Shown piece by piece: positions 1 through 64,000 of a stretch of 64,000 nucleotides of DNA. Origin of the DNA: Somniosus microcephalus (taxonomy: Eukaryota); the NCBI GenBank assembly GCA_052327205.1, contig CM126229.1:23808001-23872000 (forward strand), given 5' to 3'. Below the pieces are notes generated by a model. The model had not been told where the DNA came from. It searched no databases and saw only the letters and a list, made by a program, of their open reading frames with translations. The number at the start of each line of letters is the position of its first letter. The stretch's first letter is position 1. The translations under genes and the position numbers were made by a program.

Positions 1-250
1 GAACGTTATCAGACAAAAATTGACCTGAGCCACACCGAGAGATATTAGGACTGGTGAGCAAAAAGCTTGGTCAAAGGAGTTAGGTTTTAAGAAGCGTCTT
101 AAAGGAAAGAGAGGGGCGGAGCGGTTTAGGGAGGGAATTCTAGAGCTCGAGACCTAGTCAGCTGAAGGCACGGCCGCCAATGATGGGGTGATGAAAATCC
201 GGGATACACATGAGGCCAGAAATGGAGGCATGCAGAGGGTTGTAGGGCTG
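1..250 (-). mobile_element. L2-type LINE 3' fragment
   Basis: Matches the reverse complement of the L2-like tail at 24985-25340 (aaaagcttggtcaa...ggttttaag...cttaaagga); similar copy at 9900-10145. Boundaries approximate. Confidence 0.55.
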
Positions 251-1629
251 GAGGATGCACTCAGTTGTAGACAACTGTTAACAGGGGTTCAAGAAGGCGG
301 CCCACCACCGCCACCTCAGGGCAAACGAGCAATTGGCAATAAATGCTGCCCTTGCCAGCGACGCCCACATTCCGAGTGATTTTTTTAAAAAGTCCCAGGC
401 CAAGAGTCGGAGCTGAGAATATGAAAAAAGTGCTACATAGCAGCACCTTGTGGCCAGAATATGGAAATGCAGGCAAACATCAAACCTCGTTTTTATATAA
501 GAAAGCAAGCAAACCTTTTAATAGAGGAATTACACAGGGGTTTTGTGACTGGCAAAAACATTGCCCAAAGTTTTACCGAAGTGCACTAGGCAGGGAAAGC
601 CCCATCATAATGCTACCTATAAGCATCGCAGACACCATTAACATTGAAAAGGGGAAAATTTCACTATCGATTTATTAAAAAAAAAAATTGCAAGTAGTCT
701 AACATTTAATAATTCAAAGGGAAAGGCCCCAAAGCGTAATCAAATAAAGTATCTGCTCATAAATTGAAATTTGCATTCTACTTGTTTGTATACATACAGT
801 ACATTATTAGCGTTCTCTCGGAGCCAGTTTTTCAGGGGCCAAGAAACATTACCAAAGGATCACTCGAGGGCAGGAAACGTGGCAGCTTTATCAAAGTTGA
901 ATTTCAACTTTTGAATTGCATTGGAATGAACAGACTTCAAGGCTTTGACATTTTTACAGAGCCAAGAAAAATTACATTGGTGAATATTATGACGATAGCG
1001 TTAAAACGAACAGGTGTGGAATGAGAAGGCAGTTTGGTCCATCAAGCATGCTCCTTCTGTACATTCTGCAATCTACCCCACCAGTAAGCTCCTGAGAGAC
1101 AGAGTTCTGTCTAGATCCTTGATGTCTCCCTTTTTCAATGATGATTTTGGATTTGTACAAAATCAGTCCAGGAATTAACTGAAAACTTCTGCCAGAAATT
1201 CAGATAGATTTCTCATTGAGCTAGGCAGCATGACAGAGCATTATATTTACTTGGGCACACTACTTTCTGTTTCTATAATTCTATTGTCCTAATGTAATAT
1301 TGGCTCAATTATTCTTTCAACAGGTGTGCTTGGTGTATAAGTTTGTACAAGATGGTATTTATCCAGTGTGACTTTTTTGGAAATACAGGGGTGAGAAGGC
1401 AATAATCTCTTTGGTCCAGTAGACATCATTTAAATGAGAAATGCTCATGAGTAAAATGGTTAAATGAAATCTTAATGTACCAAAAAGGTTGCTATTGATT
1501 CCTTTGTGAATAAATTGCTTAGCTGTATCGCTCTAACACGAGTAAATGAATAGAATTCCTGCAGTAATTCGCCATACATCTATGGAATGTTTTAACGTGA
1601 CAAAGCATTGTATGTGCTGTTAATAAAAC

Positions 1630-2050
1630 GCTGCTTTATGCACCTCATTTATGCCTGTGATCCTCAGACTTGACATTTCCAATGCCCTCCACCAGTTTCC
1701 AAAACTGCACCCGATATAAGCTTCAATTCATTCGGAATTCTGCCACCCGCATCCCATCTCGCAGAAAGTCCTCCTCACCTGTTGTCCCCTTTCCTGCCGA
1801 CTCTCTCTGGTTCCCATTCTTCCGCACGTACACAAATCCTTTCACAACTTCACCCACAATGCCTTCCAGCCTTGTATCCTTTCTTTCATGGCCCAGCCTT
1901 CCCTCTCTAGTTCACGGTGTACTTCCTCCTTACACTTCAATTATCACTGGCAGAGTCTTCAGTCAACTCGCCCCCACATTCTGGAACACGCTCTCCACCT
2001 AACAAAAGCCTCCTTAAAACCTACCTCTTTGACCATGTCTTATCCCCTAA
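1630..2050 (+). mobile_element. Degenerate L2-type LINE 3' fragment
   Basis: Translation has L2-like C-terminal motifs (KLQFIRNSATRI; GRVFSQLAPTFWNTL) and ends in cttaaaacctacctctttgacc. Confidence 0.55.
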
Positions 2051-3139
2051 CTTTTTCCTCCTCCTCCTGCTTGGGTTAGACCCTGGAACGGTGAGGCACT
2101 CCAGTATAGTTTGTTACCTTACAGATGCTGTAAAAATGAATAATGTTTATGCTGTTGCTGTCGCCAGTGGGGACATGCATGCAAAAGGGGAAAAAAAGGC
2201 TGAATCTGGTTGATGGAAATCTGAACTGAACAGACCAAAAATTGCAGCGTCTTGCTGCTTAAGCAATTTGGATGACTTGACGGCAGAGCTGAGGAATTGA
2301 GAAGTAAGGAGCAACTTGTGCAGGGATGTCGGAACCATGCAACCACTGAATAAAAGTGAAAAAGATAATACATTTGTCTGTTCAGGACTCTCGACTGCCC
2401 TGGTTTTAACATGTCCAAGCTTCCATTATGTTCAGAATAAGATCAGGTGATGCATTTAAAAGCAAAGAAGCTTGCTGAAGCTCTTGGAAAAAGAAGACGT
2501 TGATCTTAACCATGGTTGGCTGTCCAGATTCGAGCAGACAGACAGCGTGTCATTGTGTTTAAAGATGCACACAGCACAATGAAAGAGGCTGATGAGTGGA
2601 TGTGCACTCTTATGCCCCAGCCACATGCACAACTAACAAACATTGCATCTTCTGGAATTATATCCGATTAAATATTTATCTTCAAAGATGAAAAACATTG
2701 GAATTAAGAAAACAGATGAAAGTCTTGATGTTCTGCGCTAATATTGGTGGTGGTAGCAGAATGACGCTCATGGTTTTTTTTTGTGGGGTCAACATTTCCT
2801 GTCATATTGGGGAAAATTGATGTGTGGATGGCTGCTAGTGTTCATTCTGTCTAAGTGGTTTAGTTTGTGAAATGGTAGAAAAATGGAAGATTGCATTGAT
2901 CATGGGACAGTTTTCAATGCCCATCCTCGTATCAACCAACTTAAGCAATAAATAGCTGATTTACCAGCCGCAACGTCACTGATCCACGTCATTGAATGGC
3001 GCTATTGTTTGCAGCTTTCCTCCCTTCACCTTCCTGAAGATGTTGACTTCTTCCTGGAGTGCATTTCCATGGGTGCCAGGTACCCCCTCATACCTCGCCT
3101 AAGTGGTCACTATTTATGAGCAAGCCTAGTGTGTCGGCT

Positions 3140-3510
3140 TGGCTTAGTAACTAATGCTCTTGGCTCTGACAGTTATGGTTTCGAGCCCTATTACGGAATT
3201 GAGCACATGTTCTAGATTGGCGCTTCAGTGCAGTATTGAGGGAGTGCTGCACTGTTGGATGTGCCACCTGCCTACTCCAGTGGATGGAAAAAGATCTTGC
3301 GGCACTATTTGAAGAGGAGCTGGGAGTTCTCCCGTTGCCATGGCCAAGTTTCCTCCCTCGACCAACAGGAGCAAGCAAAATTGTCAGATCGTTTGCTGTG
3401 CGTAAATTACTTGCTATTTTTGCCTACTTAACGGGATTGCACATCAAAATAAGAAGTGCTTTGGGCAGTCCTGAGGACGTGATGAAGTGCTAATATAAAT
3501 GCAAATGCTT
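3140..3510 (+). mobile_element. Degenerate tRNA-derived Deu-domain SINE
   Basis: Box B-like ggtttcgagccc, core cagtgcagtattgagggagtgctgcactgt shared with 52372-52825, L2-like tail atataaatgcaa. Confidence 0.55.
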
Positions 3511-3841
3511 TTTTCTTAACTACAGACCAGGGATCAAACCAAGGCTTTAAGTCTCAGTTACTAACTGGATATGGCCCGAGCCATTCGAGAACTACTTATC
3601 TGAAACTTTGAGACTATACGGGTACTAACCACGTGCGAAAATCAGGTTTTTTTCTTTGCAATGCAAGTTCTGCCACTAGAAAGGACATTGCGAAGAAATA
3701 TCCGAATATGTTGGACCAGATATGAATTGGGCCAGTTTTGAACTGATGAATCAAAGTGTGGAGATGCCGGTGTTGGACTGGGGTGGACAAATGTAAGAAG
3801 TCACACAACACCCGGTTATAGTCCAACAGTTTTATTTGAAA

Positions 3842-3878
3842 TCACAAGCTTTCGGAGCGCTGCTCCTTCGTCAGGTGA
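3842..3878 (-). ncRNA. Minimal type-I hammerhead ribozyme (Penelope-associated)
   Basis: Minus strand reads TCAC-CTGACGA-A-GGAGC-AGC-GCTCC-GAAA-GCTT-GTGA: intact CUGANGA/GAAA core, 5-bp stem II, stem I TCAC/GTGA, palindromic AAGCTT in place of stem III. Confidence 0.75.
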
Positions 3879-4067
3879 AGTGGAGAGATGCATAAAAACA
3901 CAGCTTTTGTAGTCAGAGAATAATGCCAGATGATTACAGATAATGTTTCTAACTGCCATTTATCACACCTCGGCAGAGAGATAATCACAGCAATCAAAGG
4001 TGTGAATGGTGTCCAAACAGGTCAGTCAGGAAAACATTACATCAAAGAACAATGAGGTGGGGTTACA

Positions 4068-4216
4068 AGGGGTAAAATGTTGCAGATGCTGGGGTCTGTA
4101 TGAAAAACAAAAAACAGACAAAAAACATTTTCTTTGCTGGAAATCACAGCAGGTCTGGCCGCATCTGTGTAGAGAGAACAAGCCAACGACGACTCGAGTC
4201 TGGATGACCCTACGTC
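4068..4216 (-). mobile_element. Short Penelope 3'-UTR-like insertion with 13-bp target-site duplication
   Basis: Flanked by AGGTGGGGTTACA at 4055-4067 and 4217-4229; body resembles the PLE 3' ends at 18596-18870 and 61346-61480. Confidence 0.65.
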
Positions 4217-6242
4217 AGGTGGGGTTACATGTAGCGTGACATGAACCCAAGATCCCAGTTGAGGCCGTCCTCATGAGTGCGGAACTTGGCTATCCGTTTC
4301 TGCTCTACGATTTTGCGTTGTCGTGTGTCTCAAAGGCCGCCTTGGAGAATGCTTACCCGAAGATCGGAGGCTGAATGTCCTTGACTGCTGAAGTTGAATC
4401 AAAGGTGCATTGAATCTTTGACAATTGGCCACATCCAGTCCTGCTGCCCAAATTTCCCTGCTTCAGTCAGTTGTCCATCCTCAAGCTGACCATGCTGAGT
4501 TCTTGGGCAAGGTCCAGTTTGGCCGTGGTTCGGACTGGATGTTGAACTCTGGTCTCCCAACAACCAAGCCAATAATCCAGTGGTGTAGCTACTGGGCTGT
4601 CTCTCTTGTGTATTCCATTTTCTTTGTTCATAGTGAATGTTTTGAGTTTGACTGATGTGAAGGGTAGCCGTACTAGAGAATGGAATATCATCAGAATCAA
4701 GCACTGCAGGCGGTACATACATAGAGCTCCCTGTACTCTGCTCTCGTCAAGCTGTAATGGTGGATCTATAGAAAACCTCAGTAAGCTCACAGTCACAGTA
4801 CTGTGAAGTTTTGGCTCCAAACTCTAGGAAGGATATTGAGGCAATGGAAATGATACAGCACAGGTTCATTAGGATGCTGCCTGCCATGAATAAATAACAA
4901 ATATGAAGACTCTCAGATTGGGCAGTTTTTGTTCGAGCGGAAAAGATTACGAAGTGACGTGATAAAGGTTTTCAAAGTTGTGAATGGATGGGACGGGGGA
5001 AAAATAATGAGTAACAAACATCTCCTGCAGACTTTGAGATATTTAAAGGTTGGGAGGGGGGGAGGATGTTACTTAAAACTGAAAGTACTTTCCTCCCCCA
5101 GTCGAACTTCCTTTACTTCTAATTTCCATTTTTGAATTTTGTGCACACACCCAGGAGGTGATTTTTGAAGGGAAAGTAATCAGAACTGTACCATCATCGA
5201 CAACCTGTAAATCACAAATTATATAGTGAAGAATATTTTGCATAGCCTAAGGTTGCCAGCACTTTCAGCAAAGTTAATTTTTCTGCGATTTAATTAATCT
5301 ACAGAAAAATGTGTAGCCCCAGAGTACAGTAGCCTATTGGATATGGTGCTTGACTAGCATCCCAAAGCTCGTGTGTTCAATCTGGCCGTGGCAAATTGTG
5401 AAATTTGGTAACCTGTGGGCTGGCACCAGAAAAAGAACCATGAAAGCTCCTGGATTGTTGTACAAACCCGACAAGTTCACAAATATCCTTCAGGGAAGGG
5501 AGCCTGTTGCCACTACCCGGTCTGGCCCTGCGTGTGACTCCAGTCCCTCATTACACGGTTGACTCTTAATGCCTTTTGAAAGTAGCTTAGAAAACCACTC
5601 AGTTGTAAACCATCTCTCTAATGTTCAGTAATAAGAATTTCCTATCTAACACCGTTACGGGAGCACCATAACTCTGAGGATTGCAGCAATTCAAAGAGAA
5701 GGCTCAACATCACATTCTCGAGGCAACGACAGATGAGCTGACATTCCGATATCAAATTTAAAAAAAACACAATTGCCGTGATCCAGCACTTGTAACCTCA
5801 TACAACACAATGCAAATAACTGCAGCTGTTTGCACCCCTTAGAGTAAGCAAGTAAATTAACACCCCGGAGTCAACAAAAGCAAATTCAAATTTATTACTT
5901 GCTTTCAGCATCATTGCCACCCCGTATCGTTTTATACCTGTGACCTACAGCTCCGATTCTGTTGCTGCGATTTTACATTAGAGACCGTTGTATGTTGACA
6001 GTTTGATCTTGAAACAAAGACGGTGAATTTAAACATACAGCGACCCTGGCCTACATAATTATCACTAGGTTTGATTGAAAATGTCCTGATATGCCGTAAG
6101 TACATTAGAGATGTATATTGATTTTAAACCAAATGTCTACAATTATTTATGTTGAAACTATAATGTCGGCAGTGTTTGCTAACTGGGCTCAAACTGGAAA
6201 TAGTCGGTTCTGAATCATATGGATTTTAACTTGGTAGTTTTA

Positions 6243-7573
6243 ACATAGAAACATAGAAGATAGGAGCAGGAGTAGGCCATTCGGCCCCTCGGGCCTGCTC
6301 CGCCATTCAATGAGATCATGGCTGATCATCCAAATTCAGTACCCTGTCCCTGCCTTCTCCCCATATCCCTTGATCCCTTTAGCCTTAAGAAATATATCCA
6401 ACTCCTCCTTTAATATATTTAATGAACTGGCCTCCACTGCCCTCTGGCAGAGAATTCCACAGGTTCACCACTCTCTGGGTGAAGAAACTCCTCATTTCAG
6501 TCCTAAATGGCTTACCCCTTATCCTTAGACTATGACCCCTGGTTCTGGACTCCCCGGCCATCGGAAACATCCTTCCTGCATCTAGTCTGTCCAGGCCTGA
6601 CAGAATTTTATAGGTTTCGATGAGATCCCCTCTCAATCTTCTAAACTCCAGTGAGTATAAGCCCAATCGACACAATCTCTCCTCATACGTCATTCTTGCC
6701 ATCCCAGGTATCAGCCTGGTGAATCTTCGCTGCACTCCCTCCATGGCAAGAACGTCCTTCCTCAGATAAGGCGACCAAAACTGCACACAATACTCAAGGT
6801 GCGGTCTCACCAAGGCCCTGTACAACTGTAGCAAGACATCCTTGTTCCTGTACTCGAACCCTCTTGCTACGAAGGCCAACATACTATTTGCCTTCTTAAC
6901 CGCCTGCTGCACCTGCATGCTTACCTTCAGCGACTGGTGCACAAGAACACCCAGGTCTCTTTGCACTTCCCCTTCTCCCAATCTATTGCCATTCAAATAA
7001 TAGTCTGCCTTCCTGTTTTTGCCACCAAAGTGGATAACCTCACATTTATCCACATTATAGTGCATTTGCCATGTTTCTGCCCAATCACCCAACCTGTCCA
7101 AATCGTACTGGAGTTTCACGACATCCTCCTCACAGCACACACACCCACCCAGCTTTGTGTCGTCTGCAAATTTGGAGATACTACATCCAATTCCCTCGTC
7201 CAGATCATTAATATATATTGTGAACAGCTGGGGTCCTAGGACCGATCCTTGCGGTACCCCACTAGTCACTGCCTGCCACTTGGAAAATGACCCGTTTATT
7301 CCAACTCTTTGTTTTCTATCCGCCAACCAGTTCTCTATCCAAGTCAGTACCTTGCCCCCAATCCCATGTGCCTTAATTTTGCACGCTAATCTCTTAAGCG
7401 GGACCTTATCGAAAGCCTTCTGAAAGTCCAAATATATCACATCCACTGGTTCTCCCTTATCTATTTTACCAGTTACATCCTCAAAAAATTCCAGTAGGTT
7501 AGTCAAGCACGATTTCCTTTTTGTAAATCCATGTTGACTTTGTCCGATCCCGTCACTGCTTTCCAAGTGCTCT
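6243..7573 (-). mobile_element. CR1 LINE, 5'-truncated, reverse transcriptase C-terminal half
   Basis: ORF 6385-7566: QHGFTKRKSCLTNL, YLDFQKAFDKV, GVPQGSVLGP, KFADDTK, RPHLEYCVQFWSP; 3' tail ggccgaatggcctactcctgctcct plus (TTCTATG)n. Confidence 0.95.
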
Positions 7574-7802
7574 CAAAGTACAGTTAATTTTACTGAGATT
7601 CTTTTATTTTTTTTAAATAGTTGATTATAGGGTTTCACAAAGTTCTCTGCATATGCTGAATGCTAGGAAACTACTTTGGAACATCACTCTAATGGGCAGG
7701 TCTAAATCAGCTGGATGTTTTTTGATTGTACTGTCAAAAGTAACCAAATGGTGTGTAGTTTAATTACCTGACCTGTTGAGTCTGCTAGATGAGTCTCATC
7801 TC

Positions 7803-8314
7803 ACAGTTCTTTTACCACTGCACAATAGAGAGCATCCTGACGAACTGTATCACAGTGTGGTATGGAAGCTGTAGCTCCGACGTCGGAAAGCCCTGCAGCG
7901 GGTAGTCAAAACTGCCCAACGCATACCCGGCTACCGACCATAGAGAACATCTACCAGAAACGCTGTTTACGGAGGTCACGGTCCATCATCAAAGACCCTA
8001 CCCACCCCAGCCACAGTTTGTTCGCCCCCCTGCCATCTGGGAGACGCTACAGATGCATTCGCACCCGAACGACCAGATTTAGGAACAGCTTCTTTCCCAG
8101 GGCTGTCATCCTACTGAACTCTACAAATAAACTCTAAAGCCTGCGCATCTGCCAATGCACTTTATTATGGTTATGTATTACAAGCCAAATGAATGTTGAA
8201 TGTTAAATGTCTTAATCAAAATGTACACTCTCGGGAGCCGCAAGCCTACATTTCGTTGTACTGCACTTGTGCACTAACAATGACAATAAAGTAGTTTATT
8301 ATTATTATTATTAT
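7803..8314 (+). mobile_element. Rex1/Babar-type LINE 3' fragment
   Basis: FYHCTIESILTNCITVWYG...IIKDPTHPSHSLFAPLPSGRRYRCIRTRTTRFRNSFFPRAV is the typical Rex/Babar ORF end; followed by AATAAA and a (TTA)n tail. Confidence 0.8.
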
Positions 8315-8348
8315 TTCTTTCTTTTTCTTCCTTTTCAGGAGTTCTGAG

Positions 8349-9453
8349 ATGGATACCAGTGAAGAGCTTCCAAAAAAAGTCTTCAAGGCCAGAAAAACAA
8401 TGCGCGCAAGTGACCGACAACAGCTAGAGGCTATCTATAAAAGCAGAGACGAGCTTTTAAAAACAAATGAAGAGACCAAAACTAAACTGTGTAATGGTAG
8501 ACATGAAAACGGAGATTCTGACGGCAAAGCCTCACTAAATACTAACTGCATGGATAATACAGACATTGATAGCATTAATGATGTGAGGCTGGGCCCAGAG
8601 GAACTGCAAGGCAACCCTATTGATGAACTTAGTAAGACACAAACACCTGAACTAAGCTTTGCTGAAAAATGTCTAAATGAAGATAAGGACTTAAGCCCAC
8701 AAGATGAAAAAATGGACTCGACACCCCCAGTTGCTGAAGATGAACAGATTTCCACTGGGAGTGCGGGAAACCAAGTTTTGGTAGACGCTGAGAGCAAAGG
8801 AGATGACGCTGTGGAACCAGAGTCTGTCGAGTTGAAGCAGGATTCTTTAATTGCAGATAAATCATGTACTGATTCCCAGAGCCTTTCAGAAGAGGAAAAA
8901 CCTCCTTCTGTTGGTGACAGCAGGAGTCAGGAAGTACCAGATGAAAGTAGCCTTAAGTTACAGTCTTCCTCTTCCTCTGTGAGAGAAAAGGAAGACCATG
9001 AAAGATCATTGGACATTAGTGAAGAGGCAATTACAAGTAGCATAGAATCTGTGCAGGAGAAAAATGATTGTGAAAGCTCTAAGATGGAGTGTGCAGAGAC
9101 TGAAAGTGAGATTGCAACAAAAGACAAATTAAGTGAGAACAAATCGGGTGGGAAGAGCCAACTGGAAATAGAAGAAATAATCCCTATTTTGGAGAAATTG
9201 GCCCCAGAGAAAGACAATGAATTATCCAGTATGCAAGACATTGTTCCTGCAGTGGATTCCCCGTCACCAAAGGACAGTCCATTGAAAGACATGCAGGACG
9301 AGCAGATGGACACCTCTCCAAGCAGTTCTCCAAAAGAGGAGTGCAATGGCAACTTGCCAGAGGAGGCATTCCTCGTCTTATCAGACGAGGATGAGCCACT
9401 AATTGAGAATCAAACAGAAAGTGAAGAGCTGGTACCAAAAAATGATAGTCCAG
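8349..9453 (+). CDS. ATF7IP: ATF7IP (MCAF1) first coding exon; exon starts at 8339
   Basis: MDTSEELPKKVFKARKTMRASDRQQLEAIYK matches the vertebrate ATF7IP N-terminus; acidic region with EEIIPILEKLAP and AFLVLSDED motifs; acceptor cttttcag|8339; donor 9453|gtatgc, phase 1. Confidence 0.95.
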
Positions 9454-9899
9454 GTATGCTTGTTTGGTGTCGGCCATGTGTCTTCCTGCTCAAAATATTC
9501 TGGATGTAATTTGATGCTAAATTTCAAGGGACTGGTTGCCCTTTCGCTTATGAGTCCTGCCTTCACCCAGTTATAAATGTCCTATGTTTTTAAAAAAAAA
9601 AAAAAAAAATTAATTTTAATTGGACGGTTTCAGTCCGGTTTTGAGTGGCTATGACTCGCTCATAATTTGGTGACAAGGATGGCTAGCATGTAAAAGTGGG
9701 AATTTAACATTGCAGGTGTGGGTATTCTGTGAGATTGTATATTGTCGGCACAGAGTAGAGAAAGTTTTACTCTCTAGCTGATGTGGTATGAATGGTCTAG
9801 GGGTGAAAAAAGAGAACATAACTGCATTTCTCAGCATGGAAATACCTTCCTTTTAAGTTTTTAAAATAATTGATACCAAGTGTGTGTGTGTGAGAGCGA

Positions 9900-10145
9900 C
9901 CGCAACTTGCATTGGTGTAGCGCCTTTAATTAGAAAAATGTCTGAAGGTGCTTCATAGAGGCATAATCAGATTTTGAAAATGGACACTGAGCCAAAGGAG
10001 AAGGTGTTTGGAGCGGTGATCAAAAGCTTGTTCGGAGGTGGGTTTTAAGGAGGGCCTTAAAGGAGATGGAGGGGTTTAGGAAGGGTGTTTCCAGAGTGTG
10101 GGGCCCAGCTGGCTGAAGGCAGGCCTCCAATGGGTGAAGGGAAGG
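9900..10145 (-). mobile_element. L2-type LINE 3' fragment
   Basis: Similar to 1-250 and to the reverse complement of 24985-25340. Confidence 0.5.
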
Positions 10146-12667
10146 AAAGATTGTCAAGAGGACAGCCATGTATAAAACTGAGTCGTTTCATAGACTAAAT
10201 GTGATTGTTAACTTTTTGCTAAGAATTAAACATAGAACTGTTAAATGCACATGTTTGTAGTAGACTACAAATGCTGTTAGGCGGAGGAAGGAGAACATGG
10301 GGATCAGTGATACTATTGCCCACAGCACAAAGCATGTTTATCAGTTGATATTGCTCTCCCCGGCTATATCGAACGCCTTGTTTTGGTCAGCTGTTCCTTA
10401 CCTGCCATTAGCAGCACGATGCTGTGTCTCATTGTGGGGACAAAGAGTTCTTTTTCATTGTTTTATCAGTGCCGTGTTTTTAACTTGGTTGATCCTTGTA
10501 ACTTTGGTATCGGTCCAATGGGGTTTACCTCGCCATGGTTCACTCTTCGGTCTGTAGTCAAAACCAACTCCCAGTTTTAAGATATGCATCTGAATCCTTC
10601 CCAATAAGTAAGAAGCACAATGCATCTCTTCCATCATCGCACAACCATTATATGGAGTATAAAAAGCGAACCCTCTGTCTCGGCAATTAAATGCATTGCT
10701 TGGTGTGGGTCTGGGTTAAGGAGGGAAAGATCAGCCAACCGCGCCATGCAGCTATCTAGTCCTTGCTGGTAAGTACACATGAGGACAGAATTAGCCTCGC
10801 TGTGATCAACTCAAGGGTGAGTAGTTTGTCGATGGCTGCTGTTGCTGTTCTGGAATACTGGCTGGCCACTTAGACAAGATAACGTGGGACTGCTTGTAGC
10901 TGTGAAACCGCATCCCAACATGATTCACTTTCTTTGGGGGTGTGGGGCGCGGGGGCTGCGGGCGAGGCAGGAGCGTGAAAAACAATATAAAGTTATGGAA
11001 TGGGAAAAGGAGAGTTTGCCCATCAAGTTCCACTCCTCCCACAGACAACGTACAATCCTACTTCATGACGGAATACAACTCGTTGATGGAACCTAAAAGC
11101 AGACATTGAGAAAAGGGTCATCGAATGTGAAGGCTCTTTCAAATTCTGGCTAATGACTTGAAGACTGGTTCATTGGCTGGCAGGCAATCCTGGCTGCAAA
11201 GCTGTGACCAAGCTCAGTTCTTCAGCTGCAGAGACATTTTGGTTCCTTGCCTCCATAGAGGTACACTTGAGCTCTGTAAATGAGATGGAGAAAATCAAGC
11301 CTACGGGTGCAGGTGTCCCGACTGAATATCACTCAGCGCCTGTTGCTGTGACTGGTGAGAATGTGTGCTGACTGTGGTGCACGTGACTTTCTCCAGAATT
11401 GGTCACAAGGCTGCTCAACTTTCAAACTTAGCAACTGTTCCAGCACGGGTCTGCCCAATTTTCACCAAGTTTTACTATTCTCACTGGCACACAGTTATCA
11501 ACACCATCCAAAGCAGTCATTTGGGTTCAGCCTGGGTACCGATCCAGGTCAGTATCAGCACACAGGAACAACGATGGGCTGCGATGGCTCCTATTGAGGG
11601 CATGGCCCTCCTTGCAAGAGGAGGACCTTTTTCAGCTGTTGAGTTTGACTCGGCTTATTGATAGCTTTTTTATTTAAAGATGGTTTTGCAGTTGCAGCTC
11701 CAGCCCAGGCGATGCAGACTCTGGCTTCTGCCACTGCCAGAGCAGTTCCAGTATTTCCCAATACTGCTGTGTTCTCGGCTCTGTCTGAATTCTGAGGTCA
11801 GTAGCTGTTTTGCCAAACTCCAAGAAAACTTCCCTCACCTTGGGGAGGAGCTTTGTCATTCAACGTTTTCCTCAGGCAAAACCTTGGGTTTCATTTGACC
11901 ATTCCACGAGTGGAGAAGCATTCATTTGACTCTACACGCTTTTAAATCCAGTCTATAAATTGCCTCCCAATAAATAAGGACCCTGGATTCCAGTAAAGAT
12001 TCTGGAGAAGACTCCAGGTCAGGCATTGCCAAGCTCTATTAGAGCTATTCGTATCGGCAGAGGCAACAAACATCAGTCTCCGATAACCATGTATACGATG
12101 ACACTGACTTGGTATATTGGATTTGTTCTGTTTTAACCTGTATTCAGCTGTTTTTATGTGACCTGACTGAGTTTACATAGATAATAAAGAACAGCTGGGA
12201 TGAAGGTTGTTACAAGTTTGGGTTCTGCGTTCAATATTCTCTCCGGTACAGAAGTGCTGGTCACACCCACAAGTGGTCTGAGTGTCTTGTGCTTGGGGGC
12301 TCTGCCAATGCTGCCTGATACAATAGTGTATAGAGAGTCGGGACCCCCCTCCTTTGTGATCCAAACTAGATGTTGTCTTTTGCACAGGCCCCCCTTCATG
12401 TGCTTCTCCAGTCTTTTCGTAAGTGTACTGAGAAATACTTGGTGAAACAAGATCAAATATAAACCATTAAGCTGCTTTGTTTCAACAACTGCAGGTGAAC
12501 ATAGATTCGCAGTCAAAGTAAATTCTACTTGGTTAACTCAATCTCACTTCAGTCCTCAAAAAGGTGAAAAATAATCAACTACACTGCCCCTTTTGTGGTC
12601 AAGCTGACTGACAAATTTTTGCTTGCCACCTTCTCCAGACAAGGTTCTAATTCCAAGACCTGACCTT

Positions 12668-15024
12668 TTTTATTAGTTTTTTATGGGATGTGGGCATCAC
12701 TGGCAAGGCCAGCATTTATTGCCCATCCCTAGTTGCCCTTGAGAAGGTGGTGGTGAGCCGCCGCCTTGAACCACTGCAGTCCGTGTGAAGAAGGTACTCC
12801 CACAGTGCTGTGAGGGAGGGAGTTCCAGGATTTTGACCCAGCGACGATGAAGGAATGGCGATATACTTCTAAGTCAGGATGGTGTGTGACTTGGAGGGGA
12901 TCTTGGAGGCGGTGGTGTTCCCATGCGCCTGCTGCCCTTGTCCTTCTAGGTAGAAGAGGTCGCGGGTTTCAGAGGTGCTGCCGAAGAAGCCTTGGCGAGT
13001 TGCTGCAGTGCATCTTGTAGATGGTACACACTGCAGTCACGGTACGCCGGTGGTGGAGGGAGTGAATGTTTAAGGTGGTAGATGGGGTGCCAATCAAGCG
13101 GGCTGCTTTGTCCTGGATGGTGTTGAGCTTCTTGAGTGTTGTTGGAGCTGCACTCATCCAGGCAAGTGGAGAGTATTCCATCACACTCCTGACTTGTGCC
13201 TTGTAGATGGTGGAAAGGCTTTGGGGAGTCTGGAGGTGAGACACTCGCCTCTGACCTGCTCTTGTTGCCACAGTATTTATGTGGCTGGTCAATGGTGACC
13301 CCCCCCCGGATGTTGATGGTGGGGGATTCGGCGATGGTAATGCCATTGAATGTCAAGGGGCGATGGTTAGACTCTTGAAGATAGCCATTGCTTGGCACTT
13401 CTGTGGCGCGAATGTTACCTGTCACTTATCAGCCCAAGCCTGAACGCTGTCCAGGTCTTGTTGCATGTGGGCATGGACTGCTTCATTATCTGAGGAGTTG
13501 TGAATGGCGCTGAACACTGCAGTCATCAGCGAACATCCCCATTTCTGACCTTGTGTTGGAGAGAAGGAAGGTCATTGATGAAGCAGCTGAAGATGGTTGG
13601 GCCTAGGACACTACCCTGAAGAACTCCTGCAGCGATGTCCTGGGCTGTGACGATTGACCTTCAACCACCACAACTATCTTCCTTTGTGCTAGGTATGACT
13701 CCAGCCAATGGAGCGTTTCTCCACCCCCCCCCCCCCCCCCCCCGATTCCCACTGACTTCAGTTTTACTAGGGCTCCTTGATGCCACACTCTCTCAAATGT
13801 TGCCTTGATGTCAAGGGCAGTCACTCTCACCTCACCTCTGGAATTCAGCTCCTTTGTCCATGTTATGATATGTTGGCCTTCCTAGCTAGAGGATTTGAGT
13901 ACAGGAGCAAGGATGTCTTGATGCAGTTGTACAGGGCCTTGGTGAGACCACACCTTGAGTATTGTGTGCAGTTTTGGTCGCCTTATCTGAGGAAGGATGT
14001 TCTTGCCATGGAGAGAGTGCAGATTAACCAGACTGATACCTGGGATGGCAGGAATGACGTATGAGGAGAGATTGGGTCGATTAGGCTTATATTCGCGAGA
14101 GTTTAGAAGAATGAGAGGAGATCTCATTGAAACTTATAAAATTCTAACAAGACTGGACAGACTAGATGCAGGAAGGATGTTCCTGATGGCGGGGGAGTCC
14201 AGAACCAGGGGTCACAGTCTAAAGATAAGGGGTAAGCCATTTAGGACTGAGATGAGGAGGAATTTCTTCACCCAGAGAGTGGTGAACCTGTGGAATTCTC
14301 TACCACAGAAGGCAGTTGAGGCCAATTCATTAAATGTATTCAAGAAGGAGTTAGATATATTTCTTGAGGCTAAAGGGATCAAGGGATATGAGGAGAAAGC
14401 AGGAACAGGGTAATGAATTTGGATGATCAGCCATGATCTCATTAAATGGCGGAGCAGGCTCGAGGGGCCGAATGGCCTACTCCTGCTCCTATCTTCTATG
14501 CTTCTATGTTTGGACCAAGGTTGTAATGAGGTCGGGAGCCGAGTGGTCTTGGTGGAACCGAAACTGGGCATCAGTGAGCAGGTTATTGGTGAGTAAGTGC
14601 CACTTGATAGCACTGTCGATGACTCCTTCCATCACTTTGCTGATGATTGAGAGTAGACTGAAGGGGTGGTAATTGGCCAGGTTGGATTTGTCCTGCTTTT
14701 TGTGGACAAGATATACCTGGGCAGTTTTCCACATTGTCGGATAGATGCCAGTGTTGTAGCTGTACTGGAACAGCTTGGCTAGAGGTGTGGCTAGTTCTGG
14801 AACACAAGTCTTCAGCAGGATAACCGGGATGTTGTCAGGGCCCGTAGCCTTTGCTGTATCCAGTGCACTCAGCAGTTTCTTGATATCACGTGGAGTGAAT
14901 CGAATTGGCTGAAGACTGACTTCTGTGATGGTGGGGACCTCCGGAGTAGGCCGATATGGATCATCCACTCGGCACTTCTGGCTGAAGATGGTTGCAAACG
15001 CTTCAGCCTTGTCTTTTGAACTCA
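12668..15024 (-). mobile_element. CR1/L2-superfamily LINE (second family), degenerate, interrupted by a CR1 insertion
   Basis: RT-region peptides KATGPDNIP, VHKKQDKSNLANYHPFSLLS, ALDIKATFERVW, YKAQVRSVMEYSP; 3' tail gggcaataaatgctggccttgccag. Confidence 0.85.
13865..14505 (+). mobile_element. CR1 LINE 3' fragment nested in the older LINE
   Basis: Same family as 6243-7573 (RPHLEYCVQFWSP, RTRGHSL); flanked by ATGTT at 13860-13864 and 14506-14510. Confidence 0.9.
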
Positions 15025-15759
15025 CTTAGTTCTGCATGCGTAGCTTCCAACTCCAAGCCAAGAGTTGTGTCTTGCACTGATTTGTTTTAAACTTAGATGT
15101 ACCTCTGAACATGAGCTTTCCCTTTTCTTTAATTCTGACACTAGCGAGTCGAGGGGCAGTGTTGCTGACACCTTCCTGTGCATGGATTCACCAGCAGTCC
15201 TGTCAATCAAACCGACTGCCCCCTCGCCTAGGAGTATATTCCCTGTTGATACCTTATGTAGTGCCCATCTGTTGGCCACCTGCAACACCTGAAATGACAA
15301 ATTACTGAATGTCTCTGCTCATCCAACTAATGGGCCTGAGATGAGAGAATAGATCCTTGTTGTATCAGTTTGAAATAGACAGCAAATTGTGACATTCCCT
15401 CCCTAACAGCACTTTGGGAGTCCCTTCACCACATGGACTGCACCAGTTCAAGAAGGCGGCTCACCACCACCCTCTCTAGTTCAATTAGGGATTGGTAATA
15501 AATGTTGGCCTTGCCAGCGACGACAGATCCCGTTAACAAATTTTTTTTAAATCCCCACACTGGCTTGTTTTGCTTTAATACAGATTGTCAATATCTGCAA
15601 GCTGTGACTTTGCATTTTGCAAATTCAATTTATTTTAAACGTAACTCGGTCCCAAAAACCTTTCGATGAAGACGCAAAACCTAAATGTTGTTTGAGAGGT
15701 TTGGATACATTTGGAACCATAAAGGTGAAGCTAATAATTTTCAGTTAAATGAACCTCAG

Positions 15760-16437
15760 TTGTATGTAGCACATAAACCGTATCTTTCCTCATATGGCCG
15801 CATGTCAAATACATTGATGTCCAGCTGAACTCTACTATGAGAATTATCACTGGTATGCTTTTATCGACACCCAACACCTTGGCTGCTTGCAAACATCGCC
15901 CTACCACACCTACGCCGCAAATATGCAGTCTCCAGCGAATACAACTGCTATACCAGCAAAGACCTGCTGATCCAGGCCGACTTGAACAACCAACCACCAA
16001 CCCGTCTCGAATCTAGACGGCCATTTTGGATCGTATGCGAAGCCCTTCAGGGATTTTTTTTTTTTTCCCCCTCTGCCTTGATGACCGATGATGAACTGCT
16101 TGGAAGATCTGCAACATACTGAATGGATTCCTTAGAGGACCCCACAGTACAACCTGAAGGATCAAACTTTCCTTGCAAACCGTGGACAACCATCAACCGC
16201 CTCAGAACCAGTCATGGTAGATGCTGCCACCTTCTCCATAGATGGAAGATTAAAGCATCCCCATCATGCGACTGTGGAGCTCCTCATCAGACCCTGGAGC
16301 ACATCATTGAACACTGCCTCAGAGGAAATTCACAGGCAGCCTACCAGATATCCACCCTGTTGCACTGGAAGCTTTGGCCTGGATATCTGACTTCGATATT
16401 GATATTTAATTGTCCTTTGCTACTACCATACGAAAAT
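15760..16437 (+). mobile_element. Ingi/Vingi-like LINE 3' fragment
   Basis: HVKYIDVQLNSTMRIITG...TPTPWL and WTTINRLRTSHGRC...SPSCDCGAPHQTLEHIIEHC (C-terminal CCHC finger); clade assignment tentative. Confidence 0.6.
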
Positions 16438-16710
16438 ACTATCTGTCATGTATTTCGCTTTCTATTCCAGCTGTTTTCTGACCTTTCTACTGTTACTTTG
16501 GCTTTATTGCAGTTAACATTAAGTCTGAATTTTCCTCTGTGGCAGATATTGAGGTATTGGCATTCGATATGAGTTGGTTATAATTGGTTAAGCTGGACAG
16601 GAACAGGTGGATTTCTTAAACAATAGTGTTTCAGAGGTAGAACACCTACCTCAAAGTAGATGGTGGATTATATGGTGACTCAATAGCTTTATTTGCATTC
16701 TGCTTCATAG

Positions 16711-16761
16711 ATTCAGACCACAAAGAGCAAGCAGCTGACACAAGACAAAAGCAAGAACCAA
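16711..16761 (+). CDS. ATF7IP: ATF7IP small exon (51 nt, phase 1-1)
   Basis: tgcttcatag|16711 ... 16761|gtaagt; open in phase (DSDHKEQAADTRQKQEP); keeps frame between neighbouring exons but the peptide is not recognisably conserved. Confidence 0.6.
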
Positions 16762-17686
16762 GTAAGTACTTGTTTTCATAGGAAAATGTTGCACAAAATT
16801 GATTAAAGATACTATAGTATCTGCATATTTTTACCTATATTCCATTTTCCACCTTTCTCCCTCCCATTGAAACACCCATGCTAGTCACTTCAAACTGTCT
16901 CCTTTACTGGTATAACAGTCCAGGCTGCTGTCTTCTGTAGCAATCGTCTATTTTAAACATGTATAAATAGCATTCCTTTAATTAAAGCCCCCATATGTTC
17001 TTAAATACAGTGCTGTAGTCAGGGGCAATAATTACACTTTTGGATATTAAGGGAATCAAGGGATATGGGGATAGTGCAGGAAAGTGAAGTTGAGGTAGAA
17101 GATCAGCCATGATCTTAGTGAGTGGCAGAGCAGGCTCGAGGGGCCGAATGGCCGACTCCTGCTCTTATTTCTTATGTTTGTGATTTTGATTTGCTGGATT
17201 TAAAGGCTTGGGTGAGGTTCAGTGGTCTTAGAGTGATTTAGCACACCTTTAATAGTCCAAAACAGTTTCCTTTTACTGTAAAGGGTTTGCCATAGTTTGA
17301 GGAAGGTAATGGTTCGGACATGATGCAGTTTTATGAGCAATTGCAGACATTTAACACGTGGGGGTCGATTTTCGGAGTACACACTGCTAGCATTGTTTCC
17401 GAGTAAATTGGGCATTTTCTGGTACTAGTCTAACCAAAGTAACATTCCTTTTGTACTACTACCTATAATTGTGCTTATGAAACAAATAAGATAATCTTAA
17501 TGAACATTAATGCGGCGACAACTAAATCTCAACTGATACATGCAGCCAACTGTGAAGGATAATTCTGTGTAACCTGCTCATTGAGTAACAATACATAGAT
17601 TTAAATCGAGCCCTTTTGCAGTCCACAAATTGAATGCCACAGTTGACTGCAAACAGCCTTTATATATGAGCAATACTCCATCAGTA

Positions 17687-17932
17687 CAGTAAACTCTTGT
17701 TTAAACGGCACTTAATCATCCAGAATACTTTAATAACCGGCAAAATAGATAACCGGTAATCTTGCCGAATCCATCCAGCACTCGTTTTGCCGAGTCAGAG
17801 TCTCCCGCGGTGGCCGAGTTAGTCAGTGGTTTTTATTTTTGTTTGTTAAAAATTGCCTACCTCTGTTATCCAGAATTTTTCATCAACCGGCAGCATCCTG
17901 GTCCCGTAGGTGCCGGATAAGAGAGTTTACTG
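17687..17932. mobile_element. Tigger/pogo-like MITE
   Basis: TA-flanked (17685-86, 17933-34) with TIRs cagtaaactct...agagtttactg, extending imperfectly to cggcac/gtgccg. Confidence 0.75.
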
Positions 17933-18595
17933 TACACCTCCAAACAAATTACCACCTTTTTAAAAAGTTAGAAATAATTAAGACACAGGTTATATCTGGT
18001 TTTTAAATGTGTTACTTTTAAATAGTACTAATGACCTCATTGGGATAGTGGCTTTAAGGAGTACTGACCCCAATTGTAACAGCAAATTGAATTAACATTC
18101 AAAGAGTTGGTCATAAATTCACGGGTGATTGTGTGCACCGTACAGCCGACGCTCAATCAGCGGTCCTGCTCTGTGAGTTCCATATCCTTTCTGAGTCAGT
18201 ATCCGGGTAATGTCTCAATAAAAATATTTCAAAATCCAATCAAATAGAACAAAAAAGTATGTTTACCATAGTTCTTTGCAGTTGCAGTTTCTTTAAAAAA
18301 AAAAAAAGTTGTCTTTGGCTCACAAACTCTAATCAAAAATACTTCAAAAAATCCCCCATAAAAATCAAATACTTTGTATTTTAAATCTTTAAAAGGAGAA
18401 AATATATTCTCAAATCTTACTACTTTGGAAATTTGTGGTATGTACTAGTTCAGAGACTGGAACTCTGATGAGTAAAGTTGTGCATTAATTTTCAGGAATA
18501 AGCATGCAGCAGGTGGGAGAAGAGGTGTTAGTATTTATTGAATGTCAAGTTTGAAAGGTGCTTCTACTTACAGCCAGCAGTTGTCTATTTGTGGA

Positions 18596-18870
18596 ATAAC
18601 AACAACAGGAAACGCTGGAAAAACTCAGCAGGCCAGGGCAGCATCGGTGGAGAGAGAAACAGTGTTAACGTTTCAGGTCGATGACCTTTCGTCAGAGCTG
18701 GGGGGGAAAAGCAGGAAATGGAAAGCAAGTTTGGGGGCTGGGAAAAGGGGGAGGGGGTGAAAGAACAAACAGGAAGGTCAGTGATAGGATAGAAAGCAGG
18801 AGCAATGAAGAGACATTGAGACATTAAGAGATATTCAAGGCAGGGGGAGGTGGAAATGGGACAGGTGGAA
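18596..18870 (-). mobile_element. Penelope-like 3' fragment with hammerhead core (18663-18699)
   Basis: Minus strand CTGACGA-A-AGGTC-ATC-GACCT-GAAA-CGTT; similar to 61346-61640. Confidence 0.7.
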
Positions 18871-20943
18871 ATTGTCTTATTTGTGGAGTTAGTAGATGTA
18901 ATTGTAGTTTTGCACTTGTGTGCTATTAATCATGCAAGTGCCATGAACATATTTACTCATTCAGGTGCTGTTGGGGCTTTGAGGGGATTGGACTCATTTA
19001 CTGGGTGGCAAGCACTGCCTGACAATGTGATTTTTATATGAAAGGTTGGTGGCTTACGTTAATCTTCATGATCTAGAGGTTTTTTTCCTGAAAACCCGAC
19101 CTTTAAAGCTGATTCTCAACCAGAGCAAACCCTTTATTTAAAAATAGTCGCTCCCATCAAAATGGTAGCTGAAAATATGAATTCGGAGACGGAGTTTCCT
19201 TAAACGTGTTGACAATTTAAGGGTAAATATGCGTTTTTTGGGGGAGGGGGTGGAAGAAAGTAAGAGTGATTCTGTTGGTTCTAAGCTCCTGTAGTTGGCA
19301 GAAAAATTGAGTTTTTAGGCTTCTTGCATAATATTCCTACACTTACCTATACAGCAGCATTGACTGCACTCCAAGGAAATTCAGGTAAATACACTTTGGG
19401 ACATTTCTGAGACGCAAGTTGTTAAATAAATGCAAGTTCTGTCTATCTGTCCTTCTATCTTTCTTTCAAACTTTCTGAAATTTTGTGATGCCATCTGTTC
19501 TCGAGATGCATGTTTTTAAACTAATGTGTGTCTTATAAATATGTATCCCTATTTTCAGAATCAAAAATGAAATGTTATGGGGTGGGGGGGAAGCTTTATG
19601 ACTTCACTGATTTTTCTTGATTTGATTAGTAGCTGTCTAATTTTATACATTGTAATTGGGTGTTAACTAGGGTCAGTGAGTCATTGATGCCAAAAAAAAA
19701 TCAGTTATCTGTAGTGGTCCTATGAAATCTTTGTCGAGCCCAGACACCAACACGATGGGCCAAATGGCCTCCTTCTGTGCCGTAAATTGCGATGATAATG
19801 TTACAAACGCGCTTACTTTTGACAGCCATGTTTCTATAGGACATGTAGGGATAGGATGGTGGTGAAACTGAAGACACATTACTATTTTCTTTCTCTTTTT
19901 TGGTGCTCATCAGGGTATGAGATGGCGGTGCTGTTGAATGGAACACTTTTCTTCCTTGCACCCAGTGACAGCATTAAGTACTTCCAGGACAGGTATAGTA
20001 CAGGTTAGGTAATATTTAGTGATACCCTGCCCCAATAATGTGCCTTAATGCCAACTCCTGAAGAACAGCCCCTAACTGCACTAGGATAAAATTACCATTT
20101 GCTCTTCCAAGCCCCCCTCCTGGCCTCTAAGAACAACATTGTCCGTTTAGTGCTGAATCAGACAGGTTCGTGCCATCTGTGTGTGGCTCTGAACCATGGC
20201 TGCCCAAGCTCAATTCACTAAGAACCGTTAACCTTTGGAAAGCCAGTGTTTTCCTTCCATCTGCTTGGTGTAGATTTGGGCCCAAGTATGGCGAGTTCTG
20301 AATTACTGAGGTACAAAGTCCCTGACTTACTGCCCCACGTGTGTGAAGTGCGAAGTGCACATGGCAAAGACATGTAGCAATTTGTGGTTCCCCATTACAA
20401 TCCCTCCCGTCAAAAGAAAAGGAAATGTATTGACTAAAGTGACAGTGTTCAGAGAAGTTCAGGAAATGAATAACAGAAAAATGTTACGCTTCAATAACCA
20501 GTTGCCAATCGAGTATATATTTAAATTTAGAAATAAATCGAGTTGTCCATAGTATTAGACCAGGAAATGTGGAAATATAAAAAAGTACCCAGTCTACTGT
20601 CCTGCAGATTGGCCAGCAATATAAACTGGTGCTGTAACTTCCATTAGTGAAATGATGTGACTTGCCAAATCCTTAAACCAGAAGCATTCATCCTGTATAT
20701 TTGGTACACAGTTTTACAGCATTCACAGACCTAGAAAGGTGAAGTATTGTGACTTATGCCGCTTTTAGTCTTCACCATCCAGAGCATAAGCATCTGATCA
20801 GTGATGGTGAGAAATGCCAAAATGTAGAATGAATCTGGTGTGTGTTTTTAGTGGAGTAAACCCAATGGTTGGATGCTATTCTATTTTTTTTTTTTTTAAA
20901 GTATTTAAAATATAACCAGAACAATCTTGATCCATCTTTGTAG

Positions 20944-21089
20944 ATGAAGTTGTGCCACGAAAAAGGTCCAAGTCTGAAGACATGGATAGCAGTATATCCA
21001 AGCGGTGTCGGTTTTCTGGAGATGAATATGAGGCTGCCTTAAAAGTGAAGATCACTGCCAGAGGGGAGATCCGCCAGACGCTGGAGAAG
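20944..21089 (+). CDS. ATF7IP: ATF7IP exon (basic NLS-like region, start of SETDB1-binding domain)
   Basis: ctttgtag|20944; EVVPRKRSKSEDMDSSISKRCRFSGDEYEAALKVKITARGEIRQTLEK resembles mammalian RKRSKSEDMD...KITAKGDINQKLQK; donor gtatgt; phase 1 to 0. Confidence 0.93.
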
Positions 21090-21258
21090 GTATGTGGCCT
21101 GGACTGCTGAGTCTGCACTGTCTCATCAGAAAACAGTGGTCCACGCTTCTCCCCGTGTCAGTTTTACATCCTCTATATACAAAGGCTGCTCTATCAAATA
21201 AGAACATCATTATCACTTTAACAGCTTGGTTTCATACAGGAGTCAGCTTGGTCATATA

Positions 21259-22563
21259 TCTATCTATATATATAAAGCGGCTCTTCTGTCTGTCCGCCTG
21301 GTCTCTATACGTTTGGAAGTTACAGAGCGTACCGACGCGCACGTCGCCTCAAAAGAAAGCTTGCGATTCCGGACCGGTCATAGGCGTATTTACGTTTCGG
21401 CCGGACAAAAATCCCGCCCGCGGTATCCCAAAAACGTTCAGCGTTCCGCTCATTAGCATCTCATTAGTGACCGTGTGACGTCGAGGTCTTCCTACAGTCG
21501 AGTGACTCGACGATTGACCAATCCTACGCTTCGGTGACCTGACCGGTCGACCAATCGGTGCGTGTGTGGGCGGGCCTTATCCTTCTGAACCGAGGTGAGT
21601 GGCCGCCATCTTGATTTTCCACGATTTTTTCCCCCACACTTTCTGTCTGTTGGGGAACTAAGGTAAAGATTTCAATTATGTGTTAGGCAATTAATTAACA
21701 ATTTATTTGAGTTTTATATTGTGTTTAGCAACCCCCCCCCCCCCCCCCCCCCCTCCTCCTCACCCTCGCGCAGGGGGGACTCGGGGCCTGAAGCTGAAAA
21801 AATTTCTCTCTCTCTCTTTCTTCCCTCTCTCTCTCTCCTTCTCCTCTTCCCTCTCTCTCCTTCTCCTCTTCCCTCTCTCCTCTTCCCCCTCTCTCCTTCT
21901 CCTCTTCCCTCTCTGTCTCTCTCTACTTCCCCCTCTCAGGTGTCGCGGACGGAGCGCGGGCGCGCCCCCCGAAGTTTCCCGCTCGCTAACGGCCTTGCCG
22001 GCTCCCGCGGGCCGCCCGCACTGACCGCGCATGCGCCGCCCGCACTGACCGCGCATGCGCTGCCCGCCCGCCCACAGCGGCCGTCCATCAGCCGCGCGAT
22101 ACGCGGGGGACCTCAGCAACGGCACCGGACCTCAGGCGCTAGGCAGGGGGAGGGGCCGGAGAGAGGGACAGAGGGGAGCGGGGGGGGGGGGGAGAGGGGT
22201 GGGGGGGAGAGGGAGACGGGGGGGAGGGGAGGGAGGGATAGGACAGTGAGAGGACATGACGGGGAGAGGGGGGACATACAGGGGCAGGGAGACCAAACGC
22301 CCCAAAATTGCCCTCGCGCCCCAAAATTGCCCTCGCAACGCGGGGCTCGCTAAGCAGGGGGAGGGGCCGGAGAGAGGGACAGAGGGGAGGGGTGGGGGGG
22401 GGGGGGGGGGGGAGAGGGAGACCGGGGAGAGGGGAGGGAGGGAGCGAGGAGAGGGGAGGGAGGGATAGGACAGGGAGAGGACATGACGGAGAGGGGGGAC
22501 ACACAGGGGCAGGGAGACCAAACGCCCCAAAATTGCCCTCGCAACGCGGGGCTCCCCAGCTAG
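21259..22563 (+). mobile_element. Non-autonomous Helitron, copy 1
   Basis: 5' A|TC-tatctatatatataaagcgg, (CTGT)n near the 5' end, GC hairpin GCCCTCGCAACGCGGGGC (22535-22552), then CTAG|T at 22560-22563; no TSD, no ORF. Confidence 0.8.
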
Positions 22564-23393
22564 TATATATATAAAGCGGCTCTTCTGTCTGTCCCGATGT
22601 CTGTCTGTCCGTTCTCTATACGTTTGAAAGTTACAGAGCGTACCGACGCGCGCGTCGCCTCAAAAGAAAGCTTGCAATTCCAGACCGGTCATAGGCGTAT
22701 TTACGTTTCGGCCGGACAAAAATCCCGCCCGCGGTATCCGAAAAACGTTCAGCGTTCCGCTCATTAGCATCTCATTAGCGACCGTGTGACGTCGAGGTCG
22801 ACCAATCGGACGGGCGCGTGCCATCCTACAGTTGAGTGTCGAGTGACTCGACGATTGACCAATCCTACGCTTCGGTGACCTGACCGGTCGACCAATCGGT
22901 CCGTGTGTGGGCGGGCCTTATCCTTCTGAACCGAGGTGAGTGGCCGCCATCTTGATTTTTCACTCTCTTCCCCCACACTTTCTGTGTGTTAGGGAACTAA
23001 GGTAAATATTTTAATGATGTGTTAGGGAATTAAATAACAATTTAATAGTGGGGGGGAGAGCCTCGGGAAATCGCCGGGGGGTGGGGGAGCCTCGGGAAAT
23101 CGCGGGGGGGGGCGGGGGGGAGAGCCTCGGGAAATCGCGGGGGGCTCGCGCTGACCGCGCATGCGCCGCCCGCCCGACCACAGCGGCCGTCCATCAGCCG
23201 CGCGATACGCGGGGGACCTCAGCTCCGGACCTCAGGCGCTAGGCAGGGGGAGGGGCCGGAGAGAGGGAGGGAGGGAGGGGAGGGGAGGGAGGGAATAGGA
23301 CAGGGAGAGGACATGACGGGGAGAGGGGGGACACATGGGCAGGGAGACCAAGCGCCCCAAAATTGCCCTCGCAACGCGGTGCTCCCCAGCTAG
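22564..23393 (+). mobile_element. Non-autonomous Helitron, copy 2 (head-to-tail with copy 1)
   Basis: Starts tatatatataaagcggctcttctgtctgtcc directly after the CTAG of copy 1; ends with hairpin and CTAG|T at 23390-23393. Confidence 0.8.
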
Positions 23394-23835
23394 TATATAT
23401 ATAAATAAAAGCCTGGTTCTGAACGATTTGTTCTGTTGTTATTGACTCTATTGTCTTTGCACAGAAAAAAAAGTTCTTCAGCTAGTTTGCCTATTCGGTG
23501 CATTTACAGTTTTCTGTAAAGTTTAACATATTTTGTGTTTTTGGCATACCAATGTGGCCCTTCCAGTAAGGATGCATTTCTTTTCATTTTTTGGCATTTC
23601 ACTTTTTTTGTTTGAAGCCTTGTTTGACCCAGCTGACCGATTGATGTTGTCACTTGGATTCAAAATTTGCAAGGCTCCAGTATCTACTATTTTCAGTTCC
23701 AAAGAGATTGGCGTGCTTCCTGAACCAGGTCTAGAAAGGAAACAATTTGAAATGATAAAGTTACCACAGATAATTGGCACCTGTGAGCCTAACGAGTGTC
23801 TTGTTTAACCAGGATTTGAGGACCACAGAAACACT

Positions 23836-24770
23836 TTACATGGAATTACGTAGAAATTACAGCACGGAAACTGGCTATTCACCCCAACCAGGCTGTGTTG
23901 GTGTTTATCCTGCACAGTAGTCGCAATCCTAATCCCATGTGCCCATTCTGTTCCTATATCCCTTTTATTACCTTTCCTTTAACCATCTATCTAACCTACT
24001 CTTGAATGTTGACACGGTCTCTGCTTCAATCAATAACTCCAGTAGTGCATTCCATAGCCTCACAATCCTCTGTGTAAAAAAAAAAAAAAAAAAAAGTTTC
24101 TCTTGCATTTAATCTCGTAAATATGTTGCCTTGTTCTAGACCCCTCAATCACTGGAAACAGTCTTATTTATAACGACTCTGTTCGATCCCTTCGTAATTT
24201 TAAATACCTCTCAGCAAATCATCCTGTAACCACCTTTGTTGTAATGAAAACAGCCCCAGTTTTTCAAGTCGTCGTTTTGTATTTTTATTTCCTCATACCA
24301 GGCAGCATCCTGGTAAATCTGCACTGCCTCAACATCCTTCCTATAGTGTAGAGCCCAAAACTGCACACAGTATTCCAGCTGTGGGCTTACTAAGGTTTGA
24401 TATGGATTCACCATTACATCGTGACTTTAATCTGTACCTCTTCCACAAAGCCCAGTCTTCCATTAGCTTTCTTTATTGCCTTATGCACTTACGGTGCTGT
24501 TTTTAATGTCTTGTGAACGTGAACCCCCAATATCTTCTGCTCTTCCACAACACCCAGCTTTTACCCCATTCAAAGTGTAATTCTTTTATTTTTGTACCAT
24601 TTCACACTGACACTGAATTCCATCTGCCACTTATTTGCCCATTCCACCATCTTAATCAGTATCTCCTTGCACCTTCCTTTGGTCCTCAGAATTGTTTACT
24701 ATGCTTCCTATTTTAGTATTGTCTGCAAATTTGGACACCACGCCCTCTCGGCCTATAACCAAATCATTGA
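23836..24770 (-). mobile_element. Old degenerate CR1 LINE fragment
   Basis: Minus-strand peptides INDL...VSKFADNTK and PQLEYCVQFWA; CR1-like 3' tail. Confidence 0.75.
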
Positions 24771-24984
24771 TGCACGCACAAGCTCTCTCTCTGCGTGGGT
24801 GGGGTACCCTTCCGAGAGCGTGGGCCCAAGGGCTGTGGTTTCTTCCGCAAGTAGTTTGGTTATATCTACTGTTCAAGAAATCCGACCATAGGTTCTGGAC
24901 ATATGACATTGCCTCAGTGAGATCTAAAGAGCAGGCCTGTATTCCAGATCAAGTCCCACTCGCCTATTATTCCTGTTCTTGCTG

Positions 24985-25340
24985 ACCTACATTAGCTCGC
25001 GGTCCTCATCCTTGTATTTGAAGCTCTTGATGGCCTTGCCCCTCCCTATCTCTGGAATCTCCTGGCCCTACAACTGCTTCATAACTCCTCATTCTTGTGC
25101 ATCTCTTTCCCCCCCCCTCCCCCCATCGTTGGCAGCCATACCGTCAGCCATCTAGGCCCCATGGTCTGGAGTTGCTTCCCTAAACCCCTCCACCTCCCAC
25201 TCCTTTTAAGACCCTCCTTAAAACCCACCTCATTGACCAAGCTTTTGGTCACCCCTCCTAATATCTCCTCTGTTGGCACATCTGATTACGCTTTGGGGTG
25301 TTTTTCTTCATTAAAGGCGCTATATAAATGCAGATTGTTA
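24985..25340 (+). mobile_element. L2-type LINE 3' end
   Basis: ccttaaaacccacctcattgaccaagcttttggtcacc...aaaggcgctatataaatgca tail. Confidence 0.6.
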
Positions 25341-27172
25341 ATGTTGTGTTCTTCCTGAGTGCTGTTTTGGTGTTACACTCAAGTGATGTTCCCTGGATCT
25401 ATTGAATCTCTGTCTCATTCTGTTTATTTTTCCTCTGAGTCACATGGTTATCTTATCCATTGTGTTCCCACATAGAGGAAAAGATGAGTTCATGGTCGGT
25501 TTTTCAACCCTAGGATGTAATTTACTGCCCCAATACCGGTGCACCTCAGGCACAGGGATTGCTCCCTGCATGCTCAACAATGGATGCGCCTGAATTGCAA
25601 GGCCTTTGTTTTCCAGAAATTCTGATTTCTAAAAAGCGCACTTTTTTTTTGTATATTATCAATAGGACTTGCATCATTTGTCTCTTTCTTGCAAAGAAAA
25701 CGGGCTGGTTTTCTTTGCAAGAAAGAGACAAATGATGATGCAAATGATGACCAAGTTTTTTTGCCTTGATGAAAGTAATGTTGACTTGAAGAACCCACAA
25801 GAGTAAACTTTAAAAGTATCAATTTAGATTTTTCTTTTTGCTAAATACTGAAAATCTTAGAACTTCTTTTCAGCAGAGAGAAACAGAAGGTGGGAGAGGA
25901 GGGGGAAACAGGAGGGGAATACCAGAAAGCCATAGTGTTCTCCTGCATAGGGGGAGAAATACTTTGGAAACGCAGAGCTGCACTGACGCATGAAATAGCT
26001 GCTTGTTTCAATTAAATTCCAACCGGGGGAAGAACAGGAATGGAAGGGAGTGTGGAGGGGAAACTGAGGTGGGGGAAGAGTAGGCCCTTTTTTCTACTGG
26101 GTTGCGGGGGGGAGAGAGAATTTCAATTGTGAGCCCTGACTCAATTAGTTTAAAACCCATTGGCTTCACTGATTAGGATCCATCAAAATCAAAACACTGC
26201 TGCTACACCTGTGCCTACTTCTGGGGCCAGTATGTAAAGGGTTTCGCTGTATCCTACCTGCATGGTAGTGTCGAAATCTCGACTCTCAGACTCTGAAACG
26301 ATCAGCTCCGGTAGATGTTCTTTTATTAAACTTTTACTTGCGGCAAGGAGAGCGTCCCGCTCAGTCAAAGGCTAAGTAGAGACTCTCTCCAGAAGTACAG
26401 ATCAATAACACATTTATACAGTAAAGTAAACAGGTTATGGTTTCATCATGTGTCTTTCAAGTCAGACAAAGGGACAACGAGTTCTTCAATCCTTATCTAA
26501 GTTTCTACATATTTCTAAAGTCTGGCGTAGTGAAAGACTATTGATAATACAATGGGTAGTTATTCTAGACTATTTAATTAAGACTATCAGTACTGTTTGG
26601 AATGTAGATACTTCATACAGTATGTTTCTTCTGTTATCTGGTGGTCAAGCCTCTGGCCAGGTGGCTTAAGTAAGGTTCCCTTTACTCATGTAAATGGTCT
26701 TTGTTTACAACGCAGATAAGCAACTGTTCTCAGTGTTTAGTCAAGGTTAACATGTTTAAGGAAGGAATAGAGGACATTTCTGCAGAGGTTTCTGGGAGGA
26801 CCAGGACTCCATTTTGTTTGTCAAAAAGGGGCACATGTAACTATATTCAGCTTTAAAAAGGTACATTTCCACAGTAGCTACATGGATTAACTTGCAGGGT
26901 TTTACCAAACATCTAAATCTTGACAGTATGCGCAGTGCATTTATTCTCCTGCCCCAAGACTGCATGTTCAGTGGCATCACCAACCACTTCTCTGCTTTGT
27001 GTATTATATGATGCATATTTTGGGGGAAACAGTACGTGCCTTTCACTTGGGGGGAGCAAGAGCTGGCAGGTAAGAGAAGGAAATCAATCTAGCCAATTTG
27101 AAACTGATTGATTAATGGTGGAAAGGGGATAATCTAGTTCTTGGTCAGTAACTCTGTAGTTTTTTTGTGCAG

Positions 27173-27310
27173 ATCGTTCAGCAGATCATTGAAGAGCGCA
27201 TCAGCTCCATGCAGAGTGGTGTTTTCGACAAGAAGCTGGCAGAGCTGAAAAACCGAGTAGAAAAAATTGAATGCAACACGAGGCATGAATCTTTAATCAG
27301 TGGCTTACAG
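27173..27310 (+). CDS. ATF7IP: ATF7IP exon (SETDB1-binding coiled coil), GC donor
   Basis: ttttttgtgcag|27173; IVQQIIEERISSMQSGVFDKKLAELKNRVEKIECNTRHESLISGLQ resembles mammalian VFDKTLAELKTRVEKIECNKRH; donor cag|GCAAGT; phase 0-0. Confidence 0.93.
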
Positions 27311-28238
27311 GCAAGTACCAGAATCGACAGCTTTCTTCAATGTAAAGGGTAGAAATACTTTGGAACAGCACTGTCACTCCCCACTCCTTATGCCCTTGTG
27401 AATGAACAATCATGGCATGGTAATCTTGTTGAAATGGTTATTGTGGCATTCGCCAAAGAACGTGTGTTTGCCTCAAATATTCACTATTATCTTGTGTTGT
27501 GCCTTTGAGCTTAAGGAACAACTTTAGAGTATTGGGTCCTAGATTCCAGTTAAGCAGATTGTTAGCATTGACCAGCGGAGTTTTTTCTATAGTCCAATTT
27601 CCCAGTTTAAATATACAATAATAGTTGACTTGCTGGCTCAAAACGTAATTGCACGTTGAAATAAGATGGAGTGCCATTGTCCCGTCAGCTGAAATACTGT
27701 AACTGCTGAATTGTAGCCATGTGTTCATTAACTTAAGTTTTTGAAGGAACAAAAATGACATCACAATAAATGCAATTGCGGAAGATTTAAAGCTCACAAC
27801 CTTATCACTGTTGAAGGATGTGGTTTTCCAGCTACATTTGGCTGCAGGGAGGAAGCGAGAGCAAATCGACCTGTGCTAAATTTCTCTGCTTCCAAGTTGT
27901 TAGGCAGATGCCTATGTTGCGATTGAGGTTTGCTGTTTTCTCTTGCAGCCGTTGTGCAGCACTTTCTGTGAGCAGAACTTGCCCCCCCGAGCTTGCTCAC
28001 TTAAATAATCTTAAAATGAAATGTTAAAATCTTGAAATGCACACAATTTACAATACAATGACCTAAGAATATCCACCATAAAATACTGATGTGGAACTTC
28101 AGCATTGACATTTGCTTGCTCTGTTGTGACGGCCCCAGAATCAGACATGCTCAGCAACTGTCTCCCAAGCCATGCATAAAATCACCAGACGGAAACACCA
28201 GCCATTACAGAAAATCTTAACAGGCGCTATCTTAACCT

Positions 28239-30498
28239 CATAGAAACATAGAAGATAGGAGCAGGAGTAGGCCATTCGGCCCCTCGAGCCTGCTCCGCCA
28301 TTCAATGAGATCATGGCTGATCATCCAAATTCAGTACCCTGTCCCTGCTTTCTCCCCATATCCCTTGATCCCTTTAGCCTTAAGAAATATATCCAACTCC
28401 TTCTTGAATATATTTAATGAACTGGCCTCCACCGCCTTCTGTGGTAGAGAGTGCCACAGGTTCACCACTCTCTGGGTGAAGAAATTCCTCCTCATTTCTG
28501 TCCTAAATGGCCTACCCTTTATCCTTAGACTGTGACCCCTGGTTCTGGACTCCCCGACCACGGGAACATTCTTCCTGTATCTAGTCTGTCTAGTCCTGTT
28601 AGAATTTTATAAGTTTCAATGAGATCACCTCTCATTCTTCTAAACTCCAGCGAGTACAAGCCCAATCGACCCACTCTCTCCTCGTACGTCATTCCTGCCA
28701 TCCCAGGTATCAGTCTGGTGAATCTTCGCTGAACTCCTTCCATGGCAAGAACATCCTTCCTCAGATAAGGCGACCAAAACTGCACACAATACTCAAGGTG
28801 TGGTCTCACCAAGGCCCTGTACAACTGCAGCAAGACATCCTTGTTCCTGTACTCAAACCCTCTTGCTACGAAGGCCAACATACCATTTACTTTCTTAACC
28901 GCCTGCTGCACCTGCATGCTTACCTTCAGCAACTGGTGCACAAGGACACCCAGGTCTCGTTGCACTTCCCCTTCTCCCAATCTATTGCCATTCAGATAAT
29001 CTGCCTTCCTGTTTTTGCCACCAAAGTGGATAACCTCACATTTATCCACGTTATATTGCATCTGCCATGTTTCTGCCCAATCACCCAACATGTCCAAATC
29101 ATCCTGGAGTTTCTCGACATCCTCCTCCCAGCACACACGCCCACCCAGCTTTGTGTCGTCTGCAAATTTGGAGATATTACATCTAGTTGCCTTGTCCAGA
29201 TCATATATATATATATATATACTAGCTGGGGAGCCCCGCGTTGCGAGGGCAATTTTGGGGCGCTTGGTCTCCCTGCCCCTGTGTGTCCCCCCTCTCCCTG
29301 TCATGTCCTCTCCCTGTCCTATCCCTCCCCTCCCCTCTCCTCTCCCTGTCCTATCCCTCCCCTCCCCTCCCCCTCCCTCCCCTCCTCCTCCCTCCCTCCC
29401 CTCTCCTGTCTCCCTCCCCTCCCCCACTCCCCTCTGTCCCTCTCTCCGGCCCCTCCCCCTGCCTAGCGCCTGAGATCCGGAGCTGAGGTCCCCCGCATAT
29501 CGCGCGACTGATGGACGGTCGCTGTGGGCGGGCGGGCGGCACTCCCCCCCCCCCCCCCCCCGCGATTTCCCGAGGCGCTCCCCCCCCCCCCCCCCCCCCC
29601 CCCGCGCGATTTCCCGAGGCCCCCCCCCCCCCCCCCCGCGATTTCCCGAGGCTCTCCCCCCCCCCCCCCCCCTATTAAATTGTTATTTAATTCCCTAACA
29701 CATCATTAAAATATTTACCTTAGTTCCCTAACACAGAAAGTGTGGGGGAAAAAATTGTGAAAAATCAAGATGGCGGCCACTCACCTCGGTTCAGAAGGAT
29801 AAGGCCCGCCCACACACGGACCGATTGGTCGACCGGTCAGGTCACCGAAGCGTAGGATTGGTCAATCGTCGAGTCACTCGACACTCAACTGTAGGATGGC
29901 ACGCGCCCGTCCGATTGGTCGACCTCGACGTCACACGGTCGCTAATGAGATGCTAATGAGCGGAACGCTGAACGTTTTTCGGATACTGCGGGCGGGATTT
30001 TTGTCCGGCCGAAACGTAAATACGCCTATGACCGGTCATATATATTATATATATATGTGTAAATAGCTGGGGTCCAAGGACCGATCCCTGCGGTACCCCA
30101 CTAGTCACTGCCTGCCATTTGGAAAAAGACCTGTTTATTCCAACTCTTTGCTTTCTGTCCGCCAACCAGTTCTCTATCCAAGTCAATACCTTGCCCCCAA
30201 TCCCATGTGCCTTAACTTTACATGCTAATCTCTTATGTGGGACCTTATCGAAGGCCTTCTGAAAGTCCAGATACACCACATCCACTGGTTCTCTCTTATC
30301 TATTTTACCAGTTACATCCTCAAAAAATTCCAGTAGATTAGTCAAGCACGATTTACCTTTTGTAAATCCATGTTGACTTTGTCCGATCCTGTCACTGTTT
30401 TCCAAGTGCTCTGCTATTACATCTTTTATAATGGACTCTAGCATTTTCCCCACTACCGATGTCGGGCTTACCGGTCTGTAATTCCCCGTTTTCTCCCT
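28239..30498 (-). mobile_element. CR1 LINE split by a Helitron insertion
   Basis: ORF halves GNYRPVS...GVPQGSVLGPQLFT (30040-30498) and DLD...KFADDTK...RPHLEYCVQFWSP (28239-29203); very similar to 6243-7573. Confidence 0.93.
29222..30040 (-). mobile_element. Non-autonomous Helitron, copy 3 (5' ~110 bp missing)
   Basis: Reverse complement of the copy 2 type; CTAG at 29222-29225 with hairpin; flanked by (TA)n inside the CR1 RT. Confidence 0.8.
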
Positions 30499-31768
30499 CA
30501 TCACTTGTCTGCTGCTCTTTGGGTGTTACGATGATGTACAAACATCTGGTACCCGTGCACCAGACTGGTTCAAATTTCATATTCATAAAACATCAAGTCC
30601 CAACATACGTATCAGTAAGCAAGAATGAAAAGCATCAATCATTCACTTTAAAGAAAGAAATAAAATCCTTAAACTGGCAGTTAACAACATCTAGCAATAT
30701 AATAAAACAAACCAATCAGATCACTCAATATTGTTTTGAATTATTTCCAATTGACCTTCCTCTTAGGTTCACAACAGATACAAAGGATTCTAATATAAGG
30801 GAAACATTATTTTCTATTTCCTTACTCACCTTGTGATGGTGATAAAGGCATATTTTTACAAAACACAATTCACTGAAAATTTCATTAGTGATATTCTCTC
30901 CTCGTAGAACAATCCATCATCTGACTTGCCATGAATAATGCCACACCAGGTCTAGTATTTGAAATCCTAGATTGAAAATTATTTCAATTTCTAACGCCAT
31001 AAAAACAGGGGAATGCTAATTAATATGACTCTTGAATGATTTGATGGGGGTGTAGCATAATGTCCATTAATGCCAATGAAAGTGGTATCGAACATCTAAC
31101 CAGCAAACCTGCCATCTAGTCAGTGTACAGTATGCCTCTCAATGCGGCCAATTGCCTATTGTTTGTTCAGCCATGAGTATAAGCAGTTGTCCTGTCGGGC
31201 AGTAAGTTAAGATTTAATGACTCTTCTGCTACCTGCTGTGACCTATAACTCGATGAGCCAGTGAGTGAGAGGCAGCATCCCGAAGGATGTGTGCTTGTGT
31301 CTATATCATTATACGATTAATCAGAAAATGCAGCAGACATTGAGGGTACAGATGGAAAGAAAGAACAAACTTGCATTCATTTAGGGTCGTTCACGTCCTC
31401 GGGACGTCCCAATTAGTTACTTTTGAAGTGGCGTGTTCCCTAATATAGGGAAACATGGCAACCAATTTGCACACAGTAAGGTTCCACAAACAGCCATGAG
31501 ATAAATTACCAAAGAACCTATTTTAGTGATGTTGGTTACACTTGAAGCTTTTACCTTTCTTTCAGATGCCAAGTGTCCTGTGCATTTTCTGTTTGGTTTC
31601 AAATTTCCAACATTTAGAGTTTTTACTTTTAACACAACACAATCAGTAACCATGTTACACCCAGAATAATACTTGGACACTTGGCCTGGGTGCATGGGAC
31701 CACTGGGGTTAGTTTGTTGTATGATTCCGTTTTTTTCTTAAATTACTGTGCTCTTTCGTTTTCTGCAG

Positions 31769-31849
31769 GCAAAACTAATACAGATAGAGAAGAGGCTAGG
31801 ATCAGCAAATCAAGCTCGCAATGATCCTGCCTTGAAGAAAGCACAAGAG
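31769..31849 (+). CDS. ATF7IP: ATF7IP exon (end of coiled coil)
   Basis: ttttctgcag|31769; AKLIQIEKRLGSANQARNDPALKKAQE resembles mammalian AKIARLTKRF...LKKRHE; donor gtaggt; phase 0-0. Confidence 0.88.
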
Positions 31850-34621
31850 GTAGGTACCAAATGGGACTATTGCTTAATTGCTTAGGAAATATAATGTGCT
31901 TGGGCCTTATCATGACCCTGTAGTATACCAGTAGTGGCTCAGTACCCTTCTGGATGCAGCGAGGGTGAACTTAAAATCTCCAGAAATTAACCCTCACCTC
32001 TATTATTTTTTCCATTTCTGTAAGGGTATTAGGATATCGAAGTTAGATCCTGCAAATCTAAATGATTCAAACAGTATTGCTTCAAGCATCTACACTTGTA
32101 TGCATCCATACTCTGCCAGCTCAAATATAAACTTCTCGTCTTGTAATCATCTTCTCTGTATGCTTACAAATTAACTCAAATTACCTGCTTTACTCTCACT
32201 CGCACAGATACTATCTCAGTAGTTTCAATCCTTGGCAGGAACTCAAACACTCCCAGTACAAGAATAACCCTCACTGCAGCTCAAAATATACCTTGTGGGT
32301 TCTCTCGCTGCGATTTGGCATGCATGTACTTTCTGAGGAATGTTAAATATTTCTGGGTACTGTAAATTATAGAGCAGGAGACAGGAATGAAAGTAAGACA
32401 CATAAACATGGCTTGGAAATAACAAAAATGGAAAAGACAGCAATTTTCAATTGGAAGTTTTGCTTAGGAGATGTAACTTTAAAAACACTCTTTTTAAAGC
32501 CCATTTTTACCTTTTCAGAAACCTAGTGGGTCTTTGCAGATTCCAATATAGTAGAAATATTATTTATTTGTGAATGCGCAAGTGCTACTACATTAAACAG
32601 TGGGGGGAAAAATTCTAAATACAAACTATATAAAGTAGGGAGATAAACTATAAGTCAATAATGTCAAGGGCCTAAGTAGCCCCCATGCATGTGTTAGCCA
32701 TTCAGTGGCCTTGGGGTCAACACTGTGGAGTCTGGAAAGTCCTCCTGGTCGACCAGCATGAACAAGCAGTCATTCAGTGGATGTGCAGCCTCCTCCACTG
32801 CACCACAGCTTCACAGAGGGCTGTTCCCGAGTCCCCAGGTGTGGTCATTTGCCGCACACCTTGTCACATCTAACATGGTTAAGCTTACACCACTGATGAC
32901 GTGGCAGCTTGCAGCAATGTAGTCTCTCCTCCGCTGGATACTGGAAGTAAACATGCACTTCAAACAGTAATCCATTGTGCTTTCGAGAAGTTTTGATTTT
33001 AAGGGAGTCATTATATACGTGAAATTATTACAGGATTGTTGCAGCTGACCGCTCCTCCTTTTGTATAAATTGGCGTTCAGACTGTTATTAGCTGTTGCCC
33101 CATTTTGTGTACAGTTATTTTATCCTGTATATTAAGAGTCAAAAATGAAATGTTGGTGTAAGTTGATGCCTTCACATAGGAGCTGCTTGAGCCGACCCAG
33201 TAACCTATTTGAACAAAAACAAAGTGATTGTTCCAGTAAAAGAAGCTACAGACATGCTCTTGCTCTCGGCCGGGAGAGGAATAAAGGCCTAAAGCAAAGC
33301 CATGGTTTTCTCCGAGCACATCGGCATGTTACTCCCGACCTAGAGTTTAAACTTGCACTATCCCAACTATGCAAGGAAATAAAATTGGACAAAAGTCAGA
33401 TTTCTATATAGTCTTGATATGTGTCACCGTTTAATGCAAGATTGCTATAAACGTGCCTTCCTCCCTCTGCCCCCTTTCTCCCATGGTTAGAAATGAGGAA
33501 AGGGTTTTGTCGATGCTGAAAATGTACAAATCCATAAATTAATTTTCCCATTTGGTGCTGGTGCACATGGAACACTGTATATGTAAACAAAATAGCTCAA
33601 TAAAAGATGTTGATTTGGCTAATGTCCATCGGATCTCTTAAGATCAATATTTGGAAGAGGTTAATTTGCAGTGATGCACAAGCAAAGATTCAGTGGAATT
33701 TTAGCAGACTTTCCCCCCCCCCCCCCCGCTGGTATACTTTTGAGGCTGCTGCAGGGAACTAGTGTTTCAGTACCACGGTAGACTGGTGGCGTCCTTCTAC
33801 CGTGAATCACTGTTGACTGCGAGTTCATTGTAAAACTAATAGTTCTGAGAGATTCCAATGACTATGTAAAGTCTGTCAGGATCCTGAAATTGTATTGCAG
33901 CTTGTAAGGTGTTTCTCTTCACTGTTTTCAGCATACATGGATGCCCATGGTGATTTGCTTATTTCGCCAGGAAGTATTGTTTGATGTATATGTTGTATAA
34001 GTCAGTGATGTACATAACTTAACGGTTGGCTGTTTCACGAGTTCCCCTCCTGTTTTTACACTCCAAGCTAAGGCTTGCTGTTCAGTTCCTATCTCCCAGT
34101 TCCACATGTTACCTTTTAGGTTCCATTCAGCCGAGGAGAAAGGGGAAGAATGTGATGAAAGGGCCGGTTGTACAAGTTGTTTTGCTTGTAGTTTTTAAAT
34201 GGTTTCTATCTTGTATTTGTTGGATTGCTGTAAGGTTTCACTAGCAATGTTGATCTGTTACGTTATTGCAGAGCTTTCAGCTTCTGGCTGAGGAAACCTT
34301 TTTGCAACTTGGGGACTTTAGTGCACTAGTTATCCTGCAGGCATTGGGGTGGGTCCAAATTCTTAACAGCTGCAGAACCTGCACAGAGATTCTGAATGTG
34401 AAGTGAACCATTTTAAAAAATTCAAAATATTTTATTTCTACAACAGACCATATTTATTTTGATGATTTATAAAACTGAAACCTCCTCTTCTGTCCAAACT
34501 AGATAAGAGAATGTAGAGAATAAGTAGTGGTTGTGCCAATGATAAATGTCAAAGTATGCATTCATTGAAAGATTATTCATTGACTGGATATAACTTATAG
34601 AAGGTTAATGCTAAGTCAAAC

Positions 34622-35010
34622 ATTATACAGCACCTCATCTTTCGATTAGGCACTTTACAGCCTTCTCGACTCAACATTGAGTTCAACAATTTCAGACTAT
34701 AACCCCCCATTTTTTCAGGCGGCAGCTGTTGATGATTCTGCCATCCCCATTTGCAACATTTAATCTCTCCTGAGTTCAATCCAAGCATAGACTGTCCCTT
34801 TAGTTCCTTCCTCCCCTCCAACCCCCCTTTCCCTGCCTCTGCACCTGCTTAAAACCCGTTACATCTTCAACTTTTACCAGTTCTGATGAAGGGTCCCAGA
34901 CCTGAAACGTTAACTCTGTTTCTCTCTCCATGGATGCTGCCTGGCCTGCTGAGTGTTTCCAGCATTTTCGGCTGTTGTTTCAGATTGTCAGCATCTGCAG
35001 TATTTTGCTA
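34622..35010 (+). mobile_element. Penelope-like element 3' fragment
   Basis: QHLIFRLGTLQPSRLNIEFNNFR (same as the end of ORF 61786-62526), followed by 3' UTR. Confidence 0.8.
34879..34915 (+). ncRNA. Minimal hammerhead ribozyme core, sense to ATF7IP pre-mRNA
   Basis: AGTT-CTGATGA-AGGGTC-CCA-GACCT-GAAA-CGTT-AACT: intact core, stem I AGTT/AACT, stem II with one bulge, palindromic AACGTT. Confidence 0.65.
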
Positions 35011-37302
35011 TTGTATTATTATTAAAACCTTCACAGCCTTCCATAACCTCGAATTATTTTCAACCTTCTGGAGTATGCTATTTGCATAACAACAGTGCCG
35101 AAATGTTTTTATGCACAGTTGCTGTTGTGTGGGTAAGGTCCGTGCAGGTAGCGATGAATCCAGCTGACTACTGGGCCCATGGAGCGGGATAAGTCGTAAG
35201 CCTACTTCAGCAATCCTGTTTTGGGGTTGATACCTCTCCGTGATAAATGCACTGCTCATTGCATGAAAGTTGGAGCTAGTAAAGCATTGCACCGAAGTTG
35301 AAGACTACCTGTGTAGGAGACGCTCATTGATCAGAGTTGCTTGAAAAAGAGGAACGTTAAAGGCTGAGAAGCAAGCAGGAGTTGGCATTCGACGAGGGGG
35401 GGAATGGGCAGATTTCATGGTCAATTGGCCTGTTTTTGTGCTGGAACATTGATCGATTGTAAGGAGCTGTGGAAATGTACAAAAACTGTTGTACCCATCT
35501 GCCATGCTGGAGACATTTAACAGCAACTCCCTCATCACCAGCACAGCATGTTCGCTCGGAACGCTGGCCCCCTTTACTAGGGCAGCCAAGCAACTTGCTC
35601 AGTTTGCGGCATCTGCAACGATGCATGCAAGGGGAAGCTAGATAAGTACATGAGGGAGAAAGGAATAGAAGGATATGCTGATAGGAGAAGGTGAAGTAAA
35701 GAGGGGGGCTCGTGTGGAGCATAAACACCGGCATAGACCGGGTTGGGCCGAATGACCCGTTTCTGTACTATAAATTCTATGTGATAGGCTCGGAAATTGC
35801 TGCGATATAGTACTAGGTGTGAGTGAATTACTTGCTCTTACATGGGACGTGCTGGATGCATGTAGATGGGTATGGGAGTTCTTCATGACACAATCTTCAA
35901 CTACCACCGAAGTATGACATTGTTGAACGCCCCCAACCCCACAATATTTACACAATTACAACAGGCCCTCTTAACTTTTGTAACCTCTATTTTATGTTCA
36001 GAAAATTTACTAATTTTTGTAAATGTTTTGCAGCTTTAGCGGTCTCCAGGAATAAGGATGGGTAAAACATTTTGATAACGTGCATTGCTGCAACAACAGT
36101 CGAGGTCTACACACCCTTTTTCAGAATTACAGCAATCCATTGGCCTGGTGAGGGGTGGAAATCTAATGTGCACTAACACTGGGTTCCTGCTGGTGGTGCT
36201 GTTAGTTTTAGAGGCATTGTTGCTCCCAATAGTGCCATCAATAGGCACCTGCGAGTTACTACAGCAGCAGCGCATGAAGATAAGTTTCTCAAATCATTTA
36301 TTCTGTGTGCCCATTAATTACAGGCACAATGATCTGCTCAGCAGATGAAAGACAAAGTGTTGGGGGAAGGAGAGAAAAGCATACTCTTTCACTTCCCCCT
36401 CCCCCCTTCCGTAATCAGCATTTAGTTAATGCAAAAAGGCTTTTTAATTTTAAAAAAATACACTCCTACCTTGCTGGAGATGAACTATTGTTGACTGGTA
36501 TTGTATTCTGTAACTCTGCACCAGCTGATTACTGCTGCGTACTTGGCTGGCATTCTTTTGGCTCAGAAGCCTCCTGATTGACATTTGGAAGGGGGTGGTT
36601 GAATACAGACTTACAGGATTTCGATTAGAGGTGCTTCCAGACAATCCTGTTCACCAACTTCAGCTGAGCAGCTCTCCGGCTGAGTGTGGAGACTCAAAAT
36701 GATGGGTGTTTGTCAGAAGATGAAATCCCTTCAATAGTGTGCTTTTTAACCTTTATACCTCAATATCAGTGGGGGAGCAGAGGAAGTACTTTATATTGAA
36801 AGTATTGCCCTACAGTTTTTTCCATTAAACACGTGTTGTAGGACTCATTTCTATTTGTAGTATGTTCTGGCTCTAACAGGAACACAACCGTGGCCCAGGC
36901 CCAGGCCCAGGCCCAGGTTACGTTTTTTTTTTAACAACTTTAATTTTAGTCGGATGTTGCAACTTGGTCCCGTGTGTCTTCACTATTTGACACACGATAA
37001 TTTACTCAGTTTATTTTATACTAATTGCCAGTGAACTGTCGGATTCGAGCTTTTAGTAGCCATTGGGTGTATTTGTTGGCATGCTGTTGCTGTTGATTTG
37101 TGAAGGTAGCTGGGGGGGGGGGGTGGGGGGAGAAACGATGAGGATTGGGAAAACTTGTATTGTGCTGAAATTTTAGTGTGTGAGTGAGATTGGAAAGTGA
37201 TGCAAGAGGGGAAGAAAATTGTGAACTTTTTTGGAAACCTCAGAAGGATAAAAATATTACATTAAAGGATCAGCACTTGGTGGAGGCATAAATTAGGACT
37301 GT

Positions 37303-38590
37303 TGTATGGGCCCAGGGTTCACAGCCCATTGCCCAGCACCATTCTGTATGGGCTCGGGGTTCACAGCCCATTGCCCAGCACCATTCTGTATGGGCTCGGG
37401 GTTCACAGCCCATTGCCCAGCACCATTCTGTATGGGCCCGGGGTTCACAGCCCATTGCCCAGCACCATTCTGTATGGGCTCGGGTTCACAGCCCATTGCC
37501 CAGCACCATTCTGTATGGGCCCGGGGTTCACAGCCCATTGCCCAGCACCATTCTGTATGGGCCCAGGGTTCACAGCCCATTGCCCAGCACCATTCTGTAT
37601 GGGCCCGGGGTTCACAGCCCATTGCCCAGCACCATTCTGTATGGGCCCAGGGTTCACAGCCCATTGCCCAGCACCATTCTGTATGAGCTCGGGGTTCACA
37701 GCCCATTGCCCAGCACCATTCTGTATGGGCCCGGGGTTCACAGCCCATTGCCCAGCACCATTCTGTATGGACTCAGGGCTCACAGCCCACTGCCCAGCAC
37801 CATTCTGTATGGGCTCAGGGTTCACAGCCCATTGCCCAGCACCATTCTGTATGGGCTCAATAATCACGCCCATTGCCCAGCACCATTCTGTATGGGCCCA
37901 GGGTTCACAGCCCATTGCCCAGCACCATTCTGTATGGGCTCAATAATCACGCCCATTGCCCAGCACCATTCTGTATGGGCTCAGGGTTCACAGCCCATTG
38001 CCCAGCACCATTCTGTATGGGCTCAATAATCACGCCCATTGCCCAGCACCATTCTGTATGGGCTCAATAATCACGCCCATTGCCCAGCACCATTCTGTAT
38101 GGGGCCCGGGGTTCACAGCCCATTGCCCAGCACCATTCTGTATGGGCTCAATAATCACGCCCATTGCCCAGCACCATTCTGTATGGGCTCAGGGTTCACA
38201 GCCCATTGCCCAGCACCATTCTGTATGGGCCCGGGGTTCACAGCCCATTGCCCAGCACCATTCTGTATGGGCCCGGGGTTCACGGCCCATTGCCCAGCAC
38301 CATTCTGTATGGGCTCAGGGTTCACAGCCCATTGCCCAGCACCATTCTGTATGGACTCAGGGCTCACAGCCCATTGCCCAGCACCATTCTGTATGGGCCC
38401 GGGGTTCACAGCCCATTGCCCAGCACCATTCTGTATGGGCTCAGGGTTCACAGCCCACTGCCCAGCACCATTCTGTATGGGTCCGGGGTTCACAGCCCAT
38501 TGCCCAGCACCATTCTGTATGGGCTCGGGGTTCACAACCCATTGCCCAGCACCATTCTGTATGGGCTCAGTAATCACGCCCACTGCCCAG
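37303..38590. repeat. 42-bp minisatellite (~31 units) with interspersed 41-bp variant
   Basis: Unit ctgtatgggcccggggttcacagcccattgcccagcaccatt; variant ctgtatgggctcaataatcacgcccattgcccagcaccatt. Confidence 0.97.
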
Positions 38591-40357
38591 TCAGCATTTT
38601 GGGAGCTAGCAGAGCACCTCAACTTTCCAACAGCACAGTGAAGGGGCCGGGTGCTAGGGTTTGGATGATCAGCCATGATCTCGTTGAATGGTGGAGCAGG
38701 CTCGAAGGGCCGAAATGGCCTACTCCTACTCCTGCTCCTATCTTCTATGTTTCTATGAACCTCATTAGGCTTCAGTATACTTTTTTTTTAAAAACATTGT
38801 TCAGGTTGAAATTTAATTTGGCTGCATTATGCTATAAAGTAGTTTGATTTACTTATGAAAATTAAAAATAGTTATACTTTGTGAAATATTCCTTAACAAA
38901 ATGAAGTATATGGTCCTCTATATACTCCCGAAGATGGGGTTCACATGAAGTGTGGAAATGGGGAGTCCAAATACTTAAAGATAACATTTAAACTTTAGGA
39001 GTTGCTGTCGCAAACAGAACTTTGGAACCATATTACTTTTAGCTCTGATGGATTTCCAGGACAATAACTCTGTGTGTTGAACCACCTTTTATTATCAGGA
39101 TTGTCCCTCCTCACTTATTACTGTAGTTATACAGTTGCAGTCTGCCGTAGCTGTACAGATTTGCAAGGAGTGCAGAATTGTTTTTGCAGTGAGTGTTGGA
39201 ACATGTTGAAAAAAAACCAGAGAGTCGATTTCCAAGTGCCCTGTGGAGAAATGCATCTCCGGTTTCAGGACTATTCACACGGTGGGGGGGGTTACAGCAT
39301 TTGATTGGATGATCTGCCAAACCTAGAGTGCTCTTGAGGCCCCAGTTAAACTCCTGGTGCACTAAACTCGAGTCTGTAAGGACTATGGAAAAGCAGCCTG
39401 GTTTTCCTCCTCTTCCTCCCGTGATCGATAAGTTATTGATGTCACAATGACTTGACGGCCTTCATTCGTTGACATCTAGTGACACTGCTATGGCATCACT
39501 GAACAGGATGAGACAAGTCCGTTTAACTCAAGTAAGTGAGCAAAGTTCTTTTTTTAAATCCAATGAAACAGTGTTCTGATAAAGCTGGTATTTAAAGTGA
39601 GTAAGAGACGATTACAAAAATGTTGTGGTTTGGATAATGTATATTACGAGTTGTGATGTACCTGTTTTATGATTCATGGGCACTCTTTGGACAATAATTG
39701 AGGTATACACGCCAGAAGCACATAGTATATGGAATTTAATTCCCAACTATGATCGGAGGGGGCAACAAATGGTTGAGACTCCCCTCTGTGGCTGTAGCAA
39801 GCCTGCACTATTCGTGGCCTGAGCTTCTGACACGGATATCAAAGCTTTGTTTGCAGCTGTCAGGGAATCCGAATCCTGGGCGGGCATTCTTTCCAACCAG
39901 GAGTGCAATCGGATTAGGATTTACCTTGTAGATAGAGATGCGAGTGGTGGGAAATGACTAATGCCCCTTGATCCTGAAAATGAACAATGAGCCAGCCCTT
40001 GATTCATTACCAGGGCTCTGAAGTTTCAGTGCTTTGTTGTAACCCTCATTTTATTGTGGAAACTGCTTTTCAACAGGGGCGGCGCTGTACATTCAGTGAA
40101 ACAAACTGCTAGTTGTAATATTGTTTAACAGGTGCTGTATTGCCCCAGACTCTACAGGTGGGGTGCTGAAGTAGTGATGAATTCTGCTCCATTACTAGAT
40201 GGTTTGTTCTCTGTATCCTTCTGCCACCACCCAAAAAAGTCAGTTGTTCATTGGATCAATTCAAACCCAAAAACAATTTAATCATATTTGTCTTGCCCTA
40301 AATTTTGAAGAAGGTTCACTGGCTTTACTGGCAGGTTCTTCTGTTTCTTTGTCTCAG

Positions 40358-42625
40358 ATTCCTGCACCTTTTCAACCAGAAATGCAATTTGATTTGAGCA
40401 ACAAAGAGAAGTTCAAGTTGGCAAAGAAAAATGAGAAACACCAGTTTGGCAAGTCCACTGTGCAAACGGAACAGGTTCCACTGCAGAATAGTAGGATTTC
40501 TTGGAATACATGCAGCCAACCTGCTGTGGAAAAAAGAGGGGTTCTATTTCAAGATAATAGGATGGTCTATATTACTTTTCACAAGCCTGTTACAAAGAAA
40601 CGACAGAGTTCATTACACAACCGTAGAGCTCCATCTGAAATGCTTGCTAAACCTGTTGCAAACAGGCAACCGGTTATGATACACGGCAGTAAAATAGTCT
40701 ATAATACATTTGATAACCCCATCACAAAAAAACAGGCTGCACTGCATGAGAGTCTGGCCGCCCATGATTGTGTTGAGGCCGTTCCAGCGAAGCAAGAGGC
40801 TGTATTACGTGCTTGTCGATTTTCTGCTGCGCCAGACAAGCAAGTTACATTAAAGCAACAGATTACATTGCAGCACAATAGATCTCTGCATAATAAGTCT
40901 GCTGTCGGGAAGCAGCAAATTGCATTACATAATAGACCTATTTTAAAGTGTAAGGTTCCATTGCAGGATTGTCGAATATCACCAGGCAAACCTGTTGCAT
41001 TAAAGCAACAGGCTCCACTGCAGCATAATGGAACTCTGTCTCCATCAGACCCAACAAGTGCATTGCACAATCAACAAGTTGCATTACAAGAGAATAGATC
41101 CGGTAAGCCTTTGCTAAAGCAGGAAGTTCCACTGCAGGATTGTAGGGTTTCTGCTGAATTGGGCAAAGCTGTTGCATTAAAACAACAAGCACCATTACAG
41201 TATAACAGAACTCTAAGTATTAATCACAAATCCACTACAGATAAGCATCAGGTTGCGTTAATAGATAATCAAACTCGCTGTAACTCATTTGGGGACACCA
41301 TAGTGAAGGAGCATGAGGCTCCATTAAGAATCAGTAGAACTTCCAAGAGTATGTTTGTCCAGTTATCTACAGAGAAGCCACAGGTTTATGATAGTACACT
41401 TGTCAAGCAAAAGCAGGTTCTTTTACAAGAGGGTAATGGCCCCAATAGTACCTCTGGAAAGCCTGGTACAGAACAGCAACATGTAACACTACATGCGAGT
41501 AAGACTCCCTCTATTGTCCTTGGTGAGCCTGATGCAGGTACGCCATGTGTAATATTTCGAGAGAATAAGACTCTGTGCAATGCGTTTGGAGTGCCCACTT
41601 CAGAGAATCAACAAACAGTGTTACACGAGAGTAGAACTCCCTATAATGGGTTTGATGGACCTGCTGTGGAGCAGCGGGTTTCACTGCCAGTTAAACGGGC
41701 CTCCAAAGACATTTGTAAGCCTGTTCCGGACAACAGAAAACGGGTGATTATACAAGATAGCGTAATTCCCTACAATACAAAGAGAGCCACAGCCTGGGGC
41801 GTTCGAGCTTGGGATGAGTGGGCTAAAAACCGGAATAACTACCTCATGGAAAATAGTATGAAATGCGATGAGTCATTCCTTTATGTGCCAATACTGTCTC
41901 ATGAAATAAGTCACGATGAACTGAATTTCTGGTTGTGCCACTTTGTGGAGGAAGTCCGTCGGCAAGATGGATCATTTTACCCACCTAATTCTCTCCGTCT
42001 CCTGTGCTGCTCCATCTTGCGATACTTGCGTGAAACCTGCAAGCGACTGGACATTGATTTCTTTAACAAATATAACGTGGAGTATTCCGAGTTTCGGACT
42101 GTCCTTGATAGGCAGATGAAACAACTTAAACAACAGGGGATTGGTACTGTAAGGAAACAAGCGCAGCCTTACACAGAAGAAGAAGAAGAAAAACTGTGGC
42201 AAATAGTTTTTCAACTTCGAGATGCAAAAAGTTACAGTTACGCTGTCTATTTCTACCTCTGCAAAGTCTTTGGTGTACACGCAGCAGCCGAGCACAATAA
42301 ATTGATGGTCAATCAGTTTTCCTTCGGAGCTGATGAAATTGGGGAATATTTGGAGTTTGTGGCAAAGCCTTACCGAGATGGAATCCAGAGGACTAAAGGA
42401 CACACTCGGCAGTATGCAGACTTGTCCAACCCGCGATGTATTGTTTCTGTCTTCCGTCGCTACCTCAGCATGGTCCCCAGCGACGGTCCGTTTTACCGGC
42501 GCCCACTTCCCGGACGGCTGGAGTTCTGCCAGCAGGCGATAGGAGTTCACACCCTGGAGCGCTACTCCAAAGAAATCTGTGATGCGGGTGACATTTCAGG
42601 ACGCCACACTGGCCAATCTGGAAGG
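40358..42625 (+). CDS. Large exon encoding a 22-aa repeat array and Crypton tyrosine-recombinase/DUF3504-like domain; predicted alternative exon of ATF7IP
   Basis: 756 uninterrupted codons; acceptor ttcttctgtttctttgtctcag|40358 in phase 0; donor agg|gtaagt at 42625; motifs IPYNTKRATAWGVRAWDEW, LNFWLCHFVEEVRRQDGSFYPPNSL, FRTVLDRQMKQL, EEEEKLW, NPRCIV, GPFYRRP, AIGVHTL are typical of Crypton/DUF3504 proteins. Confidence 0.88.
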
Positions 42626-44790
42626 GTAAGTATAAACCGTGTTTTATTATTGTTGCAAAGACAAGAGACATTTTACTTCCTATTATCTATACTATGCATT
42701 TTAATGCATTTAACAGCCTGTGTAGAAGTTAACCCAGCACAGGCACTTTTTTTAATGCTAAATTACTGTCTCCTGCATTCTTGCTATTTTTAAAGGTCAA
42801 GTGACAAAGCCTAGGTTTTTACACAATTGTGAACTGGAAGAACAATTTTAAAAAGTTGTATCGTACCGTTTTGTATTTCATTTTATTACCTCTGCCCCTT
42901 TTTTTTCGTTGCCCATTTTAACCCCGATCGCTGGTTTTTCTGCCTCCCACAACTTTGCTACTTCTGCTCATAGGCCAGATTCAGACTTAGGCTGCAAATT
43001 TCCAAGGAATGCCTTCAGTGCGACCCAAGATTATCCAGTGGGAGGTTATATACAAGCAGGCTGTCAGATGATGTCATTCGTCTACTCTTCCCGTTTCCCC
43101 CCCCCCCCCCCCCCAAACACCTTTCCACTAGGAATGCTCATTTCTGCACCGTGCTCCTTCCTTCCAGTGGTTCAGGAGTCTCGCCCAGCTGCAGCATGGT
43201 TAATGACGGGCAGCCCTGGAGCTTGAATTTGCAACCAATAGGCTGAAATTCTACCACATGCCATCTGCTTTTCTGTGAACTTCCCACCAAAAAATAATGC
43301 ATAGTTGTCTAAAACGGTGAAGCCCTGAGAGACCAACTTCATAAAGCTAAAGGACGTTGATTATAAATGAGGATCCTGTTGAGATTGTGCTGCAAGTGGA
43401 TCAGGGCACCTTCAAGCATTGAGGTTAAGATCTTATTGGAATTGATTTGTACAGCTTGTGTCCAGCCAGAAGTAAATTTACTCTAGTAACAGGCACGGTT
43501 GATCGCTGGAGAGATGATACCTGTGTAATTACTGCCTGCTTCCACAATGAGGAGATGATGGTTGTCGATGCAGAGGGGAGTGTGGGGGCAGGGTGAGGAA
43601 GTCTTTCCAATACACCGTGGTAGCCAGATTTCTTTGAGATTATTTCAGCTGGGATGAGACTTATCAAGATTCCGAACAGAATTTTGTGCACTTTGCTTCA
43701 GTGAGAATGTGGACTTATTTAAGTGTATGACATCATTTCAGAGAATCAACTCAGAATATCAATGTTGCAACCCCAGATTCATATACAACCAGCTAGATTA
43801 CAAACCTGATCCTATTTCCTCCCAGTGAGCTTTTCACATGTTAGGTTTTGAGTACACAGTGATTTACACAGGTGTGTGTGAGCCATCCATCGATTGTGTC
43901 TGTTACTGCGGCAGTTTCTAGTGAATGCGATTTCAGTAGGTGAGGGCAACGTTGACAGGGCAGCTAGATTAATTCAAAGTTGACAGATTGAGTCCCTCTT
44001 TGATCATTGCATTAAGCATTATTGTAAACCTATCCTATGTGCAGCCACTGCCTCTTAGCAGCAAAAGTTTTCAGATTTCAAAAGGGAATTGGATAAGTCC
44101 CTGAAGGAAAAAAATTTGCAGGGCTACGGGGAAAGGGCAGGGGACTGGGACGAGCTGAAGTGCTCTTGCAGGGAGCTGGGATGGGCCAAATGGCCTCCTG
44201 TGCTGTAACCATTCTATGATTCTATGAGATTCTAATTTTTGACTGGCAAGGATCTTTTTAAATGGGCTCACTATATTAAGGTCCAAAGTGGATTCTCTGT
44301 TAGATTGCATTTCTTGCAATGTATTCAGAAATTTAATGAAGAATTTGCTTAACTTTGCCAAAAGAATACATTTTCAACAAATGAAAATTTGGGTTCTGAC
44401 TTATTCTGGTCAAACTTTACAGATGTTTAAAGAGGGAACCTCAGAGTTATGTAAAATATTAAACCCAGAATTCTGTTTAAAGCAGAATGGGTTCATAGGA
44501 CCAGAGGACATGAGCTTGAATGGGGAGGTATAATTTTAAAACTGGTATTAGGAAGAACATGTTTACAAAGGGTGATAAATTCTGGGATAAACTGCCAGGC
44601 AAGGTAGGAGAAGGAAACGGGCTTTCCAAATGCAGCAGGATGGGGCAGTTGGGGTGCTAAAGAGATGAGCTTCAGTGGGCTGCAAGGTCATTTATCACCC
44701 ACACTCTTACTGTGTTCAAGATGTGACCTGTTGAATAAGTTGGAAGACCCACTATATCTGCCTTCCAACCCGAGCAGATCCTTCACTGTT

Positions 44791-45139
44791 CACAGAATCA
44801 CAGAAACCCACAGTGCAGATAGAGGCCATTTCGGCCCATCGAGCCTGCACCGACACATATCCCACCCGATCCCTGTAATCCCTACACATATCCCACCCTA
44901 TCCCCGTAACCCCACGTATTTAATCCCCCTAACACTAAGGGTCAATTTTTTTTTTATCATAGCCAATCAACCTAACCTGCACATCTTTGGACTGTGGGAG
45001 GAAACCGGAGCACCCGGAGGAAACCCACGCAAACACAGGGAGAATGTGCAAACTCCACACAGACAGTCACCCGAGGCCGGATTCGAACCCGGGTCCCTGG
45101 CGCTGTGAGGCAACAGTGCTAACCACCGTGCCACCGTAC
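44791..45139 (-). mobile_element. HE1-type V-SINE (tRNA-derived)
   Basis: Minus strand: box A tggcacggtgg, box B ggttcgaatcc, V-domain gtgtggagtttgcacattctccctgtg...gggtttcctccgggtgctccggtttcctcccaca, CR1-like tail. Confidence 0.9.
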
Positions 45140-48079
45140 CATAGCTCACAGAAGGCCTCTAGTACTGAAGCGGAAGGCTTATGCAAAGCCTGAGAACCTT
45201 AATATTTCAACATTGTTCGGTTTCTCAGGCAGTATAGTGTGACTGAAGATACTAAGCATTTGTAGGTGAAGGCAGTTTACTTAATCTGACGGTACAGGTT
45301 ACATGCCCTCACTAACTGCGTGCTCTTGCATGTTAAACTGTGGCTGATCCCTTTATTTTCATAGTTTAATATTTCCAGACCTAAATGTTTATCCATACAG
45401 AATAAAATTCAAAGCACACCAACACTTCAATTGTTTATATTTTTTTGAAACTCAAGCGATTTAACTTCCACTTTGTGGATTTGTATTTTCGTTTACAATG
45501 ACCATTAGCGTTCGAATCAGAACTTGAGGGAAACTTTGTCATTTGACCTTCAAAAAAAATATCTTTAATACTTGGTACTGGTGGTTTATTGATAATACAA
45601 TGGAGCCTTGAGATCATCATCCAAATTGCCAAAGGATTTTCCCCCAGGGTTTAACCATGTTAAAATAATGCATCTGTAGTCATGTTGGTTATATACTAAA
45701 GTGGCAGCGAACTTTGATCTTAGTATTTGATCTCAACAAAGTTGGTCTGAAGTGGGCTGCACCACATTCTCCTGGCTAGTGCGACTAAATTAAAAAATGC
45801 CGGGTGCTGTCTGCGCATCTCTGTCTCTGATAAATTGCCCATCATAACTATGTGTACAATAAGCCCTCACTATAATACTGTGATAGACCCCAGCCCTTTT
45901 CATACTGTTTATCGCCAGTCAGTAATGATGTAAACAACCATCTATGTAACTTCCTTCATCCTCTTGCTTCCCCACCCCAACTATGAAATTTTCTGATAGG
46001 AAATGACCACACAGACACTGCACCCGACTGAACTCTTTTCCGAGTGGCTATCGCTATTACTATCTGGGTTTTTTTTAAACTAGCATAATGAACCAGATTG
46101 GATGAGCAGGATTGACCAATCGGTTGCTAAGCTGTTGTTATAATCTGTGGACAGCAACATTGTCCAAGTGGCTAAGATCGTAATTAGCAAAACTGAAATT
46201 CTACCAGAAGTTTCCCACTTGGCTACCAGCAAGCAACACCAATTGTAGCATGCCCATAAGCCCACAGGCACACTCTTTTTTAAGCATGTGTATATCTCCG
46301 CATTATTGTCCAACCCACAGAAATGGCATTATGGAGGAGGCTGGCCTTTTGTGTGTTTGTTACAAAACACAATTTAATTCACCTTGGACCAAAACATTCA
46401 ACAACAGAAATGGTTGACATTTCTCTGAATAGAATTGTACCGACACTTTTATTGAATAACACAAAGTTGTCCACTGAGAGAATTCAAACTCTCTCAATCC
46501 CAAGCTCCAGCTCATAACTTTGTATATATAATTGACCAGCGCCAATTGACTTGGGAAGATTTAATCAGTGTAACCAAGCATGCAACTATTTCTCGGAAAT
46601 ATGTTTTTCCTTATTTTGGGGGTGGGGCGGGAGAACGGGACTCTTGTTGATGGCCCTTTAGCATTCAAGTTACTGAAGAGATTTTTTTGTGTCAACTATT
46701 GGTAAATTCTGCAGTGTTTTAATATTTTGTTTTCCCTTTCTATGATGGTGATTTTTGACTGCATTGTGTGGCTTTCACAGAGTTGTTTAGGCTTTCTGGG
46801 AGCACTGATGTGATTGTCAAATTCCAAATGGATTTGTGTTTAACAAAAAAAAGCTCAATAGTCAAATTGGAGTTGTAAGGACAAAATTGTCTTGCACTGT
46901 GGTAGAAATCCATTAGTTGTGGCTTCATTGGGCCTGCAAACAATTGGACTTGCTGCACTGGTGTGCAGATTGTAATGTTGCAGCAAGACAATGTAATTGA
47001 AAACAGACTGGATCAAACACTCAATTTATATTGACCAGATTCAAGGACCTTCCTGCTACTAAACACACGAGAGTAGAATATGATGTTATTAACTTAGATG
47101 CAACACTGTTGTTATTATAGAATTTGAATTGGCAAACCCCAAAAATTCGGAATGAAAGTGATGCCACGGCATACTTTTTGGGCCTTGTTGTTTTTATGAA
47201 ATTTTGAATTAAATGCTGAATATATCTGTGCCCTTGGGTTACCCACAATAAAGCCTTCATGCTGTTTCCCTTGTCCCTAAATGAAATTCTATTTAGTCAC
47301 TTTTAATCCCAGTTTTTACATCTTCCCTTGTGTCCATTTTTTTTAGGTCACTTTTTTATCTACCTGGCACATTCACTTTGTACTTAGTTTTCACAAACTT
47401 GGGGGTTTTTTTTTGTCAGTGCTAGATGACAGTTTAAGCTCCACAAAACTGCAATGACGGGTCATTGCAAAGGTGATCTGACTCGCTGTTCAGTGAATTT
47501 AGGATGTGTTGGATGTATCTCTGAGGGAAATCTATTGTATTGGTGAAATCCTGTTACTGTCACTTCACACTGTTGCATTTGTGTCCCCTTTTAGTTTACT
47601 CAAGTCAACATGATATTAACAGGAATTCACTACTTGAGATATTTTGGCAAAATGTTTATTTCTCTGGTGGGGTGTGGATCCTTACTTGCAAATTTTGGGT
47701 AATCCTGTTGCTGCTATTGTTTTTGTAAACCCTTTGTTGTATTGGGGGATGCATTAAAGGTTTGGATTTCCTAGGTGGCTCTCCCAGTTTGTGGTATGGC
47801 AGACCAGTGGGGCATTGCATTCATTCTACCAAACCAAAAGTGCCGCTACTCTGCAGTAACCTTCCAAGTCTTAATTGAATTCACCCCAATTTCAAAAAGC
47901 CCAAATTGTAAGAAGGAAATCCATTCTGACGCAGTTTAAATCAACAATGCCTCGGTGGTCCTCAAATGAGAAAATCTTAACGACCAATATCCGAAATCCA
48001 GCCTGTCTGCACAACCCCAGTGACTTGTTCATCTACACAGGCTTATTTTTCTTTTTTGTGTGTATTCATTTTGTTGTAG

Positions 48080-48448
48080 GTCAGCAGTGTAGCTGCCCTT
48101 CACAGTCGCGGCTTTGATGAAGAGCTAATTAAGGAACGAATGGGAAATGGCAGTAATGCAATGATGTCCTACAAAAAGACTCAAATGAAGGCAGTGTCTG
48201 ACTGTTTGCAGCCTCCAAACCCTTTGAAGAAGATCCCAGCTTGTTCACAGTCAACTTCTTCCTTGCGACAGCAAAGTGCTTGTGCACAAGAAGCAGTGAA
48301 CATAGTCACCCAGCCAGAAGCAGTGCTTACGACCCAGGAAGGATTGGTGAAGGTTGAACTGCCTTGTGGTACACCTTCAACATTACCAATGTCTTCTGTC
48401 AAAGTTGCAGCAACGTCATCCTATTGTGCTGCTAAAATCTTCCAGTAG
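48080..48448 (+). CDS. Terminal exon completing the Crypton YR/DUF3504 domain
   Basis: ttttgttgtag|48080, phase 0; VSSVAALHSRGFDEELIKERMGNGSNAMMSYKK continues HTGQSGR and aligns with the YR C-terminal consensus; stop at 48446-48448. Confidence 0.85.
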   Translation, partial: VSSVAALHSRGFDEELIKERMGNGSNAMMSYKKTQMKAVSDCLQPPNPLKKIPACSQSTSSLRQQSACAQEAVNIVTQPEAVLTTQEGLVKVELPCGTPSTLPMSSVKVAATSSYCAAKIFQ

Positions 48449-48491
48449 TGCAAAAAGACTCCCGTCATATTAGATTGTAAGAATATAAAAC

Positions 48492-48497
48492 AATAAA
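48492..48497 (+). promoter_or_regulatory. Polyadenylation signal of the Crypton terminal exon
   Basis: AATAAA 44 nt after the stop, followed by GU-rich tgtggtgtg about 17 nt downstream. Confidence 0.55.
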
Positions 48498-49979
48498 CTG
48501 ACGAGGGGGAAAATGTGGTGTGCCTCCTGATTTCTCAGTACACAGCAGTATTTGTGTTGAAGTTCCTTACTTAACCTCCAACCTGGAAGAGGCTGCAAGA
48601 ACTGGGGAGTGGAGAGGGAGGCTGGGGACAATGCAAACATTTTAAAGTAGTATTTTGCACTCGTCTTCAGTGTAAGATGTTTCAGTAAGTTTGCAAGATG
48701 ATTCTTTCAAAGCACTTTCTTTTCTCTTGTTATGCTATTAATTGATTCTCGTGTGTGTGTGTGTGGTTGTCAGTAACACTAAGTTATTTTTTTGTCCTTT
48801 GATTTTTGGAGATTTCACGTCTAATAAGAAACTAAATTTTAATAACATTGTTAGCCTGTGTCCTCATATAATTAAAAAATGATTAAAGCCTAACAATATG
48901 GTCCATTGGATTTTATTCCGATTTGCCTATCAAAATGAATATGTCTTTGTTAACTTGCGTCATTCCTCTTACTGCAATAGTTTTGAGAAAAGATTGGTCT
49001 TTTACTTCATGGTGTTTCTGTGCAAGCTCTAGCTGTAAAAAGTGAATAATGACTTATAATTTCCAAGTGTTTATGTTCGGTTAGCTGTGCCTGTTGAAGA
49101 GTAGTTCTCCCAGTTTTGCTTTTATTCATCCATTCTGTTCAATAGTTGCTCTAGCTCCCTGTCTCAATACTTCTACAATCATGTATTTTTTTTTATACAC
49201 AGACAGGAACCATCTTGAAGAATCTTGATTGGGAATGCTTTAGGAGGTGGTGCATGTTGCAAATCCCTCGTCCCTTCCTTCCTACAGTTCCCCTCTCTGT
49301 GACCCCAACAGTTCTGTTTAAAAATCCGCTGTTGGCATTTCTGGTTTCACTGCAGGTCAGCTACATTGCTAAACGTTTAACTTCTCTCGACTTTTGCCAT
49401 TGAGGCGATAAAGATGAATGTGATGCTCGAATCATTTTCTGCCCTCCATGGAACATGGGTACTGTTGGCATACTAATAGGACAAGGAAATGCAGATACCT
49501 CATTCTTCTGAGACTTTTTGAACAGAGCTAAGTCACTTCCTCATTCTTTGTGGCATTCTTCGGTGCTGTTTCAATCCCCCCACTCTGAAAACCCTCCTCT
49601 CTTCTACAATAAGTCATATTGGATTATCACTCCTAATTGAGCCTTTCCTTCAGATTTCCACAACATGAATTACCTAAAAGTAAAGGAAATTCCCAATGGC
49701 TCAAGAGACTGAAATCGTCAAGCATCGGTGCAATAGAGTATTGCCTTTCTGCAAAGAAGCAACTTTGTACCCCTTCTGTTGAGCTTAGGCTCCTAGGGAC
49801 AGCAATGAGAACACTGATTGGACAACCTCTCCATCTTCAGAGAACATGGGGTTAGAATTATTGATGTTTGTCTCTGATTTTATTTTGCTGGAGTGCAGGA
49901 CTAAGTCGGTGGACAATTACCAGAGGCAACAGGGGCTTCCATGACATGGCAATAAAGGACAGTGGCAGTTCAGTAAGTA

Positions 49980-50295
49980 CAGGAAACTTTGTGCTATCCG
50001 GCACTGACAGGACCGAGCTGTTGCCGTCCCATCAAAACTGCCGGACAAACCAGCGCTAATGTTGAAACATACGGAGATTTTGAGCTCTGTATCTGGCAAC
50101 AAACCCTGTTGCTTAGCAACAGCTTCTAAACAGTCGGCCGTACCTTGCAAGCGTCTCTGTAGCTTAGCAACAGCTTCAGCGAGACCTTGCAGAGCTTGAC
50201 TGTTGAGAAAAAAGACCTAACGAAACGGCTCCTGATTTTTGCCGGTGGTTCGAGCATTCCGGACAGTTAACCTCCGGATAAACCAAAGTTTCCTG
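49980..50295. mobile_element. Tigger/pogo-like MITE
   Basis: TA-flanked; TIRs caggaaactttg..tatccgg / ccggata..caaagtttcctg; related to 17687-17932. Confidence 0.8.
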
Positions 50296-51227
50296 TAGTA
50301 TATTTTCCTTAGCATTGGAATAGTAGGCTCAGATGCCCATGCACACACACGACTGCAAATATTCTTATCAAGACTTTAATTATGGCAGCTAGTCTAAGCT
50401 GAACCCACTACCATTAATATATCAGTCGCATCTCCCTGAATGGCAGATGGGGTCCTGTTTCCTGAGAATGCCGAATCTGATTAGCAGGGAGTTGATATCC
50501 TCATCCTCAGAAAATCGATGAAATATTGAATATTGCGGTGATGCCCGTCAGGACAAGTCTCCAAAGAGTTCAGTGCCAAGATTGCGATCTTATTCAAAGT
50601 GGCTTTTCCTAATGGTAGGAAATACCATGACCAGCTGGTTGTTCAGGATTCCCAAGCCACTTTTCTTCAGGGCATTGTCAGTAGGTTTAACTGGAATTAG
50701 TTTGGAACTGGAACTAGTTTAGTCTTCCATGCTCAATGAAAACTCAATGGATCCAGTGGGACTGTAACGGCTCGGGATCTGTCGAGTTCCAACTAAGATG
50801 TTGGATCATTGCAGCAAAGTCCAGTTTTCTCGAAGACTCATCTTTAGACAGTCAGACTCCACAGACCTCTGTCTTTCAGGCTGCCTTTGTCATTCCTAGC
50901 TTAGGCATTGATTGTGGATCTGCTTTTGATCAGTATTAGCTTTCTGCAAAACTCCTTGCAAGTTTTTTTCCCAAAAAATGCCAAACCGTGAAAACTATTC
51001 CAAGGCTTCTTCCCCAAAGCACTCTTGTACATAAAAGACTGAGAGCCCTGAAGCTTCACATCCGAATTGCATTTGTGCATCGATGCAGCATCCTCCGAAG
51101 AACTAGACTTTTCCAAGTGCGGAAGAGCAATAGTCACATGATTGTGAAGATGTGAAGGGTTTAGCTCTGCAAATGATTCTTGTTGCTATGATGACCCCAT
51201 ACCTATGGTATGTAGAGAGTAACTTAA

Positions 51228-51989
51228 GAGCGCCACACAAGTACCAGGCAATGACTATCTCCAAGAAGCAAGAATCTAACCACTTATCCTTGACATTCAA
51301 CGGCATTACCATCGCCGAATACCCCACCATCAACATCCTGGGGGGTCACCATTGACCAGAAACTTAACTGGACTAGCCACACACATACTGTGGCAACAAG
51401 AGCAGATCAGAGGCTGGATATTCTGCGGTGGGTGTCTCACCTCCTGATTCCCCAAAGCCTTTCCACCATCTATCTACAAGGCACAAGTCAGCAATGTGAT
51501 GGAATATTCTCCTCTTGCCTGGATGAGTGCAGCTCCAACAACACTCAAGAAGCTCGACACCATCCAGGACAAAGCAACCCGCTTGATTGGCACCCCATCC
51601 ACCACCCTAAACATTCACTCCCTCCACCACCGGTGCACCATCTAAAAGATGCACTGCAGCAACTCACCAAGGCTTCTTCGGCAGCACCTCCAAAACCCGT
51701 GACCTCTACCACCTGGAAGGACAAGGGCAGCAGGTGCATGGGACCACCACCACCTGCAAATTCCCCACCAAGTTACACACCATCTTGACTTGAAAATAAA
51801 TCGCTGTTCCTTTATCGTCGCTGGTCACAATTCTGGAACTCCTTCAGTAACAGCACTGTGGGAGTACCTTCACCACACAGACTGCAGTGGTTCAAGAAAG
51901 TGGCTCACCACCACCTTCTCAAGGGCAATTAGGGATGGGCAATAAATGCTGGCCATGCCAGTGATGCCCACATCCCAGAAACAAAAAAA
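51228..51989 (+). mobile_element. CR1/L2-superfamily LINE 3' fragment (same family as 12668-15024)
   Basis: SNHLSLTFNGITIAEYPTINILG; tail ttcaagaaagtggctcaccaccaccttctcaagggcaattagggatgggcaataaatgctgg. Confidence 0.85.
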
Positions 51990-52371
51990 TAGCATGACTA
52001 CTTTGTGGAGCCTTGTGCTAGTATGAATTGCATGCTTCTCGAACTCTGACAAGCCAATTATTCTCTAGTCATAAGCAGGAAATACTCAGCAGGACTAACA
52101 TCGCCACAAGGCAAAAGCTGACCAGCCAAGCGCACAATGTTTCAACAGCTGTTTACTCTCTATTCAGATCATCCAGTGATGTCAAGCCACTAACTTGTGG
52201 ATAAGAATATAATTTTGATGGTACTTCGAGGATTGTCATCACCTTTTGAATCCTCCAAATACACAACGAATTCTCTTGGTTTCACGTGAGCATTTCTTTT
52301 GCTACCAGTATAAGCTTGTAACCTTTTTCACATCAGAACATGAAAAGAACAACCTTCATGTTCCTACCTAC

Positions 52372-52825
52372 GGTGTCAGCCATGAATCAGTGGTAGCACT
52401 CTCGCCTTTGAGTCAGTAGGTTGTGGGTTCAAGTCCCACTCCATAGACTTGAACATAATCCAGGCTGACACTCCAGTGCAGTACTGAGGGAGTGTTGCAC
52501 GGTCGGAGGTCCTGTCTTTCGGATGAGATGTTAAACCGAGGCCACGTCGTCCCTCTCAGAGGGACATAAAAGAAGAGCAGGGGAATTCTCCCTCGTGTTT
52601 TGGCCAACATTTATCCCCCAACCAGCATCACTAAAACCGATTATCTGGTCATTATCGCATTGCTATTTGTGGGGCCTTGCTGCACACACATTGGCTGCTG
52701 CGTTTCCTACTTTACAACATTGAGAATTTTTTTTCTTTACATTACAACTGTGACTACACTTCAATACTTCATTGACTGTGATGCACATCCTGAGGTCGTA
52801 AAAGGCGCTATATAAATGCAAGTCT
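52372..52825 (+). mobile_element. tRNA-derived Deu-domain SINE (SacSINE1-like)
   Basis: Box B gggttcaagtccc, core cagtgcagtactgagggagtg...tctttcggatgagatgttaaaccgaggcc, L2 tail aaggcgctatataaatgcaagtc. Confidence 0.8.
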
Positions 52826-55800
52826 TTTTCTTTTCACCTAAATGAGGGGAAAGCTTCAAGACCGGCCCTTCGGACAGCAGCAGTTCTCATTCAGTGGTGT
52901 CCAGCTGTAACTCCCATGGATATCTCATTCATCGGGCATAGACTGCAGACTCCTGGCACTTGTACTGCTCCCAGAGCAGTGTTTTCTGGCTTTCAGAAGC
53001 AGTTGGAATTGTTCAACCTCGGGCCATGGAATCACCGGCCAACTCGCACCAGTTCTCCTCCTTCAGCTGGAGAATACATTTGGAAAAACATGGGCTGACC
53101 TAAATTCTCAGAGAATTTGGATGGGTCCTCGGAAGACTATAATCTACGAGCGGAATGGCTAGTCATGTAGCATTTCCTGCTCCTCTCAGATTCTAGCAAC
53201 CAGGTAAAGGTGTCAAGATCATTGTGACCAAAACAATTTGAGGGCCCTTTCCAACCTTCCACTAATCACAGTTGTTATTCAGATACTTGGTATTGAGGTA
53301 CTTAAAAGTCTGCAGTAACAAATGAGTTTTTCACACTGGTACTGAGATAGAGGAAACCCAGCCAATTAATGCCGCATCCTCGGAAGAACTGAACTTGTCC
53401 AAGTGCAGAAGAATAATAGTCACATGATAATGAGTGAAGTGAATGGTTTAGCTCTTACCAAGTGATTCTTGTTGCTGTGATGACCCCATAGCCATGATAT
53501 GTAGAGAGTAACTTTAATTCAAAGAATAAAAGGCATGCTGTGCCAAAAGGTGAGTCATCTACTCTTGGTCAATGGGAATTAAAGCATGACTACTTTGTGG
53601 AGCCTTGTGCTCGTATGAGATTGCATGCTTCTCAAACTCTTGTCAAGCCAGTTGTCAGCAGGAAATACTTGGCAGGATCTTGTTGAATACGATACAAATG
53701 CATGCTTTGAAGGTGCTGCAAAGGCTGTTTTAGAGGGGGTATAACTACAAGGTAAAAGAACATACTTTTGTACAGGGGTTGGATTTCTGAAGTATATAAT
53801 TTGCTCATATAAATGGATAATGACTTGGCTTGTAGATTAGTAGTCCGTGTTACGTGAGGTTGCGCTGGCTGGGCAGAAATCATCAGTGTGGAGTTTGTGG
53901 AGAGAGGATTATTCCAGTGCCACAGGTTTCTCCACCTCCTTGCCATTTGTAATTATTTTTCATAAAAAGATACAAATTTCACTTGCTTGAAGCTGCTTTT
54001 TAGTTTTGGCTTTAATCAGTAGTAAGGGTGTGTGTATACTGAATTGCTGCATAATAAGTGTTATAAAAGATGCTACTTAGTGCTCTTGATTGTCATTTGA
54101 TACTGTAGAGCTCCATTATGTGCAACAGTAAGCTTCAGTAATTAGTGAAAAACGCTCTTTACAACACACGGTACCTATTCATGGTGTCAGTTCTGCAGAG
54201 CTGACTGAGGGCGAATGATTTCTACATAGTATCAGCTTGTACAAATAAAGCAGGGTAATGAAGAGTGACGGACGCCATTAATTTAACAACAATTAAGATT
54301 ATGCGATTAAATGATCAGGATACACTTGTTACTTTATACTGCTGACTATTAAGAACTGTCTGTGTGATGCAGAAAGCAATGAATGATGCGTTGGGTTGTG
54401 CAAGCACGGAGGGGTGGAGAGTGATTTCCCACCTGATTAAAAACAGCGGTCTAAGTTCCCATGTCATGTTAAGATTGTACATTAGGCACTGGCCTTTTTC
54501 TTTCAGAAGCTGAATTCATATTCCCATCTATGTATGCTGAGGCTACCTCATGCTATTGGGTAGAGCTATTTAAATACCAACAAATAATAGTGACCCTATT
54601 CAGTACTGCTCATTGGGGAAAGTTCCAAGATTATATTACAATAAAGTAACTTTGACCGTGAGATTTTAAATAATCCATAGACATTTAATCACTTTACATA
54701 GAAACGTCTACATCACATATTTTATCATTCTAAAAGCTCAGAAGTACCATCAAGTGGCAGAGGAAATGATTTGAAAGTGTTGCATTAAATGGAGTAGTTT
54801 TCATCTCTGGTCCAGGTTACATATGTACAGGTATCTTGATCTAACCGTGGAAGTGTGTCTCTCTCTCTCTCCATCCCCAGACTTGGTATTAATCTAATTC
54901 CTTTGTAGTTAACCATGTCTTCTAAGAATGGACACAGCTGAAACTGCCTATACATATGGAAAGTTGATTTATATTCTGAAAGTGCAGGCTATTTATAGCT
55001 GGGGAAATAATGCTGAAAGGAGATATGTACAAGGGAGAGGTCAATATGATTTTTTAAATCATGTGTATGCTGCTGTTTTATGTCAAATACAGAGCTTTGA
55101 TATTCAGTCCTTCAGGATTAGCAGCAAAAATACTGAAGGACTGAGCTTTGAAGCTCCATATTGGGCATAAAATTGCACCAGTAAACATTTTTTGATTCCT
55201 ATCGACTGCTAATCTGATACCCTATGTTATTGCTTCTATAAATATCTACGCGGCACATTAAAGTAATGTGGCTCGTTAAAGAATGCGTTTAGCTCCTAAA
55301 CACCGTGGAGCATTAACTCCCACTGTTGCATGGAATCAGTGTAAATTTGGTCCTCTATGGGTTTCCTTTGGCTTTATAAACTGCTCAACATTTTGTTCAC
55401 TCTGCTATCTGAAAAATGTTCAGTAGGAATCAATTTTCTTGAATGCAATTTTGATGTGATACAGCAATTTCCCCAAGAAAAGCTTGGTTATAGAATGATA
55501 CTGGACATAGTATACAGAATAATATAGCCCCAACACACTTCTGATATAATCAAAGTGATGGATGACGGTCTAAACCACAAGAATGCAGCTCAAGGGCTCA
55601 TTCCAATCGGCATTAACTGTCGTCTGTTCAGATTGGGGGTCGAATTGGAGGATATATACATTCACAATCTTGGTTCTCCTTTCCCTGCATGTTTATTGAG
55701 TTGCACTGTTCCTGTGCAGTTCTTCCCCATCAACATTTTCTTGCATTCTCCGTGCTCCTAATTCAAGATTAATGACGAGCAAAGCTGTGGAGTTGGTTAT

Positions 55801-58800
55801 TTTTGCCCCCCTCTGGTAATGGTGATGTGATGGTGCTCGGGTTTTTCCATGCCGTGCTTCTCTCTCGCTATGTGATGTATAGTGTTTATACCACACATGA
55901 TGTCAGCTGGAAATAGCTTCCCTCATTTATGGCATCAGAGTTGAAAATTGATAGCGTGGAGAGGAAAGCAGTGATGCCACCAGAAGCAGTCCCCAGTCCT
56001 CATCTGTGTAGTTTGCTCTTGAGATTTTTATCCTTTAATTATCAAGAGTTACAAACCAAATACATAATGTGCAGCGATTGGATAAGGGTTTTATAATCCC
56101 ACTTGTAGAGCTTGACTATAGTACTGTTCAATTCCTTGGTAACTAATCATATTAGCCCAGCTGTGGGATATAAACTGTATTGCATGTCCCCTTCTCATGG
56201 ATAGATCTAGATATTTGTATTTTTTTTAAATTTCTGTCTGGGCACACTTCCCAACCACTTTACTGTGATAAATGTGGCCATAGAAATTTATAATGTAAAC
56301 TTGTCTGTTACTTGCTGTAATTACACTCTTGCAGCGCCACCACTGGCCGGAGGGTATAATTACAGTGATAAGTTGACATGGACAGTTCCATTATAAATGT
56401 GCACATAGGAATTTATGATGGAAATATAAAAATAAAGGCCGAATGTATGATTTTAAAATGGGGGCAGAATTATATCTGCACACTCTTGTCCAATTATCCC
56501 CAGCCCTCTACCCCTGCTTCCACCTGAAGACTACACTTAGTCTCGACTTCCCATGTGAAATGCTACAAATCAACTGGTTCGCGATAAAATATTTATGCAT
56601 TAAAATGAAAATTGGAGCAAATCTTTACCAAATCCAAATTTGTTCTTAACCTGAGCGCTTACAGCTACTATAGAAGTATTGTTCAAACTTTTCTGTGCGG
56701 GGGCCCCCCCAGCATGTATGGACATGCTCCTGGGGACTCCCTGTAATTCCTTTCAAAAGACAGTAAGCTAGCCAAAGATGAACATTGGCTCTCATTGCAG
56801 GAAATATTTTAATTTTAATTGGTGTACAGCAACAGAAGTAACATGATAAGCCAAATGCTGAAATCTGATGACCGCTTGATAGAAATCTGATGATCTCTGG
56901 GGCCTCCTAGGATCGTCTCACAGACCCCAGTTTGAAAACCACTGCTGTAGAGAATACTTCAAGGCTTATTCACGTGATGAAAGTGTGTGGACCCTAGTAA
57001 TAAATGGGCACTGGCTCTACATCTGTATTAGAATCAAAGTCTCTGGAATTGTTCACCTGCCAGAATTACGCATAGTTGTCAGATTTGCAGTATAGTATCT
57101 TGTTGGAAGTTTTGGATCACTTGATGAGTAAGTAATAGAAAATCTTGGTGTTTAGCTCTGTATCCTGTTATGCAGGTCTGGTTCAAAGTGCTTGTCTGTT
57201 TTATCCTAATCTTGTACATCTCATGGTTCTGCTTTATGTTGCTGCTGCTCTGAGCAGGGAATTATTAACAAGTCATGGCATCCTATAATTCTTAGAAGGC
57301 ATGCTTGCCCCTTAATCAGTTCTAATTGTGCATAATATACGTTTGGAAATGAAAGTATCTTTAGTGAGACCTGAGTGCACTGAGAGCTGTAATGTATATT
57401 CACACACCGCATGACCGTTTATGTCTCAAAGTAACTAATAATTTGGTATCGATGCTGGTAGTTAAAGTATCAAAGAGAAAGAAAAACCCCTATAATACAT
57501 CTTTGGGCAGAATCTTAAACGTGCAATCTGTGTGATCAGTGGGCACCCAGTCTGCAAGATTAAACTCCACCCACTACATAAGAGACCCTGTCTATAACTC
57601 TCGCTGTGGTCTAGTGTTTAAATTGCCTATATTTGGGAGTTGACGTCTGAAGTCAGTTGCAGTGAAATTGTGTTTACAGCATGTTACTGGATGTGCCCAA
57701 ATGCCAGTTATAGATGTACTAGGGAAGGGGAAAGAATATAGTAGCATCGAGTACATCACCAGCATTCTTTCACTCGGGAGAAAGATCGTGACTCAATTGT
57801 GTCCTCTTAGTGGATTTTTTTACACGTGAAAGAATAGCACATTTCCTCGCTCGACTATACTGTGTGTTTTAAACTGGTATTAAATTCTCATCTCTCTTTT
57901 TCAGCTGAATTCAAATGAAGGTGTATAACAATTGACTAACCAGTTGGCTAGTGATTTTTTTTTTTATTTGTAAAGAGACGCTAATATTGTTAGGAAAAAC
58001 AGTTGTGTTTGCATGCATATCTATTTATAGCACTCCTACCCTTTTCTCCTCACACCTACTAACCATTCCCAGTTCTTCACCGCCAGCAACATTGTCTGCC
58101 GTTGTAATCTATATCAGCACATTGCCAATGTCTTTATTGTGACGCAGTCTTATTTCTCAGCAGAATGCATCAGGCATGGAGTTCAAGCATGTTGCTCTCC
58201 CTCTCGTCCCAATTTACCACTGAGATTTGTATTCTTGTATAAGTGGAAAATGCTAAAAACTATAGAGAAATCTTTTCTATTTTAGCATAGCCTTTGGCAT
58301 CCATTAAAATGAAGTTTGAAAACCTGACAGATAAAAGACAGGTGGAAGGTGCAGAAATATTTGACATTTATTGAAGGCCAGAATTGCAAATATGAAAATG
58401 GCTGTTCATTGAAGGTCCAATTGTACCAAGACTGCATGTGTTCAATTCCAGCTACATGTAGGCAGCTGAATTATGGTTGTCTGCAGCATTAAATGGGCTC
58501 TGTTTCAAGATAAATGGGATACATTTTTGAAAAATGAACTGTGTTGATGTTCCTGAAGCTGCTGAGTTTGACTCTTGGGGCCATTGTGTTGTTGAAAGTG
58601 TTTGTCCATTTTGGCACCTCCATTCTTAATACTTTTTTTTTGTTTTGTCCAGAGTATTTCCATCTCAATGTCTCAGCAACCATCTGGACCCCAGCCTACT
58701 CAACCTGTCTCTCCCAGCAAATCCTACAACCCTCCTCTTGGTGCTTCTGGTAGTGTGCAGTGTCGCAGGTAAGGAGGCTCTTCCGTTTATTCAGTTTAAA

Positions 58801-61149
58801 CTTTGCACATCCGTGCGTTCAAGGGCATTAAAAATTGATTTTTGCTGGGTAAATGAAATGTGCTCGGCAAGTCTCCGAGTTGGCACTAGCCTTTGGTGTC
58901 GATTAAAAATAGGAACTTTAAACACCCGACAGCTGCACCAAATAAAGTGCGAACGGGAATTTCTGAGAGTGTAAATTAAAAAGTTATTCACTCAAAGGTC
59001 AGCACTGCAAAGTGCCAAAAGTGGCTGTTCATGAAAGTTCATTCGTGCAGCCGCAGACAGAACATTTTTGCCAGCTGCTGTAATGTCACTGATTAAAGTG
59101 TAAATTCGCATGCGTATGTATGCCAAGGCAACCTGCCACGGTGTAAATCCCCGCATCCACCCCTTGCAGAGAGCTTCGGCGAATGATGCTGGACTCCTCG
59201 TCAGCAGGCCTGAGGGTTATCCGGGTTTTGAGAAGGGTAGGGCAGGGTGCCAACGAGGCAGTTTCTGTCAGAGTTAAGAGGTGTTGGAGCGTGAAGGTAT
59301 CCAGAGCCTGAGGAGAATGTAAAAATCGGAGGCCAGAGACTGATAATTGCACATCACTGGTGTGATGGCGGGCGGGAGGGGTCTTGGTACAGTGAAGCAG
59401 CTGTGTCAGACTCTGAGAAGGAGTATGGGAAACTGGCAGTGAGCTTCACAATCTGTATTTCAGGAGGCTCTGTTGGGTTTTATAACCTTGAAGTTTATCT
59501 CCTGTAAGTAGAGTCCTTAGTAAGGTATTTGCAGTGTGATGTATGCTTTATTATATAATATTTTTAAAGCTGAATTCTTCATCAAAACAACAAAATTAAC
59601 TTAATTGTTTTTGAAATTCTGATCGAGAAAGGCTTACGGCCACAAATCCAAAACAAATTTTGAACTCTTGTTTCACTAGCATTTGAACTAATTGAAACAG
59701 CAATGTTGATTTATATTTACTCGGCATTTTGGGAAAATTTAATTTCCGATTTATGGACCAAGACACCGGTGAAGCTATAAAACTGTATACTTTATATTTA
59801 AAAAGAAGCGATGTTTCTCCTGCCACCATCCATCTAATTCCTCCCCGTGGGAATTAAGGCTGTGTTTACATTAACAGCTGTAGTGTTGATGGGAATCTTC
59901 AATACAGTTTTGGGTAAATGCAACTTTTGGAGTGGGGGGCGGCGGGGGGATCGGAGCGAAGTGCAATGAGGCTCCCTGAAAGGCCTCACTACACTTAGAA
60001 GTTAGTTCAGGCCTTGACACCCAATTTGCATTCCACAAGTTTAGGGTCAGTGCAAAGCTGAAGATGTATTTGACACTGACACTAAACTTGTAGTGTGAAT
60101 GCACTGTAAGAGTAGGAATAGATGATTTGGAGGGTGGGGGGGTGGTGGAGGTTGGTGCGAGGAGAAAGAAAGAGAAAAGTGTCAAAAGTTGTTTCTTGTA
60201 TCCACGTGTTTTGTGTACTGCCTGACACGGAAGTATTACACTAAATGGCAGTGTCAGCACGTGGACTGCTATTACTGTATAGAGAATATATGGGCAGCGA
60301 GCGAGTTCAGATAACAAACTGCAAGAGTAAAGCTTGATTTATCATCTGAATCCTTCACCCACTCTTAAGAAATACAACAGTGTTGAAACAATTCATTACC
60401 ATCTCTGGTACTTTCACTGCAAAGACCTTGATCCACTTGATTTACAGGGAATAGTGCTGCTTTATGTATTACACTACTGTAGGCTTGACTGTGTCGTTTT
60501 TTTAAAAAATCTTTTAAGAGGTAAGAAGAACTCTGAAATATAAAGTGGAAACACACAGCAGATCAGTCGGCTTCAGAAAGCCCAATCAGCATTTGGGTGT
60601 GACCCTCGGAAGTGAAGGATTACGCCCAAACATTAATCAACGTTCTAATTTACTTACAACATGAGTGTCTATATGGGCTGATAGATTAAGCTGCCCTGCC
60701 CTTTTAAGAAAACAGTGATCTTTCTACTAGTAGCTTTGAGCTGGCACTGTGTAAATATTAGTTGCTGAATTTAATTTTCTGTTTATTAAAATTAATATGA
60801 CAGTCCCTACTGTTGGGGGTTAATGCAGTTGATTTTAAGATTGGGATCATGATCTACTGATGGCTTTTGATCCCAACAAATTGTTATTAGTAAGATGCTG
60901 ATACAGTATTCACTGGCTGATGAGAACAAGCTTGGGTTCACACATCATGATATTAATCAGCCTGTCACTATGTATCATTTTTATAATGGCCATTTGCATC
61001 TAAATAGTCCATTAATCATTTTGATAGGCAGCGCAATGTTAAAAATAATGAATTCCCAACAGAGTTGGTTGAAGAAGCTTTATTTTCCGATCCTAAAGTT
61101 TAAAGGAGAACTCTTAATATTTTTTCTCTCTCTCTCTCTCTCTCTCTCT

Positions 61150-62627
61150 CACATGGCAGCTGTCTTTCATTCTGCCAGTGCCATTTACACTTCACCTAGA
61201 GCCATCTTTTGTTTCTTAACTTGTCCCATTACCCCATCTCCTTTTGCCTTGCTGCCTGACCTGAGTATTTCCAGCATTTTCTGTTTTTATTTCAGATTTC
61301 CGCAGTATTTTGCTTTTGTCTTAATATTGAGTACCTTTTCTAAAGTACAAAAAGAAAATACTGCCGATGCTGGAAATCTGAAATAAAAACAGAAAATGCT
61401 GGAAAACCTCAGCAGGTCAGGCAGCATCTGTGAAGAGAGAAACAGAGTTAAATTTTCAGGTCGATGACCTTTTGTCAGAACTGGAAAAAGCAGGAGATGG
61501 AACAGATTTTTAAGCAAGTGTAGGGGCTGGGAAATGGGGGAGGGGATGAAAGAACAAAAGGGAAGGTCGGTGATGGGATAGAAGGCAGGAGAGGTTAAGA
61601 GACATTAAGAGATATTCAAGGCAAGAGGAGATGGTAATGGGACAGGTTAAGCAACAAAGGATGGTTCTAGATGAAGTGTAAATTGCGCTGGCAGAATGAA
61701 AGACAGCTGCCATGTGTGGGAGAAGAAAAAAAGACACACAAATATATAGATATAGATATATGATATATAGTTATGATATATAAGGTTATGATCTGAAATT
61801 ATTGAACTCCATGTTGAGTCCGGAAGGCTGTAAAGTGCCTAATCGAAAGATGAGGTGCTGTTCCTCGAGCTTACGCTGAGCTTCAGTGGAACAATGCAAG
61901 AGGCCGAGGACGGTGAGGTCTGAGTGGGAGTGGAGCGGAGAATTAAAGTGACAGGCAACTGGAAGCTCAGGGTCCCCCTTACGGACTGAACGGAGGTGTT
62001 CCGCAAAGCGGTCACCCAATCTGCGTTTGGTCTCCCCAATGTAGAGGAGACCACATCGTGAGCAGCGAATACAGTATACTAGATTGCGAGAAGTACAAGT
62101 AAATCGCTGTTTCACCTGGAAGGGGTGTTTGGGGCCCTGGACAGTGGGAAGGGGGGAGGTATAAGGGCATGTGTTGCACCTCCTGCGCTTGCACGGGAAG
62201 GTGCCAGGGGAAGGGGTGTTGGGGGTGATAGTGGAGTGCACAAGGGTGTCGCGGAGGGTGCGGCCCCTACGGAATGCTGAAAGGGGAGGTGAGGGGAAGA
62301 TGTGTTTGGTGGTGGGATCACGCTGGATGTAGCGGAAATGGCGGAGGATGATCCGTTGAATGTGGAGGCTGGTGGGGTGAAAGGTGAGGATAAGGGGAAC
62401 TCTGTCGTGGTTCCGGGAGGGAGGGGCAGGGGTGAGGGCAGAAGTGCGGGAGATAGAACGGACACGGTCAAGGGCCGTGTCAACCACTGTAGAGGGGTGT
62501 CCTCGGTTGAGGAAAAAGGAAGACATGTCGGAAGCACTGGTATGGAAGGTGACATTGTCAGAGCAGATGCGGCGGAGACAGAGAAACTAGGAGAATGGAA
62601 TAGAGTCCTTACAGGAGGCGGGGTGTT
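61150..62627 (-). mobile_element. Penelope-like element: GIY-YIG endonuclease, 3' UTR and inverted terminal copy
   Basis: ORF 61786-62526: NLVYCIRCSRCGLLYIGETKRRLGDRFAEH...EEQHLIFRLGTLQPSGLN; UTR 61346-61720; inverted partial copy 61150-61320. Confidence 0.9.
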
Positions 62628-62687
62628 CCTCAAAAATGTAATGCTTTTGTTGATGATGTAAATGGAGCTTTAAAGGCTGTACCTAGC

Positions 62688-64000
62688 TAGGGTTGCAAAA
62701 TTCCGGGAATTTTTAAAAGAGGAAACTTTCCATGGGAATTTTGAGTTTTTTTGCACACTGATGGTTTTTGTCTCTGATCCTTATATTATCTTTGTCATCA
62801 AAATAGACATACTGTTCCATACAAATAAAAACAGGCTTTCAAAACTTTATTTAGGTTATAATTTTGAACTTTATTGAACCCCCACAAAAAAGACCCATCT
62901 AAAATAAAATAAAAAGAGCGTCAGCTTATTTAGCCTGTAATTTGTCCTTATTTTGTCCCTTTTGAGTCTTCTACTCATCATTGCTCCTCCTGATTCTCTG
63001 ACTCTGGCTCTGACATGTCCATTTCCTCCTCTGTGTCACTGTCTAGCTGTGTGGTGGACACTTCTGTATCTGGCTCAATAAGTTGTAGGTTCGCCCAGAT
63101 AGCCACCAGTTTCTCCACTCTCTCGTTAGTCAGCCTGTTGCGCACCTTTGTATGCGTATTCCCAAAAAGTGACGAGTTTCGTTCAGAGGCCGCTGATGAA
63201 GGTGGGATTTGGAGTATCACCGATGCAATGGGTGACAGGGCCTCAGATGCACAAAGTCCCTTCCACCAGGTATGTGCACTGATATGCTTGCATGATTCCC
63301 ATATCCCGTCCCCATTCCAAAGACCTTGCTTGGTAGAGAACTTTGCCAGACTTCCCACTTTGCCCATGTCCAGATTGAGGTGGTGTGAGAGGGTAGAAAT
63401 CACACTAAGCGCTGTTGATCTGTTCTCCAGAAAGTATTGGTCTCCCAACATGCTTTGTGTCCAGCATGTATGCTGCAGCATGAATCGGCTTGACACAAAA
63501 TTCTTGAAACGTCTGTATGAATTGAACAATTGCCTTCTCCTCTGCTTTGAGCAGCAGGGATATGGGTAGAGCAATGCTGATTTGTTCTTTTAAATCAGCA
63601 AAAAGCCTGACAACATCTGACAAGACAGCGTCATCTCCTTCAATCTGAGCAATTGCAGATGCTACTGGTGAGAGTAGTTTAAGGCTGCTAACCACTCTCT
63701 CCCAAAACACATCATCCAGCAGTATTTTCTTGATGGTGGTTTCCATATCCCCAGACTGGGATATTGCCATTTCTTGCAGCGACTCCTTACCCTCCAGAAG
63801 GCTGTTGTACATTATGACAACGCCACCCCATCTAGTGTTGCTGGGCAGCTTCAGTGTGGTGTTCTTGTTCTTTGTCGTTTGCTTGGAGTTGTAGGTTGCT
63901 GCAACTACCTGTTTTGCCCTGACATACTTAACAAATTGCTTGGCTCTCTTGTACAGTGTTTCCATGGTTCTCAAACCCATTATGTCCTTGAGGAGCAGGT
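62688..64000 (-). mobile_element. hAT DNA transposon 3' half with frameshifted transposase (continues beyond window)
   Basis: LPSNTRWG, IHAAAYMLD, and dimerisation domain ILQIPPSSAASERNSSLFGNTHTKVRNRLTNERVEKLV; frame break near 63405; terminus tagggttgcaaaattccgggaat at 62688. Confidence 0.85.

Follow-up and report, generated by a model that had tools for sequence, protein, structure and literature searches.

The window analyzed here is a 64,000-nucleotide stretch of the genome of Somniosus microcephalus that contains exons of ATF7IP. An intron of this gene carries a Crypton-derived cassette, unit A, which is the second such cassette in shark ATF7IP and is distinct from the published one (unit B). 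The features of the locus are listed in Table 1. Exon 1 of unit A (40358-42625) has 2268 nt with 756 open codons and a GTAAGT donor; exon 2 (48080-48448) contributes 122 codons and a TAG. These two exons and the ATF7IP exon at 31769-31849 have AG/GT ends and lengths that are multiples of three. The five ATF7IP exons from the ATG at 8349 encode 507 codons, and joining them to the 878 aa of unit A gives 1385 aa with no stop inside. The coordinates and phases given in an earlier note on this DNA, its junctions 31849-40358 and 42625-48080 and its 1385-aa (507+878) frame are right at the DNA level.

Table 1. Exons and signals of ATF7IP and unit A in the window
Feature	Position	Strand	Basis
First coding exon of ATF7IP, large, starting at the ATG; region acidic and N-terminal	8349..9453	+	tblastn of shark ATF7IP models
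ATF7IP exon, 51 nt	16711..16761	+	joined frame
ATF7IP exon, SETDB1-binding coil region (PF16788) begins here	20944..21089	+	tblastn, Pfam, joined frame
ATF7IP exon, mid-coil; GC donor	27173..27310	+	joined frame
ATF7IP exon, coil end, 81 nt; phase-0 donor common to canonical and unit A isoforms	31769..31849	+	
Putative remnant of parent gene 5' end with its start region (codons ~1-22); today's polypyrimidine tract and acceptor	40240..40357	+	alignment to C4 paralog
Linker in exon 1 of unit A, aa 508-973	40358..41755	+	
YR fold of Crypton origin in exon 1 of unit A	41756..42625	+	
Unit A phase-0 intron, directly 3' of H-x-x-R motif; same position in C4 paralog	42626..48079	+	
Unit A exon 2: YR fold end, tail, stop	48080..48448	+	
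AATAAA, candidate poly(A) signal of alternative last exon	48492..48497	+	
ATF7IP exon that comes next in the canonical form; phase-0 acceptor that competes	58653..58768	+	

The phase-0 acceptor at 40358, previously described as strong, ranks within the top 3 of 1689 AGs of the intron by a crude ad hoc score. By the same score the acceptor at 48080 is middling, since 141 of the 1689 AGs score as high. The AATAAA noticed after 48448 is present at 48492; the density of this motif downstream is 0.88 per kb, so that finding one within ~60 nt is a ~5% event. Ad hoc patterns for FAM-like, PxVxL and SIM-like motifs had no match in the 878 added residues.

Support for the fusion comes from predicted gene models and from the in-frame splice at the DNA level. 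Unit A proteins were seen in 8 of the 20 cartilaginous species with a named ATF7IP; this count is a lower bound because it covers representative sequences only. Among the same representatives there was none from chimaera, carpet sharks or stingrays, which is to be read with the same limit. NCBI-predicted models join unit A to ATF7IP in five of the eight species, namely Heptranchias (1387 aa), Heterodontus, Mustelus, Scyliorhinus canicula and Rhinoraja, and four of these five models use the same acceptor. The models of the other three species are not fused. The Pristiophorus model starts at an upstream in-frame ATG, the Somniosus equivalent of which lies at 40199, 5' of the acceptor; the S. torazame model begins from other upstream exons; and that of Carcharodon (white shark) is short, with 280 aa and a Cys at the position of the catalytic Tyr. 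The ATF7IP-Crypton fusion suggested earlier is hence found as a predicted model in five elasmobranchs, and the hallmark of host-transposase fusions, a host exon spliced in frame to a domain of transposon origin, is present both at the DNA level and in these five models. From the models we consider it very probable that a fused transcript is made.

Human ATF7IP residues 574-666 are the minimal SETDB1-binding coil, according to the available text of PMC12167477. Mapped through a carnivore ortholog, the equivalent of residue 666 is aa 503 and the coil exon ends at aa 507; the complete coil is kept (aa 411-503 of 507), and the junction follows four residues later. The Pfam model PF16788 is covered at positions 4-106 of 219 only. 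The predicted join removes the FN3 hub, which in PMC7706265, as far as its text is available, has ZMYM2, ZMYM4, MGA and MBD1 as partners. The same part of that source reports that an ATF7IP mutant without FN3 still binds SETDB1 and that silencing is weaker.

The origin of the added domain in a Crypton tyrosine recombinase (YR), as the earlier note had it, is borne out by Pfam matches, a Cre-like fold and a sequence profile. The domain matches PF25561 (QRICH1) above the cut-off (E 4.5e-17) and PF12012 (DUF3504) with E 3e-6 and 27.7 bits, below the cut-off of 29.7; the sequence-profile match to QRICH1 has an E of 9e-31. In the predicted model of a 96%-identical sawshark ortholog, 291 residues have a pLDDT ≥90 and the Cre-like fold keeps its two lobes. 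Its best PDB match is QRICH1 in Zincore with ZFP91 on DNA (9hjt, E 2.5e-9; 19% identity, rmsd 17.6), followed by Tre and Cre. The predicted homodimer of the YR domain scored 0.02 against a mark of 0.32, which speaks neither for nor against a dimer. A quick tree of 47 of 146 representative matches, all picked by unit A's own profile, placed unit A among invertebrate HSGK-type relatives with SH-aLRT values of 98-100.

The catalytic residues of this fold are largely lost. The first Arg is changed to His (42278-42280), the box-II His to Gln (42614-42616) and the exon 2 His to Asn (48146-48148), while the second Arg (42623-42625) and the Tyr (48170-48172) are retained. Compared with the intact set R-H-R-H-Y, seven of the eight unit A sequences read H-Q-R-N-Y and one H-Q-R-N-C; all eight share the same replacements of the first Arg and of the two His and keep the second Arg, and seven keep the Tyr. 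Because three of five catalytic positions are replaced, recombinase activity, and with it the earlier label "recombinase", is unlikely. A DNA query with unit A found two places in 6.4 Gb (a lower bound), 70% identical to each other, and so the dispersed near-identical copies that the earlier note had proposed to look for did not appear. An active Crypton is recognized by an intact R-H-R-H-Y and multiple dispersed copies, and neither was found; what was found is a low copy number, conserved orthologs and purifying selection, as in a domesticated protein.

The YR core is 85-97% identical to six orthologs and the linker 47-83%; for five orthologs the acidic region of ATF7IP is 75-90% and the coil exons 88-94% identical. 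Comparison of 341 codons with the paralog described below gave a pN of 0.18 and a pS of 0.77; dN/dS is uncorrectable here because pS is saturated. The ortholog identities and this comparison support, for the domain, the earlier suggestion of selection on the intact frame. Unit A changes faster than its paralog: identity to catshark is 88% versus 97%, and to skates 85% versus 96%, the latter with two different skates.

This paralog, one in the genome, lies on contig C4 as a gene of its own with two exons; it has the same intron as unit A and is 68% identical to it. The sister of these two is a protein from coelacanth, and the paralog type occurs as a standalone gene in 15 listed predicted models of 504-508 aa. 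The acceptor AG of unit A (40356-40357) aligns to CCG (Pro22) in the frame of the C4 paralog; at this codon none of 17 paralog-type proteins has Gln (13 Pro, 3 Leu, 1 Ser). Among 2000 protein and 1000 DNA shuffles none reached the alignment score of the upstream remnant, and similarity to the paralog rises at the acceptor. No ATG of unit A aligns with the paralog's ATG; one of two alignments has TTG (40251-40253) at this position. The first ~50 codons of the linker are homologous to the paralog's N-terminus and are followed by a degenerate in-frame repeat array, which most resembles the ~20 residues at the start of the YR domain. The linker has a net charge of +28 and is predicted to be disordered. 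The repeat array, already noticed earlier, is real: the observed off-diagonal score was reached by 0 of 200 shuffles at each of three window sizes, and all 10 DNA repeat families have start-to-start spacings in multiples of 3. Blastp reported no internal linker repeats at E<1, although the shuffle test and the DNA repeat search did find them.

The fact that the acceptor AG aligns to codon 22 and that the linker amplifies the domain's first ~20 residues suggests that unit A is probably a DNA duplicate of an already domesticated standalone Crypton gene of the C4 type. Its capture was likely a second-hand event, as opposed to a new insertion of a transposon. Introns and flanks of unit A and C4 have no similarity to each other except for one 58-nt match far upstream, and by eye no neighbouring host gene was recognized around C4 among 26 filtered frames in 200 kb. 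Eight of 90 relatives with the H-S-x-K/R motif end ≤27 residues from it, seven of them with unrelated tails that start like donor read-through. Such ends are no more frequent than at control anchors (2/75, 4/60 and 5/66), so that an ancestral origin of the intron shared by unit A and C4 is suggestive only.

The earlier note had also cautioned that the element might be the Crypton sequence described in an ATF7IP intron (Kojima & Jurka 2011, PMC3212892; Frith 2022, PMC9004415). This identification was rejected. The true ortholog of the published element is unit B, a shark ORF at C28:23883608-23884945, ~27 kb downstream and outside the window, and A and B are 23% identical (73/312). By eye, the chimaera protein of Frith's fig. 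S5 fits unit B in 40 of its first 42 residues. As described in the available parts of these papers, unit B resembles unit A in host gene, Crypton YR origin and a proposed alternative splicing onto ATF7IP. It differs in being a single exon, three exons further downstream, with R-H-R-H-Y intact; it is found as far as turtles and a frog and clusters with a KCTD1-like locus. Other known systems are similar in part. In KIAA1958 a/b and KCTD1 isoform b, too, a host gene has gained an isoform with a Crypton exon, and KIAA1958 has two alternative DUF3504 exons that are 26% identical. These exons have no intron, as stated for KIAA1958, and the Tyr and the second Arg have been lost from them, whereas unit A has an intron, keeps these two residues and lost the others; furthermore, its host part is the coil of a SETDB1 cofactor. 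QRICH1 (9hjt), the best structural and profile match, and ZMYM2/3/4 are, in the sources as available, chromatin regulators that also carry a non-catalytic YR fold. One paper citing the Zincore work, in its available text, places QRICH1 in an activating context. ZMYM2 and ZMYM4 bind the ATF7IP FN3 in trans, whereas the unit A fold is fused in cis. The QRICH1 and ZMYM genes, which are outside the tree, have their domains distributed in this genome over several exons, a layout different from that of unit A. In KRABINER-type host-transposase fusions (Cosby et al., bioRxiv 2020.05.07.082677) a repressive host domain is also alternatively spliced to a transposon-derived domain with an acceptor from the inserted sequence. 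The survey is one of tetrapods, and neither Crypton nor ATF7IP occurs in the main text. The acceptors it describes lie upstream of the ORF in 8 of 9 cases, whereas that of unit A is inside the donor ORF; moreover, unit A likely has a domesticated gene as its donor, and its fold is that of a tyrosine recombinase. A literature search found no description of the fusion of unit A with ATF7IP.

We slightly favour the view that unit A is a conserved two-exon cassette, an alternative ATF7IP end from a domesticated Crypton duplicate, in which a non-cutting fold replaces the FN3 hub and tethers SETDB1 to chromatin. Judged from the alignment, a copy of the standalone gene would have landed in the ATF7IP intron after the coil, where a C-to-A change in pyrimidine-rich codons could have created an acceptor that matches the phase of the coil exon; the original start would have decayed, and the N-terminal motif would have been amplified into a long flexible linker. 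The fused transcript is the one predicted by the models of five species. By analogy with mammalian work, its coil may bind SETDB1 as a 1:2 trimer, including trimers mixed with canonical ATF7IP, and retain it in the nucleus, and loss of FN3 would abolish binding of ZMYM2, ZMYM4, MGA and MBD1. Canonical ATF7IP binds DUF3504 proteins in trans; in the unit A isoform a domain of this kind would be built into the protein itself, in cis. In the weakest step, the fold would hold on to DNA or, like QRICH1, to a DNA-bound zinc-finger protein, and H3K9me3 would then be deposited at other loci.

An unlikely alternative to such tethering is a decoy or a regulator of dose: the isoform would bind SETDB1 by its coil and, lacking FN3, divert it from the FN3 partners, with the YR fold serving stability or protein contacts instead of targeting. 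Mixed ATF7IP/ATF7IP2 trimers, described in the available text of PMC12167477, and the weaker silencing by FN3-less ATF7IP are consistent with this, as is the statement in part of PMC10415128 that ZMYM2 has no autonomous sequence-specific DNA binding. However, a decoy has no need for a folded 340-aa domain kept at the identities seen in the core, with both Cre-like lobes retained in the predicted model, and a targeting role seems to us somewhat the better choice. It is more doubtful still that unit A is an independent nested gene, expressed from its own intronic promoter, with the fusion a minor or mispredicted splice. The paralog is indeed standalone, non-fused models occur in three species, and the ATG at 40199 precedes the acceptor, as does the start in Pristiophorus; yet the paralog's ATG has no counterpart, the upstream peptides of Somniosus and Pristiophorus differ in the middle (by eye), similarity to the paralog climbs at the acceptor and five of eight species have fused models.

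The patchy detection, the divergence above that of the paralog and the short white-shark model could also mean that unit A was once useful and is now redundant with its paralog and disappearing across lineages. We regard this as distinctly improbable, given the open frame, the core identity across sharks and a skate and the identical replacements at three lost catalytic positions in every sequence. That unit A is still an active recombinase or a live transposon is hardly credible: the Tyr and the second Arg persist, but the other three residues are gone in 8/8, and the DNA query gave two genomic places (a lower bound) that are 70% identical to each other.

On a broader and more tentative view, which may possibly hold, sharks and rays would have a SETDB1 recruiter with swappable heads. 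One coil would be spliced to FN3, to the dead Crypton fold of unit A or to the catalytically intact recombinase of unit B, in some rays it would also carry Tc1/pogo HTH cassettes, and the 1:2 SETDB1:ATF7IP trimer would mix these heads. Unit A would then be a covalent zinc-finger or DNA clamp that takes H3K9me3 to transposon-derived sites without KRAB-TRIM28, and its standalone parent, common to coelacanth, would represent one more Crypton domestication of jawed vertebrates, so far undescribed. The C4-type gene, its coelacanth homolog and unit A add a lineage to the four domestication events and the ATF7IP element described in the available literature. One silencing cofactor took up a recombinase fold twice, once apparently second-hand. 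The effector to which a DUF3504-type domain is here predicted to be attached has a clear read-out in H3K9me3, so the function of that domain is testable, and the change that probably created the splice is still legible against the parent gene.

We examined the ATF7IP fusion predicted in the earlier note, in which a coiled-coil exon of the gene is spliced to a two-exon Crypton-derived cassette (unit A). The window, C28:23808001-23872000 of the genome, bore out the ends, phases and open frames of all three exons. The fused frame of 1385 aa, made of 507 codons from five ATF7IP exons plus unit A, contains no internal stops. Unit A would form an alternative end that drops all of ATF7IP past the SETDB1-binding coil, since it is followed by the next canonical ATF7IP exon and, ~47 kb beyond the window end, by the FN3 exon. 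Isoforms of this kind are mostly built by NCBI from RNA-seq. Predicted models join unit A to ATF7IP in five of the eight species that have it, and four of these five use the same acceptor; the S. torazame model has this acceptor, but other upstream exons. The cassette is real, and these models predict a host-transposase fusion.

Positions of the features in the window (no contig label) and elsewhere in the genome
Feature	Position	Remark
ATG of fused frame	8349
GC-AG intron	27310-27312	follows middle coil exon of ATF7IP
Coil exon of ATF7IP	31769-31849	precedes unit A
42-bp tandem array	37303-38598	31 copies, 91% matches; 1.8 kb upstream of unit A
Unit A, exon 1	40358-42625	starts at acceptor
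Unit A, exon 2	48080-48448
AATAAA	48492
Next canonical ATF7IP exon	58653	start
GIY-YIG (Penelope-like) and hAT dimerisation-domain fragments	61786-63589	minus strand; next ATF7IP intron
Near-identical copy of part of unit B	77739-77828 (window-equivalent)	~90 nt; 0.8 kb past unit B stop
Unit B	C28:23883608-23884945	from its acceptor; ~11.6 kb past window end
C4 paralog	C4:158057262-158063900	standalone two-exon gene, 507 aa; core 96-98% identical across sharks and skates
Match to unit A in C4 paralog	C4:158057439
Single DUF3504 frame	C8:202731812	509 codons; further Crypton-derived gene, near KIAA1958-like loci in tree
KRAB-box exons	C12:187-227 Mb	11
KRAB-box exons	C37:14.0-14.1 Mb	2

The transposon-derived frames nearby belong to incomplete pieces of RT, GIY-YIG and hAT elements. 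Among the matches listed from the 6.4-Gb genome, unit A has one other close copy, the C4 paralog, and no dispersed ones. The proposed selection agrees with a core (the tyrosine recombinase, YR, fold) that is 85-97% identical in six orthologs, level with the coil; identity in the linker, the part of exon 1 before the core, is 47-83%, and its length varies. Between unit A and the C4 paralog pN is 0.18 and pS 0.77. Against selection, unit A changes faster than the C4 paralog, and it is seen in at least 8 of the 20 cartilaginous species with named ATF7IP models.

The unit A domain is 96% identical to a sawshark model, and the proteins of this genome are closest to shark sequences. In Pfam the domain matches QRICH1 above the cut-off and DUF3504 just below it. 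The sawshark ortholog was modeled with AlphaFold2 from a 98-row alignment; the core is confident, and the N-terminal 485 residues are of low confidence. A Foldseek search with this predicted fold gave 39 matches at E<=0.001, led by QRICH1 in the Zincore-ZFP91-DNA structure and followed by Tre and Cre. Recombinase activity is unlikely, since the catalytic set (R-H-R-H-Y) reads H-Q-R-N-Y in seven of eight unit A sequences; white shark, the sole departure, has C at the last position. The C4 paralog has C-H-R-P-Y (6/6 sequences) and the coelacanth protein R-Q-R-R-D. According to Kojima & Jurka 2011 (PMC3212892), the Tyr and the second Arg are missing from all human DUF3504 proteins. Unit A shows a different pattern of loss, which fits a separate domestication.

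The C4 paralog shares 231/337 residues with unit A and has its intron at the same codon. It starts with its own ATG, preceded by two in-frame stops, and its intron contains a GC-rich tandem array. The type is annotated as a standalone gene of 504-508 aa in at least 15 members of a 20-member cluster, without a name in RefSeq. A coelacanth model of 484 aa is 47-49% identical to both and has a tail of the paralog type. Apart from coelacanth, no homolog from chimaera, bony fish or tetrapods occurs among the named hits, most of the 150 profile hits being unnamed. A quick tree built from 70 rows places unit A and the C4 paralog as sisters (SH-aLRT 99) and joins coelacanth to them (100). The neighbours of this trio are mostly unnamed and the named ones are invertebrate; of the 90 relatives with the H-S-x-K/R motif, 48 read HSGK. 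Unit A/C4 is likely a further lineage of Crypton domestication.

Similarity to the C4 paralog continues upstream through the unit A acceptor (window TCTTTGTCTC-A-GATT, C4 TCTTTGTCTC-C-GATT), so that the acceptor AG corresponds to paralog codon 22. Gln occupies this position in 0/17 paralog-type proteins, and the aligned residue of coelacanth is Pro, which favours CCG as the ancestral codon. In the linker, homology to the paralog N-terminus spans the first ~50 codons, and repeats follow; the best match of the linker among 345 core windows is the first ~20 core residues (0/300 shuffles, the choice of best window being uncorrected). The intron retained in unit A argues for a DNA-level copy and against a retrocopy. 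Less probably, the pair stems from two separate insertions of one then-active Crypton family.

The earlier note had cautioned that unit A might be the published ATF7IP Crypton. In birds, an ATF7IP intron contains an intact YR according to Kojima & Jurka (2011, PMC3212892), who predict a fusion without transcript support; Frith (2022, PMC9004415) dates the element to the jawed-vertebrate ancestor and prints alligator and chimaera proteins. With unit A as the query, a second YR frame, unit B, came to light in the flanking DNA beyond the window end. Of the first 42 residues, 40 match Frith's chimaera protein by eye. The published element is thus unit B, and its identity with unit A, which shares 73/312 residues with it, was rejected. 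ATF7IP in this shark holds two distinct Crypton-derived cassettes. In the quick tree unit B groups apart from A/C4, with a KCTD1-like locus. Over the core, unit B shares 99% identity with Heterodontus and 76% with a turtle. Predicted models fuse it to ATF7IP in sharks (Heterodontus, Chiloscyllium), an electric ray (Narcine), turtles and a frog (Ascaphus), which fits the fusion prediction of Kojima & Jurka. Unit B retains all five catalytic residues and is a candidate for an active recombinase joined to a silencing cofactor.

Human ATF7IP 574-666 is described as binding SETDB1 in a 1:2 trimer, blocking its export and mixing with ATF7IP2 (PMC12167477). In the shark, the corresponding segment stops at aa 503, and four residues separate it from the junction. 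FN3 partners include ZMYM2, ZMYM4, MGA and MBD1, and ATF7IP without FN3 keeps SETDB1 binding with weaker silencing (PMC7706265). Both ZMYM proteins are DUF3504 proteins (Kojima & Jurka 2011, PMC3212892), but their contact with FN3 is made via a short motif (residues 182-220 in ZMYM2). The unit A isoform would lose FN3 and keep SETDB1 in the nucleus via the coil; its dead YR fold might dock SETDB1 on DNA, or on a DNA-bound zinc-finger protein as in Zincore. Zincore reportedly acts as a clamp, in which QRICH1 sits on such a DNA-bound protein. The main rival to docking is a decoy role of the isoform, in favour of which ZMYM2 is reported to lack sequence-specific binding (PMC10415128).

Unit A was not found in the non-subscription literature searched; of the papers with both ATF7IP and Crypton, two treat unit B, and one review names both terms without connecting them. 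The portions available of Kojima 2018 and the 2026 Glomhopper paper contain no unit A-like gene. Two other chimaera accessions in Kojima's Table 3 could be fragments of the unit A/C4 lineage. Sequences of this type are already present in RefSeq, mostly labelled 'uncharacterized'.

In the predicted ATF7IP models of Mobula, Hypanus and Narcine, the exon that comes before unit B is spliced in frame to HTH cassettes of the Sleeping Beauty or CENP-B type, and the Hypanus model has an additional N-terminal Tc5 HTH. These ray cassettes are possibly artefacts of the predicted models. Elsewhere in the genome, scoring 150 of 161 candidates gave at least 13 KRAB-box exons with equal scores. Of these, two were read; they encode identical protein and resemble the PRDM9/SSX-type KRAB exon, and no C2H2 array lies within 19 kb downstream of either. 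The KRAB-box exons are possibly an amplified PRDM9-like family.
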